From NCBI GenBank assembly GCA_013265495.1, contig MU057930.1, positions 381,599 to 445,598 of the forward strand: 64,000 nucleotides of DNA, in the 5' to 3' direction. The stretch comes from Vicugna vicugna. Its lineage: Eukaryota. A program made the position numbers and the translations under genes. A model generated the notes under the pieces. The model was not told the DNA's origin. It was given only the letters and a program-made list of their open reading frames with translations, and ran no database searches. Shown in pieces: positions 1 to 64,000 of this stretch (position 1 is its first letter; the number at the start of each line of letters is the position of its first letter).

Positions 1-59
1 CAGTGCCGAGGAAGAGAAACCCTGGGCCTTCACATGAGAGACAGTCTGCAGAGGGATCG

Positions 60-314
60 ATTAATCAGTTGATTGATTAGTGTATCTATCGATTGATTGA
101 TTTATCTATCATCTATCTATGTATCTATGCATCTATCTATCATCTATCCATCCAATAATCCATCCATCTAATCTTTCTACCTATCTATCCATCCATCCAT
201 CCATATAATCTTATCTATCTATCCATCCATCTAATCTACCTATTTATCCATCCATCCATCTAATCTATCCAACCGTCTAATCTATCCATCTATCCATCCA
301 TCCATCTAATCTTA

Positions 315-362
<48 letters not shown>

Positions 363-365
363 TGA
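60..365. repeat. (TATC/TCCA/TGTC)n compound microsatellite
   Basis: Direct inspection. Confidence 0.9.
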
Positions 366-464
366 ATGACAGTGACTCTTAACCAACGATGATTTTGCCC
401 TCCAGGGGACACCTGACAATAGCTGGAGGCATTTTTGGTTACCACAACTTGTAGCAGAGATAAG

Positions 465-1565
465 AACAGTGGCTAGTAGCGCATAGTTGGCAGAAACTTA
501 CTCCCCAGGACCTCAAAATGTGACTGCATTCATGGATGGGGGTCTTTAAGGAGGTAATTAAGGTAAAATGAGGTCAGTAGGGTGGTTCCTGATCCCATAG
601 GACTGGGGTCCTTGTAAGAAGAGATGAGGATCCAGACACACGCAGAGGGATGACCACGAGGACACAGGGAGGAGACGGCCGTCTGCACAGCAAGGAGAGA
701 GGACTCAGGAGACACCAGCCCTGCTGACACCTGGGGGATTGCTGGGTCGGGGGGTACACACACATTCACCTGGTGCAGACGCTTACAAACCAGTGTCCAC
801 AGTGGTCCTACCCGGGTACAGCTGCACCCACGGTGTTCAAGGATCTCCTCTCGCTCTGTTTCCTTGCCAACACTTGAGACTGTCTATCGTTTTTATGCAG
901 CCACTCTGCTGCATCTATGTTCATATAAATTTTTTCAAGTTATATTTTGAACGGTTTCTTCCTGTTCCCCGTTGCTCCCTTTGTACATACTTTGGACCCC
1001 CTGGAATGTAACCACTGTCGTCACGTCAAACGTTTTGACATGGCTCTCTGTACTAATTTTCTGATGACTGCTGTAAGCAATCACCACAATTTTGGTGCCA
1101 GAAAATGATGCCGATTTCTTTTCTTGGGTTTCCGGAGGCCAGAAGTCTAAAATCAAGGTGTGGGCAGAGCTGTATTCACCTTAGAGGTAGCCTCCAGAGC
1201 TGTATTCCTGGGGGAGACTCAGGCTTAGGGTGAGGGACGTAAATTTGGTGCCAGAAAGCAATAAGGATTTATTTCCTTGTGTTTCTGTAGACTGGAAGAC
1301 TAAAATCAAGCTGTCGGTGGGACTGAATTCCTCTAAGAGGATGCCTGCCTTCTTATGCCCCTTTCTGCATCTTCCACACACCCTGCTCCTCTTACCAGGA
1401 TTTTTGGGATGACATTGGACCCACGTGGATAATCCAGGGTCATCTCCGTGTGTTAAGATGCGTCCCTTAATCACATCTGCAAAACTCCCTTTGCCATATT
1501 AAAGAAGAGCAATATTCACGGATTCTGGGCGTGAGGATGTTGTGGGCCATTCTTCAGCACCCCCA
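465..1565. mobile_element. MaLR (MLT1-like) LTR fragments; similar pieces at about 4360-4685, 7280-7640, 20000-20430, 22590-22895, 46050-46400, 46710-46960, 49460-49700 and 55700-56150
   Basis: Hallmarks: ggaggccagaagtc(c/t)aaaatcaaggtg, cttataaggac, ggataatccagg, taatcacatctgcaaa. Confidence 0.7.
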
Positions 1566-1895
1566 CAATCTCCCAGAACCCACCTGAAATCATGACTTCA
1601 CATCAAGATTGACTCACATATTTTAAGCAAATAACATCACATGTAATCAGCTCTGTCCAGAGAGCTTCAGCCCTTCAGTATTCCAAATAATCATACTATT
1701 TTTTAAAAAAAAGATTTGTTTTCCTTTTGGCAGGACTACGTACACCATACTGGGTATGCCAGCCCAGGACAACGGAACGGCAGCTTCCGTTTTCACCGTC
1801 CCCCCCGGATCTCAACCATCACCACCCGATGACTGGGGACGGTGAACGGGGCGGTGGGGACGGGCCCTCTCCCCGGCCGCCCCCCCCGCACCCAC

Positions 1896-2017
1896 CTGAT
1901 CTGAGCGCGTGTCGGCCCGTGAGGAAGGCCGCTCTGCTGGGGCTGCAGAGCGGGGCGGCCGCCAGGTGCTGCGTGAGCCGCACGCCTTCCCGCGCCAGTC
2001 GGTCGACATTCGGCGTC
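1896..2017 (-). CDS. ARSD: Arylsulfatase D, coding exon 3 ([40 protein letters not shown])
   Basis: 122-nt exon with ag/gt boundaries; catalytic CSPSR motif; AAAPLC and TGRH are ARSD-like; gene continues beyond the left edge. Confidence 0.93.
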
Positions 2018-2702
2018 CTGAGCAAACCACACAGAGGCCGCCGTCAGGACGCGGTCGTGCGAGGGGACAGGGCAGCGCATCCCCGCGCTGAAAGCGCCCA
2101 GATGGTAGGGGCGTCCCCGGGCTTTAGAACGAGCTGTGTTAAGTCCCCTGCAGAGGCAGCTGGACCCCCACTTCTAAAAGTTTGGTGCAGAGACGGAAGC
2201 CGACACTGTCACATGCACACGCCCCGAAAGGGTCTGAGAAGGCTTTCTGGAGGAGGCCACGGCGGGCTCCCACGCGGGCCTGAAGGCCTGCAGGCGTGCA
2301 GCTGTTGCTGCCACGTGGCTGTGGGCCCAGGATGAGCCGGCGTGGTCTGCGTTTCCCGCCAGCCCGGAGGAGGGGGCGCTGGGCTTCCTCGTGGGCTGGT
2401 CCAGAGGCCGGGCACCGGGGCGAGAGGGTGCAGGAAGGCTGGAAGGCCGTCGGCAGGCAGACAGCAGCAAAGACTGGGACTCCTCGTTACAAGGGGGACC
2501 CCGGAGTCCCTGGGCTCAGCCCCTCAGAAATCCCCTCATGGCATCCCCGACAACAGCCACCTGGTCTCCGGTCACTGGGAAACAGGGCAGCCCGTTCCGT
2601 TTTTGAACGATGCGTTAGAAACTTGTCTTGCTCTATAGGGTGGATGGGAAGGTCTTAAAACCTTAGAGATTTTTCTTCACATCTTTGGGGCTGACAACTT
2701 TA

Positions 2703-2910
2703 GACCAGTGGCTCTCCAGGGGACAACTTTGCTTTAGCGAAATCTAGGGGGCATTTTGGGCTGTCACAACTCAGCAAGAGGGTGCTCGTGGCATCTGGTG
2801 GGTAGAGACCAGGGACACTGCTCAAAATCCTGTGGTGTACAGGGTGCCCCTGTCACGGAGAAGTCTCTAACCTCAAATATCAATAGGGCCGAAATTGAGA
2901 AACTCTGCTT
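2703..2910. mobile_element. MER20-like DNA transposon fragment (another at about 370-460)
   Basis: cagtggctctc...ccaggggaca...ttttgggctgtcacaact...ggcatctggtgggtagagaccaggga...ttgagaaactctg. Confidence 0.7.
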
Positions 2911-2921
2911 TAGCTTAGGGG

Positions 2922-3017
2922 CCTATCTATCTATTTATCTAATTTTCATCCATCTATCCATCCTTTCGTCCAACCAACTGTCCATCCAACCATCCATCCA
3001 TCCAAATATCCATCCGT

Positions 3018-3048
<31 letters not shown>

Positions 3049-3150
3049 ACCATCCATGCATCCAACCACCCATCCAACCATCCATCCATTCATCCACCCA
3101 TCCATCCATCTGTCCACACATCTGTCCAACAATCATCTAGGTATCTACCA
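2922..3150. repeat. (TCCA)n-rich simple repeat
   Basis: Direct inspection. Confidence 0.9.
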
Positions 3151-4825
3151 AACATTTGTCTCTTACAATGTCTTCGTGATCATCTACACTGGGGAATGGG
3201 ACGAAGAGCACCATAGGTCTGAACCTCAGTAGAGCACCTCCCTCCTGCAGAATCCTTTCCCTCCACTTGTTAAAAGATTATCTTACAAAAGGAAAAAAAA
3301 ATGCTACTTCTTTGATACATTTAAATGTGATGTAAAATTTCTGTGCTTCTCAGTCAACTGAAGATCATTCCTTTTTTCCCTTATCAAGTTGCTTCCCAAA
3401 CATGGTCCTAAAACATTACTCAAGAGTGCCTTTCATTCCTGTATGCATTCTTTTCCTTTTCAATAGCACTGTGGCCTGTGGAATCAGTTACTTTCATTAA
3501 AAAAAAAAAGCATCTGAAAGTGATATAAATATGCTGAGAGGTCTCTTGCTGCCTCTAGGGAAAAAGATGGGGTAGCAGCGTATGAGTGAGATGTGCTGGG
3601 AGAGGAGACAGCTTCCCTCCCTACTGTGGTAATACAATGAACAGGTATCATGTTTATTTACAGAACTCCCCGCTCAGTCTGTAACTCGTCTCTGGAGTAG
3701 CACTGCTTTCAGACCATCAGGGGGTCACTTTTATATTTTGCATCACGGAACTGGAAGGGTCCATCCAATGACCTCCTATTCCCCGAGGAAACATGCAGGC
3801 TCAGAGGAGCTCAGGGTCTGGGACCCCTGGCAGAGCCATGCAGGAGCAGGGTCAGCACCACCGGGCTGCTCCTGGGACTCCCTGACCCCCGGTCCCCTGA
3901 CCAGCCTCAGGCTGCATGTTCACATTAACTCCCTTCTACCGCAAGGAGGGAGAGCCAGTGTTACCAACACAAGCCGCAGCCGAGTTCTGAGGCTCTCCAA
4001 GCCTGTCCCCGCCTGCAGACGAAAGCGGGAAAGGTTTAACCCAAGGGGATAACTCTGGATCCGTCTCTCCATGGAATCTTTCAGCTCTGCTCCCTACGTG
4101 AGAGCCTCCTGCACATTTAATGATTTAGGACAAAGATTGGCAATCTCTGGCCAAATGTTACTGTGGGTCTATTTTGGGAAGTCCCTCTGGAGCTCAGGGC
4201 AGTTCTGAAGTTTTTCAAGAGTTGGGAAAAATAAACAGAAGAAGAAAGAAGGGTAGGACCTTATGTGACCCATGCAGGCTCTCACAGTCCCATGTGGCCC
4301 CTTACAAAAGAGGATCGCTTATATTAACCCCTAATCTGGAATAAAAAATTCTTCCAGCGTGTCACCCTAGGTGATCTGGGTTGCATCTTAAATCCATTGA
4401 GTGTGCTTCCAAGAGACAGAAGATGAGGGACACAGACACAGAGGAGAAGCCACGTGGAGACGGAGGCGGAGACGGGGACGGAGGCGGCCACCAGCCCATG
4501 GATGGATGCCTGGAGCCCCCAGAAGCTGGAAGAGGCAGGAGGGACTCTCCCCTGGAGCTTCAGGAGGGAGCGCGGCCCTGGGACACCTTGACCTCGGGCG
4601 TCTGGTCTCCAGAACTGGAGGAGGAGAAATTCCTCTTCTTTTAAGGGCCCCAGTTTGTGGTCATTTGGTACGGCTACCCCAGAAAATTAATGCACCCCCC
4701 CACCACTGTTCATGTTGTTTGAAACGTTTAGGACTGTCTTTGCCTGTCGAAAAGTAATTGTTTTGGTGCTGAGATTCAAGGCATTAAAGAATTTTGTAAC
4801 TTCTACAGGCAGATTTTAAATGCAT

Positions 4826-4858
<33 letters not shown>

Positions 4859-4883
4859 CACCTGCACCCCCAGCCCGTGGTAC

Positions 4884-5033
4884 CTCAGTGTGTCGTTCCC
4901 ATAGCAACCAAGGTCCCCAATGCCAAGATCGTCTGCCATTATCAGTAGGATATTTGGTTTAAACGCATTTGCTGCTTTTAATTCGCAAGTCCTCAGAAGG
5001 CAGCTCACAGTGACTAAAACCGCCAGAGACTCC
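4884..5033 (-). CDS. ARSD: Arylsulfatase D, coding exon 2 (ESLAVLV...[26 protein letters not shown])
   Basis: Acceptor cctgcag|G and donor AG|gtac; 150 nt; signal peptide plus sulfatase metal-binding DD motif; [17 protein letters not shown] resembles human ARSD. Confidence 0.93.
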
Positions 5034-5349
5034 CTGCAGGAAAAACACACCAAAAAAGGCAGAAATAAACGTCTGTCGGCTGGAATGAAATGCTGGCATT
5101 TCAAACCAGGTTGCTGGGAAGGTATCCGCATTTCAGGCACGTTAGGATCTAACAAAGGACAGTCTCCAACTTTGGACTCCTTTTGTCCCAACGGCTTGCG
5201 TAATAAACCGTCCTGAGCCGCAGAAACCTTGACCGCGCTAGGTTTTTGTTTGTTGGTTTGTTCTGGAAAGTCGTGGTCGGCCAAAGTTCAGTTTCTTGCG
5301 CTGAATTCACCCGGGCTCCTCGTTCCCACCACTTTTAACTACGCCAGTG

Positions 5350-6560
5350 GCCTTAAAGTCACCAGAGGCCGGGCTCTGAGCTGGGGCGCCCTCCTTCCCG
5401 GATGCGCAGGGCGGCCCACCAAGGGTCCCCGGCTCGCCCACGAGGGAGGCGGGCCGGGTCGGGGCAGAGGGGGACTCGCATTTTTAAAGGATGCATATGG
5501 GATTACAAGCAGCCCAGACATGACAGGGAGAAAGCACAGCCGTCTCCACCAGTCACCTCACGGACTGGAAAGGCACGTCTGCGGCGAGGTCAGGAGCGCA
5601 CCCGCGCCCTGCGTAACCGCGGTCCGGAGCGTCCCGGGGGTGGGTCCCCGCGCGCCCGGTTTCCGGGCTCCGGGCTGCACGTTCCAGAGGGTCCCGGGGT
5701 GCGCAGCACGGCCCCCGGTGCCATCCGCGTCCCCCGGGGGCGCCCCGGCGCGCCCCGGGGTTGCGGACCTGGCCTGGGGCGCCGGCGGGTCTTGGCCGGA
5801 GAGTTGGGGGCCGCACGGCCGCGCGGGGGTGGGGATGGCAGCGAGGGGAGGGCCAGGGCGCGGACCGGGCATGTCCTAGAGGGTCGGGCTCCGGGGACGC
5901 GGGCACGGGGGCTGTCACAGCGCAGGCCCGGGCGGGCCCCCGCTTCCGGGCTGGGAGGCCGCGGCGGGGCGACCGGCTCCTTTCTTCTGGTCTGTGCGTC
6001 TCCCCCACCCTCCGTTTCGGGGGCGAATCGCTGCCCCCTCCCCAGCCCTTTCGTCCCCCGTGTGTCCAGGGCACAGAGCTGGCCGCCAGCTGCAGGCCGG
6101 TGACTCCGAGGCGCACGCACAGGGGCCCACGCTCGGCTGGACGCCCCTCCCCTCTCCTCCCGCGCCCCCCACCCCGCCCCGGGATGGAGTGGGGACCTCG
6201 TCCGGACCCCGCGCACCTGGCCGGGAGCTTGGCGCGTCCGCTCTGCGCCGTGGGTCCCATGGCCGAGCGCGGCCCGGACGGAGCGCAGGACCTTGCCCCC
6301 AGAGCCGTGTCCCGGACCCGCCCCCGGAGTTGCGCGGTCCGTTGCGCCCCCTCCCTCCCTAATCCTCTTAAAGACTCCCGTGGCCTCCAGGGAGTTGAGC
6401 TTGCGAACAGGTTTTCCTGCGAGGCTTCCTGGGGGCGGCGCTCCGAGAGACTGGGGCCTGGGAGCAGCTGATGGACGCCGGCTGGGCCGGGGTAGGAGGG
6501 CAGGGTGTTGCCAAGTGGTGGTGGGGCCCGGGGTGAGCAGGCAGGAGGTCCTGGGTTCAA
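5350..6560. promoter_or_regulatory. CpG island / ARSD promoter
   Basis: Very high GC and CpG density around ARSD exon 1; GC boxes (ccccgcccc, cccgcccc). Confidence 0.85.
6217..6260 (-). CDS. ARSD: Arylsulfatase D, coding exon 1 (MGPTAQSGRAKLPA-R)
   Basis: ATG at 6260-6258 in a good Kozak context (gccATGG) inside a CpG island; donor CCAG|gtgcgc; 44 nt, phase 2, joins exon 2 in frame. Confidence 0.8.
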
Positions 6561-7656
6561 TCCCCAGTACCTACCTTTTAAAAGAAAAAAAAAGGGGGGG
6601 GGAGGAAAGGGGATAGGAGGGGAAGGGACTCTGTTACCCATCACAGGGAGCAATCATTTTAGGAGTTTGTCTGGCACAAGGCGTGCCAGTGTCCCCGGCT
6701 GTAAGGGAAAAAGGCGTTTACTAGGCCTGCCGCAGTCTCTGCGGGACACACACGAGAGGGGTGCCTGTGTGCGCCCCGGGGGTCGGTTCTGAGGGCTTTT
6801 AGGGGGGGTGGGGAGGAGTTGGTGAACAAAATGGGCTGGGGGCTCTGTGATCAGCTTGCACACAAGTGTTCTGATTGGTCGTGGGTGAGGTAAGGAGTTC
6901 AAGGTCGGTGGAGCCGGGACTAGAACGAACCAGCGTGAGGTGCTGTGAGATTAGGCACTACCTGGGGCTGTTACTTTGTTAGGGCAGACACACCCAGGAA
7001 AGAATGCACTTGAGCTTTTGAGGGCTCTCAGGCAGACGTCTGACAACCCAGGAATGGAAATTAGGCTTTGAAAGACGCCCGGTGGCCCCGCAGACTTGGC
7101 TCCTGTAATCAGGCAACCAGGACGTGAATCTGAATTCAAGAGGGTGCCAGATTTATGCCGAATGGCCAAGGTACGGGCTGCTCGTGGGGAACCAAGGCTT
7201 GGGCAGGTGTTTCTTGCATCTGGAGACTGAAAGAACTGTTGGAAAGCCAGCCCCCACCTCCCAGCAGAGAATGAATTATGGGCCAAATTGGGTCTCCATG
7301 CAAATTCATATGTTGAAGCTCTAACCGTCCCCGCCCCCTGCCCCCACCATGTGCTTGTATTTGAGGGTCTTCAAAGAGGGGATGAAGGTAAAATGGGGTC
7401 ACTAGGTGGGTCCTGATCCCAGAGGACTGGGGTCCTTCTAAGAAGAGGAGATGAGGACCCAGACACACACAGAGGGACAGCCATATGAGGACACAGGGAG
7501 GAGACGGCCGTCCACACACCAAGGAGAGACCAGCCCTGCTCACACCCTGACCTCCGATTCCAGCCTCCAGTACCGGGAGAAATAAATGTGTGATGTTTAA
7601 ACCCCACCCCTCGTTTGCAGAACTCTGTTATGGTGACTGGAGCTGGGAGAGAGCGG

Positions 7657-7687
<31 letters not shown>

Positions 7688-8168
7688 AGGGAGGGAGAGA
7701 GAGTTGAGACAGGTGATTGCGTAGGCGGTGTCTGGAATAAATGAATAAATTTCCCATCTCATTCTCCCTCCTGGTGGTGTCCCATCCTGGGGTGCAGTGC
7801 AAAGCCAGGGGGCGAGGGAGTCCCATCAGACAGTGACCTCGGGCCATAGAGAGGGGAGGACACTGAAGACCCAGCACGGCTCCCAGATTCTGACTTTCCC
7901 CGGATCACCGGCGCACTGTTTCACCAAGCATCGTGGCTTGAAAATAGTTCTGGTTTGAAACACAGTCTGTCCTTGTCAATGTTGAAAATGATCTATCCAC
8001 CTTCTCGAAACTGGTCTCACCCGCACCTCATCAGAGTCATCTCAGACCCTCGGTGCCTGCCTGCTGTTTCTCTGCACATCTTTATGATGTAAAAGCACCT
8101 TCGCTTGGGATCTGAGCTCTTTCTGGGGACAGAGCAGCCTCCCCCAGGTGGCAGGGAGAACTGCAGTG

Positions 8169-8332
8169 TTTATTCTCCAGTTTGGTGGTCCAGGCAGCAG
8201 CCCCTGAAGGGTGCATTTTATTTCGTGGTGATTGTGTGTTACCGCTTCTTCCCCGTCCCTTCCCCTTTAGAACTGGGGGAACTGTTCAGCCCCGCACAAG
8301 CAGTTGACTTGACCTGACAGTGATGTTTTATT
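8169..8332 (-). terminator. Cluster of three AATAAA polyadenylation signals for ARSL
   Basis: tttatt on the plus strand at 8327-8332, 8217-8222 and 8169-8174, within ~220 nt of the stop codon. Confidence 0.65.
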
Positions 8333-8387
8333 GTGACGCCAGTGAAGAGCTCCAGGGGCCGGGGACCCAGCTTTCCCTGGGCGGGCG

Positions 8388-8746
8388 TTACCCTGGGTCT
8401 GCCTCCCGATCGCACCAACAGAAGGGGAACGGGCCACAGCAGGGTTGGAGCCATGGCTTCCAGGTGTTGTCCGGCGTGTCCAGCTGCAGCAGAACTGGGC
8501 TGAGCGTCCGGCGATGGTCCTCCACGGCCCGGGCGACTCGCTCCATCACCTGATGGAACAAAGGCTCCGTGTCCGGCGTGAGGGCATGGGCCTCGGAAGG
8601 GTCTCTCGAGAGGTCAAACAGCAAAGGTGGGTCATGATGGGCTACTTTCTCCCCGGAACACGGGCAGACCCCTCTCCCGTAGCAGGCGCCGGCTCCGTCC
8701 GGGTGGAATACGGGGGTCACGTAGTGGACTTTCCACACTGCTCCTC
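8388..8746 (-). CDS. ARSL: Arylsulfatase L (E), last coding exon ([11 protein letters not shown]...[19 protein letters not shown])
   Basis: Acceptor cctccag|GA; stop TAA at 8390-8388; C-terminus resembles human ARSE ([18 protein letters not shown]). Confidence 0.93.
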
Positions 8747-8764
8747 CTGGAGGAAGGACAAGCA

Positions 8765-9250
8765 TTGAAGGGGGAGAGACAGGACGCATTACTGGAGAGC
8801 ACGGTGATTCACAACAAGAAGAAGGTGGAAGCAGCTCAAGTGTCCATCCAAGGATGGACGGAGAAACAGAATGGGGTCCATGCACACAGGGGAATATTAC
8901 TCAGCCAGGAAAAAGGTGAGGCTCCGCCACAGGCTACAGCATGGATGGACCTTTAACACAGGATGCTCTGTGAGAGGATGCAGACACAGAAGGACACACA
9001 GGGTGTGATTCCATTTATAGGAAATGCCCAGAAGAGGCAAATCCACAGGCACAGAAAGAAAGTCAGGGCTAGTCAGGGGCTGCAGGAAGCAGAATGTAGA
9101 ATGATTGTTTTTTTAATGGGATCGAGGCTTCCCTTTTGGGTGATGAAAGTGTTTTGAAACTAGACAGGGTGACGGTTGCAAAACACTGTGAATGTGCTAA
9201 ATGTTGCTCAATTTTACTCTTGAAAAGGGTGGATTTTAGGATATGGGAAT
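8765..9250 (+). mobile_element. Old L1 (L1M-type) 3' fragment
   Basis: ggaatattactcagcc...catggatggacctt...gtgattccatttataggaaatgcccagaa; a similar copy lies at about 14400-14770. Confidence 0.75.
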
Positions 9251-9513
9251 AATACAGATGGAATGTGTGTGTCCCCCTCAAGTTTATATGTGGAAGCCCT
9301 GACCTCCAATGTGATGGGTTTAGGAAGTAGAGACTTTGGTAGATAATTAGAATTAATGAGATCACCAGAGTGAAAAAAACTTACAGGGAGAAATCTATAA
9401 TATGTAACTTTAAAAAAGCAAAGATGTAGCAATAAAAAATCATCCCTAAGCGTCAATGCTTCTAGATTGAGCTGTGCAATTGAAAGTCTCAAGAAAAAGT
9501 CTTTAAAGGGGGA

Positions 9514-9625
9514 GGGGGAGGATATAGCACAGTGGTTAGACAGTGTGCTTAGCATGCACGAGGTCCTAGGTTCAATCCCCAGTACCTCCATTAAAATAAA
9601 TAAATACTTAATTACCCTCCCACAA
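9514..9625 (+). mobile_element. tRNA-derived SINE (camelid vic-1-like)
   Basis: A box tagcacagtgg, B box ggttcaatccc, tail motif taattacc. Confidence 0.85.
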
Positions 9626-10092
9626 AGTTTTTGAAAAGTTATAAAAGGGGAAACTGATAATATTTAATTTAAAAAAATGTAGCAAGAAAAAAAATCATCC
9701 CAGATTATAACACTACTGAAAAGGATGGACAGGAAAGAGAGGGAGATTGAAAAAAAAAATCTATGGTAACTTTCTGAAATAAAGGGGATTCCAAGACTAA
9801 GTCTTTCAGTCTTGATCCAGAAAACTGGAGACATTCAGAGACTGCTTTTGAGGAAGGAAGAAAAAAGAGTAAGGATAAAAAAAAAAAAATGAGGAAACAA
9901 AGGGATGGAAACCTTCCCAAACCCTGGAAGAAAGGTCTGTGAGGCAAATTCAAAAAAGGGATAAACTGTCAGGCCGAGGCAGAGTAACAGGGAGGGAAAC
10001 AGAAATGAAGAGAAAAGACTGAAAAAGGGGAAACTTTTATCCGAAGACCAAAGAGAAGCAGAATCAAATATTTATAAAATTTAAAATTACAA

Positions 10093-10200
10093 GGAGAGGG
10101 TATAGCTCAGTGGCAGAGAGCATGTTTACCATGCATGAGGTCCTGGGTTCAATCCCCAGTACCTCCACTGAAAAAAAAATGTAATTAATCCCCCCCCCAA
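10093..10200 (+). mobile_element. tRNA-derived SINE
   Basis: gagggtatagctcagtggcagagc...ggttcaatccccagtacctcc. Confidence 0.85.
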
Positions 10201-11052
10201 AGTTAAAAATACAGTTATTATGCAAATCCAAGAGCTGCATTTTAGAAGCTGATTCATAGAAACGGAAAACCTCTGGTACCTCCACTTGGGCGGTGATGGG
10301 GAATCCAGGCATAAATGTGAAGGCAATTAAAATACAGTGAAATTACCCATAAGAGAATAAAACACTTCGTGAAATGAATACTTTTTAACTAAGAAGTGGA
10401 GAGACATAACACATTGCAGTTGGGGAAAACTCAATATTGTAAAGATATCACTTCCCCGCCCCTACCACGCTCATTTATACACTGAAGGCGATGACAATTG
10501 GTGTTCCTCTGGAATTAAGAAAGACTTGGAAATGATTTTACAGTTCTCTGGAAAAAGACTCTTGGGGCAAAATATGCCTGGAAAAGTTTGAGATGTGAAA
10601 ATTATGCAGCAAGCAGATGGCCGCTTATATTACAAAGTTGTTATTACAACAAATATGAGCTGGTGGCATTCAGTTAAGGTGGTGAAAACACATGCAAACC
10701 AAATCTAGGTGAAGAGAACAGACTGCAAAGCTTAGAGCCAGGTGGGAAGCCCTGTGTGTGTGCAAGAGACTCTGTGTGTGTATGTGTGTGTGTACGCATC
10801 TACGTGGGATGATAAAAGTTGTGTGTGATAAAAGTGGTTCTTCCCATCACAGGGAAATAATGCAAAAACCATAGGTAAGAATTCCCTTCCCGTAAGGATA
10901 GGATGAATGACAGCCAGAAGGATGTTGCTGACGTGAGAAGAAAAGTCTCACCAAGAAGGAAGTAAAGGAGCTCGTGTGGAAAGGAAAGACGTCAAGAAGC
11001 AGGAGACGGAGAAGGGAAGCCACACTGTGACTCCCTCCCGCAGCCTACTCAC

Positions 11053-11174
11053 TGTCCCGTTGGTGCCACCGGGCTGCGTGCAGAGACTGTTCGCAGTAAT
11101 GCATCAGGAACTCCTGCTCCGAGTGCTGGACCGTCCCCAGGAGCAAGGGCAGCAGGTCCCGGCCGTCGATCACC
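11053..11174 (-). CDS. ARSL: ARSL coding exon 9 ([11 protein letters not shown]...[20 protein letters not shown])
   Basis: 122 nt; cgcag| acceptor and A|gtgagt donor. Confidence 0.93.
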
Positions 11175-11351
11175 CTGCGGGCAGGAGCGCAGGGGCTCAG
11201 GGAGGGGCAGGTGCGCACCTTAGCAAGGAGCAGCCACCCTACCACGTGCCTGCAAACTTCACCCTTGGCTAAAAGGTCACTGAGGGTCCAGCTTGCTCGG
11301 CTGAAGGGATGGGCCACGCAGCCTACTTAGGATCGCACAGACAAGAGGGCG

Positions 11352-11442
11352 GGGGGCAGAGCTCAGTGCTAGAGCACGTGCTTGGCGTGCACGAGGCCGG
11401 GGACGCAGTCCCCAGTGCCTCCGTTAAGGAAAAAAAGAAAAA
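11352..11442 (+). mobile_element. tRNA-derived SINE, diverged
   Basis: agctcagtgctagagcacgtgcttggcgtgcacgagg followed by an A-rich tail. Confidence 0.75.
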
Positions 11443-11564
11443 GAGAGCTAGGAATGCAGAAATGGGCTAACATCCAGGGAAACGTGCTGGCTTTATATTG
11501 ACTTGAGCTTTGAGTCATTATAGAATGTGTTGTAGTCTTCAACAAGACTTGGAATCATTTCATA

Positions 11565-12150
11565 AACATATATGATAAAAGAAAATTTACCTGCATATAT
11601 AGTATGTACATTCAATATATGTACACACAATGTATGTCGTTACTTACAAATACATATATACAATAGATACACAGTATACGTGTTCTTCATATTCACTATG
11701 TATACTATGTATACACAACATAGACACTGTATATACAATATACACACAACATATGTGCTCTGCTTATTCAATATGTACACTTGTATACACAACATATACA
11801 CTGTATATGCAATATATATACACAATATTTGCGCTCTGCATATTCAATATGTGTACTATATATACACATATACACACACGATATCCATACACCATAGATA
11901 TACCATATAAATGCATACCAGATATACATGCCATATACCATATACCATGTCTATATGCATCAGATGGTCTATATGCACACCATATAGATACATGATATAT
12001 GGCATATATATACACCATGTGTAGGCAGAATATATATATATAATTTCACTTGCAAATATGTGTATTCTTATGCACATACACACATATGTATATGTTTACA
12101 TATGTATGTGTTTATGAGCATGTATATATCTATATACACACTTATATATA
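11565..12150. repeat. TA/CA-rich low-complexity tract
   Basis: Degenerate (TATACA)n-like sequence. Confidence 0.85.
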
Positions 12151-13263
12151 AATAAAACCAAGCTACAGTATATGGCTGAATTTATCTTACCTTCCAGTAA
12201 AACACATTTGCAGTATACACGACAGAGAGATCTTTACTTTTAAAACAAATGAGCTGTTATAAATTAGTTTTAAAAACTAGCAGGCAATTAGGACAAAGAA
12301 ATCAACCAGAGGCATGGTATTCAACCTAAGAGAAGAGTACACAGGAAAATGTGAGCTAAACAAAGGTGTAGAATAGTCAACCTCTCTGCAGGTACAGCGA
12401 TGGAAGGTATAACACGCACATATATGTATGTGTGTAGACACACATCTGTGTCATGTATATATTTAATAAATAAATCACATGTGTAACTTAAATTGATTTT
12501 ACTTCAGTTATTTTTATGGTAATCTCACAGATGGCCAGGAGCAACTCCTAGGGAACCACTTGACAAAATGTATCAAGAGAGTTACCTGCCAAATGGCCAC
12601 ACGCTTTGACACAGGAATTTAACTTGTCTGGATTTTTGCTAAGAAGATAATTATGACAAGCAGTCAATGGACAAAGCAGGAATTTTAAATAAAAAAGAAC
12701 AAGGCTTAAGTCTACCTGTACGAAGATGGTTGAAAGGGTACCGTGAAACCATTAAAATTTTTGTCCAAGCGCAAAGATTTCTAAACAGATGTCGGTACGT
12801 ACATCGATAGCTGTATACTTAGATATATTTATATAAATAAACATAAAATATTTCTAAATACATATAATAGATAGGTCTCATATAACTTAACTGTACCCTT
12901 GTGTATGATGTAAAGATTATGAAATAACTTTGATTTCTTTCAATTTCCCTGCACTTTCTATAATTTTTAGAGCAAGAGAAATTGGAATCGTAAGAAGTCC
13001 CTGCCATGCTCCATCCAAAGGAATTTCTTGTGGTGGATGAATAGGGAGGAAATTCATGGCTGGAATTTCAGCGACAATTGTCCCTATGCCCCAATGGCTC
13101 CACTTAACAATCAGGAGAAGGGAGGACATTTTGTGCATAAAATGAAGCCGACGCTTCATTCCAGGCGGTATCGATGGGGCGCTCCTTCCAGAGACCGATC
13201 TCACGGATGCCTTATGCCAAGCGAGAGGGACAGAGACACTCCACATACGTGGTGTTGCCTCTA

Positions 13264-13539
<276 letters not shown>

Positions 13540-14004
13540 TCAATCTGTCCTTCTCTCCCTGTCTCTTCCTTTTAATTGCATGCTGACATTTAGTTCCTTC
13601 TTGGCGCTGCTTAGACTTTATTTTCCTTATTAATCTGGGTGGTGGTGGTCTGCCACATGGGCATCAGGATGTGGACGTCTTTGGGGACATTCTTCTTTTT
13701 TAAGGTCATTTAATACATTTATTTTTAGATTTTTCAGGGTGAATTTTTTCCTGAAATTTTTGCTTGAGAATTGTTTAAACGGACCCACATTCCAAAAAGC
13801 ATAGTAAAAGAAAACAAATTGATATTTTAAATAAAGAAATTTGCTTTCCTATTCATGCAGCTACTTAGAGTATGGAAGAATAACGTGACGAAGCAAATAT
13901 TTAATTTGCATAGTTATATATTCGCTTTTATGTATGTGATAGGCTGCTGCATGTTAAATATGTATATGAGCATCAGTCTAAATGAATTTTTCACACTGAA
14001 TAAA

Positions 14005-14225
14005 AAATTATTGGGAGTTTGAGATTTGCAAATGTTAACCACTATATATAAAAATAGAAAAAAATATTTGTTCTGTAGAGCACAGGGAACTATGTTCAAT
14101 ATCTTGTAATAACCTTTAATGAAAAATATATGACATGAATACATGTATACATATGCATGACTGGGACACTGTGCTGTACACCAGAAATTGATACACTGTA
14201 ATAGACTATACTTCAATTAAAAAAA
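14005..14225 (+). mobile_element. L1 3'UTR fragment; related copies at about 21480-21660, 28790-29120, 33680-33905 and 50680-50765
   Basis: agcacagggaactatgttcaatatcttgtaataacc...gctgtacaccagaaattga. Confidence 0.8.
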
Positions 14226-14956
14226 TTAAGTTCTGTAGGTGAAAAAAAGAAGTATGCCAGGTTTGGCTTTTTTTTTTTTTGGCAGCATGTTTTAGAATAT
14301 TTGTGTTATATCAAATAATGATGTTCTTATAATCAGTAGAATCATAGTTTGGAGATAATGTGGCCACTCTGGGTGCCCACCCTCCTTGAATGCATTGCCT
14401 GAATGTAAAAATTCAAACTGAGTCCATCACTTGATGAATAGGTAAGCAGAAAATGGTCCAGCCACATGGGGGAATATTACTCAGCCAGGAAAAGGAGTAA
14501 AGCTGTGATGCATGATACACGTGGATGGACCTTGAACACAGGATGCTCCATGAGAGAAGCAGACACAGAAGGACACACAGGGTGTGATTCCATGTTTAGA
14601 ATAAGGAAGTAGAGAGAGATAAAAGTAAGTTAGCAGCTGGGCACAGGAGGAAACAGGAAATGATTACAGATAGGTTCTGGATTTCTTTTAGAGGTGATGA
14701 AAATGTGTGATTAGATTGTGGTGCTGGTTGCACAATTCTGAGAAGGCCAAAAATCACTGAACTATGCAAAAGAAGAAAAAATCAAATCTGATCATGACAA
14801 ATTATAATTTCTGTCCTGAATAGAAAAGCATAGTTCCTGGGTAGCAGTATTTTCTGTTTATCTTCAGGTGGACGGCCCCATTCCAGAGCAACGGTTGGGA
14901 ATTATCGGGATGAGATAAAGACCACAGATAAGGATCTGGGCATGGCTCATCCTTAC

Positions 14957-15091
14957 CTTTATATATCCCATTCCAGCCGCCATATTGCTGGTTTTCAAAC
15001 TGAGCCTCTAAGGACCCCCCATGATCCGATGTAAAGTAAACAAGGGTGCTGTTGGCCAGTCCTTCTGCGTCCAAAATATCAAGTATCTGCC
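14957..15091 (-). CDS. ARSL: ARSL coding exon 7 (QILDILD...YFTSDHGG...GWNGIYK)
   Basis: 135 nt; tttgcag| acceptor and G|gtaagg donor; FTSDHG metal-binding motif. Confidence 0.93.
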
Positions 15092-15484
15092 CTGCAAAGA
15101 ATAGATGCATTTGAGCCAGACAAAATAGAAAACGCTCTTAAACTACGTCATTCAGCATGTGCTTTAGCATTCTGGGGTGCTTCAAGAGAACGACTCTTTA
15201 GTATTACAGCATCCTGGGAGCTAGCACTTACATAACTGTGGAATTTTAAGCATCCTCGATTTAAGATTGAAATACATCTTTATACATGTCCTGCCCTGTT
15301 TCCAAAAAGCTTTAGAAAAGCTGGAAAGGTATGCGCTCCATAGGACAAAATAATAACAATGTAAAAGTTTGGCAAAAGAAGCTTACAGAGAAAAAAGGAT
15401 AGGCGGGTCTAGGAAGGAGGCTGATAATGGCATTGAGACGTATGCACAGCAGTGAAGCACGGTCTTCAATGGTGAGTCTCTTTC

Positions 15485-16290
15485 TTAGAGTTAAAAACAC
15501 ATGCACCCCAGTGTTCACAGCACCACTGTTTATAATTGTCAAGACATGGAAGCAACCTAAATGTCCATCAACAGATGACTGGATAAAGAAGATGTGGTGT
15601 ATTTACACAACGGAATACTACTCAGCCATAAAAAAGAATGAAATATTCCCATTCGCAGCAACATGGATGGACCCGGAGATTGTCATACTAAGTGAAGTAA
15701 GTCAGAGAGAGACAAATATCATCAACCACTCCCCCAGCTTCTTTTTGATAACTATTTGCATGGAATATCAACCCGAGTGTGTATTGATGGATGACTGGAT
15801 AAATATATTCAACAAAATATGACTCAGTCTAGAGGAAGAAGGAAATCCTGTCATTGGCAGCGACATGGATAGCCCTTGAGGGCATTATGCTTAGTGCAGT
15901 AAGTCAGACGGAGAAAAATAAACACTGTGTGATCTCACTTACAGGCGGAATCTAAAAACAAATAAATTGACACAAGTGAACTTATTTACAAAACAGAAAC
16001 AGACTTACACAGAAAGCAAACTTAGTTACCAAAGGGGAGAGTGGGAAGGGATACATTAGGAGTTTGGGATTAGCAGATACACACTACTGTATATAAACTA
16101 GATAAACAACAAGGACCTACTATACAGCACAGGGAACTGTATTCAATATCCTGTAATAAACTGAAATGGAAAAGAATATGAAATCATATATATATATATA
16201 TGAGTTAGTTTGCTGTACACCTGAAATGAATACAAAATTGTAAAACAACTGTACTTCAATTTTTGAAAAGTTACAAACTTAAAAGAAACA
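15485..16290 (+). mobile_element. LINE-1 ORF2 C-terminus and 3'UTR fragments
   Basis: Translates to TCTPVFTAPLFIIVKTWKQPKCPSTDDWIKKMWCIYTTEYYSAIKKNEI, a typical L1 ORF2p end. Confidence 0.92.
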
Positions 16291-16833
16291 AATGTATTTC
16301 CTTGGGGTTAGGTCTTGCTTTTTGTTTTTTTAAATACAGTCTGACCGTGTCTGAATTTTAGTTGGTGTGTTAGAGCACTTGTGTTCAACACAGTTATCCA
16401 TATGGTTAGCTTTAAATCAACTGTATTGCCCTTGGTTTTTGCTTGCGTGTGTGTGTGTGTGTTTCAGTGTGTTCCATCTGTTCTTTGGCCATTTCTTCCT
16501 CTTAAGTTGCTTCCTTTCAGACAAGGATTATTAAATTTGTACCGCTATTGATTTTTCTCCCCCCTCATGAGTAGATTTTATTTTTTAGAACAGTGTTGGG
16601 TTTACAGATAACCATTGGAGAGCCAATACGGATGCACTGTTATGAACTAAAGTCTTCAGTTTGCATTAGGGTTCACTGTTTGGGTTGTGCCTTCTGTGGC
16701 TTTTCATAAAGACACACAAAATGTCTCGTATCTGCCAACGTTGTCACACGGAAGAGTTTCACTGCCTTAATGGATTCCTGAACTCCACCCACCTACATTA
16801 TTAAGTGATTTTAATTTAAAAAGTATCATATGA

Positions 16834-17003
16834 GAGGAGGGTATAGCTTAGTGGTAGAGTGTGTGCTTAGCATGCCCGAGGTCCTGGGTTCAATCCCCAG
16901 TACCGCCACTGAAATAAATAAAATAAATAAACCTAATTACTTGCCTAATAATAATAATAACAATAATAATAATCATGTAGCACACAAAAACTAAAAAAAA
17001 AAA
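16834..17003 (+). mobile_element. tRNA-derived SINE with target-site duplication
   Basis: A and B boxes; flanked by aaaaag(t/c)atcata. Confidence 0.85.
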
Positions 17004-17882
17004 GCATCATACAGTTGCTTGACTTTTAAGTTGAGACGTAGAAAAAAGGAAGACATTGCAAAGAGTCGTTAAATGTCTCTCATAAAAAGCTCCTTATCCT
17101 GATGAACCTCCGGGTTCTTTTTGTACCGTAAAACTTCATTCTTTATCATTCAGCAAGTATTTGATCGCATAAATTTGCACGTTTATTCCTTTAAGATTTT
17201 TTTTTCTCAAATTGTGGCACTGTGAATTCCGCTTTAAGCCCTCAGCCTGTGACATCACATAAAACAGCCTACATTTCCCATAGATTCTTCATCTTCTCCA
17301 CCCAAGGACCCTTAGAAGCAAAGGTGAGTGGATTTGTCTCAGAGGGAGAGTGGCCGTGCCCTCTGGGGATGCGAGGTGACTTGAATCATTGCACAAGCAT
17401 GTTCCAAGTTCTCACATCCCGTGTTTTAGTCCATGAGGACACCGTGAAAATATTTTTAAGATATGTTTCTCCCTACAAATCTCTGATGACAATCGCTGCA
17501 GCCCATCACCACACAAACCCACGGGTGCCAAGCCTTCATCCGAGAAGCAGGGAAGGGGCATCTTGTGAGACCACTGACTCACTCAAGAAACGTTCACTTT
17601 TTGTTACACCCGGCACCATTCTAAACAGGGGATGCAGTTGGAGAAGACAGCGAGGCGGTCCCAACCCACAGGGGTTCTACCCTCTCCTGGGGGGAAACAG
17701 AAAATCAACCCACCTGAAAAAGAGAAATAGAACAACACGGAGCAAAGAGGACCTTTGACGTTCAAGGAGACGCCTCTCCTACGGGTCATCTTATTAGTCC
17801 CCTCTTCTCAGTCTTTATCTCCCGTCCTCCTGCTGTTTCTGGAGCAGGAACCATCATGGTCTCACCTGGAACAGGTACGTAC

Positions 17883-18019
17883 CCACCATCCAGTCCATCT
17901 CTTCCACGTTGTCCCCGTACAGCCCGTGGCGGCTCCTCCCTCGGAAGTTCTCGGTGGTGATCAGAGGCGTGTGAACGTGCAGGAAGGACACGAAGAGGAG
18001 GAAAGGTCCTTGCTTGTTT
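17883..18019 (-). CDS. ARSL: ARSL coding exon 6 ([19 protein letters not shown]...[12 protein letters not shown])
   Basis: 137 nt; ttttcag| acceptor and G|gtacgt donor; read by hand, this frame is not in the ORF track. Confidence 0.92.
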
Positions 18020-18988
18020 CTGAAAACAGATCAACGTATTGGAGTCGTCTTGGAGGGGAAGCCAGAGATTGCGGTGCTGGACACGTTTAATACAGAGCTA
18101 CATCTCCACACCCTTCGTTAGATACGTGTCTTTGCTGCTGTTCCCACCGGAAACAGATGCGTAAAACCCCTGTTCAGCGGGAGAATGTTCTTGTGTTTGA
18201 CAAGCTTCAGACTCATGACTTCTGTCTTCTAAAGTCTGTTAAAGATTCCAGACTGATTTTATACATTTTTTCCCCTCCCTGGATTATCATTTTCAAACTA
18301 CGTACTTCGGACAACTGAAAGTAAGACAGCATACCGGGATGCTGTCTGCTCTGGCTTGCGTTCATTCTGTTGTTTCAGTACACTTCTCCACTGCCATCTT
18401 AGCGTCAATATTACAAGTGATTTGAACATTCAGTTTCCTTTACCACTGCATTTAAGTAGTGAAGTTTAGGGCACGAAAGAGTTATGAAAAACACACTTTT
18501 TTTTTCATAAATGATTATGAATTTCATTTGGACCCTCCCTCGTCTTGGCGATGCCCCAGCTCCCTCGCTATTCATGCCAGATCTTCATGGTCTAACGCAT
18601 GTCCTCAACGCACAGAAGCACAGCTGAATTTTCTTACACTGAATTAAGATGCATCAGACTCACCTGTCTTAGTCTGAAAGGTGATTATCCGCTTCAGACT
18701 TGACCCGTGTTAGGCAATTCCACCCAGAACGCTCTCACAACGTTCCAGGACATGATCACAGCCTCATCCCCGCCAGGTAAGCTGGGGCTTGACGGTGTCA
18801 CCCCCTCCACTGGGACACCCCTGGGGGGCGTGGGACTGGCTCTGTTCGCTGTTAGCGTTTCGTCGTGTCTCTCTTGGCCTGACCTGCTCATTCCCCTCAT
18901 CACTGCCACTCAGACTCACCCCTAGGCTGGCATGAGCAAGAGGACAACTTCGTCTTGATGGCAGAGCTTCAGAAACGCTTAGAACTGC

Positions 18989-19110
18989 AGGGAGGGTGCA
19001 GCTCAGTGGTAGAGTTCATGCCTAGTGGGCACAGGGTCCTGGTTCTAAGCCCCACTACCTCCGCTAAAAAATTTAAACCGATACATAAAACGAATTGCCT
19101 CCCCTGATCA
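18989..19110 (+). mobile_element. tRNA-derived SINE, diverged
   Basis: gggagggtgcagctcagtggtagag... Confidence 0.75.
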
Positions 19111-19421
19111 AACTCTTTTCTAAGAAATCAGAGTTTATTGCAACGCGCCTTCCGGCGGTACGTGAAGCTTGGGGGGACCAGGGGGCGCTCATACCGCTAG
19201 ACTGGCTCTGGAATAGGAGGGAGCAGCCGCGAAGTCCAAACGCCCGTCCGCTGCCTCAGCGGGTCGAGCTGGGTGAGCGGCAGCCCCGCCCCCTTCAGCA
19301 AACGCGCCTCTCCGAGCCAGGAGCGGCCCCCGCCTCCAGCGCCCGTCGCAGCAGGCCCGTCGGGACGCGTGCTGCCACCCTGCGGCGAAGCGCTGCGCCG
19401 CAGCCGGCCGCGGACACTCAC

Positions 19422-19806
19422 CGGCTGACGAAGGCCGACACCTCGCGCAGCATCAGCGGCGCGGCGCGCGGCAGGCGCATCGGCTGCTGGGCCACGCGGC
19501 GCTCGCGCATGAGCAGGCAGTCCGCGTGCACGACCAGCGCGCCCAGGCAGCGCGACGCGGCGCCCAGCGCGGCGGCGGCGGCGGCGGCGCAAAAAAAAAA
19601 CGCGAGCGCGAGCGCGGCGGCGGCGGCGGCGCGGGCGCCCAGGCGCAGCGGGCGCTCCAGGGCCGCGCGCTTCTCCGACAGCTCCCAGCGCGCGCAGTCG
19701 CCCATGAGCGAGAGCGGCGTCCCGAAGAACCGGTCGAAGCCGTGCCTGAGCGGGTGGTGGCAGTGGTCGCTGGCGGACTCGCAGCTGAGCCCCAGGTGCC
19801 ACTTTC
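19422..19806 (-). CDS. ARSL: ARSL coding exon 5 ([18 protein letters not shown]...membrane hairpin...EVSAFVSR), divergent and GC-rich
   Basis: ctttcag| acceptor and CG|gtgagt donor; 385 nt, frame preserved; GKWHLG motif and [15 protein letters not shown] match ARSE. Confidence 0.9.
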
Positions 19807-21154
19807 CTGAAAGGCAGAGAGGACGCGGGCTTGAGCGCGGGGCGCCCGGCTCGGGGCGAGCGGCCGCGGCGAGCTGGCGACGCGCCGGAAGGTTCCAGGC
19901 ACCCTGCTGGGCGCTGCGCTGGGCTGGGGTACTGCCTGCTGCTGTTTGCACCGCGCCCTGGCCTCACTGTTTCGGGGGAATGAGGCCCTGTGTGGCAGCT
20001 CTATTTCCCGTGCTGTTGTAACAGACTTCCTTAACTGGGCCGCTCCGAGCTGCGGACATGCATCCTCTCCCCGTCCTGGAGACCGACGTCTCCGATCAAG
20101 GTGTGAGCGACGCAGTGCTCCCTCCACAGACTCCAGGGGAGGGTCCTCCCTGCCTCTTCCAGCTTCTGGGGGCTCCAGGCGTCCCTGGGTTTTCAGCCAC
20201 GTCAGTGCATCCTCTGCCTGCATGATCACCTACCTCCTCTTTGCAGTCAAATGGCTCACTGTCTCCCTCTTGAAAGGACCCTTGTCCTGGCACATCAGGA
20301 AACCTGGGTAACCCATCCCTCCCTCTCAAGATCTTCCACTTAACCACATCTGCCAAAATCCCCCCCCCATTTTTCCCCCAGAGAAGGTCATATTTGCAGT
20401 TTTCCAGTGTTTAGGACTATTCAGTCCACGACACCTGATTTTGCAAAGGGCTATGGGAGAGCCAGAATCAAGGCGGAGAGGGAGTGGCCAGATCACCCTA
20501 GAGAAGTCGATCTGTCGTAACCAGCATGACCAAGGGGCTTCCTGACTTTAGAATTGTGCCTCCCTTTGCTAATTCAGTCTCGTCCTAGTCAGGGTCAGGG
20601 TGGGTGATGGGTTTTACGGAGCCCAGTTTTCAAGGTCAGTCAGGGGGACATGCTTAGACTGCCTGCTGTGGATAAAGAAACTCTCCATGTGTCTTCTCAG
20701 CTGCCCGATGGTGACCGTCATCCAGAAAACCTGGGGTTTCCCGAGGAATATCTGGGAATCTACTGGTTTCTCTATTCGAAGAGCTGCAGAGCTAGCCATG
20801 GTCTCTGTCATCAATACATGACACGGTTAACAGAATTATCGCCACACCACAATGATGATAGTGATAAATTGGTCCCCTGTCAAGAAACCATCACCCCGAA
20901 ATTGATTCCATTCTCTATGCAACATGGTGTGTTGAGGTTCAGAGGCATAAGCGTGCTATTTGTGGAAGCAGAGAGGGAAGCCCTGATCTATGCAGTCACA
21001 TTTCTACATAGGGAATATGGGGGAAAAAACAGCATTATGGGACTTTTTTTGGTAATTTGGTAAAATTAGACAACATTTTCTTTTTTAAAAAAAATCATGA
21101 CGCCTCACCAAATTATATGAAATGCCAAATATTTCCTTAAACTGAAATTTCTTG

Positions 21155-21294
21155 GTTTGTTTTTTTTTTTTTTTGGTAGGGGGAGGTAATTCAGATTATT
21201 TATTTATTATTTATTTCATGGAGGGAATGGGGATGGAACCCGGGACCTCGTGCATGCTAAGCATGCGCTCTACCACTGAGCTGGGCCCTCCCCT
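21155..21294 (-). mobile_element. tRNA-derived SINE
   Basis: Reverse complement of the same consensus, with a poly-T tail. Confidence 0.85.
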
Positions 21295-21685
21295 CCTTAA
21301 ACTGATACTTCTTGAGCATCTATTTTGCAACCTGGGTATCGATGTCATTCCAGCATGCATAGGGCTTTCTGTCTGGTGGGAAATCCCACTGTGTCCCAAC
21401 TATTCATTTCCGAACTTTTGGGTTGGACATAACCTTAAGTTGAATATAAAAGTAACGTGCTTAATACTTAAAAAAATTGCACATACCCAAACAGCAGGTT
21501 TATACTGTCTAGCACAGCGAAGTCTCTTCAGTGTCTTGTAGGAACTTACGGTGAAAAAGAATACGAAAACAAATACATGCATGTTCGTGTGTGACTGGAG
21601 CACTGTGCTGTGCCCCAGAAACTGACACAGCATTGTAAAGTGACTCTACTTCCATAAAAAATATGTATGTAACAAACGTACGTAC

Positions 21686-21808
21686 CTATGAGTCCAGTGG
21701 CATAGCCTTTATCTTGCAATATTTTTGCAAAAGTCGTCTCATTTGCAGGAAGGCCCCCAGAGACTCCCGTCCACTGAAGAACACGGTAACCGTTGCTGGA
21801 AACCATAC
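21686..21808 (-). CDS. ARSL: ARSL coding exon 4 ([40 protein letters not shown])
   Basis: 123 nt; aag| acceptor and G|gtacgt donor. Confidence 0.93.
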
Positions 21809-23584
21809 CTTTGATCAATTAATTTCAAAGAACTGTTACAGTCAAGCATCACTGGGTATCATCATCTTTATCTTTTTGTTTTCGACGCTTTGCTTTTTTT
21901 ATGCTGACTTTCATTCCAGTCTCCACATAGCTAGACATCACATAAACAGCCAATATCCCATATGTTTTTTTTTCCTGTGACATTTTGTATTAAGCGTTTT
22001 TCAGAATGTTAATCTTCAAAACCATCACTTCAATAAGGGCATATTTTTTTCATATATCAATTAATGCGACGCTTGGTATTCAAACCTGTCTCCACATTGG
22101 GATCATGAGGGAAGCTTCAAAACATATTGACATCTGGTTATCACCCCGGAGATTGTGATTTTGGTTGGTCTGGGGTGGAATTTGGGATTTGGGACAGCTG
22201 AAGGACTCCCCCCAGGTGACTGTAGTGTGCTGAAAAACTACCCTGAGCTTGATCTTTCTAGGACCTCGTCCCCAAGCGTTTCAAAATGTGGATTCAGTAT
22301 TTTTATAGAGCTCTGCCATGTACCATTGAGAACCAAGAACTTAGAAGACACTCCTTGCCTCCTAGACCTCTCTGATGAATGCAACTCAGTCTGATTCGAG
22401 AGGCCCCATCTGGCTCAGAGAGTGACTGCACATTGTGGGAACTTGGAGAGCTTGGAGACGTCCCAAAACTTCGAGAATGCGTCTGGTGCCAGAAAGCCAG
22501 GTGAATGCTAAATAGGTCTTCCCTGAGAGGGTGTCAGAGAACCATGTATACAAGGGTGAGTGAAGGTCAGCAGGTTGTCCAGCCTGACCAGGCTACAGTC
22601 TCCAGTTATTCCAGCACGAGTCCACCAGTCTAGGTGGTGCTGTGAAAGCCTTCTGTAGGTGTAGTTAGTACCTACAATCAACCGGCTGGAAGTAAAGAAG
22701 GTGACCCCTGTTAAGGTGGGTGGGCCTCGTCTAATCAGTTGGCGGCCTTAGGCACAAACATTGATGTTTCCAGACACAGAAGAAATTCTGCAACATCATA
22801 TCCTGCCTGAGTCTCCAGCCTGCTGTCCTGCCCTAAGGATTCTGGACCAGCCAAGACCCCACAATCATAGGAGCCAATTCCTTAAAATAAATCTCTTTGC
22901 AGGGAAAGAGAGAGACAGTAGATCATCAATAAATAAACTCATTCAGAGGGTTCAGAAGGTTTGTGGTGGTTGTTGTCGGTGGAAGTACTGAAGATTGAAC
23001 CTGGGACCTCTGCCAAACTAGGTCACTCTTTGAACTCATTCAGGGGGCTCAGTTCTGTCACTTGGGGCCACAGAGAGCCAAGGAAATTCCTTTTCCATGG
23101 GGTGGGCAGAGATTTGCAAACAACCTTTGGAGACCCCCCTGTTTCTTCTCCATCAGATTAGGCATATTTGGTTACTTAAACTTTTGCACAACCATGCTCC
23201 CAATACCGCTCGTTATGTCTTAACATCCCTTATACATCCCTAGGCGTTGACAAGCTTGCCCCCGTGGGGCACATCCTGCTGGCCACCCGTTTTCACACCC
23301 TTTCTGAGTGAAGAATGGTTTTGTACTTTTTTTTTTTTCATGGTGGTGAAAAAATTTAAAGTCGTATATTTCATAGCATATGGAATTATATGGCATTGAC
23401 GTATCAGTGCCCATCATGACTTCAAGCTGACGGTAAACGTCCAGGGGACTTGGCCCAGTCTCCTTGCACCGTCCTGGAGGAAGCACACTTTCTTAGTTAA
23501 AGAGAACTTCGCACACTAACTTAGCTAACGTTCCAAAGAGCGTGCTCGTGCCCAGCGTGTGGCTGGACAGAAGAGCGGACCGAC

Positions 23585-23706
23585 CTGAGCGCAGAGGGTA
23601 CCTCCCAGTCAGGAATGCAGCCCTGCTCGGGGTGCACATGGAAGCGGCCGCGAGGTGCTGCCTCAGCACCACTCCGTCCTTGGCCAGGCGGTCAATGTTC
23701 GGAGTC
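23585..23706 (-). CDS. ARSL: ARSL coding exon 3 ([11 protein letters not shown]...[17 protein letters not shown])
   Basis: 122 nt; catalytic CTPSR motif; canonical splice sites. Confidence 0.94.
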
Positions 23707-24292
23707 CTGCGAAGGGAAGGGGTGAACATTCATTCCTCGGCAAATGCACGCGCGGGTTTACCCCACAAGCAAGGTGACAGCACGTTGTAAGCGGTGCCTG
23801 AGGGCGGGGGTCAGACCCAGCCTCGTGTGTGGGTTTTAAGGACCACGATCACCTGTGATGGGGTGACTTTATCCTACGACAGATGAACTAGGAATGGCAG
23901 ACGGGCACGTCCTGGCTTGGGCTGGGCAGGCCACGGACTGGTCTGTAGCACAGGGAGCCCTGAAATTGTGCGTGAGTGGGCGGACGTGGCTTGATGGATG
24001 GAGGTCGGAGAGCGAGGTAAACTTGATATTATTCATCTTTGGGTTACAGGCAATAGTGATGATTTAAAAAAAATCATCGTCTACTATAGACTGTGCTGAT
24101 GGAGGTCATATTTAAAAGTGCGGTGGTGAGTCCTGTGTAGGATTCATTTGGGCTGGGGTTGCTGCAGGTGTCGGGGAGAAAGGTGCTCAAAGGCGTGACG
24201 TGTGTGCAGGATTCTACAAAGTCTGCACTGCATAAACCAAGGGCTGGACGCATTATCAGTGGCCTCTGCACCGGGGGCCCTCTGTTCCTTGC

Positions 24293-24442
24293 CTTATGGT
24301 GGTGTTCCCGTAGCAGCCGACGTCTCCAATGCCGAGATCGTCCGCCATCAGAAGAAGGATGCTCGGACGGGAGCCAAAATAATCTCTGCCAGCCGAGGGC
24401 TTCGCGGCGAGAAGCACTCCGATGGCCACGGCCAGCCAGCTC
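24293..24442 (-). CDS. ARSL: ARSL coding exon 2 ([11 protein letters not shown]...[26 protein letters not shown])
   Basis: tgtttcag| acceptor; 150 nt like the ARSD and ARSF paralogs if the donor is AG|gcaagg (GC donor). Confidence 0.88.
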
Positions 24443-25004
24443 CTGAAACACAAGGGGCCACAGAGGGCTTCACGCTGCCGTCCGTTTTGTTGACACTACT
24501 TCTGTAAGCCGGGGGTCACTATCTGAGGGGACTCGGATATTATCAGCCCATTTCAGAAGAGTCTGAATACATCTCTTTGACATTTTTTTGTCTTTAATTT
24601 AAACAACTCATACTTCTACGGACGCCACCGCGAGCATGCACAGGGACAACAGCACAGTGGGGTTCCGATCCCCGGGGTCATGAAATAAAGACAGAATCTG
24701 ACTCCGCAAAGCAATTCTGCATCGTGGGCTTCCAGGAAAACCAGACGCCCGGCCCACGGGAGGGCTTGATGCACGGCTGGGCTGGGAAGTGTGGAATGGA
24801 ATTCCCCCTGAAGCTGCCTGGGGTACCTCCCAGGTCGGGGCGCACGGAACACATACATTAAGCGTGAGCCCCACACCTGATCAGCAAGAGACATGACCAA
24901 CCACTCACTGAGAAACAGCCGTCTGTTATCAATGCATCTGAGAAAGGGCCGGGAAGAAACAGGCAAGCACAGAGGATTCGGCATCGCACATAATCCGATC
25001 TTAC

Positions 25005-25027
25005 CAGGACTGTTCTGGGTGCAGCAT
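25005..25027 (-). CDS. ARSL: ARSL coding exon 1 (MLHPEQS-W); whole exon 25005-25047
   Basis: Strong acceptor ctttctttcttacag|, ATG at 25027, donor TG|gtaaga; resembles the human ARSE start MLHLHHSC; phase 2 fits the next exon. Confidence 0.85.
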
Positions 25028-26049
25028 GTCCTCTCTCCTTCAGTTCCCTGTAAGAAAGAAAGAGGCTGATGCCAACGTAGGTAGCAGAAATTCAACTAAT
25101 TCGGTGAGTAAGTCTGCAATGAAAAAGGGCCCCCAAATCCTCACAAAACCGGTAGGCAAGGCTCATAAAGGAGCGCGCGTCCCGACTGGAAAGGCTTTAA
25201 AAACGCTCAACCCTGCCTTAAGAATGTAGAACACGGACTTTGTTAGCTGGAACGTAGGTTGGAGGATGATCAGTTTTCTGCCAGCCGGGGGGGGGGGGGG
25301 GGGGATTTCCCCCCCTGGGGGGGAAGGTTCCCAACGTTCCTCAAGGCTTGAAACGCCCCAACGCATTCCAGATCCAGGCGTGGCTGCCGAAAGCCATGTG
25401 TGACCTTGACGGATCTTGAATCTTGTAACAGCCAGCCAGTAAGCAGAGCCACATTCCAGCTGAAGGTTCTGGAATTCGTGGACCTCCCAGAGGTCACGGT
25501 GTGCGCAGCTCCTACTTGCACAAGCTCTGGATGAATTCGAGATGTGTTCCACCTAGAGGAAGCCGTGAACGCCCTCGAGACGACTCTTGGATGGAAGGAA
25601 GCCAGTCTGCAAACAACGTACCTGGGACCAGGATGTAGAAGGTAGCCTGCGGCCAGAGCTGGAGTGAGTCTATCCTGGTGGGACGTCTGCTCCAGCTCGA
25701 TGAGGAAAAGCCAGCTGGTCTTAGGTCTCTGCTTTAACTGCTGAGTCCTAATGAAAAAAAAAAAAAAGAATATAGAACATGTCTTTATCCAAAGCCAGAT
25801 GATAAGTATTTGGGGTTTTCTGCTGTGACTGTGGCTCTTACCTCTACGGCCTCACTCTGGCCCGTGGTGTGGACGTGACCCTGGAGCGCACACCGGTGAC
25901 GTCGACCCTGGCTGTCCTCCAGTAAAACCTGATTTCCAAAAACAGCCGAGAGTTTATTGAACGGACCAGAGATTCCAGATCCCTGATACAGACGGTAAAT
26001 GTCTAAAGGAAGATGTAAAATTAAGTAATAAAATATTGATATGAAATAT

Positions 26050-26880
26050 CTCCAATACATATTTTTAAAAAAATGTTTAATGGTGGTCAATACACCTAAT
26101 GAAATTGACCATCTTAACCATTTTTCGATGTACAGATCATTGGCATCACGTCCACTCACACTGTTATGCGCCCATCCCCACCGTCCATCCCCACTTCTTT
26201 TTTTTTTTTAATTTTGTTTTGAGGGAGGTAATTAGGTTGGTTTATTTATTTACTTGATGGAGGGACTGGGGATTGAACCCAGGACCTCGTGCACGCTAAG
26301 TATGCGCTCTAGCAATTGAGCTACACCCTCCCCCAAACCCACACTTCTGCTTTCTGTCTCTATGAATTTCTGATGACACCAGGGACCTCATACAAGTAGA
26401 ATCACGCAGTCTTTGTCCTTCTGTGTCTGTCTTACTTCACTTAGTGAAGTGTCCTCAAGTCTCATCCATGTTGTAGCCTGTGTCAGAACTTGCTTCCTTT
26501 TTCGTGGCTAAATAATATTCCACGATATGGATGGACCTAATTCCGTGTATATCCAATATATATATTTTTTATCCTCGCGTATTTTATTTATTTATTATTT
26601 TTTAAAATATATCTTTTAATTGATGTCTAGTCAGTTAACACAATATTGTGTCAATTTCTAGCGTACAGCACAATGCTTCAGTCACACAGGAACATACATA
26701 TATTTGTTTTAATATGCTTTTTCACCATCAGTTACTACAAGATATTGAATAAGGTTCCCTGTGCTCTACAGTATAAACTTCTTGTTTGTTTATTTTATGG
26801 CTAGTAGTTAGTATCTGCAAATCTCGAGCTCCCAATTTACCCCTTCCCACCATGGTAACTATAAGTTTATCCCATATATT
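26050..26880 (-). mobile_element. Nested L1 3' fragments
   Basis: catccatgttgtagcctgtgtcagaa...; tattgaataaggttccctgtgctctacag. Confidence 0.8.
26197..26334 (-). mobile_element. tRNA-derived SINE inserted in an older L1 fragment
   Basis: ggggattgaacccaggacctcgtgc...gagctacaccctcccc. Confidence 0.85.
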
Positions 26881-28970
26881 TTAAATGGAAAAAAAAAAAA
26901 AGAGGCAGGAGAAAGTGTGGGTTGGGCTCCTACGTGTGCAAAACAGTAAGAGGAGATGGAGAAAGGACACGTCTATTTGCTTGTCTACAGAATGACCTGG
27001 TGACAACAGCTGCTTCCTGCACAACAGGGACAGCCTTTTCCCCTGTGGTAAGAGGCTCAGACCTCTGGTTCACGTTCTAGCTCTGTGTCCCCTGGAGACT
27101 CAGTAAAGGTAGTGTGTCCCCGGGCACCTGGACAATTAGCCCTCCTGAGTCTCACCGTGTCCCGTCAGGGCTGCTCCCTGGGAAAGCACAGGCTGGCTCC
27201 TCGCTGGCTGGCTGCACGTCCAAGGGCACGGGCTGCTGTGTGGAGGCCCTGTCCTTGTCCCTCTGAGCCAGCCTGGTGTTTGCGGATCTTTCTCTGCACG
27301 TCAGCCCTTGGCCACAAGGCAGGGGACAGGTTCTTTCCAGGCTCCCCGGCCAGCTCAGGGTATGTGCCACGCCACCGCCAGCTGTATGCTCCTCAGCTCA
27401 AGGGCAGGGCGATGCACCTGTGGTGGCCCGGTGGCCAGGCGTGCGGTTGGGATGGGGCTTGGGCAGCAAAAAAACCCCACGGGACACGTTCACTCGGTCC
27501 CCTATATGCTGTCAGTGCCTCCGTAGGAGGGACATTTTCACTTGGGATCAAGGCCGAGGGTCTCCCTCACTCGTGGTGAGACCTGCTGTGACAGAGCAAG
27601 GTCTGGAACCAAGGTCCAGGAGCCACCCAGGTCGGTGCCTGTTCTTTGCTTCTGGTGGGCTGTGGACGGGGGTGACGGTGATTGTGGCCGTTCGCTTTCT
27701 GTATCATCCGAAGCCCTGAGTTTGCATGAGGGCTCATTTGTGATGTTGAACAGCCCACAGATGGACAAGGTGTAATGACATGATATGTACCTCTCGTGAG
27801 AGTGTCATCCAGGGCCCCCAAAGTCTTCCGTGCATCACCTGTTCATTCCTCCCCAGCCCGAGCCCCCGACAGCCACTGGTCCTTGCACTGTGTCCATAGC
27901 TTTTTTTCCCAGATTGTCGCAGAGTCGGAATCCCACAGGACGCGTACCATCGGCGAAACCACTCACTGATGGCGGGACGGAACACTGGGCAGGGGGAGAG
28001 AGGGGCTACCTGACCTGCTGTAACAGGTAGATGGCTGTGATGGCGCGTCCCAGAGCGAGCCGGGGAGGCAGGCTGCAAGTGCTTGCTTTTCATGTAATTG
28101 ACAAGCACCCTGCCCTCAGTATGGTCCATGGTGCAACTTTTGGCTACAAGTTACCACCTCCTGGGAGATCTATAGGAGCGTTTTTTTAAAAGATATACTT
28201 AGATATGAAATGATACACATTTATAATACTATAATATACATTTATAATATAATAATATACATTTATAATATAATATAATTACATTTATAATATATTTATA
28301 ATATAGTATATTTATAATATTAATAATATACATTTATAATACAATACCTTTATAATACGTATGCATAGAAATATGTAACCCACAGTATACATGTATTACA
28401 TAAAAATGTATAATTTGGTGTAAAATAGATACAATAATTTTGCTTTGTATCTATTTTAATCTTTTTTTGTTTTCTTCCAGAAAAAGTGGATTACAGGCTA
28501 CTTCTGACTCTTCTGGGGAATGTGACTCCTTGTATTTGTCCCACCTGAGTGAGCAGATTCTTTATATAAGCCATTCAGTCCAGGTTGCATGATCAGATGA
28601 GATTTGGTTTTATCCCGTCTCTGCCTTCCCTCTTAAGCGATGTGCTCTGTAAATTTAGCTACACCCAAGGCGCGTCTTTTTCTGTTGCCATGAAAGGCAG
28701 TATCTTATCCCTTCAAACACTGCCTGATTTTCTTCCTCTTGGCTCCTTGCTGCCAGAGAAAACTTTTGGTAAGAAAGATACCAAGCAAGCGTAGCGGGTT
28801 AGGGGGTGGTTCCCAGGGGGGTGGGAGGCTGGGGCAATGGGAAGATGTGTAAGGGTGCAAACTTGCCACCCAGAGATGAAGACGTTCTGCAGAGCTAACG
28901 CACAACACGGGCGATTGCTGCTGTGACATGAGTGTCAAAGCTGCTAAGAGACGAGATCTTAGCTGTTCGC

Positions 28971-29007
<37 letters not shown>

Positions 29008-29544
29008 CGCAATGGCAATTATGTGACGTGCGACTGGTGTTAGGTAACCCTGGTGTTGCAATCACGCTGCAACATATAAGTGCATCAAACAGACACTCTG
29101 TACACCTCAAACTTTCACAAGGTTACCTGCTAATTATCATCCCAAGTTTTAAAGAGATACAGAAAAAGAGGAAGAAAGAGTTTCGAGGAAGAATGGCACC
29201 TAAGTGAGCCTTTGATTCTCTTCCAGGGGAGAGAGATCTGCTCCCCATGGCGGACCCCGTCTCCGGCTCCTGGCTGCCCTCCAGAGCGCAGGCAGTAGGC
29301 CCGATTCGTCCACGACTCTCGGGCTCTGTTCCCAGACCCAGTTCAGTGTTTGATCTCTGCATCTCTTGAACTTCCTGTCCGCACACTGCAAAATCTCTTA
29401 GCATCTGGAGTAATTCTATTTGCCCCTCTTTCTCTAGTTCGATTAAATTCTGCATTTCTTTTAGAAATCACCCGACGCAAAGTTTGTCATGGATATCTTT
29501 GCTTTCCCTTTTTTTTTTTTTTTTAAGGAAAATTGCCTCTAAAC

Positions 29545-29790
29545 CGTGTCCAGATGCCACAGCGTGCCAGGCAGCGTGCGTGCCCAGGACGGCCGCCCAG
29601 GGTCACTGGCCAGCCGGCAGCTGACGCCCCAGCAGCTCAAGAGAAGCGGGTTACCTGAGTGGTGCGCTCGGGCCAGGCCGGCGGCGGGTCAGCGGGTGGC
29701 TGCTCGCACGGGGGCCGGCCCTCTCGCTCCTCGGCCCGGGAGCCACGGCCCTTGCTCTGAGCAGCAGCCCTCAGTCTGGTCCACGCATGT
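29545..29790 (-). promoter_or_regulatory. Small CpG island with a probable non-coding first exon of ARSL (donor at 29655)
   Basis: CpG-rich patch upstream of ARSL with a minus-strand donor CAG|gtaacc. Confidence 0.6.
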
Positions 29791-30399
29791 GCGGGCTGAT
29801 TCACTCCTCAGAGCGACAGGAGTTGTGCAGAATCCAAGTTAGGCTGCTCGGAGCAGGGGAGGGAAGTGCCTGGCGTCTGCTGTCTGCCCTTTTCAGGTTT
29901 CTACAGAGGACCTTCTGTTCTCACTTACGAAACGCATCACTTGCTGGGGGCAGGGGAGGAGGGGGACCCAACAGCTCTTACTACAAACAGTGACTCCTTC
30001 ACTTTCAAGTGGGCTGACACCCGCCTTGTCTTTGATCCCTCACTGGGAGCATTTGCTGGTTCTCTCCCAAAGCGGGGAAGCGGCTGCCTTGAAAATCCCT
30101 CTTGAACTGTCCTTAAATGTCGTATTTCCTCCTACTGCCTGCTGCCCCCAGCTCTGGCATCCGTGTCCGAAATAAAAAGAAGACAAAACGGCTCCGATAG
30201 CCTGCAATTGCTTCTCTGTGCAACTAACATTTAACTACCCGAGGACTGTTCTATGTTGTGCAAACTCCTTTTCGGTTTTATGCCAATTTTTTCTTTCCTT
30301 TTCTGTTTGCTGGGGAACCCATTTTCCCAGATGGTAGCAGCAATCTATATGTCAACTGACATCCTATGTAAGAACGATTATTCTCTTTTTCTTTTAAAT

Positions 30400-31030
30400 G
30401 CATTTTTTCATTGAGTTATAGTCCGTTGGCAATGTTGTGTCAATTTCTGGCGCACAGCACACTGCTTCAGTCAGACAGGAACGTGCATATATTTGTTTCC
30501 ATGTTTGTTTTCACCATAAGTTACGGCAAGATATTGAATAGAGTTCCCTGTGCTGTACAGTAGAAACTTGCTGTTAAGAATGATTCTTTTGAGACGCGTC
30601 TAGGTGTCGAATAATATGAAAATGTTCATCCAACATCACTTATATGTGGGATGTATTTTTTTTAAAAAAGATGCAAATGAACTTATTTACAAAACAGAAA
30701 CAGACTCAGATATAGAGAATAAACTTTTGGTTACCAGGGGCAAAGACAGTGGGAAAGTATAAACTGGGAGTTCAAGATTTACAGATACACACTACTAAAT
30801 ATATATATATATGTATATATATAGTATATAAAATAATATATATAATGTATATATGTATATAAAATAAACAACAAGGTCTTACTGTACAGCACAGGGAACT
30901 ACATTCATCATCTCATACTAACCGATCATAGAAAAAAAGGAGTGCATCAAACCCTTGAATTATCTGCTTCTCAACGGTTACAATGATCAATTTTGTGTTG
31001 TGTGGATTTTACTACAATGAAAGAAATGGA
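30400..31030. mobile_element. L1 3'UTR fragments in both orientations
   Basis: gttccctgtgctgtacag (minus) and caaatgaacttatttacaaaacagaaacagactc (plus). Confidence 0.8.
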
Positions 31031-32350
31031 AAACAGAAACTGGGGATTAAAAAAAAAAATGTGTGTTTTAGAACAGAACAAGTCAGTCTGTCACCTGCCT
31101 TCAATTCCACTTCGGGTAAATTCTCTGATCCGTCGCGGTGGTTGACGCGAGCTCGTCCGCTTGACCGCTCTCAGCCACCCAGAGGGGACGGGGGTTGGAT
31201 GTGACCCTTTCCCTGAATGAGCCCGTCAGGGCACCTTTCGCCCCGAGGGTCTCGGAATGCCGTGGGTCTCCTTCGCCCCTGGGCACCGTGATCCCTCCCC
31301 AGACCGCAGACCCAGCTGTCCATCTGGACACAGCCCGCAAACTGGCGATCAGAGCTTCACTGAGCTGTAAGGGAAGACGCCATCAAATGGTAAAATCGGA
31401 TGGATCTTTCCACAGAAGCCGTCTATTTTGGATCTGTGAATGATGTCAATCTGGCAGCGGGGTCACTGCTAGGCCGCTTCTGGTGGTAATCATTTTTTTG
31501 TTTCACTCTTGCAAGCACGGCGGTCCTGGAGGTGGGCCATGAACAGCAGGACTTGCAAACAGTGCCGGGCCATGGTGCTTTGCAGCTCTGTGACTTTAAG
31601 GCGGTTGCATAACCTCTCTGGTTCCCAGCTTCCTCACTGGCAGAATGGGACATGAGTGGCCACTGGGGGATCATGTGGGGATTACAGATAAAACAGGACA
31701 GGGTGGGGTTGACATGGAGGAACACCGAAGGGCCGCTGGATATTCTTTGTAGCTGAGAAATCGCAGGGAAAAAAAAGAAATCTCTTCTTTCTTTCATGGG
31801 GAAATCTCCGGATTTAGCGCCTCCCCGGTGACAAATTTTTCGGCTGCACTGAACATGGATCTCTGTGTGTTTTGGTCTGGAGTCATTTGGGGGCTCTAAG
31901 ATGATAGGCAGCTGTGTGCATTTATAACTCGCATCATTATTCCCCCCCAGGGGAAGCGCTGACTTATCTGTGGGTGTGACGAGGAAGATGACGTCCTGTC
32001 CGCCGCGTGCTGAGCAGAGAGGGTCTGCTGGGCGGCGGCCGATCACACACGGTGACCACAGAGGTCTCGGCTGACTCACTCGTTTCATCGGGGTGGAACT
32101 TCCTGCCCTCCCCCACTTTTCTTGGAAACCCTTAGACTTTGGGTCTTCTATCAAGTCACGCCCAGGAGCTCAGTGAAACAAAAGTGGATCCGTACACCCG
32201 TACACCTGGAGTGGAGCGCTCTGTTTTATCATGGTTGTTATATAATTGTGTCCTTCTTCGATCAAAATGACAGACCAAGGAGAAGATGAGAAGCAGCACG
32301 TCCAATGTCAGTGGTTTTACAAGTTGACTTTGGAAACTTCCACTTGTGTT

Positions 32351-32508
32351 GGGGAGGGTGAAGCTCCGGGGTAGAGTGTGTGCTTGGCATGTATGAGGTC
32401 CTGGGTTCAATCCCCAGTCCTTCGATTAAATAAGTAAGTGAATGAATCAATGAATGAATAAACAAACCTAATTATCTCCCCCTCCAAACAAAAAAGAAAG
32501 AAAGAAAG
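32351..32508 (+). mobile_element. tRNA-derived SINE with TSD aaa(c/g)ttccacttgt
   Basis: Consensus head, A-rich tail and flanking direct repeat. Confidence 0.85.
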
Positions 32509-32646
32509 TTCCACTTGTATGTGCTAAACCCACTTTTTAAAACAAAGTTATAATTAGAGGAATTTGGCCAGTTTCTTGTTTCTCACAATGGAGAAGATGA
32601 ACATTTTTCAAATCAGAGGAGAAGATAAACAAAAATAAAGCTACAA

Positions 32647-32966
32647 TTCCGCATATGTGGAATCTAAAAAACAAAAACAAAGCTTAAATACAGGACAGAA
32701 ATAGACTCACAGACAGAGAATACAGACTTGTGGCTGCCAGGGGGGTGGAGGGTGGGAAGGGATAGACGGGATTTCAAAATTGTAGAGTAGATAAACGAGA
32801 TTACACTGTATGGCACAGGGAGATATACACAAAATGTTATGATAACTCACAGAGAAAAAAATGTGACAATGAGTGAGTATATGTCCATGAATGACTGCAA
32901 AATTGTGCTGAACGCTGGAATTTGACACAAGATTCTAAAATGATTATAAATCAATAAAAATGTTAA
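32647..32966 (+). mobile_element. 5'-truncated young L1 3'UTR with a 16-bp TSD (aaaaataaagctacaa)
   Basis: L1 3'UTR motifs, AATAAA and poly-A; direct repeats at about 32631-32646 and 32967-32982. Confidence 0.88.
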
Positions 32967-35129
32967 AAAAATAAAGCTACAAGAGAGTGGATATGTTTTT
33001 TGTTAAACATGCCACAGACACGTGTTGGAGGTGAGTATTGTCATGTCGATTGCCACAGGAGGAAAATGACTTCCGTCATATTTAAGCAACTGCCTGAGAC
33101 TGTGCACATGTTCCTTGGAGAGCAAGGCCTGAAGTTCCATCTCTTTTCAAGGCAGCTAAACGGCACTGGGTGTGTGATGGTGTCAGATTGCCAAGCATTA
33201 TCTGTTTCTCTTTGCTTTACTTCATCCCCTCCTGGGAGAATGGCAGAAGTTCTTGGCCTTCCTGGCACATTGTGAATACTGAAGTTTACACATAAAACTG
33301 TCATGCCAGTGTTTTAAATACTGTCAGTTGCATGTGATTGCTAGCATTTTGAAACCTAATCTCATCAACGTAAAAAAGAAATCTGAAAAAACATCTCTCC
33401 TTTAACAGTCAGAAATTTTAAACAGCTTCTTTTCCCCCTCTGTGAATTTCGTTTCTCTTTGGCAGTTTATCACCTCCGCAGAATTTTCTCCAAATATTTT
33501 TAGCTTGAAATTCTTCCAGAAGTCCCTTTAGCATACTTTGCCACAGCTGAAAAATATTTTAAAATTATTCTGTATTGCTTCTTATGATTATAAATGTTAA
33601 AACAATGTTTCTGGTTAAGAGGGTTATCAATACCATTATTAAAGGTGTACAATTTATCAAAATGCACATAAACTGTTACCACTGGGGAAAGCGGTTGGAG
33701 GAGGGGTATGATAGGGGTGGAGAATTAAGATGTACCAACGACTATGTATAAAATAAATAAGCTACAAGGATACATTGTCTGACACAGGGAATACGGCCAA
33801 TATTTTATAATAACTATAAATGGAGCATAATCTATAAAAGTATTGAATCATGATGGTTTACACCTGAAACTAACATAATATTGTAAATCAACTATAATTC
33901 AGTTAAATATATATATATATATGTCTGTATCAATTTTGCTAGTTAGTATAAGCAAAACCTCTTTTACTGTCTTGAAGTTGCTTGTCTGAACAATTAATCA
34001 TCTGTTACCTAATGACTGCTCCCTTCACTTCTAAGGAGGGTGCGCCAGCCTGGCGCTGTTGTCACTGTGGATGATTTACATAGCCCTCCGTATCTGATCA
34101 TGGTGAAAAATGAGGACACTACACCCTTTTAAGGGGAGGGAGCTCCTGAATTTTTATGCAATGTGGCTGTTACAGAGCAAGTGAAGTGACACAAGACAAG
34201 CCACTTGTATGTGCTAAACCCACTTTTTAAAACAAATGAGAGTGTCATTTTTATAACACCCATAAAGTTTCTGAACATGGAGAGGTTAAGGTTAGGACAA
34301 CCCCAGCTCATGGAAAGTAACCCACTGGTTACAATCAAACACTGTGTCCTGTTACAAGGTAACACCTTATTTCAGAATCAGCACGTTCAAGGAAACGCAA
34401 ACTTTCGTAAGGCAGGCACCCGATCAGTCTCCTTGAGAAAACTTCATCTTCACTGGGTCCACCTACTCAGCGTGATAGCGCGTCTTTGCATGTGCTCCAC
34501 GTTCTGTTGAAAAAAAATCAGAAAGCCACACTGCAGGGGTATATTTCTCACGCTTCCGTCTCCTTCAGGGGTAGTAGCCAAATGCCAAATCTGACCCGTC
34601 TAGGTGAAAGTCAGATGTCACAAAATGTCGCGTGCCCACAACCGCTGGCTTGGAAGACAGGGCATTTCCAATCATGATTACCGACAGGCTTGTATGTGAC
34701 TGATGCAACTCAAGAAACATCGCTCCAGCGATGGCCAAAGTCTTGTTCCTTTTCATTGCATCTTGTCTTCCGATAGGTTCTTCTCTGGGTTTTAAGATGG
34801 TGTTAACTGCAGCATCGTGAGGTTACAGTGTTCAGTCAACATGGTTCACGAGATAGCATTAATCAAAACCTGAAAAAAGAGCCACAATTGCTTGCATTTG
34901 TAACGTAAAATGGCAGCCGGCAACGGCAGGACATATTAAGATCGGCAAACCCCGTTGAAACAAACTACTTAGAGCTGGATACTGCAAGGCCTCGCCATGA
35001 GCACGGGAGTGAAAAAGCTTTCTGGGATGTGCGTGAGGACCCTGAGCGAGACTCACCCCGCCAGGGAACGTGAGAACTGCACGGAGTCCTGGCAGCTGGA
35101 AGGAGAGAAAGTCAGGGAACATGCTGACA

Positions 35130-35830
35130 AGATTTCACACCTGTTTCTTACGGAGCTGCCATGGGGCTCTGTATTTAAGACACTTTTATCTTTTCTGTTG
35201 TATTGTTCAGCAAGAAAACTCATACACCCTTTAGTAGTTCTCATTCTGGAGAACAGCTTCCAACTTTTTTGACACCTCCTTTTGGCGTTTTTATACAACT
35301 CAGGTGCAGTGTGTCCCTCCAAGGAGGTTGACCCGGGGACACCTGTGTCTTTGGCCTGATGCTCCAGGACTTGGCATCTAGAATTCACAGAACCACCCAG
35401 AGACACCTTTCATAGAACATCTCATCTCAAGAAGCAATGTTCTGGTGAAAAAGGTCTCCGTAGTGAGAATATATACAGATCATCTGCAGAGCCAGCTGGC
35501 TGCCTTCTTGAGCTGAGTGTTCATGAATTTCCCTTGTGTGCAGAATCATAATGTCTTGGGGTCTTTTATGCCCACATCTTAATTCCTAATGCCAGGTTAT
35601 GGCTTGTCTTGTGTCACTTCACTTGCTCTGTAACAGCAATCCACGTGGGGCGTGGCATTGACATACTGGACACCCACCCCCTCCCAGATTATCCCCACGA
35701 TCTGTCTTGCTGGACGTAATTCAGAAACAACCCCGGGGTCAGGGAGGAGATACTGTATTTCATCTCCTCTATTTAGGGACACAGATCACCCCAAGGCAGT
35801 ACCGAAGACCACACAATCAGCAAACTGCAA
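35130..35830 (-). repeat. Inverted repeat, left arm (identical core 35338-35730)
   Basis: Reverse complement of about 37510-38220; the ORF track shows the same peptides on opposite strands. Confidence 0.95.
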
Positions 35831-36039
35831 TGTCAGATTCAAAGAAACCACCCATTCTTGGGAAAGCCAGCCTTCCTTTGAACCCGATGAATCATTTTAG
35901 TAGGATTTGCAGCTAAGAACACTCAGTCCCCACCAGGAAGGTGGAAGGTATTTTCCTGAATGCAATTATAATTTTTTTTTCTTTGCTGGACTTGCAGAAA
36001 AGATACTAATTAGGAATGCAAATTGCTCCATTTGCACCT

Positions 36040-36185
36040 CGTTAAACAGGAACTGTCTCGGGCAGCAGTGCACGACAGCACGAACCACTTCTCAGGGTGC
36101 GGACTGGTGGTACCAGCAAGGCTAACCCGGGTGCCTGTGTGAAGACCCAAAATCCTACGCCTTGGGGAGACACCACTGCAGCCGG
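36040..36185 (+). promoter_or_regulatory. Putative ARSF promoter / non-coding first exon (5' boundary uncertain)
   Basis: Mildly CpG-enriched stretch ending in a consensus donor CGG|gtgagt about 650 nt upstream of the ATG exon. Confidence 0.45.
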
Positions 36186-36908
36186 GTGAGTTGAGGATGG
36201 CTACGGATACACACATTCTGAGCTCTTTTTTTTTTTTTTCTTTTCTCTGTTGCCATGGGCCGAATTCCTGAGCGTGGGATTTTGAAGGCTTTTTGGTTGA
36301 CTATCTTTTTTTTCTCTTCTAAGAATTCAGTGAATCAGGTTACACATGGGGAAACTGATTCCAAATCAACTTTTGAGTCAGTTTCTCTCCTTTCTCCTTC
36401 CTTCCCTTCCCTTCCTTCCTTCATTTCTTTCTTCCTTTCTCTTGCGTAGCCAATAACTATTTTTTTCTGGGTAGTCTCTGCTTTTAAGCAAAAGTGACTG
36501 ATGGAGGAGGAGATTCATATGATGTTCTTAGCATTATTTTAAAGTTCAAATATGGGTAACCCTTTGCAAAAGGAAGATGGGTCTTTCTATCTTTCTTCCA
36601 TTCTTTCTTCCTTCCTTTCTTTCTTTCCTTCATTCTCTTCCTTCCTTCCTTCCTTTCATTCTTGTTAATTGCAATGAAGTTTGCTGTTGTATGATTCTGT
36701 CATCATACGTCCCCCACCCCCTCCATTCCCAATTATATACAATGGTCCACTACCCTGAAATCCCCATGCAGTGGTCAAGATTTGGGCTGATGCAAAATCA
36801 AAAAAGTGAACATCTTCAAGTCATTGTCTCTTTTCAGGAGATCCAGATTCATCCCATCTAGGATCTTAGATCTCTGGCCATAAAGACCAGGAAGCTACTC
36901 AGACAGAC

Positions 36909-36922
36909 ATGATGAAACTCAG
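36909..36922 (+). CDS. ARSF: Arylsulfatase F, coding exon 1 (MMKL-R); whole exon about 36838-36922
   Basis: Acceptor ctcttttcag|, ATGATGAAACTCAG|gtaaga; phase 2 joins 38839 in frame; comparable to the short human ARSF start MRPR. Confidence 0.72.
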
Positions 36923-37080
36923 GTAAGAAAATCAGACGTTTATACGGTGAATGTGTTGACTATGACGGACAGTTCTGAGACACAAGATGCCTCAACTGGT
37001 GCTCTGCAGTCAACGGGCCTGTAATAAAGAAAGGTAGCAGACATTTTCGCCATGGATACGAATATGAATGGCACATTCCT

Positions 37081-37240
37081 TTTTTTTTTTAAAGAAATTT
37101 ATTTATTGTTTGTTTGTGTTTGCTTTGTGGGGAGATAATTAGGTTTATTTATTTATTTTTTAATGCAGGTACCGGGGACTGAACCCAGGACCTTGTGCAC
37201 GCCAAGCACGCACTCTACCACCGAGCTACACCCTCCCCCC
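37081..37240 (-). mobile_element. tRNA-derived SINE
   Basis: Reverse consensus; flanked by ggcacatt repeats. Confidence 0.85.
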
Positions 37241-37509
37241 ATAAACGGCACATTTCAAACACAGCTTTCTTATGTTAAAATAGCATCAAAACACCGATTC
37301 CACTGACTCTGGGCAGGTGGAAATCCTTTCTGTAATTATTGGTGATTTGGCAACAGGAAAAGTCCTGGGGAAAAACGACTGGGTGGATCAAAGGGGTGCC
37401 ACCTTGCATGGGTAGCGTTGTTTTGGGGGAAGGAGAAAGGCTGGCAGGGGGAATATTTGAGGTACGCGTTTGAAATAGGAATAAAGAGGAGATGGAGGCT
37501 GAACCCCAG

Positions 37510-38220
37510 CAGATTGGTGTCTGCTGACTCCGCCCTGTCTGGTATTGCCTCGGGGAGAAATGTATACTTAATTAGAGAGACAAGATGTTTTATCTCCCCT
37601 GCAACCGAACCCCCCGGGATTGTTTCTGAATTACGTCCAGCAAGACAGATCGTGGGGATAATCTGGGAGGGGGTGGGTGTCCAGTATGTCAATGCCACGC
37701 CCCACGTGGATTGCTGTTACAGAGCAAGTGAAGTGACACAAGACAAGCCATAACCTGGCATTAGGAATTAAGATGTGGGCATAAAAGACCCCAAGACATT
37801 ATGATTCTGCACACAAGGGAAATTCATGAACACTCAGCTCAAGAAGGCAGCCAGCTGGCTCTGCAGATGATCTGTATATATTCTCACTACGGAGACCTTT
37901 TTCACCAGAACATTGCTTCTTGAGATGAGATGTTCTATGAAAGGTGTCTCTGGGTGGTTCTGTGAATTCTAGATGCCAAGTCCTGGAGCATCAGGCCAAA
38001 GACACAGGTGTCTCCAGGTCAACCTCCTTGGAGGGACACACTGCACCTGAGTTGTGTAGAAACACCAAAAGGAGGTGTCAAAACAGGTTTGAATCTGTTC
38101 TCAGGGATGAGAACCACAAAGGGTGTATGAGTTTCCATCCTGAATAAGACAATAGAAAAGGAAAAATGTCTTAAATACAGGGTCCCGTGGCAGCTCCATT
38201 AGAAGCTGGTCTGAAATCTC
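37510..38220 (+). repeat. Inverted repeat, right arm (identical core 37620-38012), in an ARSF intron
   Basis: Base-by-base reverse-complement match to the left arm. Confidence 0.95.
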
Positions 38221-38838
38221 ATCAGTTCAAGTGCCTGGTATTTATCATCTGATCATGGAGTAGGGATCCACTGATAAGAGAATTATCCATGATTTGATTG
38301 ACGATGTGGGACTTGAGACAGAGCAAAATTATCAAGTACACTCAGCTGGTCTCTTAATTCTCTCCTTTCTTCTGTGGCATCTTTGTCTTCGCTTTGCGTG
38401 TGTGGTTTTTCTTCTGTGCAAGCAAATGTTCCTTCAGCAACGCTGCTATATGCACGGGTCTAAATTCCAATGTGACAGAAAATCCATCAGGAAAAGTTAC
38501 CAGGAAAAGCATGACCCTTCTTCGCTGGATTTCAACTCAAGGGTCTTGGTATCTCTTGCCCAAAGAAGGCTTTGTTTCTGGGTGAACGTTTTCCAACTTC
38601 ACCTCCTGGGAGAACATTGTAGTCTGTGTGTGAGTTGAGCGTCCAGGAATGCCTCCCTTTGAGCGCGGCTGGCTGGTACTATTCAACCGCGATGGCCAAT
38701 ACTTGGAAGAGGAATTTCTGAGCCCCGCGTGTGCCTGGGGAGAAGGTCTGCTAGGAGCCCTGTGCACTGACAGGAAGCCTGGAATTGAACGTAGCTCCTG
38801 AGACCATCCCTCTAAAAAAGTCCTCCTTTGCTTTGCAG

Positions 38839-38988
38839 GAGCCTCTTCACCTCCCTGCCTTGGTTGTGCGTACTCTTAAACACGTGCCCGTCACAAGGGG
38901 TAACCGGCGAGAAGCCTAATGTCGTCCTGATCATGGTGGATGACCTTGGCATTGGCGATCTCGGTTGCTATGGGAAAGACACAATGAG
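38839..38988 (+). CDS. ARSF: ARSF coding exon 2 ([16 protein letters not shown]...[26 protein letters not shown])
   Basis: 150 nt; tttgcag| acceptor and AG|gtaggg donor; LLNTC and LIMVDDLG are ARSF-like. Confidence 0.92.
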
Positions 38989-40626
38989 GTAGGGTCATCT
39001 CCTGAGTCCTACTTATCTATCGTTCAGGCTTGGACGATTGATACACTTTACAACTGTGTCTGCCTGCAAAACCCAAGTGATTTTTTTTTTAAACAAGCAA
39101 ATTATATTAAACTCAGGGCTGTTTGGACTGGATTCTTGGCTCTGCATTTACTAGCCGTCAAATCGTAGGCAAGTGTCTTGACCTCTGTGGGCCTTGTTTT
39201 TCTTCTTGGCTGACTGCAGAAGTCAATGGTATTACCTGTGATTTCATACATGCAAAGTGTTGAGAATTGCTACCTGGCACACACTGCATCCTCTTTGATA
39301 CAGACTATGAAGATGAGCAGTGATTTTCATGCCCTAGTTTTACTTGGCAGAATTAATCACTGTATGCTTCCTTATTTTGTAAGCCAAACAGAACTTGGAA
39401 GGTGGCATCTTATTTTGACAATGAGCACTCTCAAAGAAGAAAAACATGAAACAGAAACTCAGAGGCTTCTGCCGGATGATTAAAACCATCTGCATGAGCC
39501 CTGCCTATATAAAGGTTTGCAGTGTATCATTATAAGACATATGAACTGGACACATGAGGAATTCTTTCATGTCTCACTGATAGGTGTCAGAGCTACTCAT
39601 CTCTGCTTTGGATAAAAAAAAATTACGAGTCATGAAAAAGTAAATGTCAAAATTAATCATTACTTCTACTAAAAGGAGCAAAAGCTCAAAAAAAGTGCAT
39701 AAGGAAATGAATGGTAGACGTTTGTAGATATGGTGGAGTTGTGGGGTGTAAATATTTTGCTGAAAATGCCAGCTCCTTGAGAAGTAAGATCATAATGTAA
39801 CATCTAAAAGGAGTCATGTGTGCAGCAGGAATGCAGGCTATATATGCTAGCATATATATACATATACTTATATATGCAGGCATATCGATACACACCCCTA
39901 CATATTTGCAAATGGAACCACGCTTAAAAGACGGCGGATGAATTTCACGTTTAAATGCAGAGAAATGCTTTAGCAAAGCCGGAAATTCTGGAAGTATCAA
40001 GTTGCCATTCACCGTCTGTCTCATGAGCAAGCCTAGGACTGATTATTTTTTATTTTTACCCGACTACGAGACGGCTCCTCTTCTGTGGAAGTCTGCCTTG
40101 GAGTCCCTCCTTGGAATCACATATCCTTGTGTTTAATCACAGGGCAGTTTTTTGACCTACGTGTAGAGTAGGGACATCCATCAATGGAGTTGTGGGTGGA
40201 AATAATCGTTAGGTCTTAAGTAGCTGGATGTAACTAAAGTCTGTAAGTAATTAGCCATAATTAATCAAAGACACCGAAATAGTTTGTGTAAATATATATA
40301 TATATACACAAAAATATGTACATGCATTTTTTAAAATAGATACCAAACTGCAGAACCAATCCTGCAATTAGCAATAGTTGCATAAAAGCAAGTATTTTCA
40401 CCCTGAAGTGGACAAAGAAAAGAAAAGAAAAGAAAAGAAAACTGAGCAAGTGACCCTCTGTTCCCTCCTGAGTTCAGAGAATTGCAGTGAACAGGGATGA
40501 TGGCTACCTTCAGATCTCTCTTCTCAATCCCGCTCTCTCCCTGTGTCTCTCTGCTCTCTCTCTCTCTCTCCTTTCCACGCCCCGTTCTCCGTCTCTCTCC
40601 AATTATCCTCCTACCTCTCTTCTCAG

Positions 40627-40748
40627 GACTCCTCACGTCGACCGCTTAGCCAGGGAAGGTGTGCGGCTGACGCAGCACATCTCGGCAGCCTCGATGTGTA
40701 GTCCCAGCCGATCTGCTTTCCTGACGGGAAGATACCCCATCCGCTCAG
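40627..40748 (+). CDS. ARSF: ARSF coding exon 3 ([11 protein letters not shown]...[17 protein letters not shown])
   Basis: 122 nt; catalytic CSPSR motif. Confidence 0.94.
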
Positions 40749-41028
40749 GTGTGTCAGCCCCGAAGCCCGCTGTCCCGTTAGGGTGGTGTGTCTGTGCGTG
40801 TCTGAGAGCGTCGTGCGTGCTCGTGCAAGAACGGAAAAGGGGCATTGCGTGTGGCGGGGTGTGAGCTCCGTTTGCAGAGCACCATCTCCTTCCTCACGAG
40901 ATGTCTTCTGTTCCGTGCACAGACCACCTCTCCTCCTTCCAGGAAGCTCCCAATCTCTCTCACGCTTCAACCGATGATCGCCTGCCCACTGTAGGTGCAT
41001 TTTATTTTATGTTTCACGTTCCATTCAG

Positions 41029-41151
41029 GAATGGTTTCTAACAGAACTGTCCGTGTCATCCGGTCCCTTGGAGTGTCTGCTGGACTCCCTACAAATGAAA
41101 CGACATTCGCCGCCTTACTCAAGAACCAAGGGTACAGCACAGGACTCATCG
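41029..41151 (+). CDS. ARSF: ARSF coding exon 4 ([14 protein letters not shown]...[19 protein letters not shown])
   Basis: 123 nt; canonical splice sites. Confidence 0.92.
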
Positions 41152-41567
41152 GTGAGACGTGATTTGTTAGTTTGACCCATTTACCTTAAAGTAAGGATAT
41201 ACGTTTCTCTAGCCTCGACTTACTGTGTTCTTGAAATCCCTTTATTTGAAAATCTGTTTGGTTATGTGCCCAGGAGTGGGATTGCTGGATCAGCTGAACT
41301 CATCTGCAAAACAGAAAGAGACTCACAGACGTAGTAAACAGCCTTATGATTACCGGGGGAGAGTAGGAGGGAAGGGATAAATTTGGGGATGAGAGATCTG
41401 CAGATGATAACCACTGTGTGTTAAAATAGATTAAAAAAAAACAAATTTCTGTACAGCACAGGAAACGATATTCAATATCTTATAATAACCTTTAATGGAA
41501 ATGAATATACGTATGTATATGTATTATATATGGTTGGGGCAACAGCCAAGCCAGCATAGCTGTTTGA

Positions 41568-41604
<37 letters not shown>

Positions 41605-42259
41605 CTGGATAAATGGTACCTACTCATCCATTTCTGACATAATTCAGGCACCACTGAAAAACCCTTTTGCACCCGACCCCTCAATCTTCACCAGATGTTC
41701 ATCCTATGTGTTTACGTACCACCCTGTGAACCTCACCTTTGCAAACACTCCCCTGTGCTATGATGATCTTTGTACATGATTCTCTGCAGACTCTGAAATC
41801 TTTCATCTCAGCCACCATGTCCAATTTAACAAATGTAATTGATCCACCCAAGAACACATAAATATCTCTCTGCACTGCTAACTTTATACATGGTGTCAAC
41901 ATTGGACTCTGTCTACACCCTTTATCCATTACCCATTATCCAAACAGAAAAAAAGAAAAGAGTTTCCAGTGAATGTTTATTTTTCAAACTTCACACCCTC
42001 TATCTGTCACCCAAACAGGAAAAAAGAGAATTTCAAATAAATGTCTCTTCGAAAATGTCCACGTTCTGTATCTTTCACCTAAACAAAGAAACAAACAAAC
42101 AAAAAAGACATTCAAATAAATGTCTGTTGAACATTGTCCACACCCTGTATCTGTTAACCGAAACCGAGATAAGGAGCATTTACATCCCATTAGAAATTCC
42201 TTCCTGCCCCATCCCAGCGCATCCCTCTGATTTGACTCCTTTTTGCCTCCACTCCTGTT

Positions 42260-42407
42260 CTGTTGGTTTGTTTGTTTGTTTGCGGGGTTAAGGAGGAAGA
42301 GAAATAATTAGACTTATTTATTTATGTTAGTGGAGGTACTGAGGACTGAACACAGGGCCTTGTGCATGCTAAGCCTGTGCTCTACCCCTGAGCTACACCC
42401 CCCTCCC
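42260..42407 (-). mobile_element. tRNA-derived SINE
   Basis: Reverse consensus. Confidence 0.8.
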
Positions 42408-43134
42408 TCCAATCCTCTTCTTGACGATCAATTCAGAAGAGAAACACTTGGTGCTCCTTTTGGCAACAATCATGGTCTCTAGTTAACTGTGTGTATCGCA
42501 GTGAGACGGCGTTGCCCAGGGACAAAATCATTAACAACTACAGATGGGAGGGGATTTCTGAGAAAAAAACCTGTCTCCTTAATTCAGAGACAAGGAAATG
42601 GATTCTTCTCAAGGCGGAAGAGCGCAGGAGGTGTTTTAAAGGGACAGCTGCATAACAAGGAAGATCCGATTTCTCAGGCTCCCTGCCCCTTTCACATTGT
42701 CCCACTGTTTGGTCTTCCGCCCAGCTCATTATTTCATTCAGGCTGGACCCTATGGATGTCCTTCTCCTCACTATCTCCTCACTATCACTATTGTGATTTT
42801 GGTAATAAATGTGACATGGACCAGCGAAGACCATCTCGCTGAAGTGGCTGAGCAGAAAACTGACGGCCGTAGCACGACCTCTCATCCACCTGCCGCCTCA
42901 GGCGCTCGGAGATGTGTACGTGCATCCTCCATGTGGTCACAGCTGCATGCAAGAAAATGTTAATATTTTAGAAGACACACATGATCACACTCCCCGAGGG
43001 TCCACACATTAGCAGGACTCATGCGGATCTTTCATGTACTGTTGCGGGTGTGGCACATTTTACTGCCTAAATCCCTTACTTCAGTGAACTTCAGTGGGAG
43101 ACCCTAGGATTTCCATCCAGCCAAACAGCCGAGC

Positions 43135-43213
43135 ACCCATTCATCCATACTCAGTCCATCCTCCGTCATTTATCTGTATCTATCATCTGTCTGTCTATCT
43201 ATCTATCCATCTA

Positions 43214-43302
<89 letters not shown>

Positions 43303-43856
43303 CCTACCTATCTTTCCATCCAGCTAACCGTCCATCTATCTGTTCTGTCTACCTACCATCCCACTAATATCTAATCACACATCTATCTATTCATCTATCC
43401 ATCCATCTACCCATAAATACAGATAAGCATGCCCCATCCATCTTCCATCATTTATTTGTATATATCATACCTACCTATCCATTCATCCAACCATCAGTCA
43501 TCTCTCTATTCATCATGTATCCTCTATTTTGTCTCTATCATTTACCTATATTTGTGGCTATAATTTATTTATGTCTCTGTCTATCTAGCCATCCACCTAT
43601 TCATCCATCTATCTCCTATTCTATCTCACTGCCTAATATCTATCTACCTACCTACTTGTCCATCATCTACAATCTGCCTTGTCTCTGTCGTGGATGTGTC
43701 TTTGTGCCTATGACTTTGTCCTCTCTGTGAATGAGCAACTGCCTACTTCAGATCTTTGCTACAAATCCACAATGATATTTCTCTCGGTTTTCTTTTCGTC
43801 CTATCTGGTCACTCACAACCAGATCTCAACACAAACTTCTACAAGATAGAGAAGGA

Positions 43857-43888
<32 letters not shown>

Positions 43889-43920
43889 AACAAACAAACA
43901 AACAAACAAACAAACAAACG
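43135..43920. repeat. (TATC)n array, degenerate TCCA/TATC tract and (GAAA)n(CAAA)n
   Basis: Direct inspection. Confidence 0.9.
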
Positions 43921-44073
43921 TGAGTCTATGCTCAACTGAGATGTTTTAGCCAAGGGGAAGTATCTGCTCATCCATTTTTGTGCATTGGCCGATTGTTTCA
44001 AATGAAGAAAGTCTCATGGTCTTTGGCATGTGCTGACGTATCATGCTTTGCTCACGTGTGTGTTTAATTTCAG

Positions 44074-44497
44074 GCAAGTGGCATCAGGGCTTAAATTGCC
44101 AATCACGAAGTGACCATTGCCACCACCCATATAATTATGGATTTGATTACTTCTACGGGATGCCATATACACTGCTGGAGTCCTGCTGGCCAGATCCTTC
44201 CCGCAACACGGAATTAGCCATCTCAAGCAGACTCTGGCTCTGTGTGCAGCTGGTCATCTTGGCAGCTCTCACTTTTACGTTGGGGAAACTGAGTCGCTGG
44301 ATCGCTGTCTCCTGGTCCCTCATCCTCTCCATGATTCTTTTTGTTTTCCTCCTGGGCTACTTCTGGTTGTCCAGCTATACATCCCAGCTGTACTGGGATT
44401 GCCTCCTCCTTCGAGACCACAAGATCACCGAACAGCCCATGAAGGCAGAACGAGCTGGGTACATCATGGTGAGGGAGGCGGTTTCATTTTTAGAAAG
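44074..44497 (+). CDS. ARSF: ARSF coding exon 5 (KWHQGLNC...[10 protein letters not shown]...[12 protein letters not shown]...two TM helices...SFLER)
   Basis: 424 nt; HHPYNYGFD and [11 protein letters not shown] match human ARSF rather than ARSH. Confidence 0.95.
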
Positions 44498-47384
44498 GTA
44501 AAGCTAATTTTTAAAAGAATCCATGTGCTAATGATGAAAGAATGAGTTTTTTTTTTTTTAAAAAAAGGAGATGACAACTTGAACCATATTGAGTCAAGAC
44601 AAGGAATTTGCTAAGCATTGCCATACTTATGGCTTCACAATCATGTGACGTGTTTTAGAGGCCAGGTGGACTTTTCCAGCAGTACCTCATATTGGGTCAG
44701 GCCAAGGTCAGATCACCCTAGATTCAAGCCCGTAGATTGGACTTATTAATTAACAGCGTCTATTGTCAGTGTGTTAATTTACAACGGGAAACATATTTGC
44801 CAGGGAAGTGGACGGTAGAATAGGCTGACCATTTTATTATTTCACTGCTAGGGAAAAAAAATTTACTTGGGAAATTTAAATCAGAAGGGCTGCCTTGGAG
44901 CACATGATGTCTAAGGGATATTATTTGGAAGAGGTCAGCGTTAATCATTATAAAGCCGTGATGCCTCCACAGCACGGCAGCTGCGAACTCCCCCAGGGAG
45001 CCATGTTCACCACTGTCCTCTACTTGTTGGATTACACATTTCTCTTACGAAAAGGTGGTGGACAGGTTTTCTGCGGACCCTTCCAATGTTCACTGAGGTT
45101 TTGTCTTTCCCGATCGCCATCCTGGGGTCTGGGCTTCCAGGAACAGTTCATATTTAGTGATGGCAACAGGCATCCACGGTAAGAAAGAGGCTCGTGGGCA
45201 CATGTGTAGGGTGTGCTACTGGTCCTTACAGTAGAGACCTGGCAAGAGTACCCTTGAGACGATGATCTCTTACCTGAATCTTCAAAGGTGAGTCATAGGG
45301 AGTGGAAAGGAAGGAGTGGGCTGCAATGACTGGCAGCAACACAAGTCAAAGGAAGATGGCATGTTGGCAAGAATCCGTGAGCAGTTTGGTCTCAACATGG
45401 AGTATTCCAAGCCAGGATGGGTCAGGAGAAATGTCAGTATATTTGGCTGTCAACTCAACGGAGAGTTGACTGAGGGTGTAAAGGTTTTTCTATAACCTGG
45501 TGATTAATTTTGCCCCAACCCCATAGCCCAGATAAAGATAAAGAAGACTAAGGGAGGTTGAGCCATCTTTGCATTGTAGATACAACGGAATGGCTGGTTT
45601 CCTTTAGGGCCGATGAACGTACAGAGTTCTGGGCGTTTGGACAAAGGGCACACTGGCAAGTGGCAAGGTGGCATCTGGCCCTTCCAGACCTCAAGAGGAG
45701 CAATCCCGTTCCGCTGGGTCAGCCAGTTCGAGTCTCCAAACAGCCCCACAATTGTCACTCACTGTTCCCCACAAGTACTTCAAGAATACATGCTGGTGTG
45801 GACCTGCTTTCTTCACCAAAACCTCGGCTGACTTTCAAAAGTTCTAGGCGCTCTCCAATGACACAGTCTCGAGAGGGAAGAGCCACAGACGGTGAGCAGA
45901 GACTCTGAAGCTCTGCGAGCTGCTCTGTTCATGCGCCATCATGTGATCACAAGCTGGTGGCTGAAGTTCTCAAATCCAGAAACTGCTTTTCATCCAGGTT
46001 CTCAGTGTGTGAGTTGTCTCCCAGGGCTGCAGCCATATCCATGTATTTATTATATTACAGTTCTTGGGGTCAGAAATCCGAAATTAGTCTCATGGGGACT
46101 AAAATCAAGGCGCTGGCACGACCAGTTCCTTCTGGAGGTTCTAGGTGGGGAATCTCTTCCTCCTCTCTTCCAGCATCTAGAGGTCACCTGCATCCCTTGG
46201 CTCGTAGCTCTCTTGCTCCCACCTCTGCTTCTGTTGACACCCATCCTCTTGTATTTTTTCTGAGTTTGACCCTATTACCTTCCTCTTATAAGGACTCTTG
46301 GGATTGCAATGTGTCCACCCGAATAATCCAGGATGCAGGTGCTGGGATTCGGATCCGTGGGCATCTTTGGGGTGAGGCATTATTCAGCCCACCGCATTGA
46401 GCATCACTCTTTATTTTGACACCTTAGTTGGGCATGCTAAGTGGTTTTAAAACTTAACACGTGCTCTCAGTGTGAGATCGTCAACCCCCACCCCACCCTT
46501 ATTTCACACCTGATTTCGGTGTGAAGAATGACATCGTCTGAAGGAGACTCGATGTAGCACAGCCAACTCTGAGGTGGAAAGTCATCTTCCCTGGTCCACC
46601 TTCATGAAGACACAGAGTGAAATCATACTGCAGAACAAAACCTCTTCTGGTCTGATTCTAGCAATCGACCTCCTCCTTCATCATTTCCTGTGCCTTTTCC
46701 TTTAAAATATTAGATTCCTGGGGCTGCTATAAAATAGTCCCACACACTGGGTGGCTTAAAGCAAGAGACGTTTATTCTCTCATGGCTCTGGAGGCCAGAA
46801 GTCCAAAATCAAGGTGTTTTCTGAGCCATACTCTAGATTACAGGGTCCTTCCTTGCGTCTTCCAGACACTGGTGGTTGCTGACAACCACTGGCATTCCTT
46901 GGCTTGTAGCTGTAGGTTCCAGGTGGATGTTAATTTTGGAGGATGCTATTCAATCTAGCCCGCCATGGCACAACCCCTCCCCCCTTTTTTTTAAGTTCAT
47001 TTCCCCACCCCACCCCATTCTCTGCACTCTGATATCTCATCAGAGCAGACATTTCTCCAAGACGGTCATTTGTGTTATGTGCTGCCCTGGTTCTCTGAGG
47101 ACCTTTCTTTCCAGCAGGCAGATTGTCAAGACTTGACGTGGGTCAGGGTCGTTCCCTGTGCCCTCACATGAGAACCAAAGGTGTGGGGACAGTTTGCCAA
47201 GAAGTTGCTGTCCTTGCTTGCTCTTGGGTTGTGCAAATGTCGAAGTTCCTAAAAAGTCCTGTGTCTCTTGGGCTGTGACTCTAGTCCGGGACTTTATGAG
47301 CCACGGGAAAGTGTGCCAAGGAGAGCTAGATTAAATTTTTTAACTCCCTGGTGACAGGGAGAGCTAGTTTTTTTTTTTCCTTTT

Positions 47385-47865
47385 CAGTTATAGTTTATTA
47401 TAAGATATTGAATATAGTTCCCTGTGCTATACAGTAAATCTTTGTTGGTTATCTATTTTATATTCACTGGTGCGTATCTGTTAATCACAAATTCCTAATT
47501 ATATAGTAGTATGTATCTGTTAATCTCAAACTCTTAATTTATCCCTGCCACTGTCCCTCTTTGGCAACCATCGTCTGTTTTCTACGTCTGTGAATCTGTT
47601 TCTGTTTCATAAATAGGTTCATTCATATTCTTTTTGTTAGATTCCACATATGAGTGATATCATATAATATTTGTCTTTCTCTGTCTGACTTACTTTACTT
47701 AGTATGACAGTCTCCAGGTCCATCCATGTTGCTGCAAACGGCATTATTTCATTCTTTTTCATGGCTGAGTAGTATTCCATTGTATAAATATACCACTTCT
47801 TCTTTATCCAATCATCTGCTGATGGACATTTAGATTGTTTCCATGCTTTGGCTATTGTAAATAAT
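47385..47865 (-). mobile_element. LINE-1 3' fragment
   Basis: ccatccatgttgctgcaaacggcattatttcattctttttcatggctgagtagtattccatt. Confidence 0.9.
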
Positions 47866-48059
47866 CAGGCAGGGCTACTTCTCAGTGCAGTAGTCCTAGG
47901 TACATCCGGGGGAGCTGTCCAGATTCTGGAGGGTCCTGGAATCCACCCCAGGCTAGGATGATCTCTTAAATGGGCTGCCTCAGGTGGAGAAGGATTGGAA
48001 TATTGCTCACTTTCCCAGGTTTTGCAAACTCAGAAGCAGTGTGATTGATGTCTTCTCAG

Positions 48060-48196
48060 GCACCATCAAGGACCCTTCCTCCTCCTTTTCTGCTTTCTTC
48101 ATGTGCACATCCCTCTCCCCACGGCGGATGCCTTCTTGGGCGTCAGCAAGCACGGTCTGTACGGGGATAACCTGCAGGAGATGGACACCATGCTGG
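48060..48196 (+). CDS. ARSF: ARSF coding exon 6 ([20 protein letters not shown]...[12 protein letters not shown])
   Basis: 137 nt; tctcag| acceptor and G|gtaagt donor. Confidence 0.92.
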
Positions 48197-50379
48197 GTAA
48201 GTGTCAGGACATAAGGAGACGAATGAAACCTCTGTGTTTGATGTTTTAGGACACCCAGAAACTGCCCACAACCAACCTGCAAAGGACACCCTTGCTCCAT
48301 AGCTGAGTGGCTGCTTGTGTAGGGCAAAGAGGTTAGGGACACAGACGAGGAAAGAGAGCTGGGTTCTTCGGGGGCATCTCATAACCCACCCCCTCACCAC
48401 TCTTCCATGCAGGCATTTCACAGGTACCAGGCAAGTCCCAGAAACTTCCCCAAAGCTGGCTTCCTTGCAAGGTCAAGCCCAGTTAGAAGCTTTGATGCAA
48501 ATCCCCTACCCCTCCCAGGGAGAAACCCCTGGTGCCTAGTGAGTCATGCATCCTAAATGGGAGAGAATTCAGTACCTCGTATCTCAAAGCAGGTTCCTCA
48601 AGAACCCTGAAAGCAGGATGTGTGTCCAGCACGAGGAGGAAGCGTGAGAGATGAGACCAGGAGGGGAGTGGTGGCTGGACCTGCGGGGAGGATTGGAATC
48701 GGGAAAATTGGGGTGGGATGCATCAAGGCAAGGGACTGCTGATACAGCTCCACTAGGCAGGGCAGGTGAGAGGGTGCAAAAGTGCCTTAGAAAGTTTTCT
48801 ATATACATTATTGCATTACATTACATTGTATCATTATATTATATTGTATTACATAGATTACCAAATGACATTGTCTTATATTTACTACACAGATTACAAA
48901 ATTATATTATATTATATTACAAATATATACAATATGCAAGTTATATAGAATCTATACATGTAAATAAATATTGAAATATACATATAGATATTTCTATATA
49001 ATATGTGTATCTCTAGCATCCATTGAAGATTCTAAGGATTTCAACCCAGACAACTATATCCTTTACAGATACCAGCAGACTTGGAGATGCTTCTATCCCC
49101 TGTATTTAGAGAGATTAAAGAACTTAATTAGATAGTGGCCATGGGGAGGCTACAAACAGTTTTTTAGCACATTTATACATATAGATATAAAATGTATAAT
49201 ACATATGTTGTAACTTTAGATAGAATATGCCTATAATATAAAATGTAAATTTAATCTTTATATAAACACATCATCTAATACAAATTTACATACATTGTAT
49301 GTATTTCAGTTGATGTTAGGAATATATATATATATATATATTGCATTTATATTATGGATTTATATTTATAGAAAGGGATGAACCATTTCTATGACCACAA
49401 CCATATTCTCTTTTTAATCTAACTACTAAGAATAGTAACATCTCAAAGTAACTTGATAACTGGATGCAGCTACCAGCCAAGGGATGCGAGAGCGTCTCAA
49501 GCCACCATCAGGAGGTAGGAAGGGGCATGGAAGAATCATGCCCGAGAGATTTGAGAGAGAGACGAGGAGGGCGAGAGCCAGCCCACACCTTCACCCAGAA
49601 CTTCTGGCCTCCAGCAATATGAGAGAAGGAATTTCTGTTCTTCTAAGTCCTCCAGCTTGTAGCAATTTGATAGAACAGCCCTAGGAAACTCACACAACTG
49701 GTTTACGAGAAACCGTCACCAATTCAATCAGCATACCTCACCATGCAAATTAAGGGCATTGAATGAAATGCGGGAAAAAATGGAACTTCAATATTGTTTC
49801 TCTCTGGATGATGGACAGAGCCAGTTAAAAAAAAAAAAGGATAGCCAAGGTCTTTACATTTCACAAAATATCAAAAGCGTACATCTTAACTAGCATACAA
49901 GAGGTCCCTTGCAAAGAGGAATGATTGGCAACCATACGACATTGCTTTGACTTCCTTAGTAAATAATTTTATAAGATAATGATAGAAACACCGAAGTCCC
50001 CAAAGAAGAGTCGGCAGGAAAAACATCACTTACAGATTCAAAGGGCAATTGTCAGTATAGGATTAGGAAGAAATCCATTTTCACTCATAGTTTAACTTCA
50101 TTATCTCTCAAACACCAGCTCCTGATGAGGAATTGAGAAAATGGACACTCATTATACACCAACTTGGGGAGTATAAAATGGTTCATCTTTTCCCTTGTCC
50201 ATTTAACCACTGATCTCTCTGTAAAAATTAAAATAAGATAAAATGAGATAAAATAAAATAAACTATACATTTTAGATGAGAATCATTTTTTGCAATGAAT
50301 CCCAATTGGGACTTATATTAATGTCCAAGTCTCATAGTATCAGTTTTATGTGTCGCTTTTTAAAAAAAAATAATTTCAG

Positions 50380-50514
50380 GCAAGATACTTGATGCCATTG
50401 ATAATCTGGGTCTGAAGAACAACACCCTCGTCTACTTTACATCAGACCACGGAGGGCATCTGGAGTCCAGGAGAGGCCACGTCCAGCTCGGAGGATGGAA
50501 CGGAATATACAAAG
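50380..50514 (+). CDS. ARSF: ARSF coding exon 7 ([10 protein letters not shown]...[14 protein letters not shown]...GWNGIYK)
   Basis: 135 nt; canonical splice sites. Confidence 0.93.
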
Positions 50515-51564
50515 GTGAGGATGCGAAATCTGAGAATCTGGTGGTGACAAAGCGCTCCTAGGCTCATTGTAATGAAAACCTATGAGGTGAAGAGATAAAT
50601 GCATGAAAGACTGTGTGCTTAGGGGACAAAACAAATCCACCATGGAAGCTGTTAACTACTGAAATTCAATTTTTTGCTCATGTATGTATATCTATGACCG
50701 ACCTATTATGCTGTGCACCAGAAATTGACACAACATTGCAAACTGACTATATTTCAATTTAAAAGAAATATCTTTATTTCTCAACAGACTATGATTAAAA
50801 CTCCACCTTGAGTAATTTAATGAAATAATGAAGATCTGTTAACACTGTAGAATGGCTTTTCCTCCTTGGAAAACCAGGGAATCTTGCTTTAATGCCAGTT
50901 ATCTTGGTGCCGTGAATTTTATCTTCTGCGTTCATTCTCAGTCATGCCCTGGTTTGGACAATAAATTAGCATATACCCATACCATTGCATTCAATGAGTT
51001 TTCAGGGTACCAAATGCAGCAGTGAACGAAAAAAAAAAAAAAAGATCCCTGCAATCATGGAATTTAAATTCTCATGGAGGGAGACACACCAGGAAAAGAA
51101 TAAATTCATAAATTATGTGGTAGGCTAGAAGTGATCATTACTATAGGAAAATAGAGCAGAAACAAAGGTGAGGGGACAAATAGAGAGGAAAAAAATTGGT
51201 GATGGGAGCGGTGCTGGTGTCTCGCTATATTAAATACTGTTCTAGCAGGTTGTGCTGAGAAGGTAACTTCGAGGAAAACTAGGAGGGTGGGAAAGAAGCA
51301 GATGTGCATCTGACATGACAGCATTTGAGGCGGAAGGGACAGCCCGTGCAAAGGCCCCCCGTTGAATATGGTCAAAATCGTACCAGCAGCCCCAGAAAAA
51401 TAATCCCGTGGGCACGTACTGCTGACCGTATCAGGACTCTGCACATGGCAGGCGCTGAGCCAATATTGTTCATCGAGGTTGTTCTGTAATTTAATTACGT
51501 GACCACTGTCACCAGAGTAGGACCATTCTAACTGGAATTTTGTAATCTTGACCCCGTAACATAG

Positions 51565-51727
51565 GTGGAAAAGGGATGGGCGGCTGGGAAGGTGGAATCC
51601 GTGTTCCGGGAATTATCCGATGGCCCGGAAAATTGCCAGCCGGGAAAGTGATTGATGAGCCAACAAGTTTAATGGATATTTTCCCAACTCTGGCTGCGGT
51701 GTCCGGGGGAACTCTGCCTCAGGACAG
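51565..51727 (+). CDS. ARSF: ARSF coding exon 8 ([22 protein letters not shown]...PQDR)
   Basis: 163 nt; canonical splice sites. Confidence 0.93.
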
Positions 51728-52114
51728 GTGATGTAACATATATGTGTATAATCTGCTAACAACACTTGTCTTTATTCTTTCTCCCCAATACCTGGGTAAC
51801 TTTACTCTTATAATTGGTTATAACTGTTGAGAGTTATTCTTGTATCAGACACCGGTCTTATATGACAACGGTCCATCTGAGACTCTTTGAAGTTTTTGAG
51901 TGGGACAAAGATCGGGACGGGAAGTTTTGGAGGTGAAAACATGGCAGGTGAAACCCAGTCCTCCATACAAAATGAAAAGTAATTCTCTAGTCTCTGGTGT
52001 GTGAGATCCAGAAGGCTGAGATGATGGCAAAACGTTCAGTGGATACTTTGAAGTTGATCATGAGTGTCTTGAATTCCATCAAGAAGTCTTCCTTCATATG
52101 GCAATGTTGTCTTA

Positions 52115-52750
52115 CTGTTACAGAACTCAGTTCTCAGAAGTCAATACTTGAGGGGCAAGTGTTGGTAGAAAAGAAAGGTTTTAGTCCAGAGGCTGGCAAC
52201 CAGGGAGAAGGTGGACTCCTGTCCAAAGGCCACCTTCCCACTGTCAATCAGGGAGCAAGAGCTTTTAAAGGGGGAAGTTAGGGGTGTACGGGCACATGGA
52301 AGGGGTTACTTGCAGAACAGCACAGTGAGCTCCAACAGTCATCTTGAAATTGGCCATTGGTGGTCCGGTCAGCATTATTGTGACTGTATTAAGTACTGTT
52401 CATCTTCAGTTCAGGGCCGATCTGTTCCCATTTCTCTGAGGCCAGTTCTCCGAATTGTGGCCGCTCCCGTCCTGGCTGCAGTCTGATCCTTCTAGCGTTT
52501 CAGTTATCCACAGAACGGCTCAAAGGATATGGCTCAGGGTATTTCTTGTAGCCCTGGAAGAGATCCTTGGCTTTGTCTAATGACCAAACTAGTCCTATTT
52601 TGTCTCGCTTGGCTCTTTCCCTTTGCTTCTGTATTTTCTCATTTCTCCGACGAAACTTGTTCTTTGACTAAATTCTTGCTGCAGACAAGAGGCAGGTGGA
52701 GGACGTGGGTAGGGCGCAATCTGTCCTGGGAAGGCTGGTTCCCGTTCAAT
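52115..52750 (-). mobile_element. ERV1-type solo LTR in an ARSF intron (family unassigned)
   Basis: Starts tgtta; contains gcttttaaagggg and acagtcatcttgaaattgg motifs typical of antisense ERV1 LTRs; recognised by pattern only. Confidence 0.5.
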
Positions 52751-52779
52751 TTCATTCCTCCCTGCCACCAAATGATCCA

Positions 52780-52810
<31 letters not shown>

Positions 52811-53660
52811 AAATAGAGTTAATGTCAATGTAATTTTTAAAGTTACTAAGCCAATCACAGTCATAAAAATGCTTTTTCAAGAGATCAGTGGGGTGCACTC
52901 AGTTTGGGGCATGAGTCTAGGGTGTATTTTGGACTCACAGAGGTCCAGGGAGAAGCTTAATCTCAAGCAATATTGTGCTTTGAGCTCTGATTGGGGAAAT
53001 AAGTTCCCTGCCTTGGTTTTAACCAGCAAAGGGAGTTGTTCTCGATTCATACGTAGATAAACTTTTTCTACTTAATGACAGTAGCTATTCACATGGATAT
53101 GATAAGACTAGAACATATTTAATGGTCTTCAAGGATTTTTTTTTCCTTTTGAAGGGATTATCCATGCAGTCAACCATTTACATGAGAATGAAGACAGGTT
53201 CCTTTCTTAAATGATCACTTTTAGGATTAGGTGAGCGTCATTATTCTACTTTCTGCGACCGGATATGTTTGATTATTGCTGTTTCTTAAATATGAGGTAT
53301 GAGACATTTTCTGATACACAATTAAAAGTTTAGGACTCTTTTTTCAGAGGTCCCATAAAATTGCTTTCTCGGGGTAGCGATACCAGAATTGAGAATGGAG
53401 TTCTGATTTCTGAGATTATCTCGTCATCGCTGGGTAGAGCATGGATTGACCTACTCCTTGGTCTTTTCATGTCACTGCAAAATCTTAGATTTTTTTTTCC
53501 CCATGAGAGTACGCTGTCTTTGAGGGCACGCATAGATCTTCTTAAGTATTCGGCACGATTCTCTCCTGGGTGAAGGAATGTCAAGGAGTCCACTGACCAT
53601 CCTTCAAACAGCCTGGTGTTCAACTCCCCCATGTCTGATCCCCTCCGTATGTATCCGCAG

Positions 53661-53782
53661 GGTGATTGACGGCCGGAATCTGCTGCCCTTGCTTCGGGGT
53701 GATGTCCAGCACTCAGAACACGAGTTCTTGTTCCACTACTGTGGTCCTTACCTGCACGCCGCCCGCTGGCATCCAAAGGACA
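53661..53782 (+). CDS. ARSF: ARSF coding exon 9 ([11 protein letters not shown]...HEFLFHYCG...WHPKD)
   Basis: 122 nt; canonical splice sites. Confidence 0.93.
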
Positions 53783-54193
53783 GTGAGTACACGAGCCCTT
53801 GCTTCCTACGCATGCCCAGAGTAGGGTCACTCAAGTTTATTTCCAGCATTTTTTTCTACCCCCCTCCCCACCTCACCACACCTCACACCAGTCCTTTTTT
53901 TCTTGGGTTGCCACGAAAAAGATCTTGGAAGAGTTTCTGACTCACTTTCCTTAGAAAAGCAGGGGGATGCCTTTAGGAAATACAAATTCTGAGCGACACC
54001 ATGAAGGACTGTTTCAAAAGATGTGTCCAGTTATATATGAGGGGATTCTGATGTTCTTGTCTTGCTGTAAGTGTCCAGTGACATTTTAGCATTCACCTGT
54101 GGGCAAAGAGAAAGACCAGAACGATGCTTGAGAAGTTAAAGAAGAGCAGTTGGCACATGGGTTGATGTTGCTGCAATGTCTTTTCTCCTGCAG

Positions 54194-54546
54194 GCAAGGC
54201 AGTGTGGAAGGTTCATTATGTGACCCCAGTATTCCAGCCACCAGGGGCTCAGGCCTGCTATGTGACCACCTACTGCAGATGCTCAGGAGAACTGGTCACC
54301 TACCATGACCCTCCTCTCCTCTTCGACCTCTCCAGGGACCCCTCCGAGTCCAGCCCTCTGACACAGGACACGGAGCCCCTCTATGATTTCGTGATCAAGA
54401 CAGTGGCGGACGCCCTGGAGGAACACAAGAAGACCATCGTCCCGGTCCGACAGCAGCTGTCGGAATTGAATAATGACAGCGTGTGGCTGAGGCCTTGCTG
54501 TGGGGTGTTCCCGTTCTGTTTGTGTGACAAGGAGGAGAGCTCTTAA
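54194..54546 (+). CDS. ARSF: ARSF last coding exon ([11 protein letters not shown]...[17 protein letters not shown])
   Basis: cctgcag| acceptor; stop TAA at 54544-54546; QLSELN and [14 protein letters not shown] match ARSF; spliced CDS is 1743 nt with an intact frame. Confidence 0.94.
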
Positions 54547-54639
54547 GCTGTGCAGGGGTCACAAGGGTTAGGGGAGCAGTTGAGAGCCGGCGATGTGGGT
54601 TTCCAGCTTATGGGTGTTCAAGGTGGGAAGCAATGAATT

Positions 54640-55115
54640 TGAGGGTAAAAGGGGAACAGGACACATCATCCCAGAATGCACCGCTCTGTGATGGGTTGTT
54701 TCGCACTAAAGGCAATTAAGACCCAGTAGACTCCGACGACGCGTCTTCCCTCTCCCTTAACCGCCTAAAAGAGTTTAGATGGGGAAGCTGCACCAGAAAG
54801 ACGCCTATTGCGAAAGCTGACTTTTATATCAGAACGACGTATCTGCACGTGACGGCAAATATTTGTTGACCAAACCCCCTGTTCTTCTCCCCTTTCTATG
54901 AATTGCCTCCCTCCCCTTTGAAGCCCCAGACCCCCTACCCCTTTCTCCTTACCCCAACTCCCTAACTGCGCTGCACTCTGAAGTCTTTGTGGGGAATCTC
55001 ATAGGCATGCCATTAAATTTGTTTCTCCCCTGTTGATGTGTCTTATCTCAATTTAATTATCAGACAAACCAGTGAGCCTGGAAGGGAAAAAAGGACAAGT
55101 TGTTTTCCAACCCGA
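54640..55115 (+). mobile_element. MER34-like LTR directly downstream of the ARSF stop
   Basis: ctaaaggcaattaag...ccctcccctttgaagcccc...attaaatttg...tcccctgttgatgtgtct; recognised by pattern only. Confidence 0.5.
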
Positions 55116-57526
55116 TGAAAACCAGGGCATTGTACTCCCTTTCCAGACGATTACATGTCCGTCTGTTATAATGCTTTTTGCTACTTTTTGTTTGCATTCT
55201 TGATGCAGAATGTTGGTTTGATTTCCAAGTTTTAAAACATATTCAGTGCTTAAAAAAAAAAAGAAAAAGAACGAAAATCCATAGCTATTTGTCCCAATGG
55301 CTCTGTAGCTCTTTGGAAGATAAGCGTCTTTGACCAAGGAGAAAAAACATCTACCACGTAAAGAATGCACTGAAAGGCTCTATCAAAAGTAGCCATTAAG
55401 CCCGTCAAAAGGGCTTATTTTTGCCTGCCCCAGACAGAAAATCAACCAAGGGCAGCCCAATTTTTTGGTACAATGTAGAAGTCTACATGACAATTGGTTT
55501 GTTCTCCAATCATTGATAGAACATCGTCCAGAGCAAGAAGGTTCCTGAGAAAAACCAAACCAGGGACTCAAAAACCTGGTGGGGCACCTGCATTGATTGC
55601 GCCTCGCACGTCTGCCACCAAGGACGTGCTGGAACATCGATGGAGCATCTGATTTCCTTCTTCCTTCACCCTCATGATTTAGGGGCCACCCCATGCGCGC
55701 GTTTCCCAAGGCTGCCTTAAAAAGAAATGGCCACAAACATGGCGGTTTACAAAACAACAGAGCTGTATTCTTTCAGTGTTTTGGAGGCCAGAAGTCCAAA
55801 ACTAAGGAATTGGCAGAGCCTTGCTCTCTCTGAAACTCTGGATAGAAGCGTTCATCGTGTCCCCCCCAGCTTCCAGTGGCGGTTGACCCGCAATCCTTGG
55901 CGTTCCTTGCCTTGTGGAGGCACCCCTCGAGTGTCTGTGTCCATCTTCCCTTTCTGTGTGTCGGTGCCACGTTTCTTTCTGTTAATAAAAACATCCTTCA
56001 TTGGATTAGAGTGCACTGTAATGCAATAGGACCTCATTTTGACTTGGTCACATCTGCACAGACCCTATTTCCAACTAACGTCCCATTCATAGGTACCAGG
56101 GTTTAGGACATCCACATATCTCTTGTGGGGAGACATTTCCACCCACGATACCCTATACAACAAATATCTAGGGTTTGAAACTGTTCTGTTGTGTTGCTCA
56201 GAGAGACAGGGCTCACGTGTTACCAGACTCATAGTGAACCACCGGCCACGCCAACCACAAATCCCCAGGCACACCTCCGCCGTGATGCCTCTCCAAGCGT
56301 AACTCCAGGAGTAACATGATTATGTGTGTTCAATATTTCTTCAACACGCCTCTATTCTTTCACTGCCTTTACTAAGGAAGAGTATGCCAATCTAAAGTCA
56401 AGCACAAACAGCCATATTCATAGTGGGTATTAAGCAAAGATTTTTCTTTCCCTCAAGACCTCTTGGCCAACCCTCTTAGAAACTGTTAGTTGACGAAAGT
56501 CTGACTCATAACTCGGCCACCTCTTGTCCTAATGTTTCCAACACATCAGTATTTCATCACCTATCTTATGAGAAGCTTCCTCTTGAATTTAGGATGTGGT
56601 AGGACAGCGTCTTAGAATTTTAGCATAAGAAAGATCTCCCAAGGCTGTCTCATCACATCCCCTTGTTTGTTGGATGAAGAAAATGGAATGTAGAGATATT
56701 TAAGGGGTTTAGCCCTGGCCACATCATAGCATGAATGGAACCCAAATTGTTTGTCTCTCCCTTTTATTTCCTCCAGTTGCATGTTGAGTAGAGGGTAGAC
56801 AGCCAAGGAAGCATCCTCTTTTCTGCATCCTGGCATGTATAGAGACGAACAAAGATGTTCTACGGCATTTGATGGGCTGGATTCAATAGCAGCCATGCTT
56901 CTTGGCAGCTTAGTGTCTTGGGGCAATTTTTCACCTCAACTGCACTCATATATCCCAGTTTAAAAAAAAAATAGTACTAGCATCATGGAATGGCTGCAAA
57001 GATTCAGAGAGATGGTGCTAGAAAAGACTTCGCACACAGCCCCATACAGAACACAAGATAAATATTTGCTTTTCTATGAGCTGTTTTCAGGATCCCTTAA
57101 AAGTTAACTGCAAGGTATATCATATATCAAAATGATGCAGACCTTTGCCATTTGTCCAAACGCTCCAAATGATAATTAATTAACCATTGTCCCAATGGCA
57201 GTAACAAGTTATATAATTCTGTCTGGATGTAGAGTGACTTAAACGCTTTTTGTATGTTGACTGGGGTGGGAACAAGGGCGTACGGGAAATCTGCGTCTTT
57301 TCCTCTTCTCGTTGATGTGAACCTAAAACTACTCTTTTAAAAGTATTTATATTTCTATACGTATAACACATATTTATATACATATAAAAATTATTTTCTC
57401 GCATCCCCAATATCCAACAATCTCAGACTTCTTGAGCAAGAGATTTTTAACCATCTGATTACTTGAAACACTAGGGGGCACACTCATATAGTTGAGAACT
57501 TCCCTGACTCAAAACCCCTAAGAAGA

Positions 57527-57890
57527 CACAGCAGGAAAAAAAAAAAATGTGGCAATGAATATATGTATGTTCGTGTATAACGGAAAAATTGTGCTCTACA
57601 CTGGAATTTGGCACAACATTGTAAAATGACTATAACTCAATAAAAAATGTTAAAATAAAAAACCCTAAGAAGAAACGAACCTTTTAAAGGCATATGCAGA
57701 ATAGATAAACAAGATTATACTGTATAGCACAGGGAAATATATACAAGATCTTGTGGGAGCTCACAGAAAAAAAAAAACACGTGAAAATCAATATATGTAT
57801 GTTCATGCATAATTGAAAAACTGTGCTGTACATTGGAACTTGCCACATTGTAAAATGACTATAACTCAATAAAAAATGTTAAAAAAAATT
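57527..57890 (+). mobile_element. Two adjacent short L1 3' tails
   Basis: Both end in attgtaaaatgactataactcaataaaaaatgttaaaa; the first is flanked by aaaaccc(c)taagaaga. Confidence 0.8.
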
Positions 57891-60294
57891 TATACGTTTC
57901 CTTCATGTTTATAAAGGTAACCTAAGTTTCAAATCCGTTCTTAAAAAAGGAATTTGCAAGGGACAGACAACTTTTCAACATCTCACCTTCAACTGGATCA
58001 AGACATTCACCCCCACCATCCTCGTGCAACTTAAAAGAAGCATTTACAGAGGCTCCTCCAACTGGTAATAAGTTTGTGTTGTAAATCTTTTGATAGGAAT
58101 TTCAGAAAGTGGAAGTTGAGGCAAGACAGAGTCAGGGGGAATAATCAAAGGGCATAATTTATCATCTGGGTTTTTCCTGAGCAATAGGACGTTGGTGACA
58201 AGCAGAACTTGTGGTCTCTTTTAAACTCATTCCTCCTGGCTCTGGAGAGCATTCACTGAGCACTCAGAAGAATCCAGGCGTTGAGCTGGGTGTGGAGCAA
58301 AGACGCCTCCTTTCCTCTGTCTTGAGACCCTCTTGTTTCAGGGATGGAAAACGAATGAGAATTGGGGGTGACGTTTGCACACGGGGCATCCCAATGTTGT
58401 CATCAGTACTTGGGTATAACTCTTGGGTGTAACTTCTCTACGGAAACGGTACGTCTGCTTGGAATGGCATTTGAGAATCCAATTTTTTTTTTTTAAATGA
58501 AACTTGACTTTGGATGCTTCTGGGTTTCCAGAGAAAACCCTAGCTCCAGGATCGACTTCCAGATGGTAAAGACTCGTGGTGCTAGGGTTATGTCATCTCC
58601 GTTCCTCAGGTCAGCAAACGGCTTTGGAAGTCCAGCCTCTGGCCAGAGGGACTTTCCTTGACATTTGTTCCAGAAAACAGGGGGAGACATAGACAGCCCT
58701 TGTCTCCAAGAAGCACTTGTGTGGGTTGCCTGGATCCCCTGAGGTGAAGATTACTGGCTGAGGGCGGTGGTCCAGCCATGCCTGGATTTTCCAGCTGCAT
58801 TTGGCGGCATGGCCGGCAGCATGGAAGATAAGGACTTCCGATTCAGAAGGTTTCTTGCTGCCTCCCCGGGCATGCTCTACTGAATTTTCCACTGCATTCA
58901 GTTGAGAGCCAAGCAAACATCCATTCGGCAAATGCAGTGATAACCAGTTATTCCTGACATCGCACTGGGTATTTTAGCAAAATTAAAATTCCCTAGCTTT
59001 ACCCAGGGCATTCTGGGGAAATGTTCAAAGTTGTCAAAAATCTCCCTACATCCTGCCAGCTCACCGGACACCATTTATGTTTCAGAAGCAGCAGAAGAAA
59101 TATAATTTCCGACAAAGAGAGAGAGAGCGAGCAGAATTCCATGTAGACATCTACGTCGATGGAAAAACTTAGCTGGGTGGAAACAGCTCGGCAAGTGAAC
59201 TTTTCAAGCTTTCCTTTCATTAGAAACAAAGCTTGTTGGTTCACAGATAAAGGCAAGTGAAGTCCCTCCCCTTCCCTTTTATTTTTATTTTTTTTTTTTT
59301 AGTAAAGGAAAGAATGCTAAGGTTTGCAGCGAACAGCTTGACATTGGCAGCAGAAGTGTGGCCGGAAATACAAAAGTGTTGTTTTGGCCGAAGCTGACTC
59401 TGGAATGGTTCTTTGAAACTCCTCATCTCCGAAGCTACATCATTCTGACTGAGCTGTGCAATATTGCAGCACAGGACACCCTCAGGAGCCCACGTGGTGT
59501 GCGTCCTCGAGAGATTCTGTGCGCCAAGAGACATGCTTATAGATACTGGTTATTGGTGAAATTAAATGAACCTTCTTGGTGATCATGCCTTTCCGGGTTC
59601 ACTGACGTTTGGTGTACACCCAACTTCAACTCTGGAGGAAGTATATTATCTTTCATATCACGACCAGAGCAGCTTTCTTAAAATCATGCGGAAATTCCAC
59701 TTCCATGGGGGAAAAAAAAATGTTTCACTTCAAAGACGACGAGACCAACGGATGCTCTGGAAACAGGGTCTAAACTCTTCAGTTCCCTGTTCATCTGCTG
59801 TGGAGTTGAAATATTAATGGAAATTGTTAAAAGGCTGGGGGGAAAAAAAAAAACCTCTGAACAGATGAACTTACCTTAAACCATAAGTTGTCAGTGACCC
59901 TTACCAAAAGCAGGAGTCATTTCAAAAATTGGTGATGAAAGTAGAGTGACATTAAAAAAAAAAATCTATGGCAAATTTTATTTATACCAGACAAATGTTA
60001 AGTTAATCATGGCTTCTAGTTAATGCATCTCCCAGATCCCGTGATGCTGTGGATGGAACCTAGACTCACTTGCCATTTTTTGGTAGAGTTACGTGGAATT
60101 GTTTACTGAAGCCAAGTGGAATTGCAGCTTAGCTGACGTCCATGCCAGAGGGCTCTGATCACTTCCTGGGGGGAAGGAACGTGGACGCTTTGCAAATGCA
60201 CCCGACAAGGCACATTCTGCTGAAAAATGCAGTGGCCACTTGGTTTGATCTGGAGTCACTTGGAAAAGTGGTGAGACCTTATGGCAAAATGCGT

Positions 60295-60468
60295 AGATGA
60301 GAGATAGAGAGACATGGATGGATGGCTAAGTGGGATGGAGGAGAAGGACAGAGAGACAGACGGATAGATGAGAGACAGACAGAGACAGGATAGAGATTAG
60401 ATAGATAGATAGATTAGATGGATGGATGGATAGATGGATAGATAGATTAGATGGATGGATGGATAGAC

Positions 60469-60525
<57 letters not shown>

Positions 60526-60740
60526 GATAGATAGATAGGTAGGATGGATAGATAGACAGATAGATAGATAGACAGATAGATAGATAGATAGATAGGATGG
60601 ATAGATAGACAGACAGACAGATAGATAGATAGATAGACAGATAAATGATAGACATAGAAGACAGACAGATGGTAGTTGATTGATGGATAGATAGATACAA
60701 TAAATATGCAGGATGGATGGATAGAGAGATGATAGATGTA
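60295..60740. repeat. (GATA/GGAT/GACA)n compound microsatellite
   Basis: Direct inspection. Confidence 0.9.
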
Positions 60741-60893
60741 TATGAAGTTACTTTATTTCTCAATAATTCAATTTTGTTACTTGATTGAGTCAAGATTTAC
60801 ACAAACAAAAGGACTGGAAGCAACTTCTTTTCAAGAGGCGTCCTGTTTGGGGTCCCTGTTTCCTTCTGCAGCGAAGGGCGCTCACAAGTTGGA

Positions 60894-60971
60894 GCAGCTT
60901 CCAGGACACAAGATCAAGACGCATCACACGTGCAGCTTCCAGGACACAAGATCAAGACGCATCACACGTGC
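60894..60971. repeat. 38-bp perfect tandem duplication
   Basis: gcagcttccaggacacaagatcaagacgcatcacacgt occurs twice in a row. Confidence 0.9.
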
Positions 60972-61419
60972 TGACAGCGAGCAGGGGTTATTCGAGGAGG
61001 TTCCTGGGGATCAGCGCTGCCCGTCTTTTCCATCCCTTCCTGCCCCATCTGGAGGATCACTCTCCCCCGACAGCTCACCTCCGCAGGTCGCTTCTGACCT
61101 CTGGGAGAGGCGTCAGAGTAGGACGCAACATTTCCGTCACTACGGTAACAACAGATAACTCTGCTGCAGAGACGCCTGGCTTTGTATTCTTCTCAATCCA
61201 AGTCGGAGACTGTTGTCATCCGGAGAAGGATGTGGCAGAGACTTTGTTTACACCTCCCACCAGGGTCAAGGGGCGGGAGGCACTGGTGAAACCACACCCA
61301 GACACAGACACACTCATACACACACACACAGCACACAGCACACACCACATGTACACCGTACACAGAGACACACACACCACACACACCACATGCACATACC
61401 ACACACCACATATACACCA

Positions 61420-62765
61420 TACACACCCCACACACCCCACACACCACATATACACCAGACACACCACACACATCCCACATACAAAACACACACCACACAC
61501 ACCCCACACACCCCACACACCACATATACACCAGACACACCACACACATCCCACATACAAAACACACACCACACACACCCCACACACCCCACACACCACA
61601 TATACACCAGACACACCACACACATCCCACATACAAAACACACACCACACACACCCCACACACCCCACACACCACATATACACCAGACACACCACACACA
61701 TCCCACATACAAAACACACACCACACACACCCCACACACCCCACACACCACATATACACCAGACACACCACACACATCCCACATACAAAACACACACCAC
61801 ACACACCCCACACACCCCACACACCACATATACACCAGACACACCACACACATCCCACATACAAAACACACACCACACACACCCCACACACCCCACACAC
61901 CACATATACACCAGACACACCACACACATCCCACATACAAAACACACACCACACACACCCCACACACCCCACACACCACATATACACCAGACACACCACA
62001 CACATCCCACATACAAAACACACACCACACACACCCCACACACCCCACACACCACATATACACCAGACACACCACACACATCCCACATACAAAACACACA
62101 CCACACACACCCCACACACCCCACACACCACATATACACCAGACACACCACACACATCCCACATACAAAACACACACCACACACACCCCACACACCCCAC
62201 ACACCACATATACACCAGACACACCACACACATCCCACATACAAAACACACACCACACACACCCCACACACCCCACACACCACATATACACCAGACACAC
62301 CACACACATCCCACATACAAAACACACACCACACACACCCCACACACCCCACACACCACATATACACCAGACACACCACACACATCCCACATACAAAACA
62401 CACACCACACACACCCCACACACCCCACACACCACATATACACCAGACACACCACACACATCCCACATACAAAACACACACCACACACACCCCACACACC
62501 CCACACACCACATATACACCAGACACACCACACACATCCCACATACAAAACACACACCACACACACCCCACACACCCCACACACCACATATACACCAGAC
62601 ACACCACACACATCCCACATACAAAACACACACCACACACACCCCACACACCCCACACACCACATATACACCAGACACACCACACACATCCCACATACAA
62701 AACACACACCACACACACCCCACACACCCCACACACCACATATACACCAGACACACCACACACAT
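61420..62765. repeat. 76-bp CA-rich minisatellite, about 17-18 near-perfect copies, with degenerate flanks (about 61290-62945)
   Basis: Same sequence recurs at 61441, 61517, 61821 and 62581 (multiples of 76). Confidence 0.95.
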
Positions 62766-64000
62766 CACACATACAACATACACACCACACACACCCCACA
62801 CACCACATATACAGCAGACACACCACACACACACCACGTATACACCCTACACACAGACACATACCACACACCACACACCATGCACCACACACACACACAC
62901 ACTACACACACACGCAGTCACACCACATACACCCACACACAGACATTCAGTTTCTGGAAGGCATTTTTTTCTCTCCTATGTCCACTCTATTTCACTTCTA
63001 TTCCCCCAGTAGAAATAGTGGCCTCAGAGCTGTAAAGTGAAGGCTGTTTTTCTGAGAACCCGAGGGCATGGTTCAGATTTCTGATTTAGTTTTCTTAAAG
63101 CTCCCAAACTGTATGGGGCAGGACCTAAGACAGAGCTTCAAGAACACTGAGTCTTAGTCCAGCTCTGTGATTTCCACCGTAGCTTTTTATTTTATTCCCC
63201 ACCCCCCACTTTTTTTTTGTTTTTCAGTGACAGGGTAATAGAATGGATATTTTTTAGGGGAAGGGTTGAAGTTTGTTTTGCAGGCGTAGAGATTTGAGAT
63301 ACAGGGAAGGGAGGGGATAATGGGTGTGATCAACCCCCGCAGGATTCAACTGAACCAGGTTTCGAGCCTCCTTGAAGCCGCTGGGCATGCAAATGCTCGA
63401 CTGGTGTGCCTGCGACAGGAAACACAAGGCAGGGTCTCTGGACGGGAGGGGATGGCGGTATTGTTTGCATCCCGCGGGCTCCACTTTGATTTAAATTTAT
63501 TTAAATGTTACCCTTCACCCAGTGGTGTCTTGCTAACAGTCTACACCCTGCAGAACGAGAAAAACAAGTTTTTGTAACGTTTTCAAATTCCATCGGTATG
63601 ACTTAGAAGTCAGACCTACTAATTCTTAGAGGAGAATTAAACATAAGCTATATAATCGCCAACAATTATTAAACATTGTCGTCACCGATCATTTGGAGCA
63701 AGAGGAGGGTGGAGCGGGAGGATGATGTGAAATCACTTTGTCCTGTTTCAGAGCGGGGACTCCAGCCGTCCTTCTGGAAGCCGATTGGGAAACGGACATC
63801 TACACCTTCTGTGGAGAATTGCAGAAATAATCGTCTTGAACCAAAATGTGACTTCCATGCGTTTACATTCGACCTCTGGCTACGTCTCACGTACCCACCA
63901 AGCGCCCCTGAAACTGTAAACCGACCAGCATATAAGCTCTTGATTCTACTGTTAGTTGGCTTATTTTGTTTCATTTTATTAGGAACACTGGTCTAGATTT

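What the first reader, a model, noticed from the sequence alone, without database searches (positions are those of the whole stretch)
35130..38220. ARSF promoter and start-codon exon sit inside a homogenised inverted repeat: a potentially invertible cassette between two divergent paralogs
Seen: two ~700-bp inverted arms with a 393-bp core in which I found no mismatch (35338-35730 vs 37620-38012). The spacer holds the putative ARSF first exon (donor 36185) and the ATG exon (36909-36922, phase-2 donor); the right arm lies in the next ARSF intron. Established: recombination between inverted arms flips the spacer. Inference: a flip would cut ARSF off from its promoter and start codon and aim them at ARSL. 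The ARSL 150-nt exon (acceptor 24442) takes the same phase, so an in-frame MMKLR-SWLAV... ARSL could result. This would act as an ARSF-off / ARSL-rewired switch or an inversion polymorphism. Nothing here shows that inversion actually occurs.
Basis: partly seen in the sequence, partly recalled or inferred. Interest (0 to 1): 0.75.

Follow-up and report, generated by a model that had tools for sequence, protein, structure and literature searches.

The report
Gene-converted inverted repeat around ARSF start
Two mirror-image DNA copies with an identical 393-base core flank the start-codon exon of the camelid sulfatase gene ARSF; they are likely an old duplication kept alike by gene conversion, and a flip between them, which was not observed, would likely just break ARSF rather than act as a switch.

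Summary
The repeat is real. Arms of about 730 bp (35105-35831 and 37513-38246) share a perfect 393-bp core, flanked by zones 8%, 20% and 32% diverged. That stepped pattern fits an old inverted duplication homogenised by gene conversion or template switching. The locus is the ARSD-ARSL-ARSF cluster of a South American camelid, pseudoautosomal in alpaca. The ARSF start-codon exon lies in the spacer, so a crossover in the core would cut ARSF from its ATG, and 393 bp is long enough for occasional non-allelic recombination.

The switch reading is weak. ARSL has its own conserved ATG exon (25047-25005); splicing a flipped donor into it is out of frame. The matching phase is shared by all three paralogs. 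An in-frame chimera would change only the start of the signal peptide. Annotated ARSF proteins of four camelid species and of equids keep the window's arrangement, and 0 of 39 ARSL-type proteins carry the ARSF start.

Orientation polymorphism, the transcription start and RNA junctions could not be tested. The closest known case is the F8 intron 1 inversion repeat pair. Verdict: new member of a known kind, low interest.

The parts
35105..35831 (+). Left arm of the inverted repeat (about 730 bp), upstream of the ARSF 5' exons
35338..35730 (+). Perfect 393-bp core in the left arm; contains an acceptor-like site at 35637
37513..38246 (-). Right arm, in the ARSF intron after the ATG exon
37620..38012 (-). 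Perfect 393-bp core in the right arm
35731..37619 (.). Segment between the cores (1889 bp) that a crossover in the cores would invert
   Evidence: inference from geometry
35998..36185 (+). Putative upstream non-coding ARSF exon. Consensus donor after 36185. The start is unknown: a T-rich tract ending in CAG at 35997 could make it an internal exon. Octamer motif at 36016
   Evidence: first-exon status untested
36838..36922 (+). ARSF start-codon exon (85 nt, ATG 36909, phase-2 donor)
37106..37267 (-). tRNA-derived SINE in the spacer; an annotated wild-camel ARSF isoform carries a 17-residue insert after the start exon that best matches this SINE read from 37169
38839..38988 (+). ARSF next coding exon (150 nt, signal peptide and start of the sulfatase domain); further ARSF exons run to about 54543
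25005..25047 (-).
25622..25747 (-). Likely upstream ARSL exon (126 nt), similar to an annotated whale ARSL isoform's N-terminus
24293..24442 (-). ARSL 150-nt exon (phase-2 acceptor, GC donor)
34166..34236 (.). Composite 71-bp piece: 38 bp identical to the arm core plus 36 bp identical to 32511-32546, overlapping by 3 bp; likely a templated insertion

Best explanation
This is a local inverted repeat around the ARSF start-codon exon, likely an old duplication whose centre has been re-homogenised by arm-to-arm gene conversion or template switching, with no likely switch function. Shown: arm geometry, the stepped divergence (0%, 8%, 20%, 32%), the exon positions and reading frames. Inferred: the duplication is tens of millions of years old; the 1.9-kb distance lets the arms pair; repair copies one arm onto the other, most recently over a tract of about 390 bp, probably within the last 1.5-2.5 million years under an assumed rate. 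The same pairing could rarely resolve as a crossover and invert the spacer. That would most likely be an ARSF loss-of-function accident of the F8 intron-1 type, with at most some read-through toward ARSL. The window's orientation is the ancestral and prevailing one.
For: Stepped divergence far beyond chance: longest perfect run 393 against a shuffle maximum of 111 in 20,000. A diverged relative of the arm from an unnamed record (P0140; 44.7 and 41.6 bits against at most 24.3 in 30 shuffled windows) matches only 7 of 23 core codons but 12-14 of 24 middle-zone codons. So the core is not more conserved against an outside sequence, which favours conversion over purifying selection. No Rfam family other than the two SINE tRNA heads scores below E 0.05 in 32000-39000, no sulfatase remnant lies in the arms, and one arm alone folds no better than shuffles (z -1.37). 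Orientation: 6 of 9 camelid ARSF records, covering all four species, start with the spacer exon joined to exon 38839; so do 6 of 12 members of the equid cluster and the rhinoceros record. One wild-camel isoform also carries a peptide that best matches the spacer SINE in ARSF sense. Literature: conversion greatly outnumbers inversion between palindrome arms (56 conversions vs 3 inversions in P6; PMC3723533 section 13); mammalian tracts are usually a few hundred bp (PMC3961182 passage). ARSF lies in the alpaca pseudoautosomal region (PMC7830431 Table S2).
Against: No orthologous arm pair from another species was obtained, so concerted evolution is inferred from one genome plus one translated relative of unknown origin and only 47 codons (core and middle zone). 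A recent partial re-duplication, or homogenisation during assembly polishing, would look similar. The orientation evidence comes from gene models on a handful of reference assemblies and does not show that the arms exist there. 11 of 16 analysable human IR-flanked inversions were recurrent (PMC3961182), although that statement concerns large repeats. ARSF is reported lost in ruminants, so a null flip may be tolerated. The ages rest on an assumed rate of 1.5-2.5e-9 per site per year (recalled, not from a call).
Confidence: 0.62

Rival explanations
1. The spacer is a segregating, possibly recurrent germline inversion polymorphism. Inverted chromosomes would be ARSF nulls, tolerated because ARSF is dispensable.
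For: 393 bp of perfect identity lies in the 300-500 bp range quoted for efficient meiotic NAHR, and close repeats need less (PMC2583991). IR-flanked inversions are often recurrent (PMC3961182). ARSF is reported absent from ruminant PARs (PMC6923926; PMC12663436). Short-read data would miss it, because a crossover in the core creates no new short word.
Against: Every camelid species with annotation has a record in the window's arrangement, and 0 of 39 ARSL-type proteins have the ARSF start. ARSF is intact and conserved across camelids and equids. Crossover is rare relative to conversion. One review table still lists ARSF as FISH-mapped in cattle, sheep and goat, which weakens the dispensability argument.
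Confidence: 0.18
2. The repeat acts in RNA. If ARSF transcription can start left of the left arm, both arms are in one pre-mRNA and form a 475-bp stem that loops out the ATG exon, promoting its skipping or back-splicing into a circle.
For: The arms would pair very stably (-977 kcal/mol for the 475-nt arms). Acceptor-like sites lie at 35637, 35777 and possibly 35997, so the 36185 exon need not be first. 2 of 9 camelid ARSF records start at the downstream Met and lack the spacer exon's peptide. Reverse-complementary intron matches promote both skipping and back-splicing (PMC8330042 abstract).
Against: No upstream start is known. A stable duplex follows trivially from any perfect repeat. The short ARSF records may be incomplete gene models. 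The core is not conserved against the outside relative.
Confidence: 0.08
3. The perfect core is partly an assembly or polishing artefact: two similar but non-identical arms were collapsed to one consensus.
For: Reads shorter than the core cannot be assigned to an arm.
Against: The flanks retain 76 arm-specific differences, including sites right at the core edges. Collapse needs an already near-identical core, which would still imply conversion. 20 of 24 listed runs from 7 studies hold 0.81-0.93 of the words of 35740-41200, so the region exists in independent samples, though this does not test the core arm by arm.
Confidence: 0.08
4. A regulated somatic or germline switch: flipping turns ARSF off and drives an in-frame ARSF-start/ARSL chimera.
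For: The direct splice of donor 36922 to acceptor 24442 is in frame. No AATAAA or ATTAAA lies on the minus strand between 35337 and 28461, so a flipped transcript could run some way toward ARSL.
Against: The new intron would be 12 kb against the normal 1.9 kb and must pass 12 acceptor-like sites, including ARSL's own ATG exon, whose inclusion is out of frame and stops after 73 codons. The phase is common to all three paralogs. The mature enzyme would be unchanged. 0 of 39 ARSL-type proteins show this start. I know of no site-specific invertase acting on 400-bp homologies in mammals (recalled).
Confidence: 0.02

Closest known systems
F8 int1h-1/int1h-2 repeats and the haemophilia A intron 1 inversion (PMC7507428 passages; PMC7752620 passage)
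   Same: One near-identical copy in an early intron and one outside the gene. NAHR inverts the segment, separates promoter and first exon from the gene body, and yields hybrid transcripts with a neighbouring gene (F8 exon 1 with VBP1 exons).
   Different: The F8 copies are about 126 kb apart and the inversion is an observed disease allele. Here the arms are 1.9 kb apart, the neighbour is a paralog, and no inverted allele has been seen.
Human polymorphic inversions flanked by inverted repeats, such as HsInv0241 at AQP12A/B and HsInv0209 (PMC3961182 passages)
   Same: Diverged inverted duplicates with a short near-perfect block (782 bp at 99.9% inside 94% duplicates for HsInv0209) as the likely breakpoint; effects on first exons of paralogs.
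   Different: Those inversions were genotyped in both orientations. In HsInv0241 the arms are the paralogous genes themselves, whereas here the arms are non-coding and the flip would remove a start exon without giving ARSF another.
Sex-chromosome palindromes maintained by arm-to-arm gene conversion, e.g. human Y palindrome P6 (PMC3723533 abstract and section 13)
   Same: Arm identity kept by conversion; inversion of the spacer is the rare crossover outcome.
   Different: P6 arms are far longer and over 99.9% identical throughout, on the non-recombining Y. This is a sub-kilobase repeat in a pseudoautosomal region with only its centre homogenised.
Template switching between short inverted repeats (PMC8604942 abstract)
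   Same: Gives both arm homogenisation and spacer inversion; the 71-bp composite at 34166-34236 looks like a template-switch product at the same locus.
   Different: Described in yeast for short repeats within coding DNA; scale and organism differ.

Membership tests
Inverted repeat homogenised by gene conversion | Two arms in inverted orientation around a spacer | tested here: met
Inverted repeat homogenised by gene conversion | Mosaic identity: a perfect tract inside diverged arms, beyond chance | tested here: met
   0 of 393 vs 31 of 157 and 32 of 100; shuffle maximum 111
Inverted repeat homogenised by gene conversion | Arms more alike within species than to orthologous arms (concerted evolution) | tested here: inconclusive
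   Only one translated relative of unknown origin: core 7 of 23 codons for both arms; no orthologous arm pair obtained
IR-mediated polymorphic inversion (Aguado-type, F8 Inv1-type) | Uninterrupted identity at or above the minimal efficient processing segment | tested here: met
   393 bp vs 300-500 bp meiotic estimate (PMC2583991)
IR-mediated polymorphic inversion (Aguado-type, F8 Inv1-type) | Both orientations observed in individuals or species | not testable with these tools
   Only contig-level DNA runs were listed; annotations of four camelid species show the window's orientation
IR-mediated polymorphic inversion (Aguado-type, F8 Inv1-type) | Breakpoint repeat separates the start exon from the gene body | tested here: met
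   ATG exon 36838-36922 inside, exon 38839-38988 outside
Programmed invertible promoter switch (bacterial phase-variation type; recalled) | The flip supplies the second gene with a promoter or start that it otherwise lacks, giving a distinct product | tested here: not met
   ARSL has its own conserved ATG exon; inclusion after a flip is out of frame; the skipped form differs only at the start of the signal peptide
Programmed invertible promoter switch (bacterial phase-variation type; recalled) | Short recombinase sites and a dedicated site-specific recombinase | not tested
   No search for a recombinase was made; the repeat is a long homology, and the only genes mapped by homology in the window are ARSD, ARSL and ARSF
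Programmed invertible promoter switch (bacterial phase-variation type; recalled) | Promoter lies inside the invertible segment | not testable with these tools
   No transcription-start data; consensus donor at 36185 and octamer at 36016, but acceptor-like sites upstream
Exon circularisation or skipping driven by reverse-complementary intron matches | Exon with acceptor and donor bracketed by complementary arms | tested here: met
   Exon 36838-36922 between the arms
Exon circularisation or skipping driven by reverse-complementary intron matches | Both arms transcribed in one RNA and a back-splice or skip junction observed | not testable with these tools
   No RNA data could be examined

The most novel reading that the evidence does not exclude
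A recurrent flip-flop inversion segregating in camelids that toggles ARSF on and off and, when flipped, points the ARSF promoter into ARSL. It would impose ARSF's tissue pattern on ARSL through an in-frame signal-peptide swap, or damp ARSL through an overlapping upstream reading frame, and be invisible to SNP arrays and short reads.
Probability: 0.1. Interest if true: 0.55.

Novelty: new member of a known kind. Interest (0 to 1): 0.22.

Why it matters
At most it flags a hidden structural-variant hotspot. A 1.9-kb inversion here would create an ARSF null allele that short-read genotyping cannot see, and it offers a compact case of stepwise gene conversion in a recombining pseudoautosomal region. 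The mechanism and its consequence (start exon cut off, hybrid transcript with a neighbour) are already known from F8 intron 1 and from human IR-flanked inversions. It would become notable only if both orientations segregate and alter ARSL expression.

Tried and rejected
No whole genome is held for this window, so copy number of the arm could not be counted.

Sequencing-run search: 24 runs listed, all contig-level, no RNA holder listed and no raw or long reads. This is no evidence on expression. No read-level comparison of the locus was obtained, so orientation, arm-specific variants and splice junctions remain open.

Searches for orthologous arms led almost nowhere. An exact 22-mer from the core gave 0 matches in metagenome contigs. 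0 of 10 arm-overlapping open frames are in the protein collection as exact sequences. A profile of the arm frames gave 0 confirmed loci among 151 pattern matches, and only P0140 itself among 2 candidates. The HMMER search gave 3 hits, of which P0138 and P0139 look like repetitive chance matches and only P0140 maps to both arms. The Atlas look-up of P0140 gave only scores under 0.8 and a poor model.

Idea that the arm is a decayed sulfatase (ARSH) exon: one weak tblastn hit (E 0.015) was not upheld by a 102-sequence sulfatase profile. The best score in 25100-38780 was 5.1 bits, outside the arms, against 3.9 for reversed sequence. Rejected.

Idea that the arm is a structured RNA: Rfam shows only two SINE tRNA heads and two sub-threshold snoRNA hits; single-arm folding z -1.37. 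Rejected.

Idea that the whole 3.1 kb is a transposon with long terminal inverted repeats: rejected because the spacer holds the conserved ARSF start exon. Whether each arm is an old transposable-element copy was not testable (no repeat library).

Literature searches listed no paper describing this repeat or an inversion at the ARSF 5' end, judged from listings and the passages read; the library is open-access only. Earlier-findings look-ups by place and sequence found nothing for this locus. The acceptor scan is crude: it misses the real 36838 and 24442 acceptors.
Full report
OBSERVATION. The inverted repeat is the longest in the window. Identity is stepped: 31 substitutions in 157 outer columns, 6 in 74 middle columns, 0 in 393 core columns, 32 in 100 inner columns. 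Shuffling the 76 difference events 20,000 times gave a longest perfect run of 44 on average and 111 at most. No other full copy of the arm lies in the 64 kb; only a 38-bp piece recurs at 34166-34203.

LOCUS. Protein searches with two window exons returned camelid ARSL and ARSF as best hits. tblastn maps the 5' part of an ARSD-like gene (minus, to about 5 kb), ARSL (minus, 8391-25047) and ARSF (plus, 36838-54543). Exons are closer to alpaca than to Old World camels (ARSF exon 44073-44498: 97.2% vs 93.0%), so the source is likely a South American camelid. ARSF lies on an alpaca pseudoautosomal contig with GYG2, XG and CD99 (PMC7830431, Table S2 row).

ANATOMY. The spacer holds a consensus donor at 36185, the 85-nt ARSF ATG exon 36838-36922 and a tRNA-derived SINE at 37106-37267. 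The ATG exon splices in frame to 38839-38988 and reproduces the annotated N-terminus. The right arm lies in that intron. Whether 36185 ends the first exon is unknown: acceptor-like sites occur at 35637 and 35777, and a T-rich tract ends in CAG at 35997 (read, below the script's cut-off). 'Promoter inside the spacer' is therefore plausible but untested.

WHAT A FLIP WOULD DO. A crossover in the cores would invert 35731-37619 and remove the ATG exon from ARSF. The next in-frame Met lies after the signal peptide, so ARSF would likely be null (inference from sulfatase targeting; recalled). The flipped donor would sit 11.4 kb from ARSL's own ATG exon and 12.0 kb from the 24442 acceptor, against a normal intron of 1.9 kb, with 12 acceptor-like sites between. 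ARSL's own start exon, 25047-25005, matches the N-terminus of 4 of 8 members of the camelid ARSL cluster (the other 4 are fragments) and resembles whale, bat, deer and elephant ARSL starts. Splicing into it is out of frame and stops after 73 codons; only skipping it gives the in-frame chimera. The phase agreement is shared by ARSD, ARSL and ARSF at this paralogous intron, so it carries no information. The chimera would differ from ARSL only in the first signal-peptide residues.

ORIENTATION ELSEWHERE. Of 9 camelid ARSF records, 6 begin with the spacer exon's peptide joined to the next exon, covering alpaca, dromedary, Bactrian and wild camel. 2 start at the downstream Met and 1 has an unrelated N-terminus. 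In the equid cluster 6 of 12 members, and the rhinoceros record, begin the same way. One wild-camel isoform inserts 17 residues that best match the spacer SINE in ARSF sense (other SINE copies match nearly as well). Among 39 stored proteins with the ARSL-type motif (including the window's own exon and several isoforms per species), 0 carry the ARSF start. These are gene models on few assemblies. They show that the window's orientation is ancestral and common, not that it is fixed, and they do not show the arms in those species. 20 of 24 listed sequencing runs from 7 studies hold 0.81-0.93 of the words of 35740-41200. All are contigs, which cannot phase across a 393-bp identical core, and no read-level comparison was obtained.

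WHY THE CORE IS IDENTICAL. A translated arm frame found one diverged relative, P0140, from an unnamed 3.1-kb ENA contig. It matches both arms well above shuffled windows (44.7 and 41.6 bits vs at most 24.3 in 30 shuffles). In the core both arms share 7 of 23 codons with it; in the middle zone 12 and 14 of 24, with each arm carrying its own derived changes. So the arm sequence is old and the core is not specially conserved against an outside sequence, yet it is identical between arms. That is what conversion predicts and purifying selection does not. The sample is small and the relative's origin, orthologue or repeat copy, is unknown. With an assumed 1.5-2.5e-9 substitutions per site per year (recalled), the outer zone dates to 46-76 My, the middle to 17-29 My (6 differences only) and the core to under 1.5-2.5 My; a faster pseudoautosomal rate would shorten these. 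A 71-bp composite at 34166-34236, made of exact copies of the core and of 32511-32546 joined over 3 bp, suggests template switching at this locus; the link is inference.

COMPARISON. The arrangement works like the F8 int1h pair, where NAHR between an intron-1 copy and an outside copy about 126 kb away separates promoter and exon 1 and yields hybrid transcripts with VBP1 (PMC7507428 passages; PMC7752620 passages). It also resembles the human IR-flanked inversions of PMC3961182 (passages), 11 of 16 of which were recurrent, and conversion-maintained palindromes, where 56 conversions stood against 3 inversions (PMC3723533 abstract and section 13). The core meets the 300-500 bp meiotic minimum (PMC2583991 passages). 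ARSF is reported lost in ruminants (PMC6923926 passages; PMC12663436 passage), although a review table lists it as FISH-mapped in cattle, sheep and goat (PMC9449390 passages). An RNA-level rival (looping-out or circularisation of the ATG exon) needs a start left of the left arm (PMC8330042 abstract; the Sry paper PMC4288412 seen as a search listing only). Also seen: PMC8604942 and PMC5398296 (abstracts), PMC7830431 (passages) and the horse preprint 10.1101/2025.09.10.675315 (passages; its inversion remark is unrelated, and its supplements were not seen). Six searches listed no description of this repeat; inversion tables in supplements of pangenome papers were not examined and could bear on that. 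Unchecked earlier notes from this genome report several similar inverted repeats (31 of 169 notes fit the words, 8 shown), which suggests that such structures are not rare here.

VERDICT. Observation confirmed; interpretation partly supported. Best reading (0.62): an old inverted duplication homogenised by conversion, with inversion a possible rare accident that would null ARSF. Segregating inversion 0.18; RNA stem 0.08; assembly artefact 0.08; regulated switch 0.02. New member of a known kind; interest 0.22.

Noticed in passing
window 34166-34236: Composite of a 38-bp exact copy of the arm core (ending at an acceptor-like AG) and a 36-bp exact copy of 32511-32546, overlapping by 3 bp; looks like a templated insertion from two nearby templates.
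   Followed up: partly
window 25100-38800: No ARSH gene or remnant between ARSL and ARSF (113 sulfatase queries; profile), although a review lists the order ARSD, ARSL, ARSH, ARSF. Wild-camel ARSE and ARSF have consecutive accessions. ARSH may be lost or moved in camelids; no mammalian ARSH was among the queries.
   Followed up: partly
window 37106-37267: An annotated wild-camel ARSF isoform (P0121) appears to exonise this intronic SINE in frame between the ATG exon and the next exon.
   Followed up: partly
window 24293: The ARSL 150-nt exon ends in a GC donor (GC-AG intron).
   Followed up: no
window 25622-25747 (minus): 126-nt likely upstream ARSL exon, open in frame and 60% identical in translation to a false killer whale ARSL isoform's N-terminus.
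   Followed up: partly
window 29500-29800 (minus): GC-rich stretch with a consensus donor near 29654, a candidate ARSL first exon or promoter about 5.5 kb from the left arm.
   Followed up: no
window 61298-62941: Tandem array of a 76-bp unit with strong strand skew, downstream of ARSF.
   Followed up: no
window 36016-36023: Perfect octamer motif (POU-factor site, recalled) with a near-inverted partner just downstream, in the putative ARSF 5' region.
   Followed up: no
window 38840-38986 (ARSF exon): The window encodes Lys where annotated camelid and most other ARSF proteins have Asn in the N-x-T sequon after the CYG motif, removing a likely glycosylation site.
   Followed up: no
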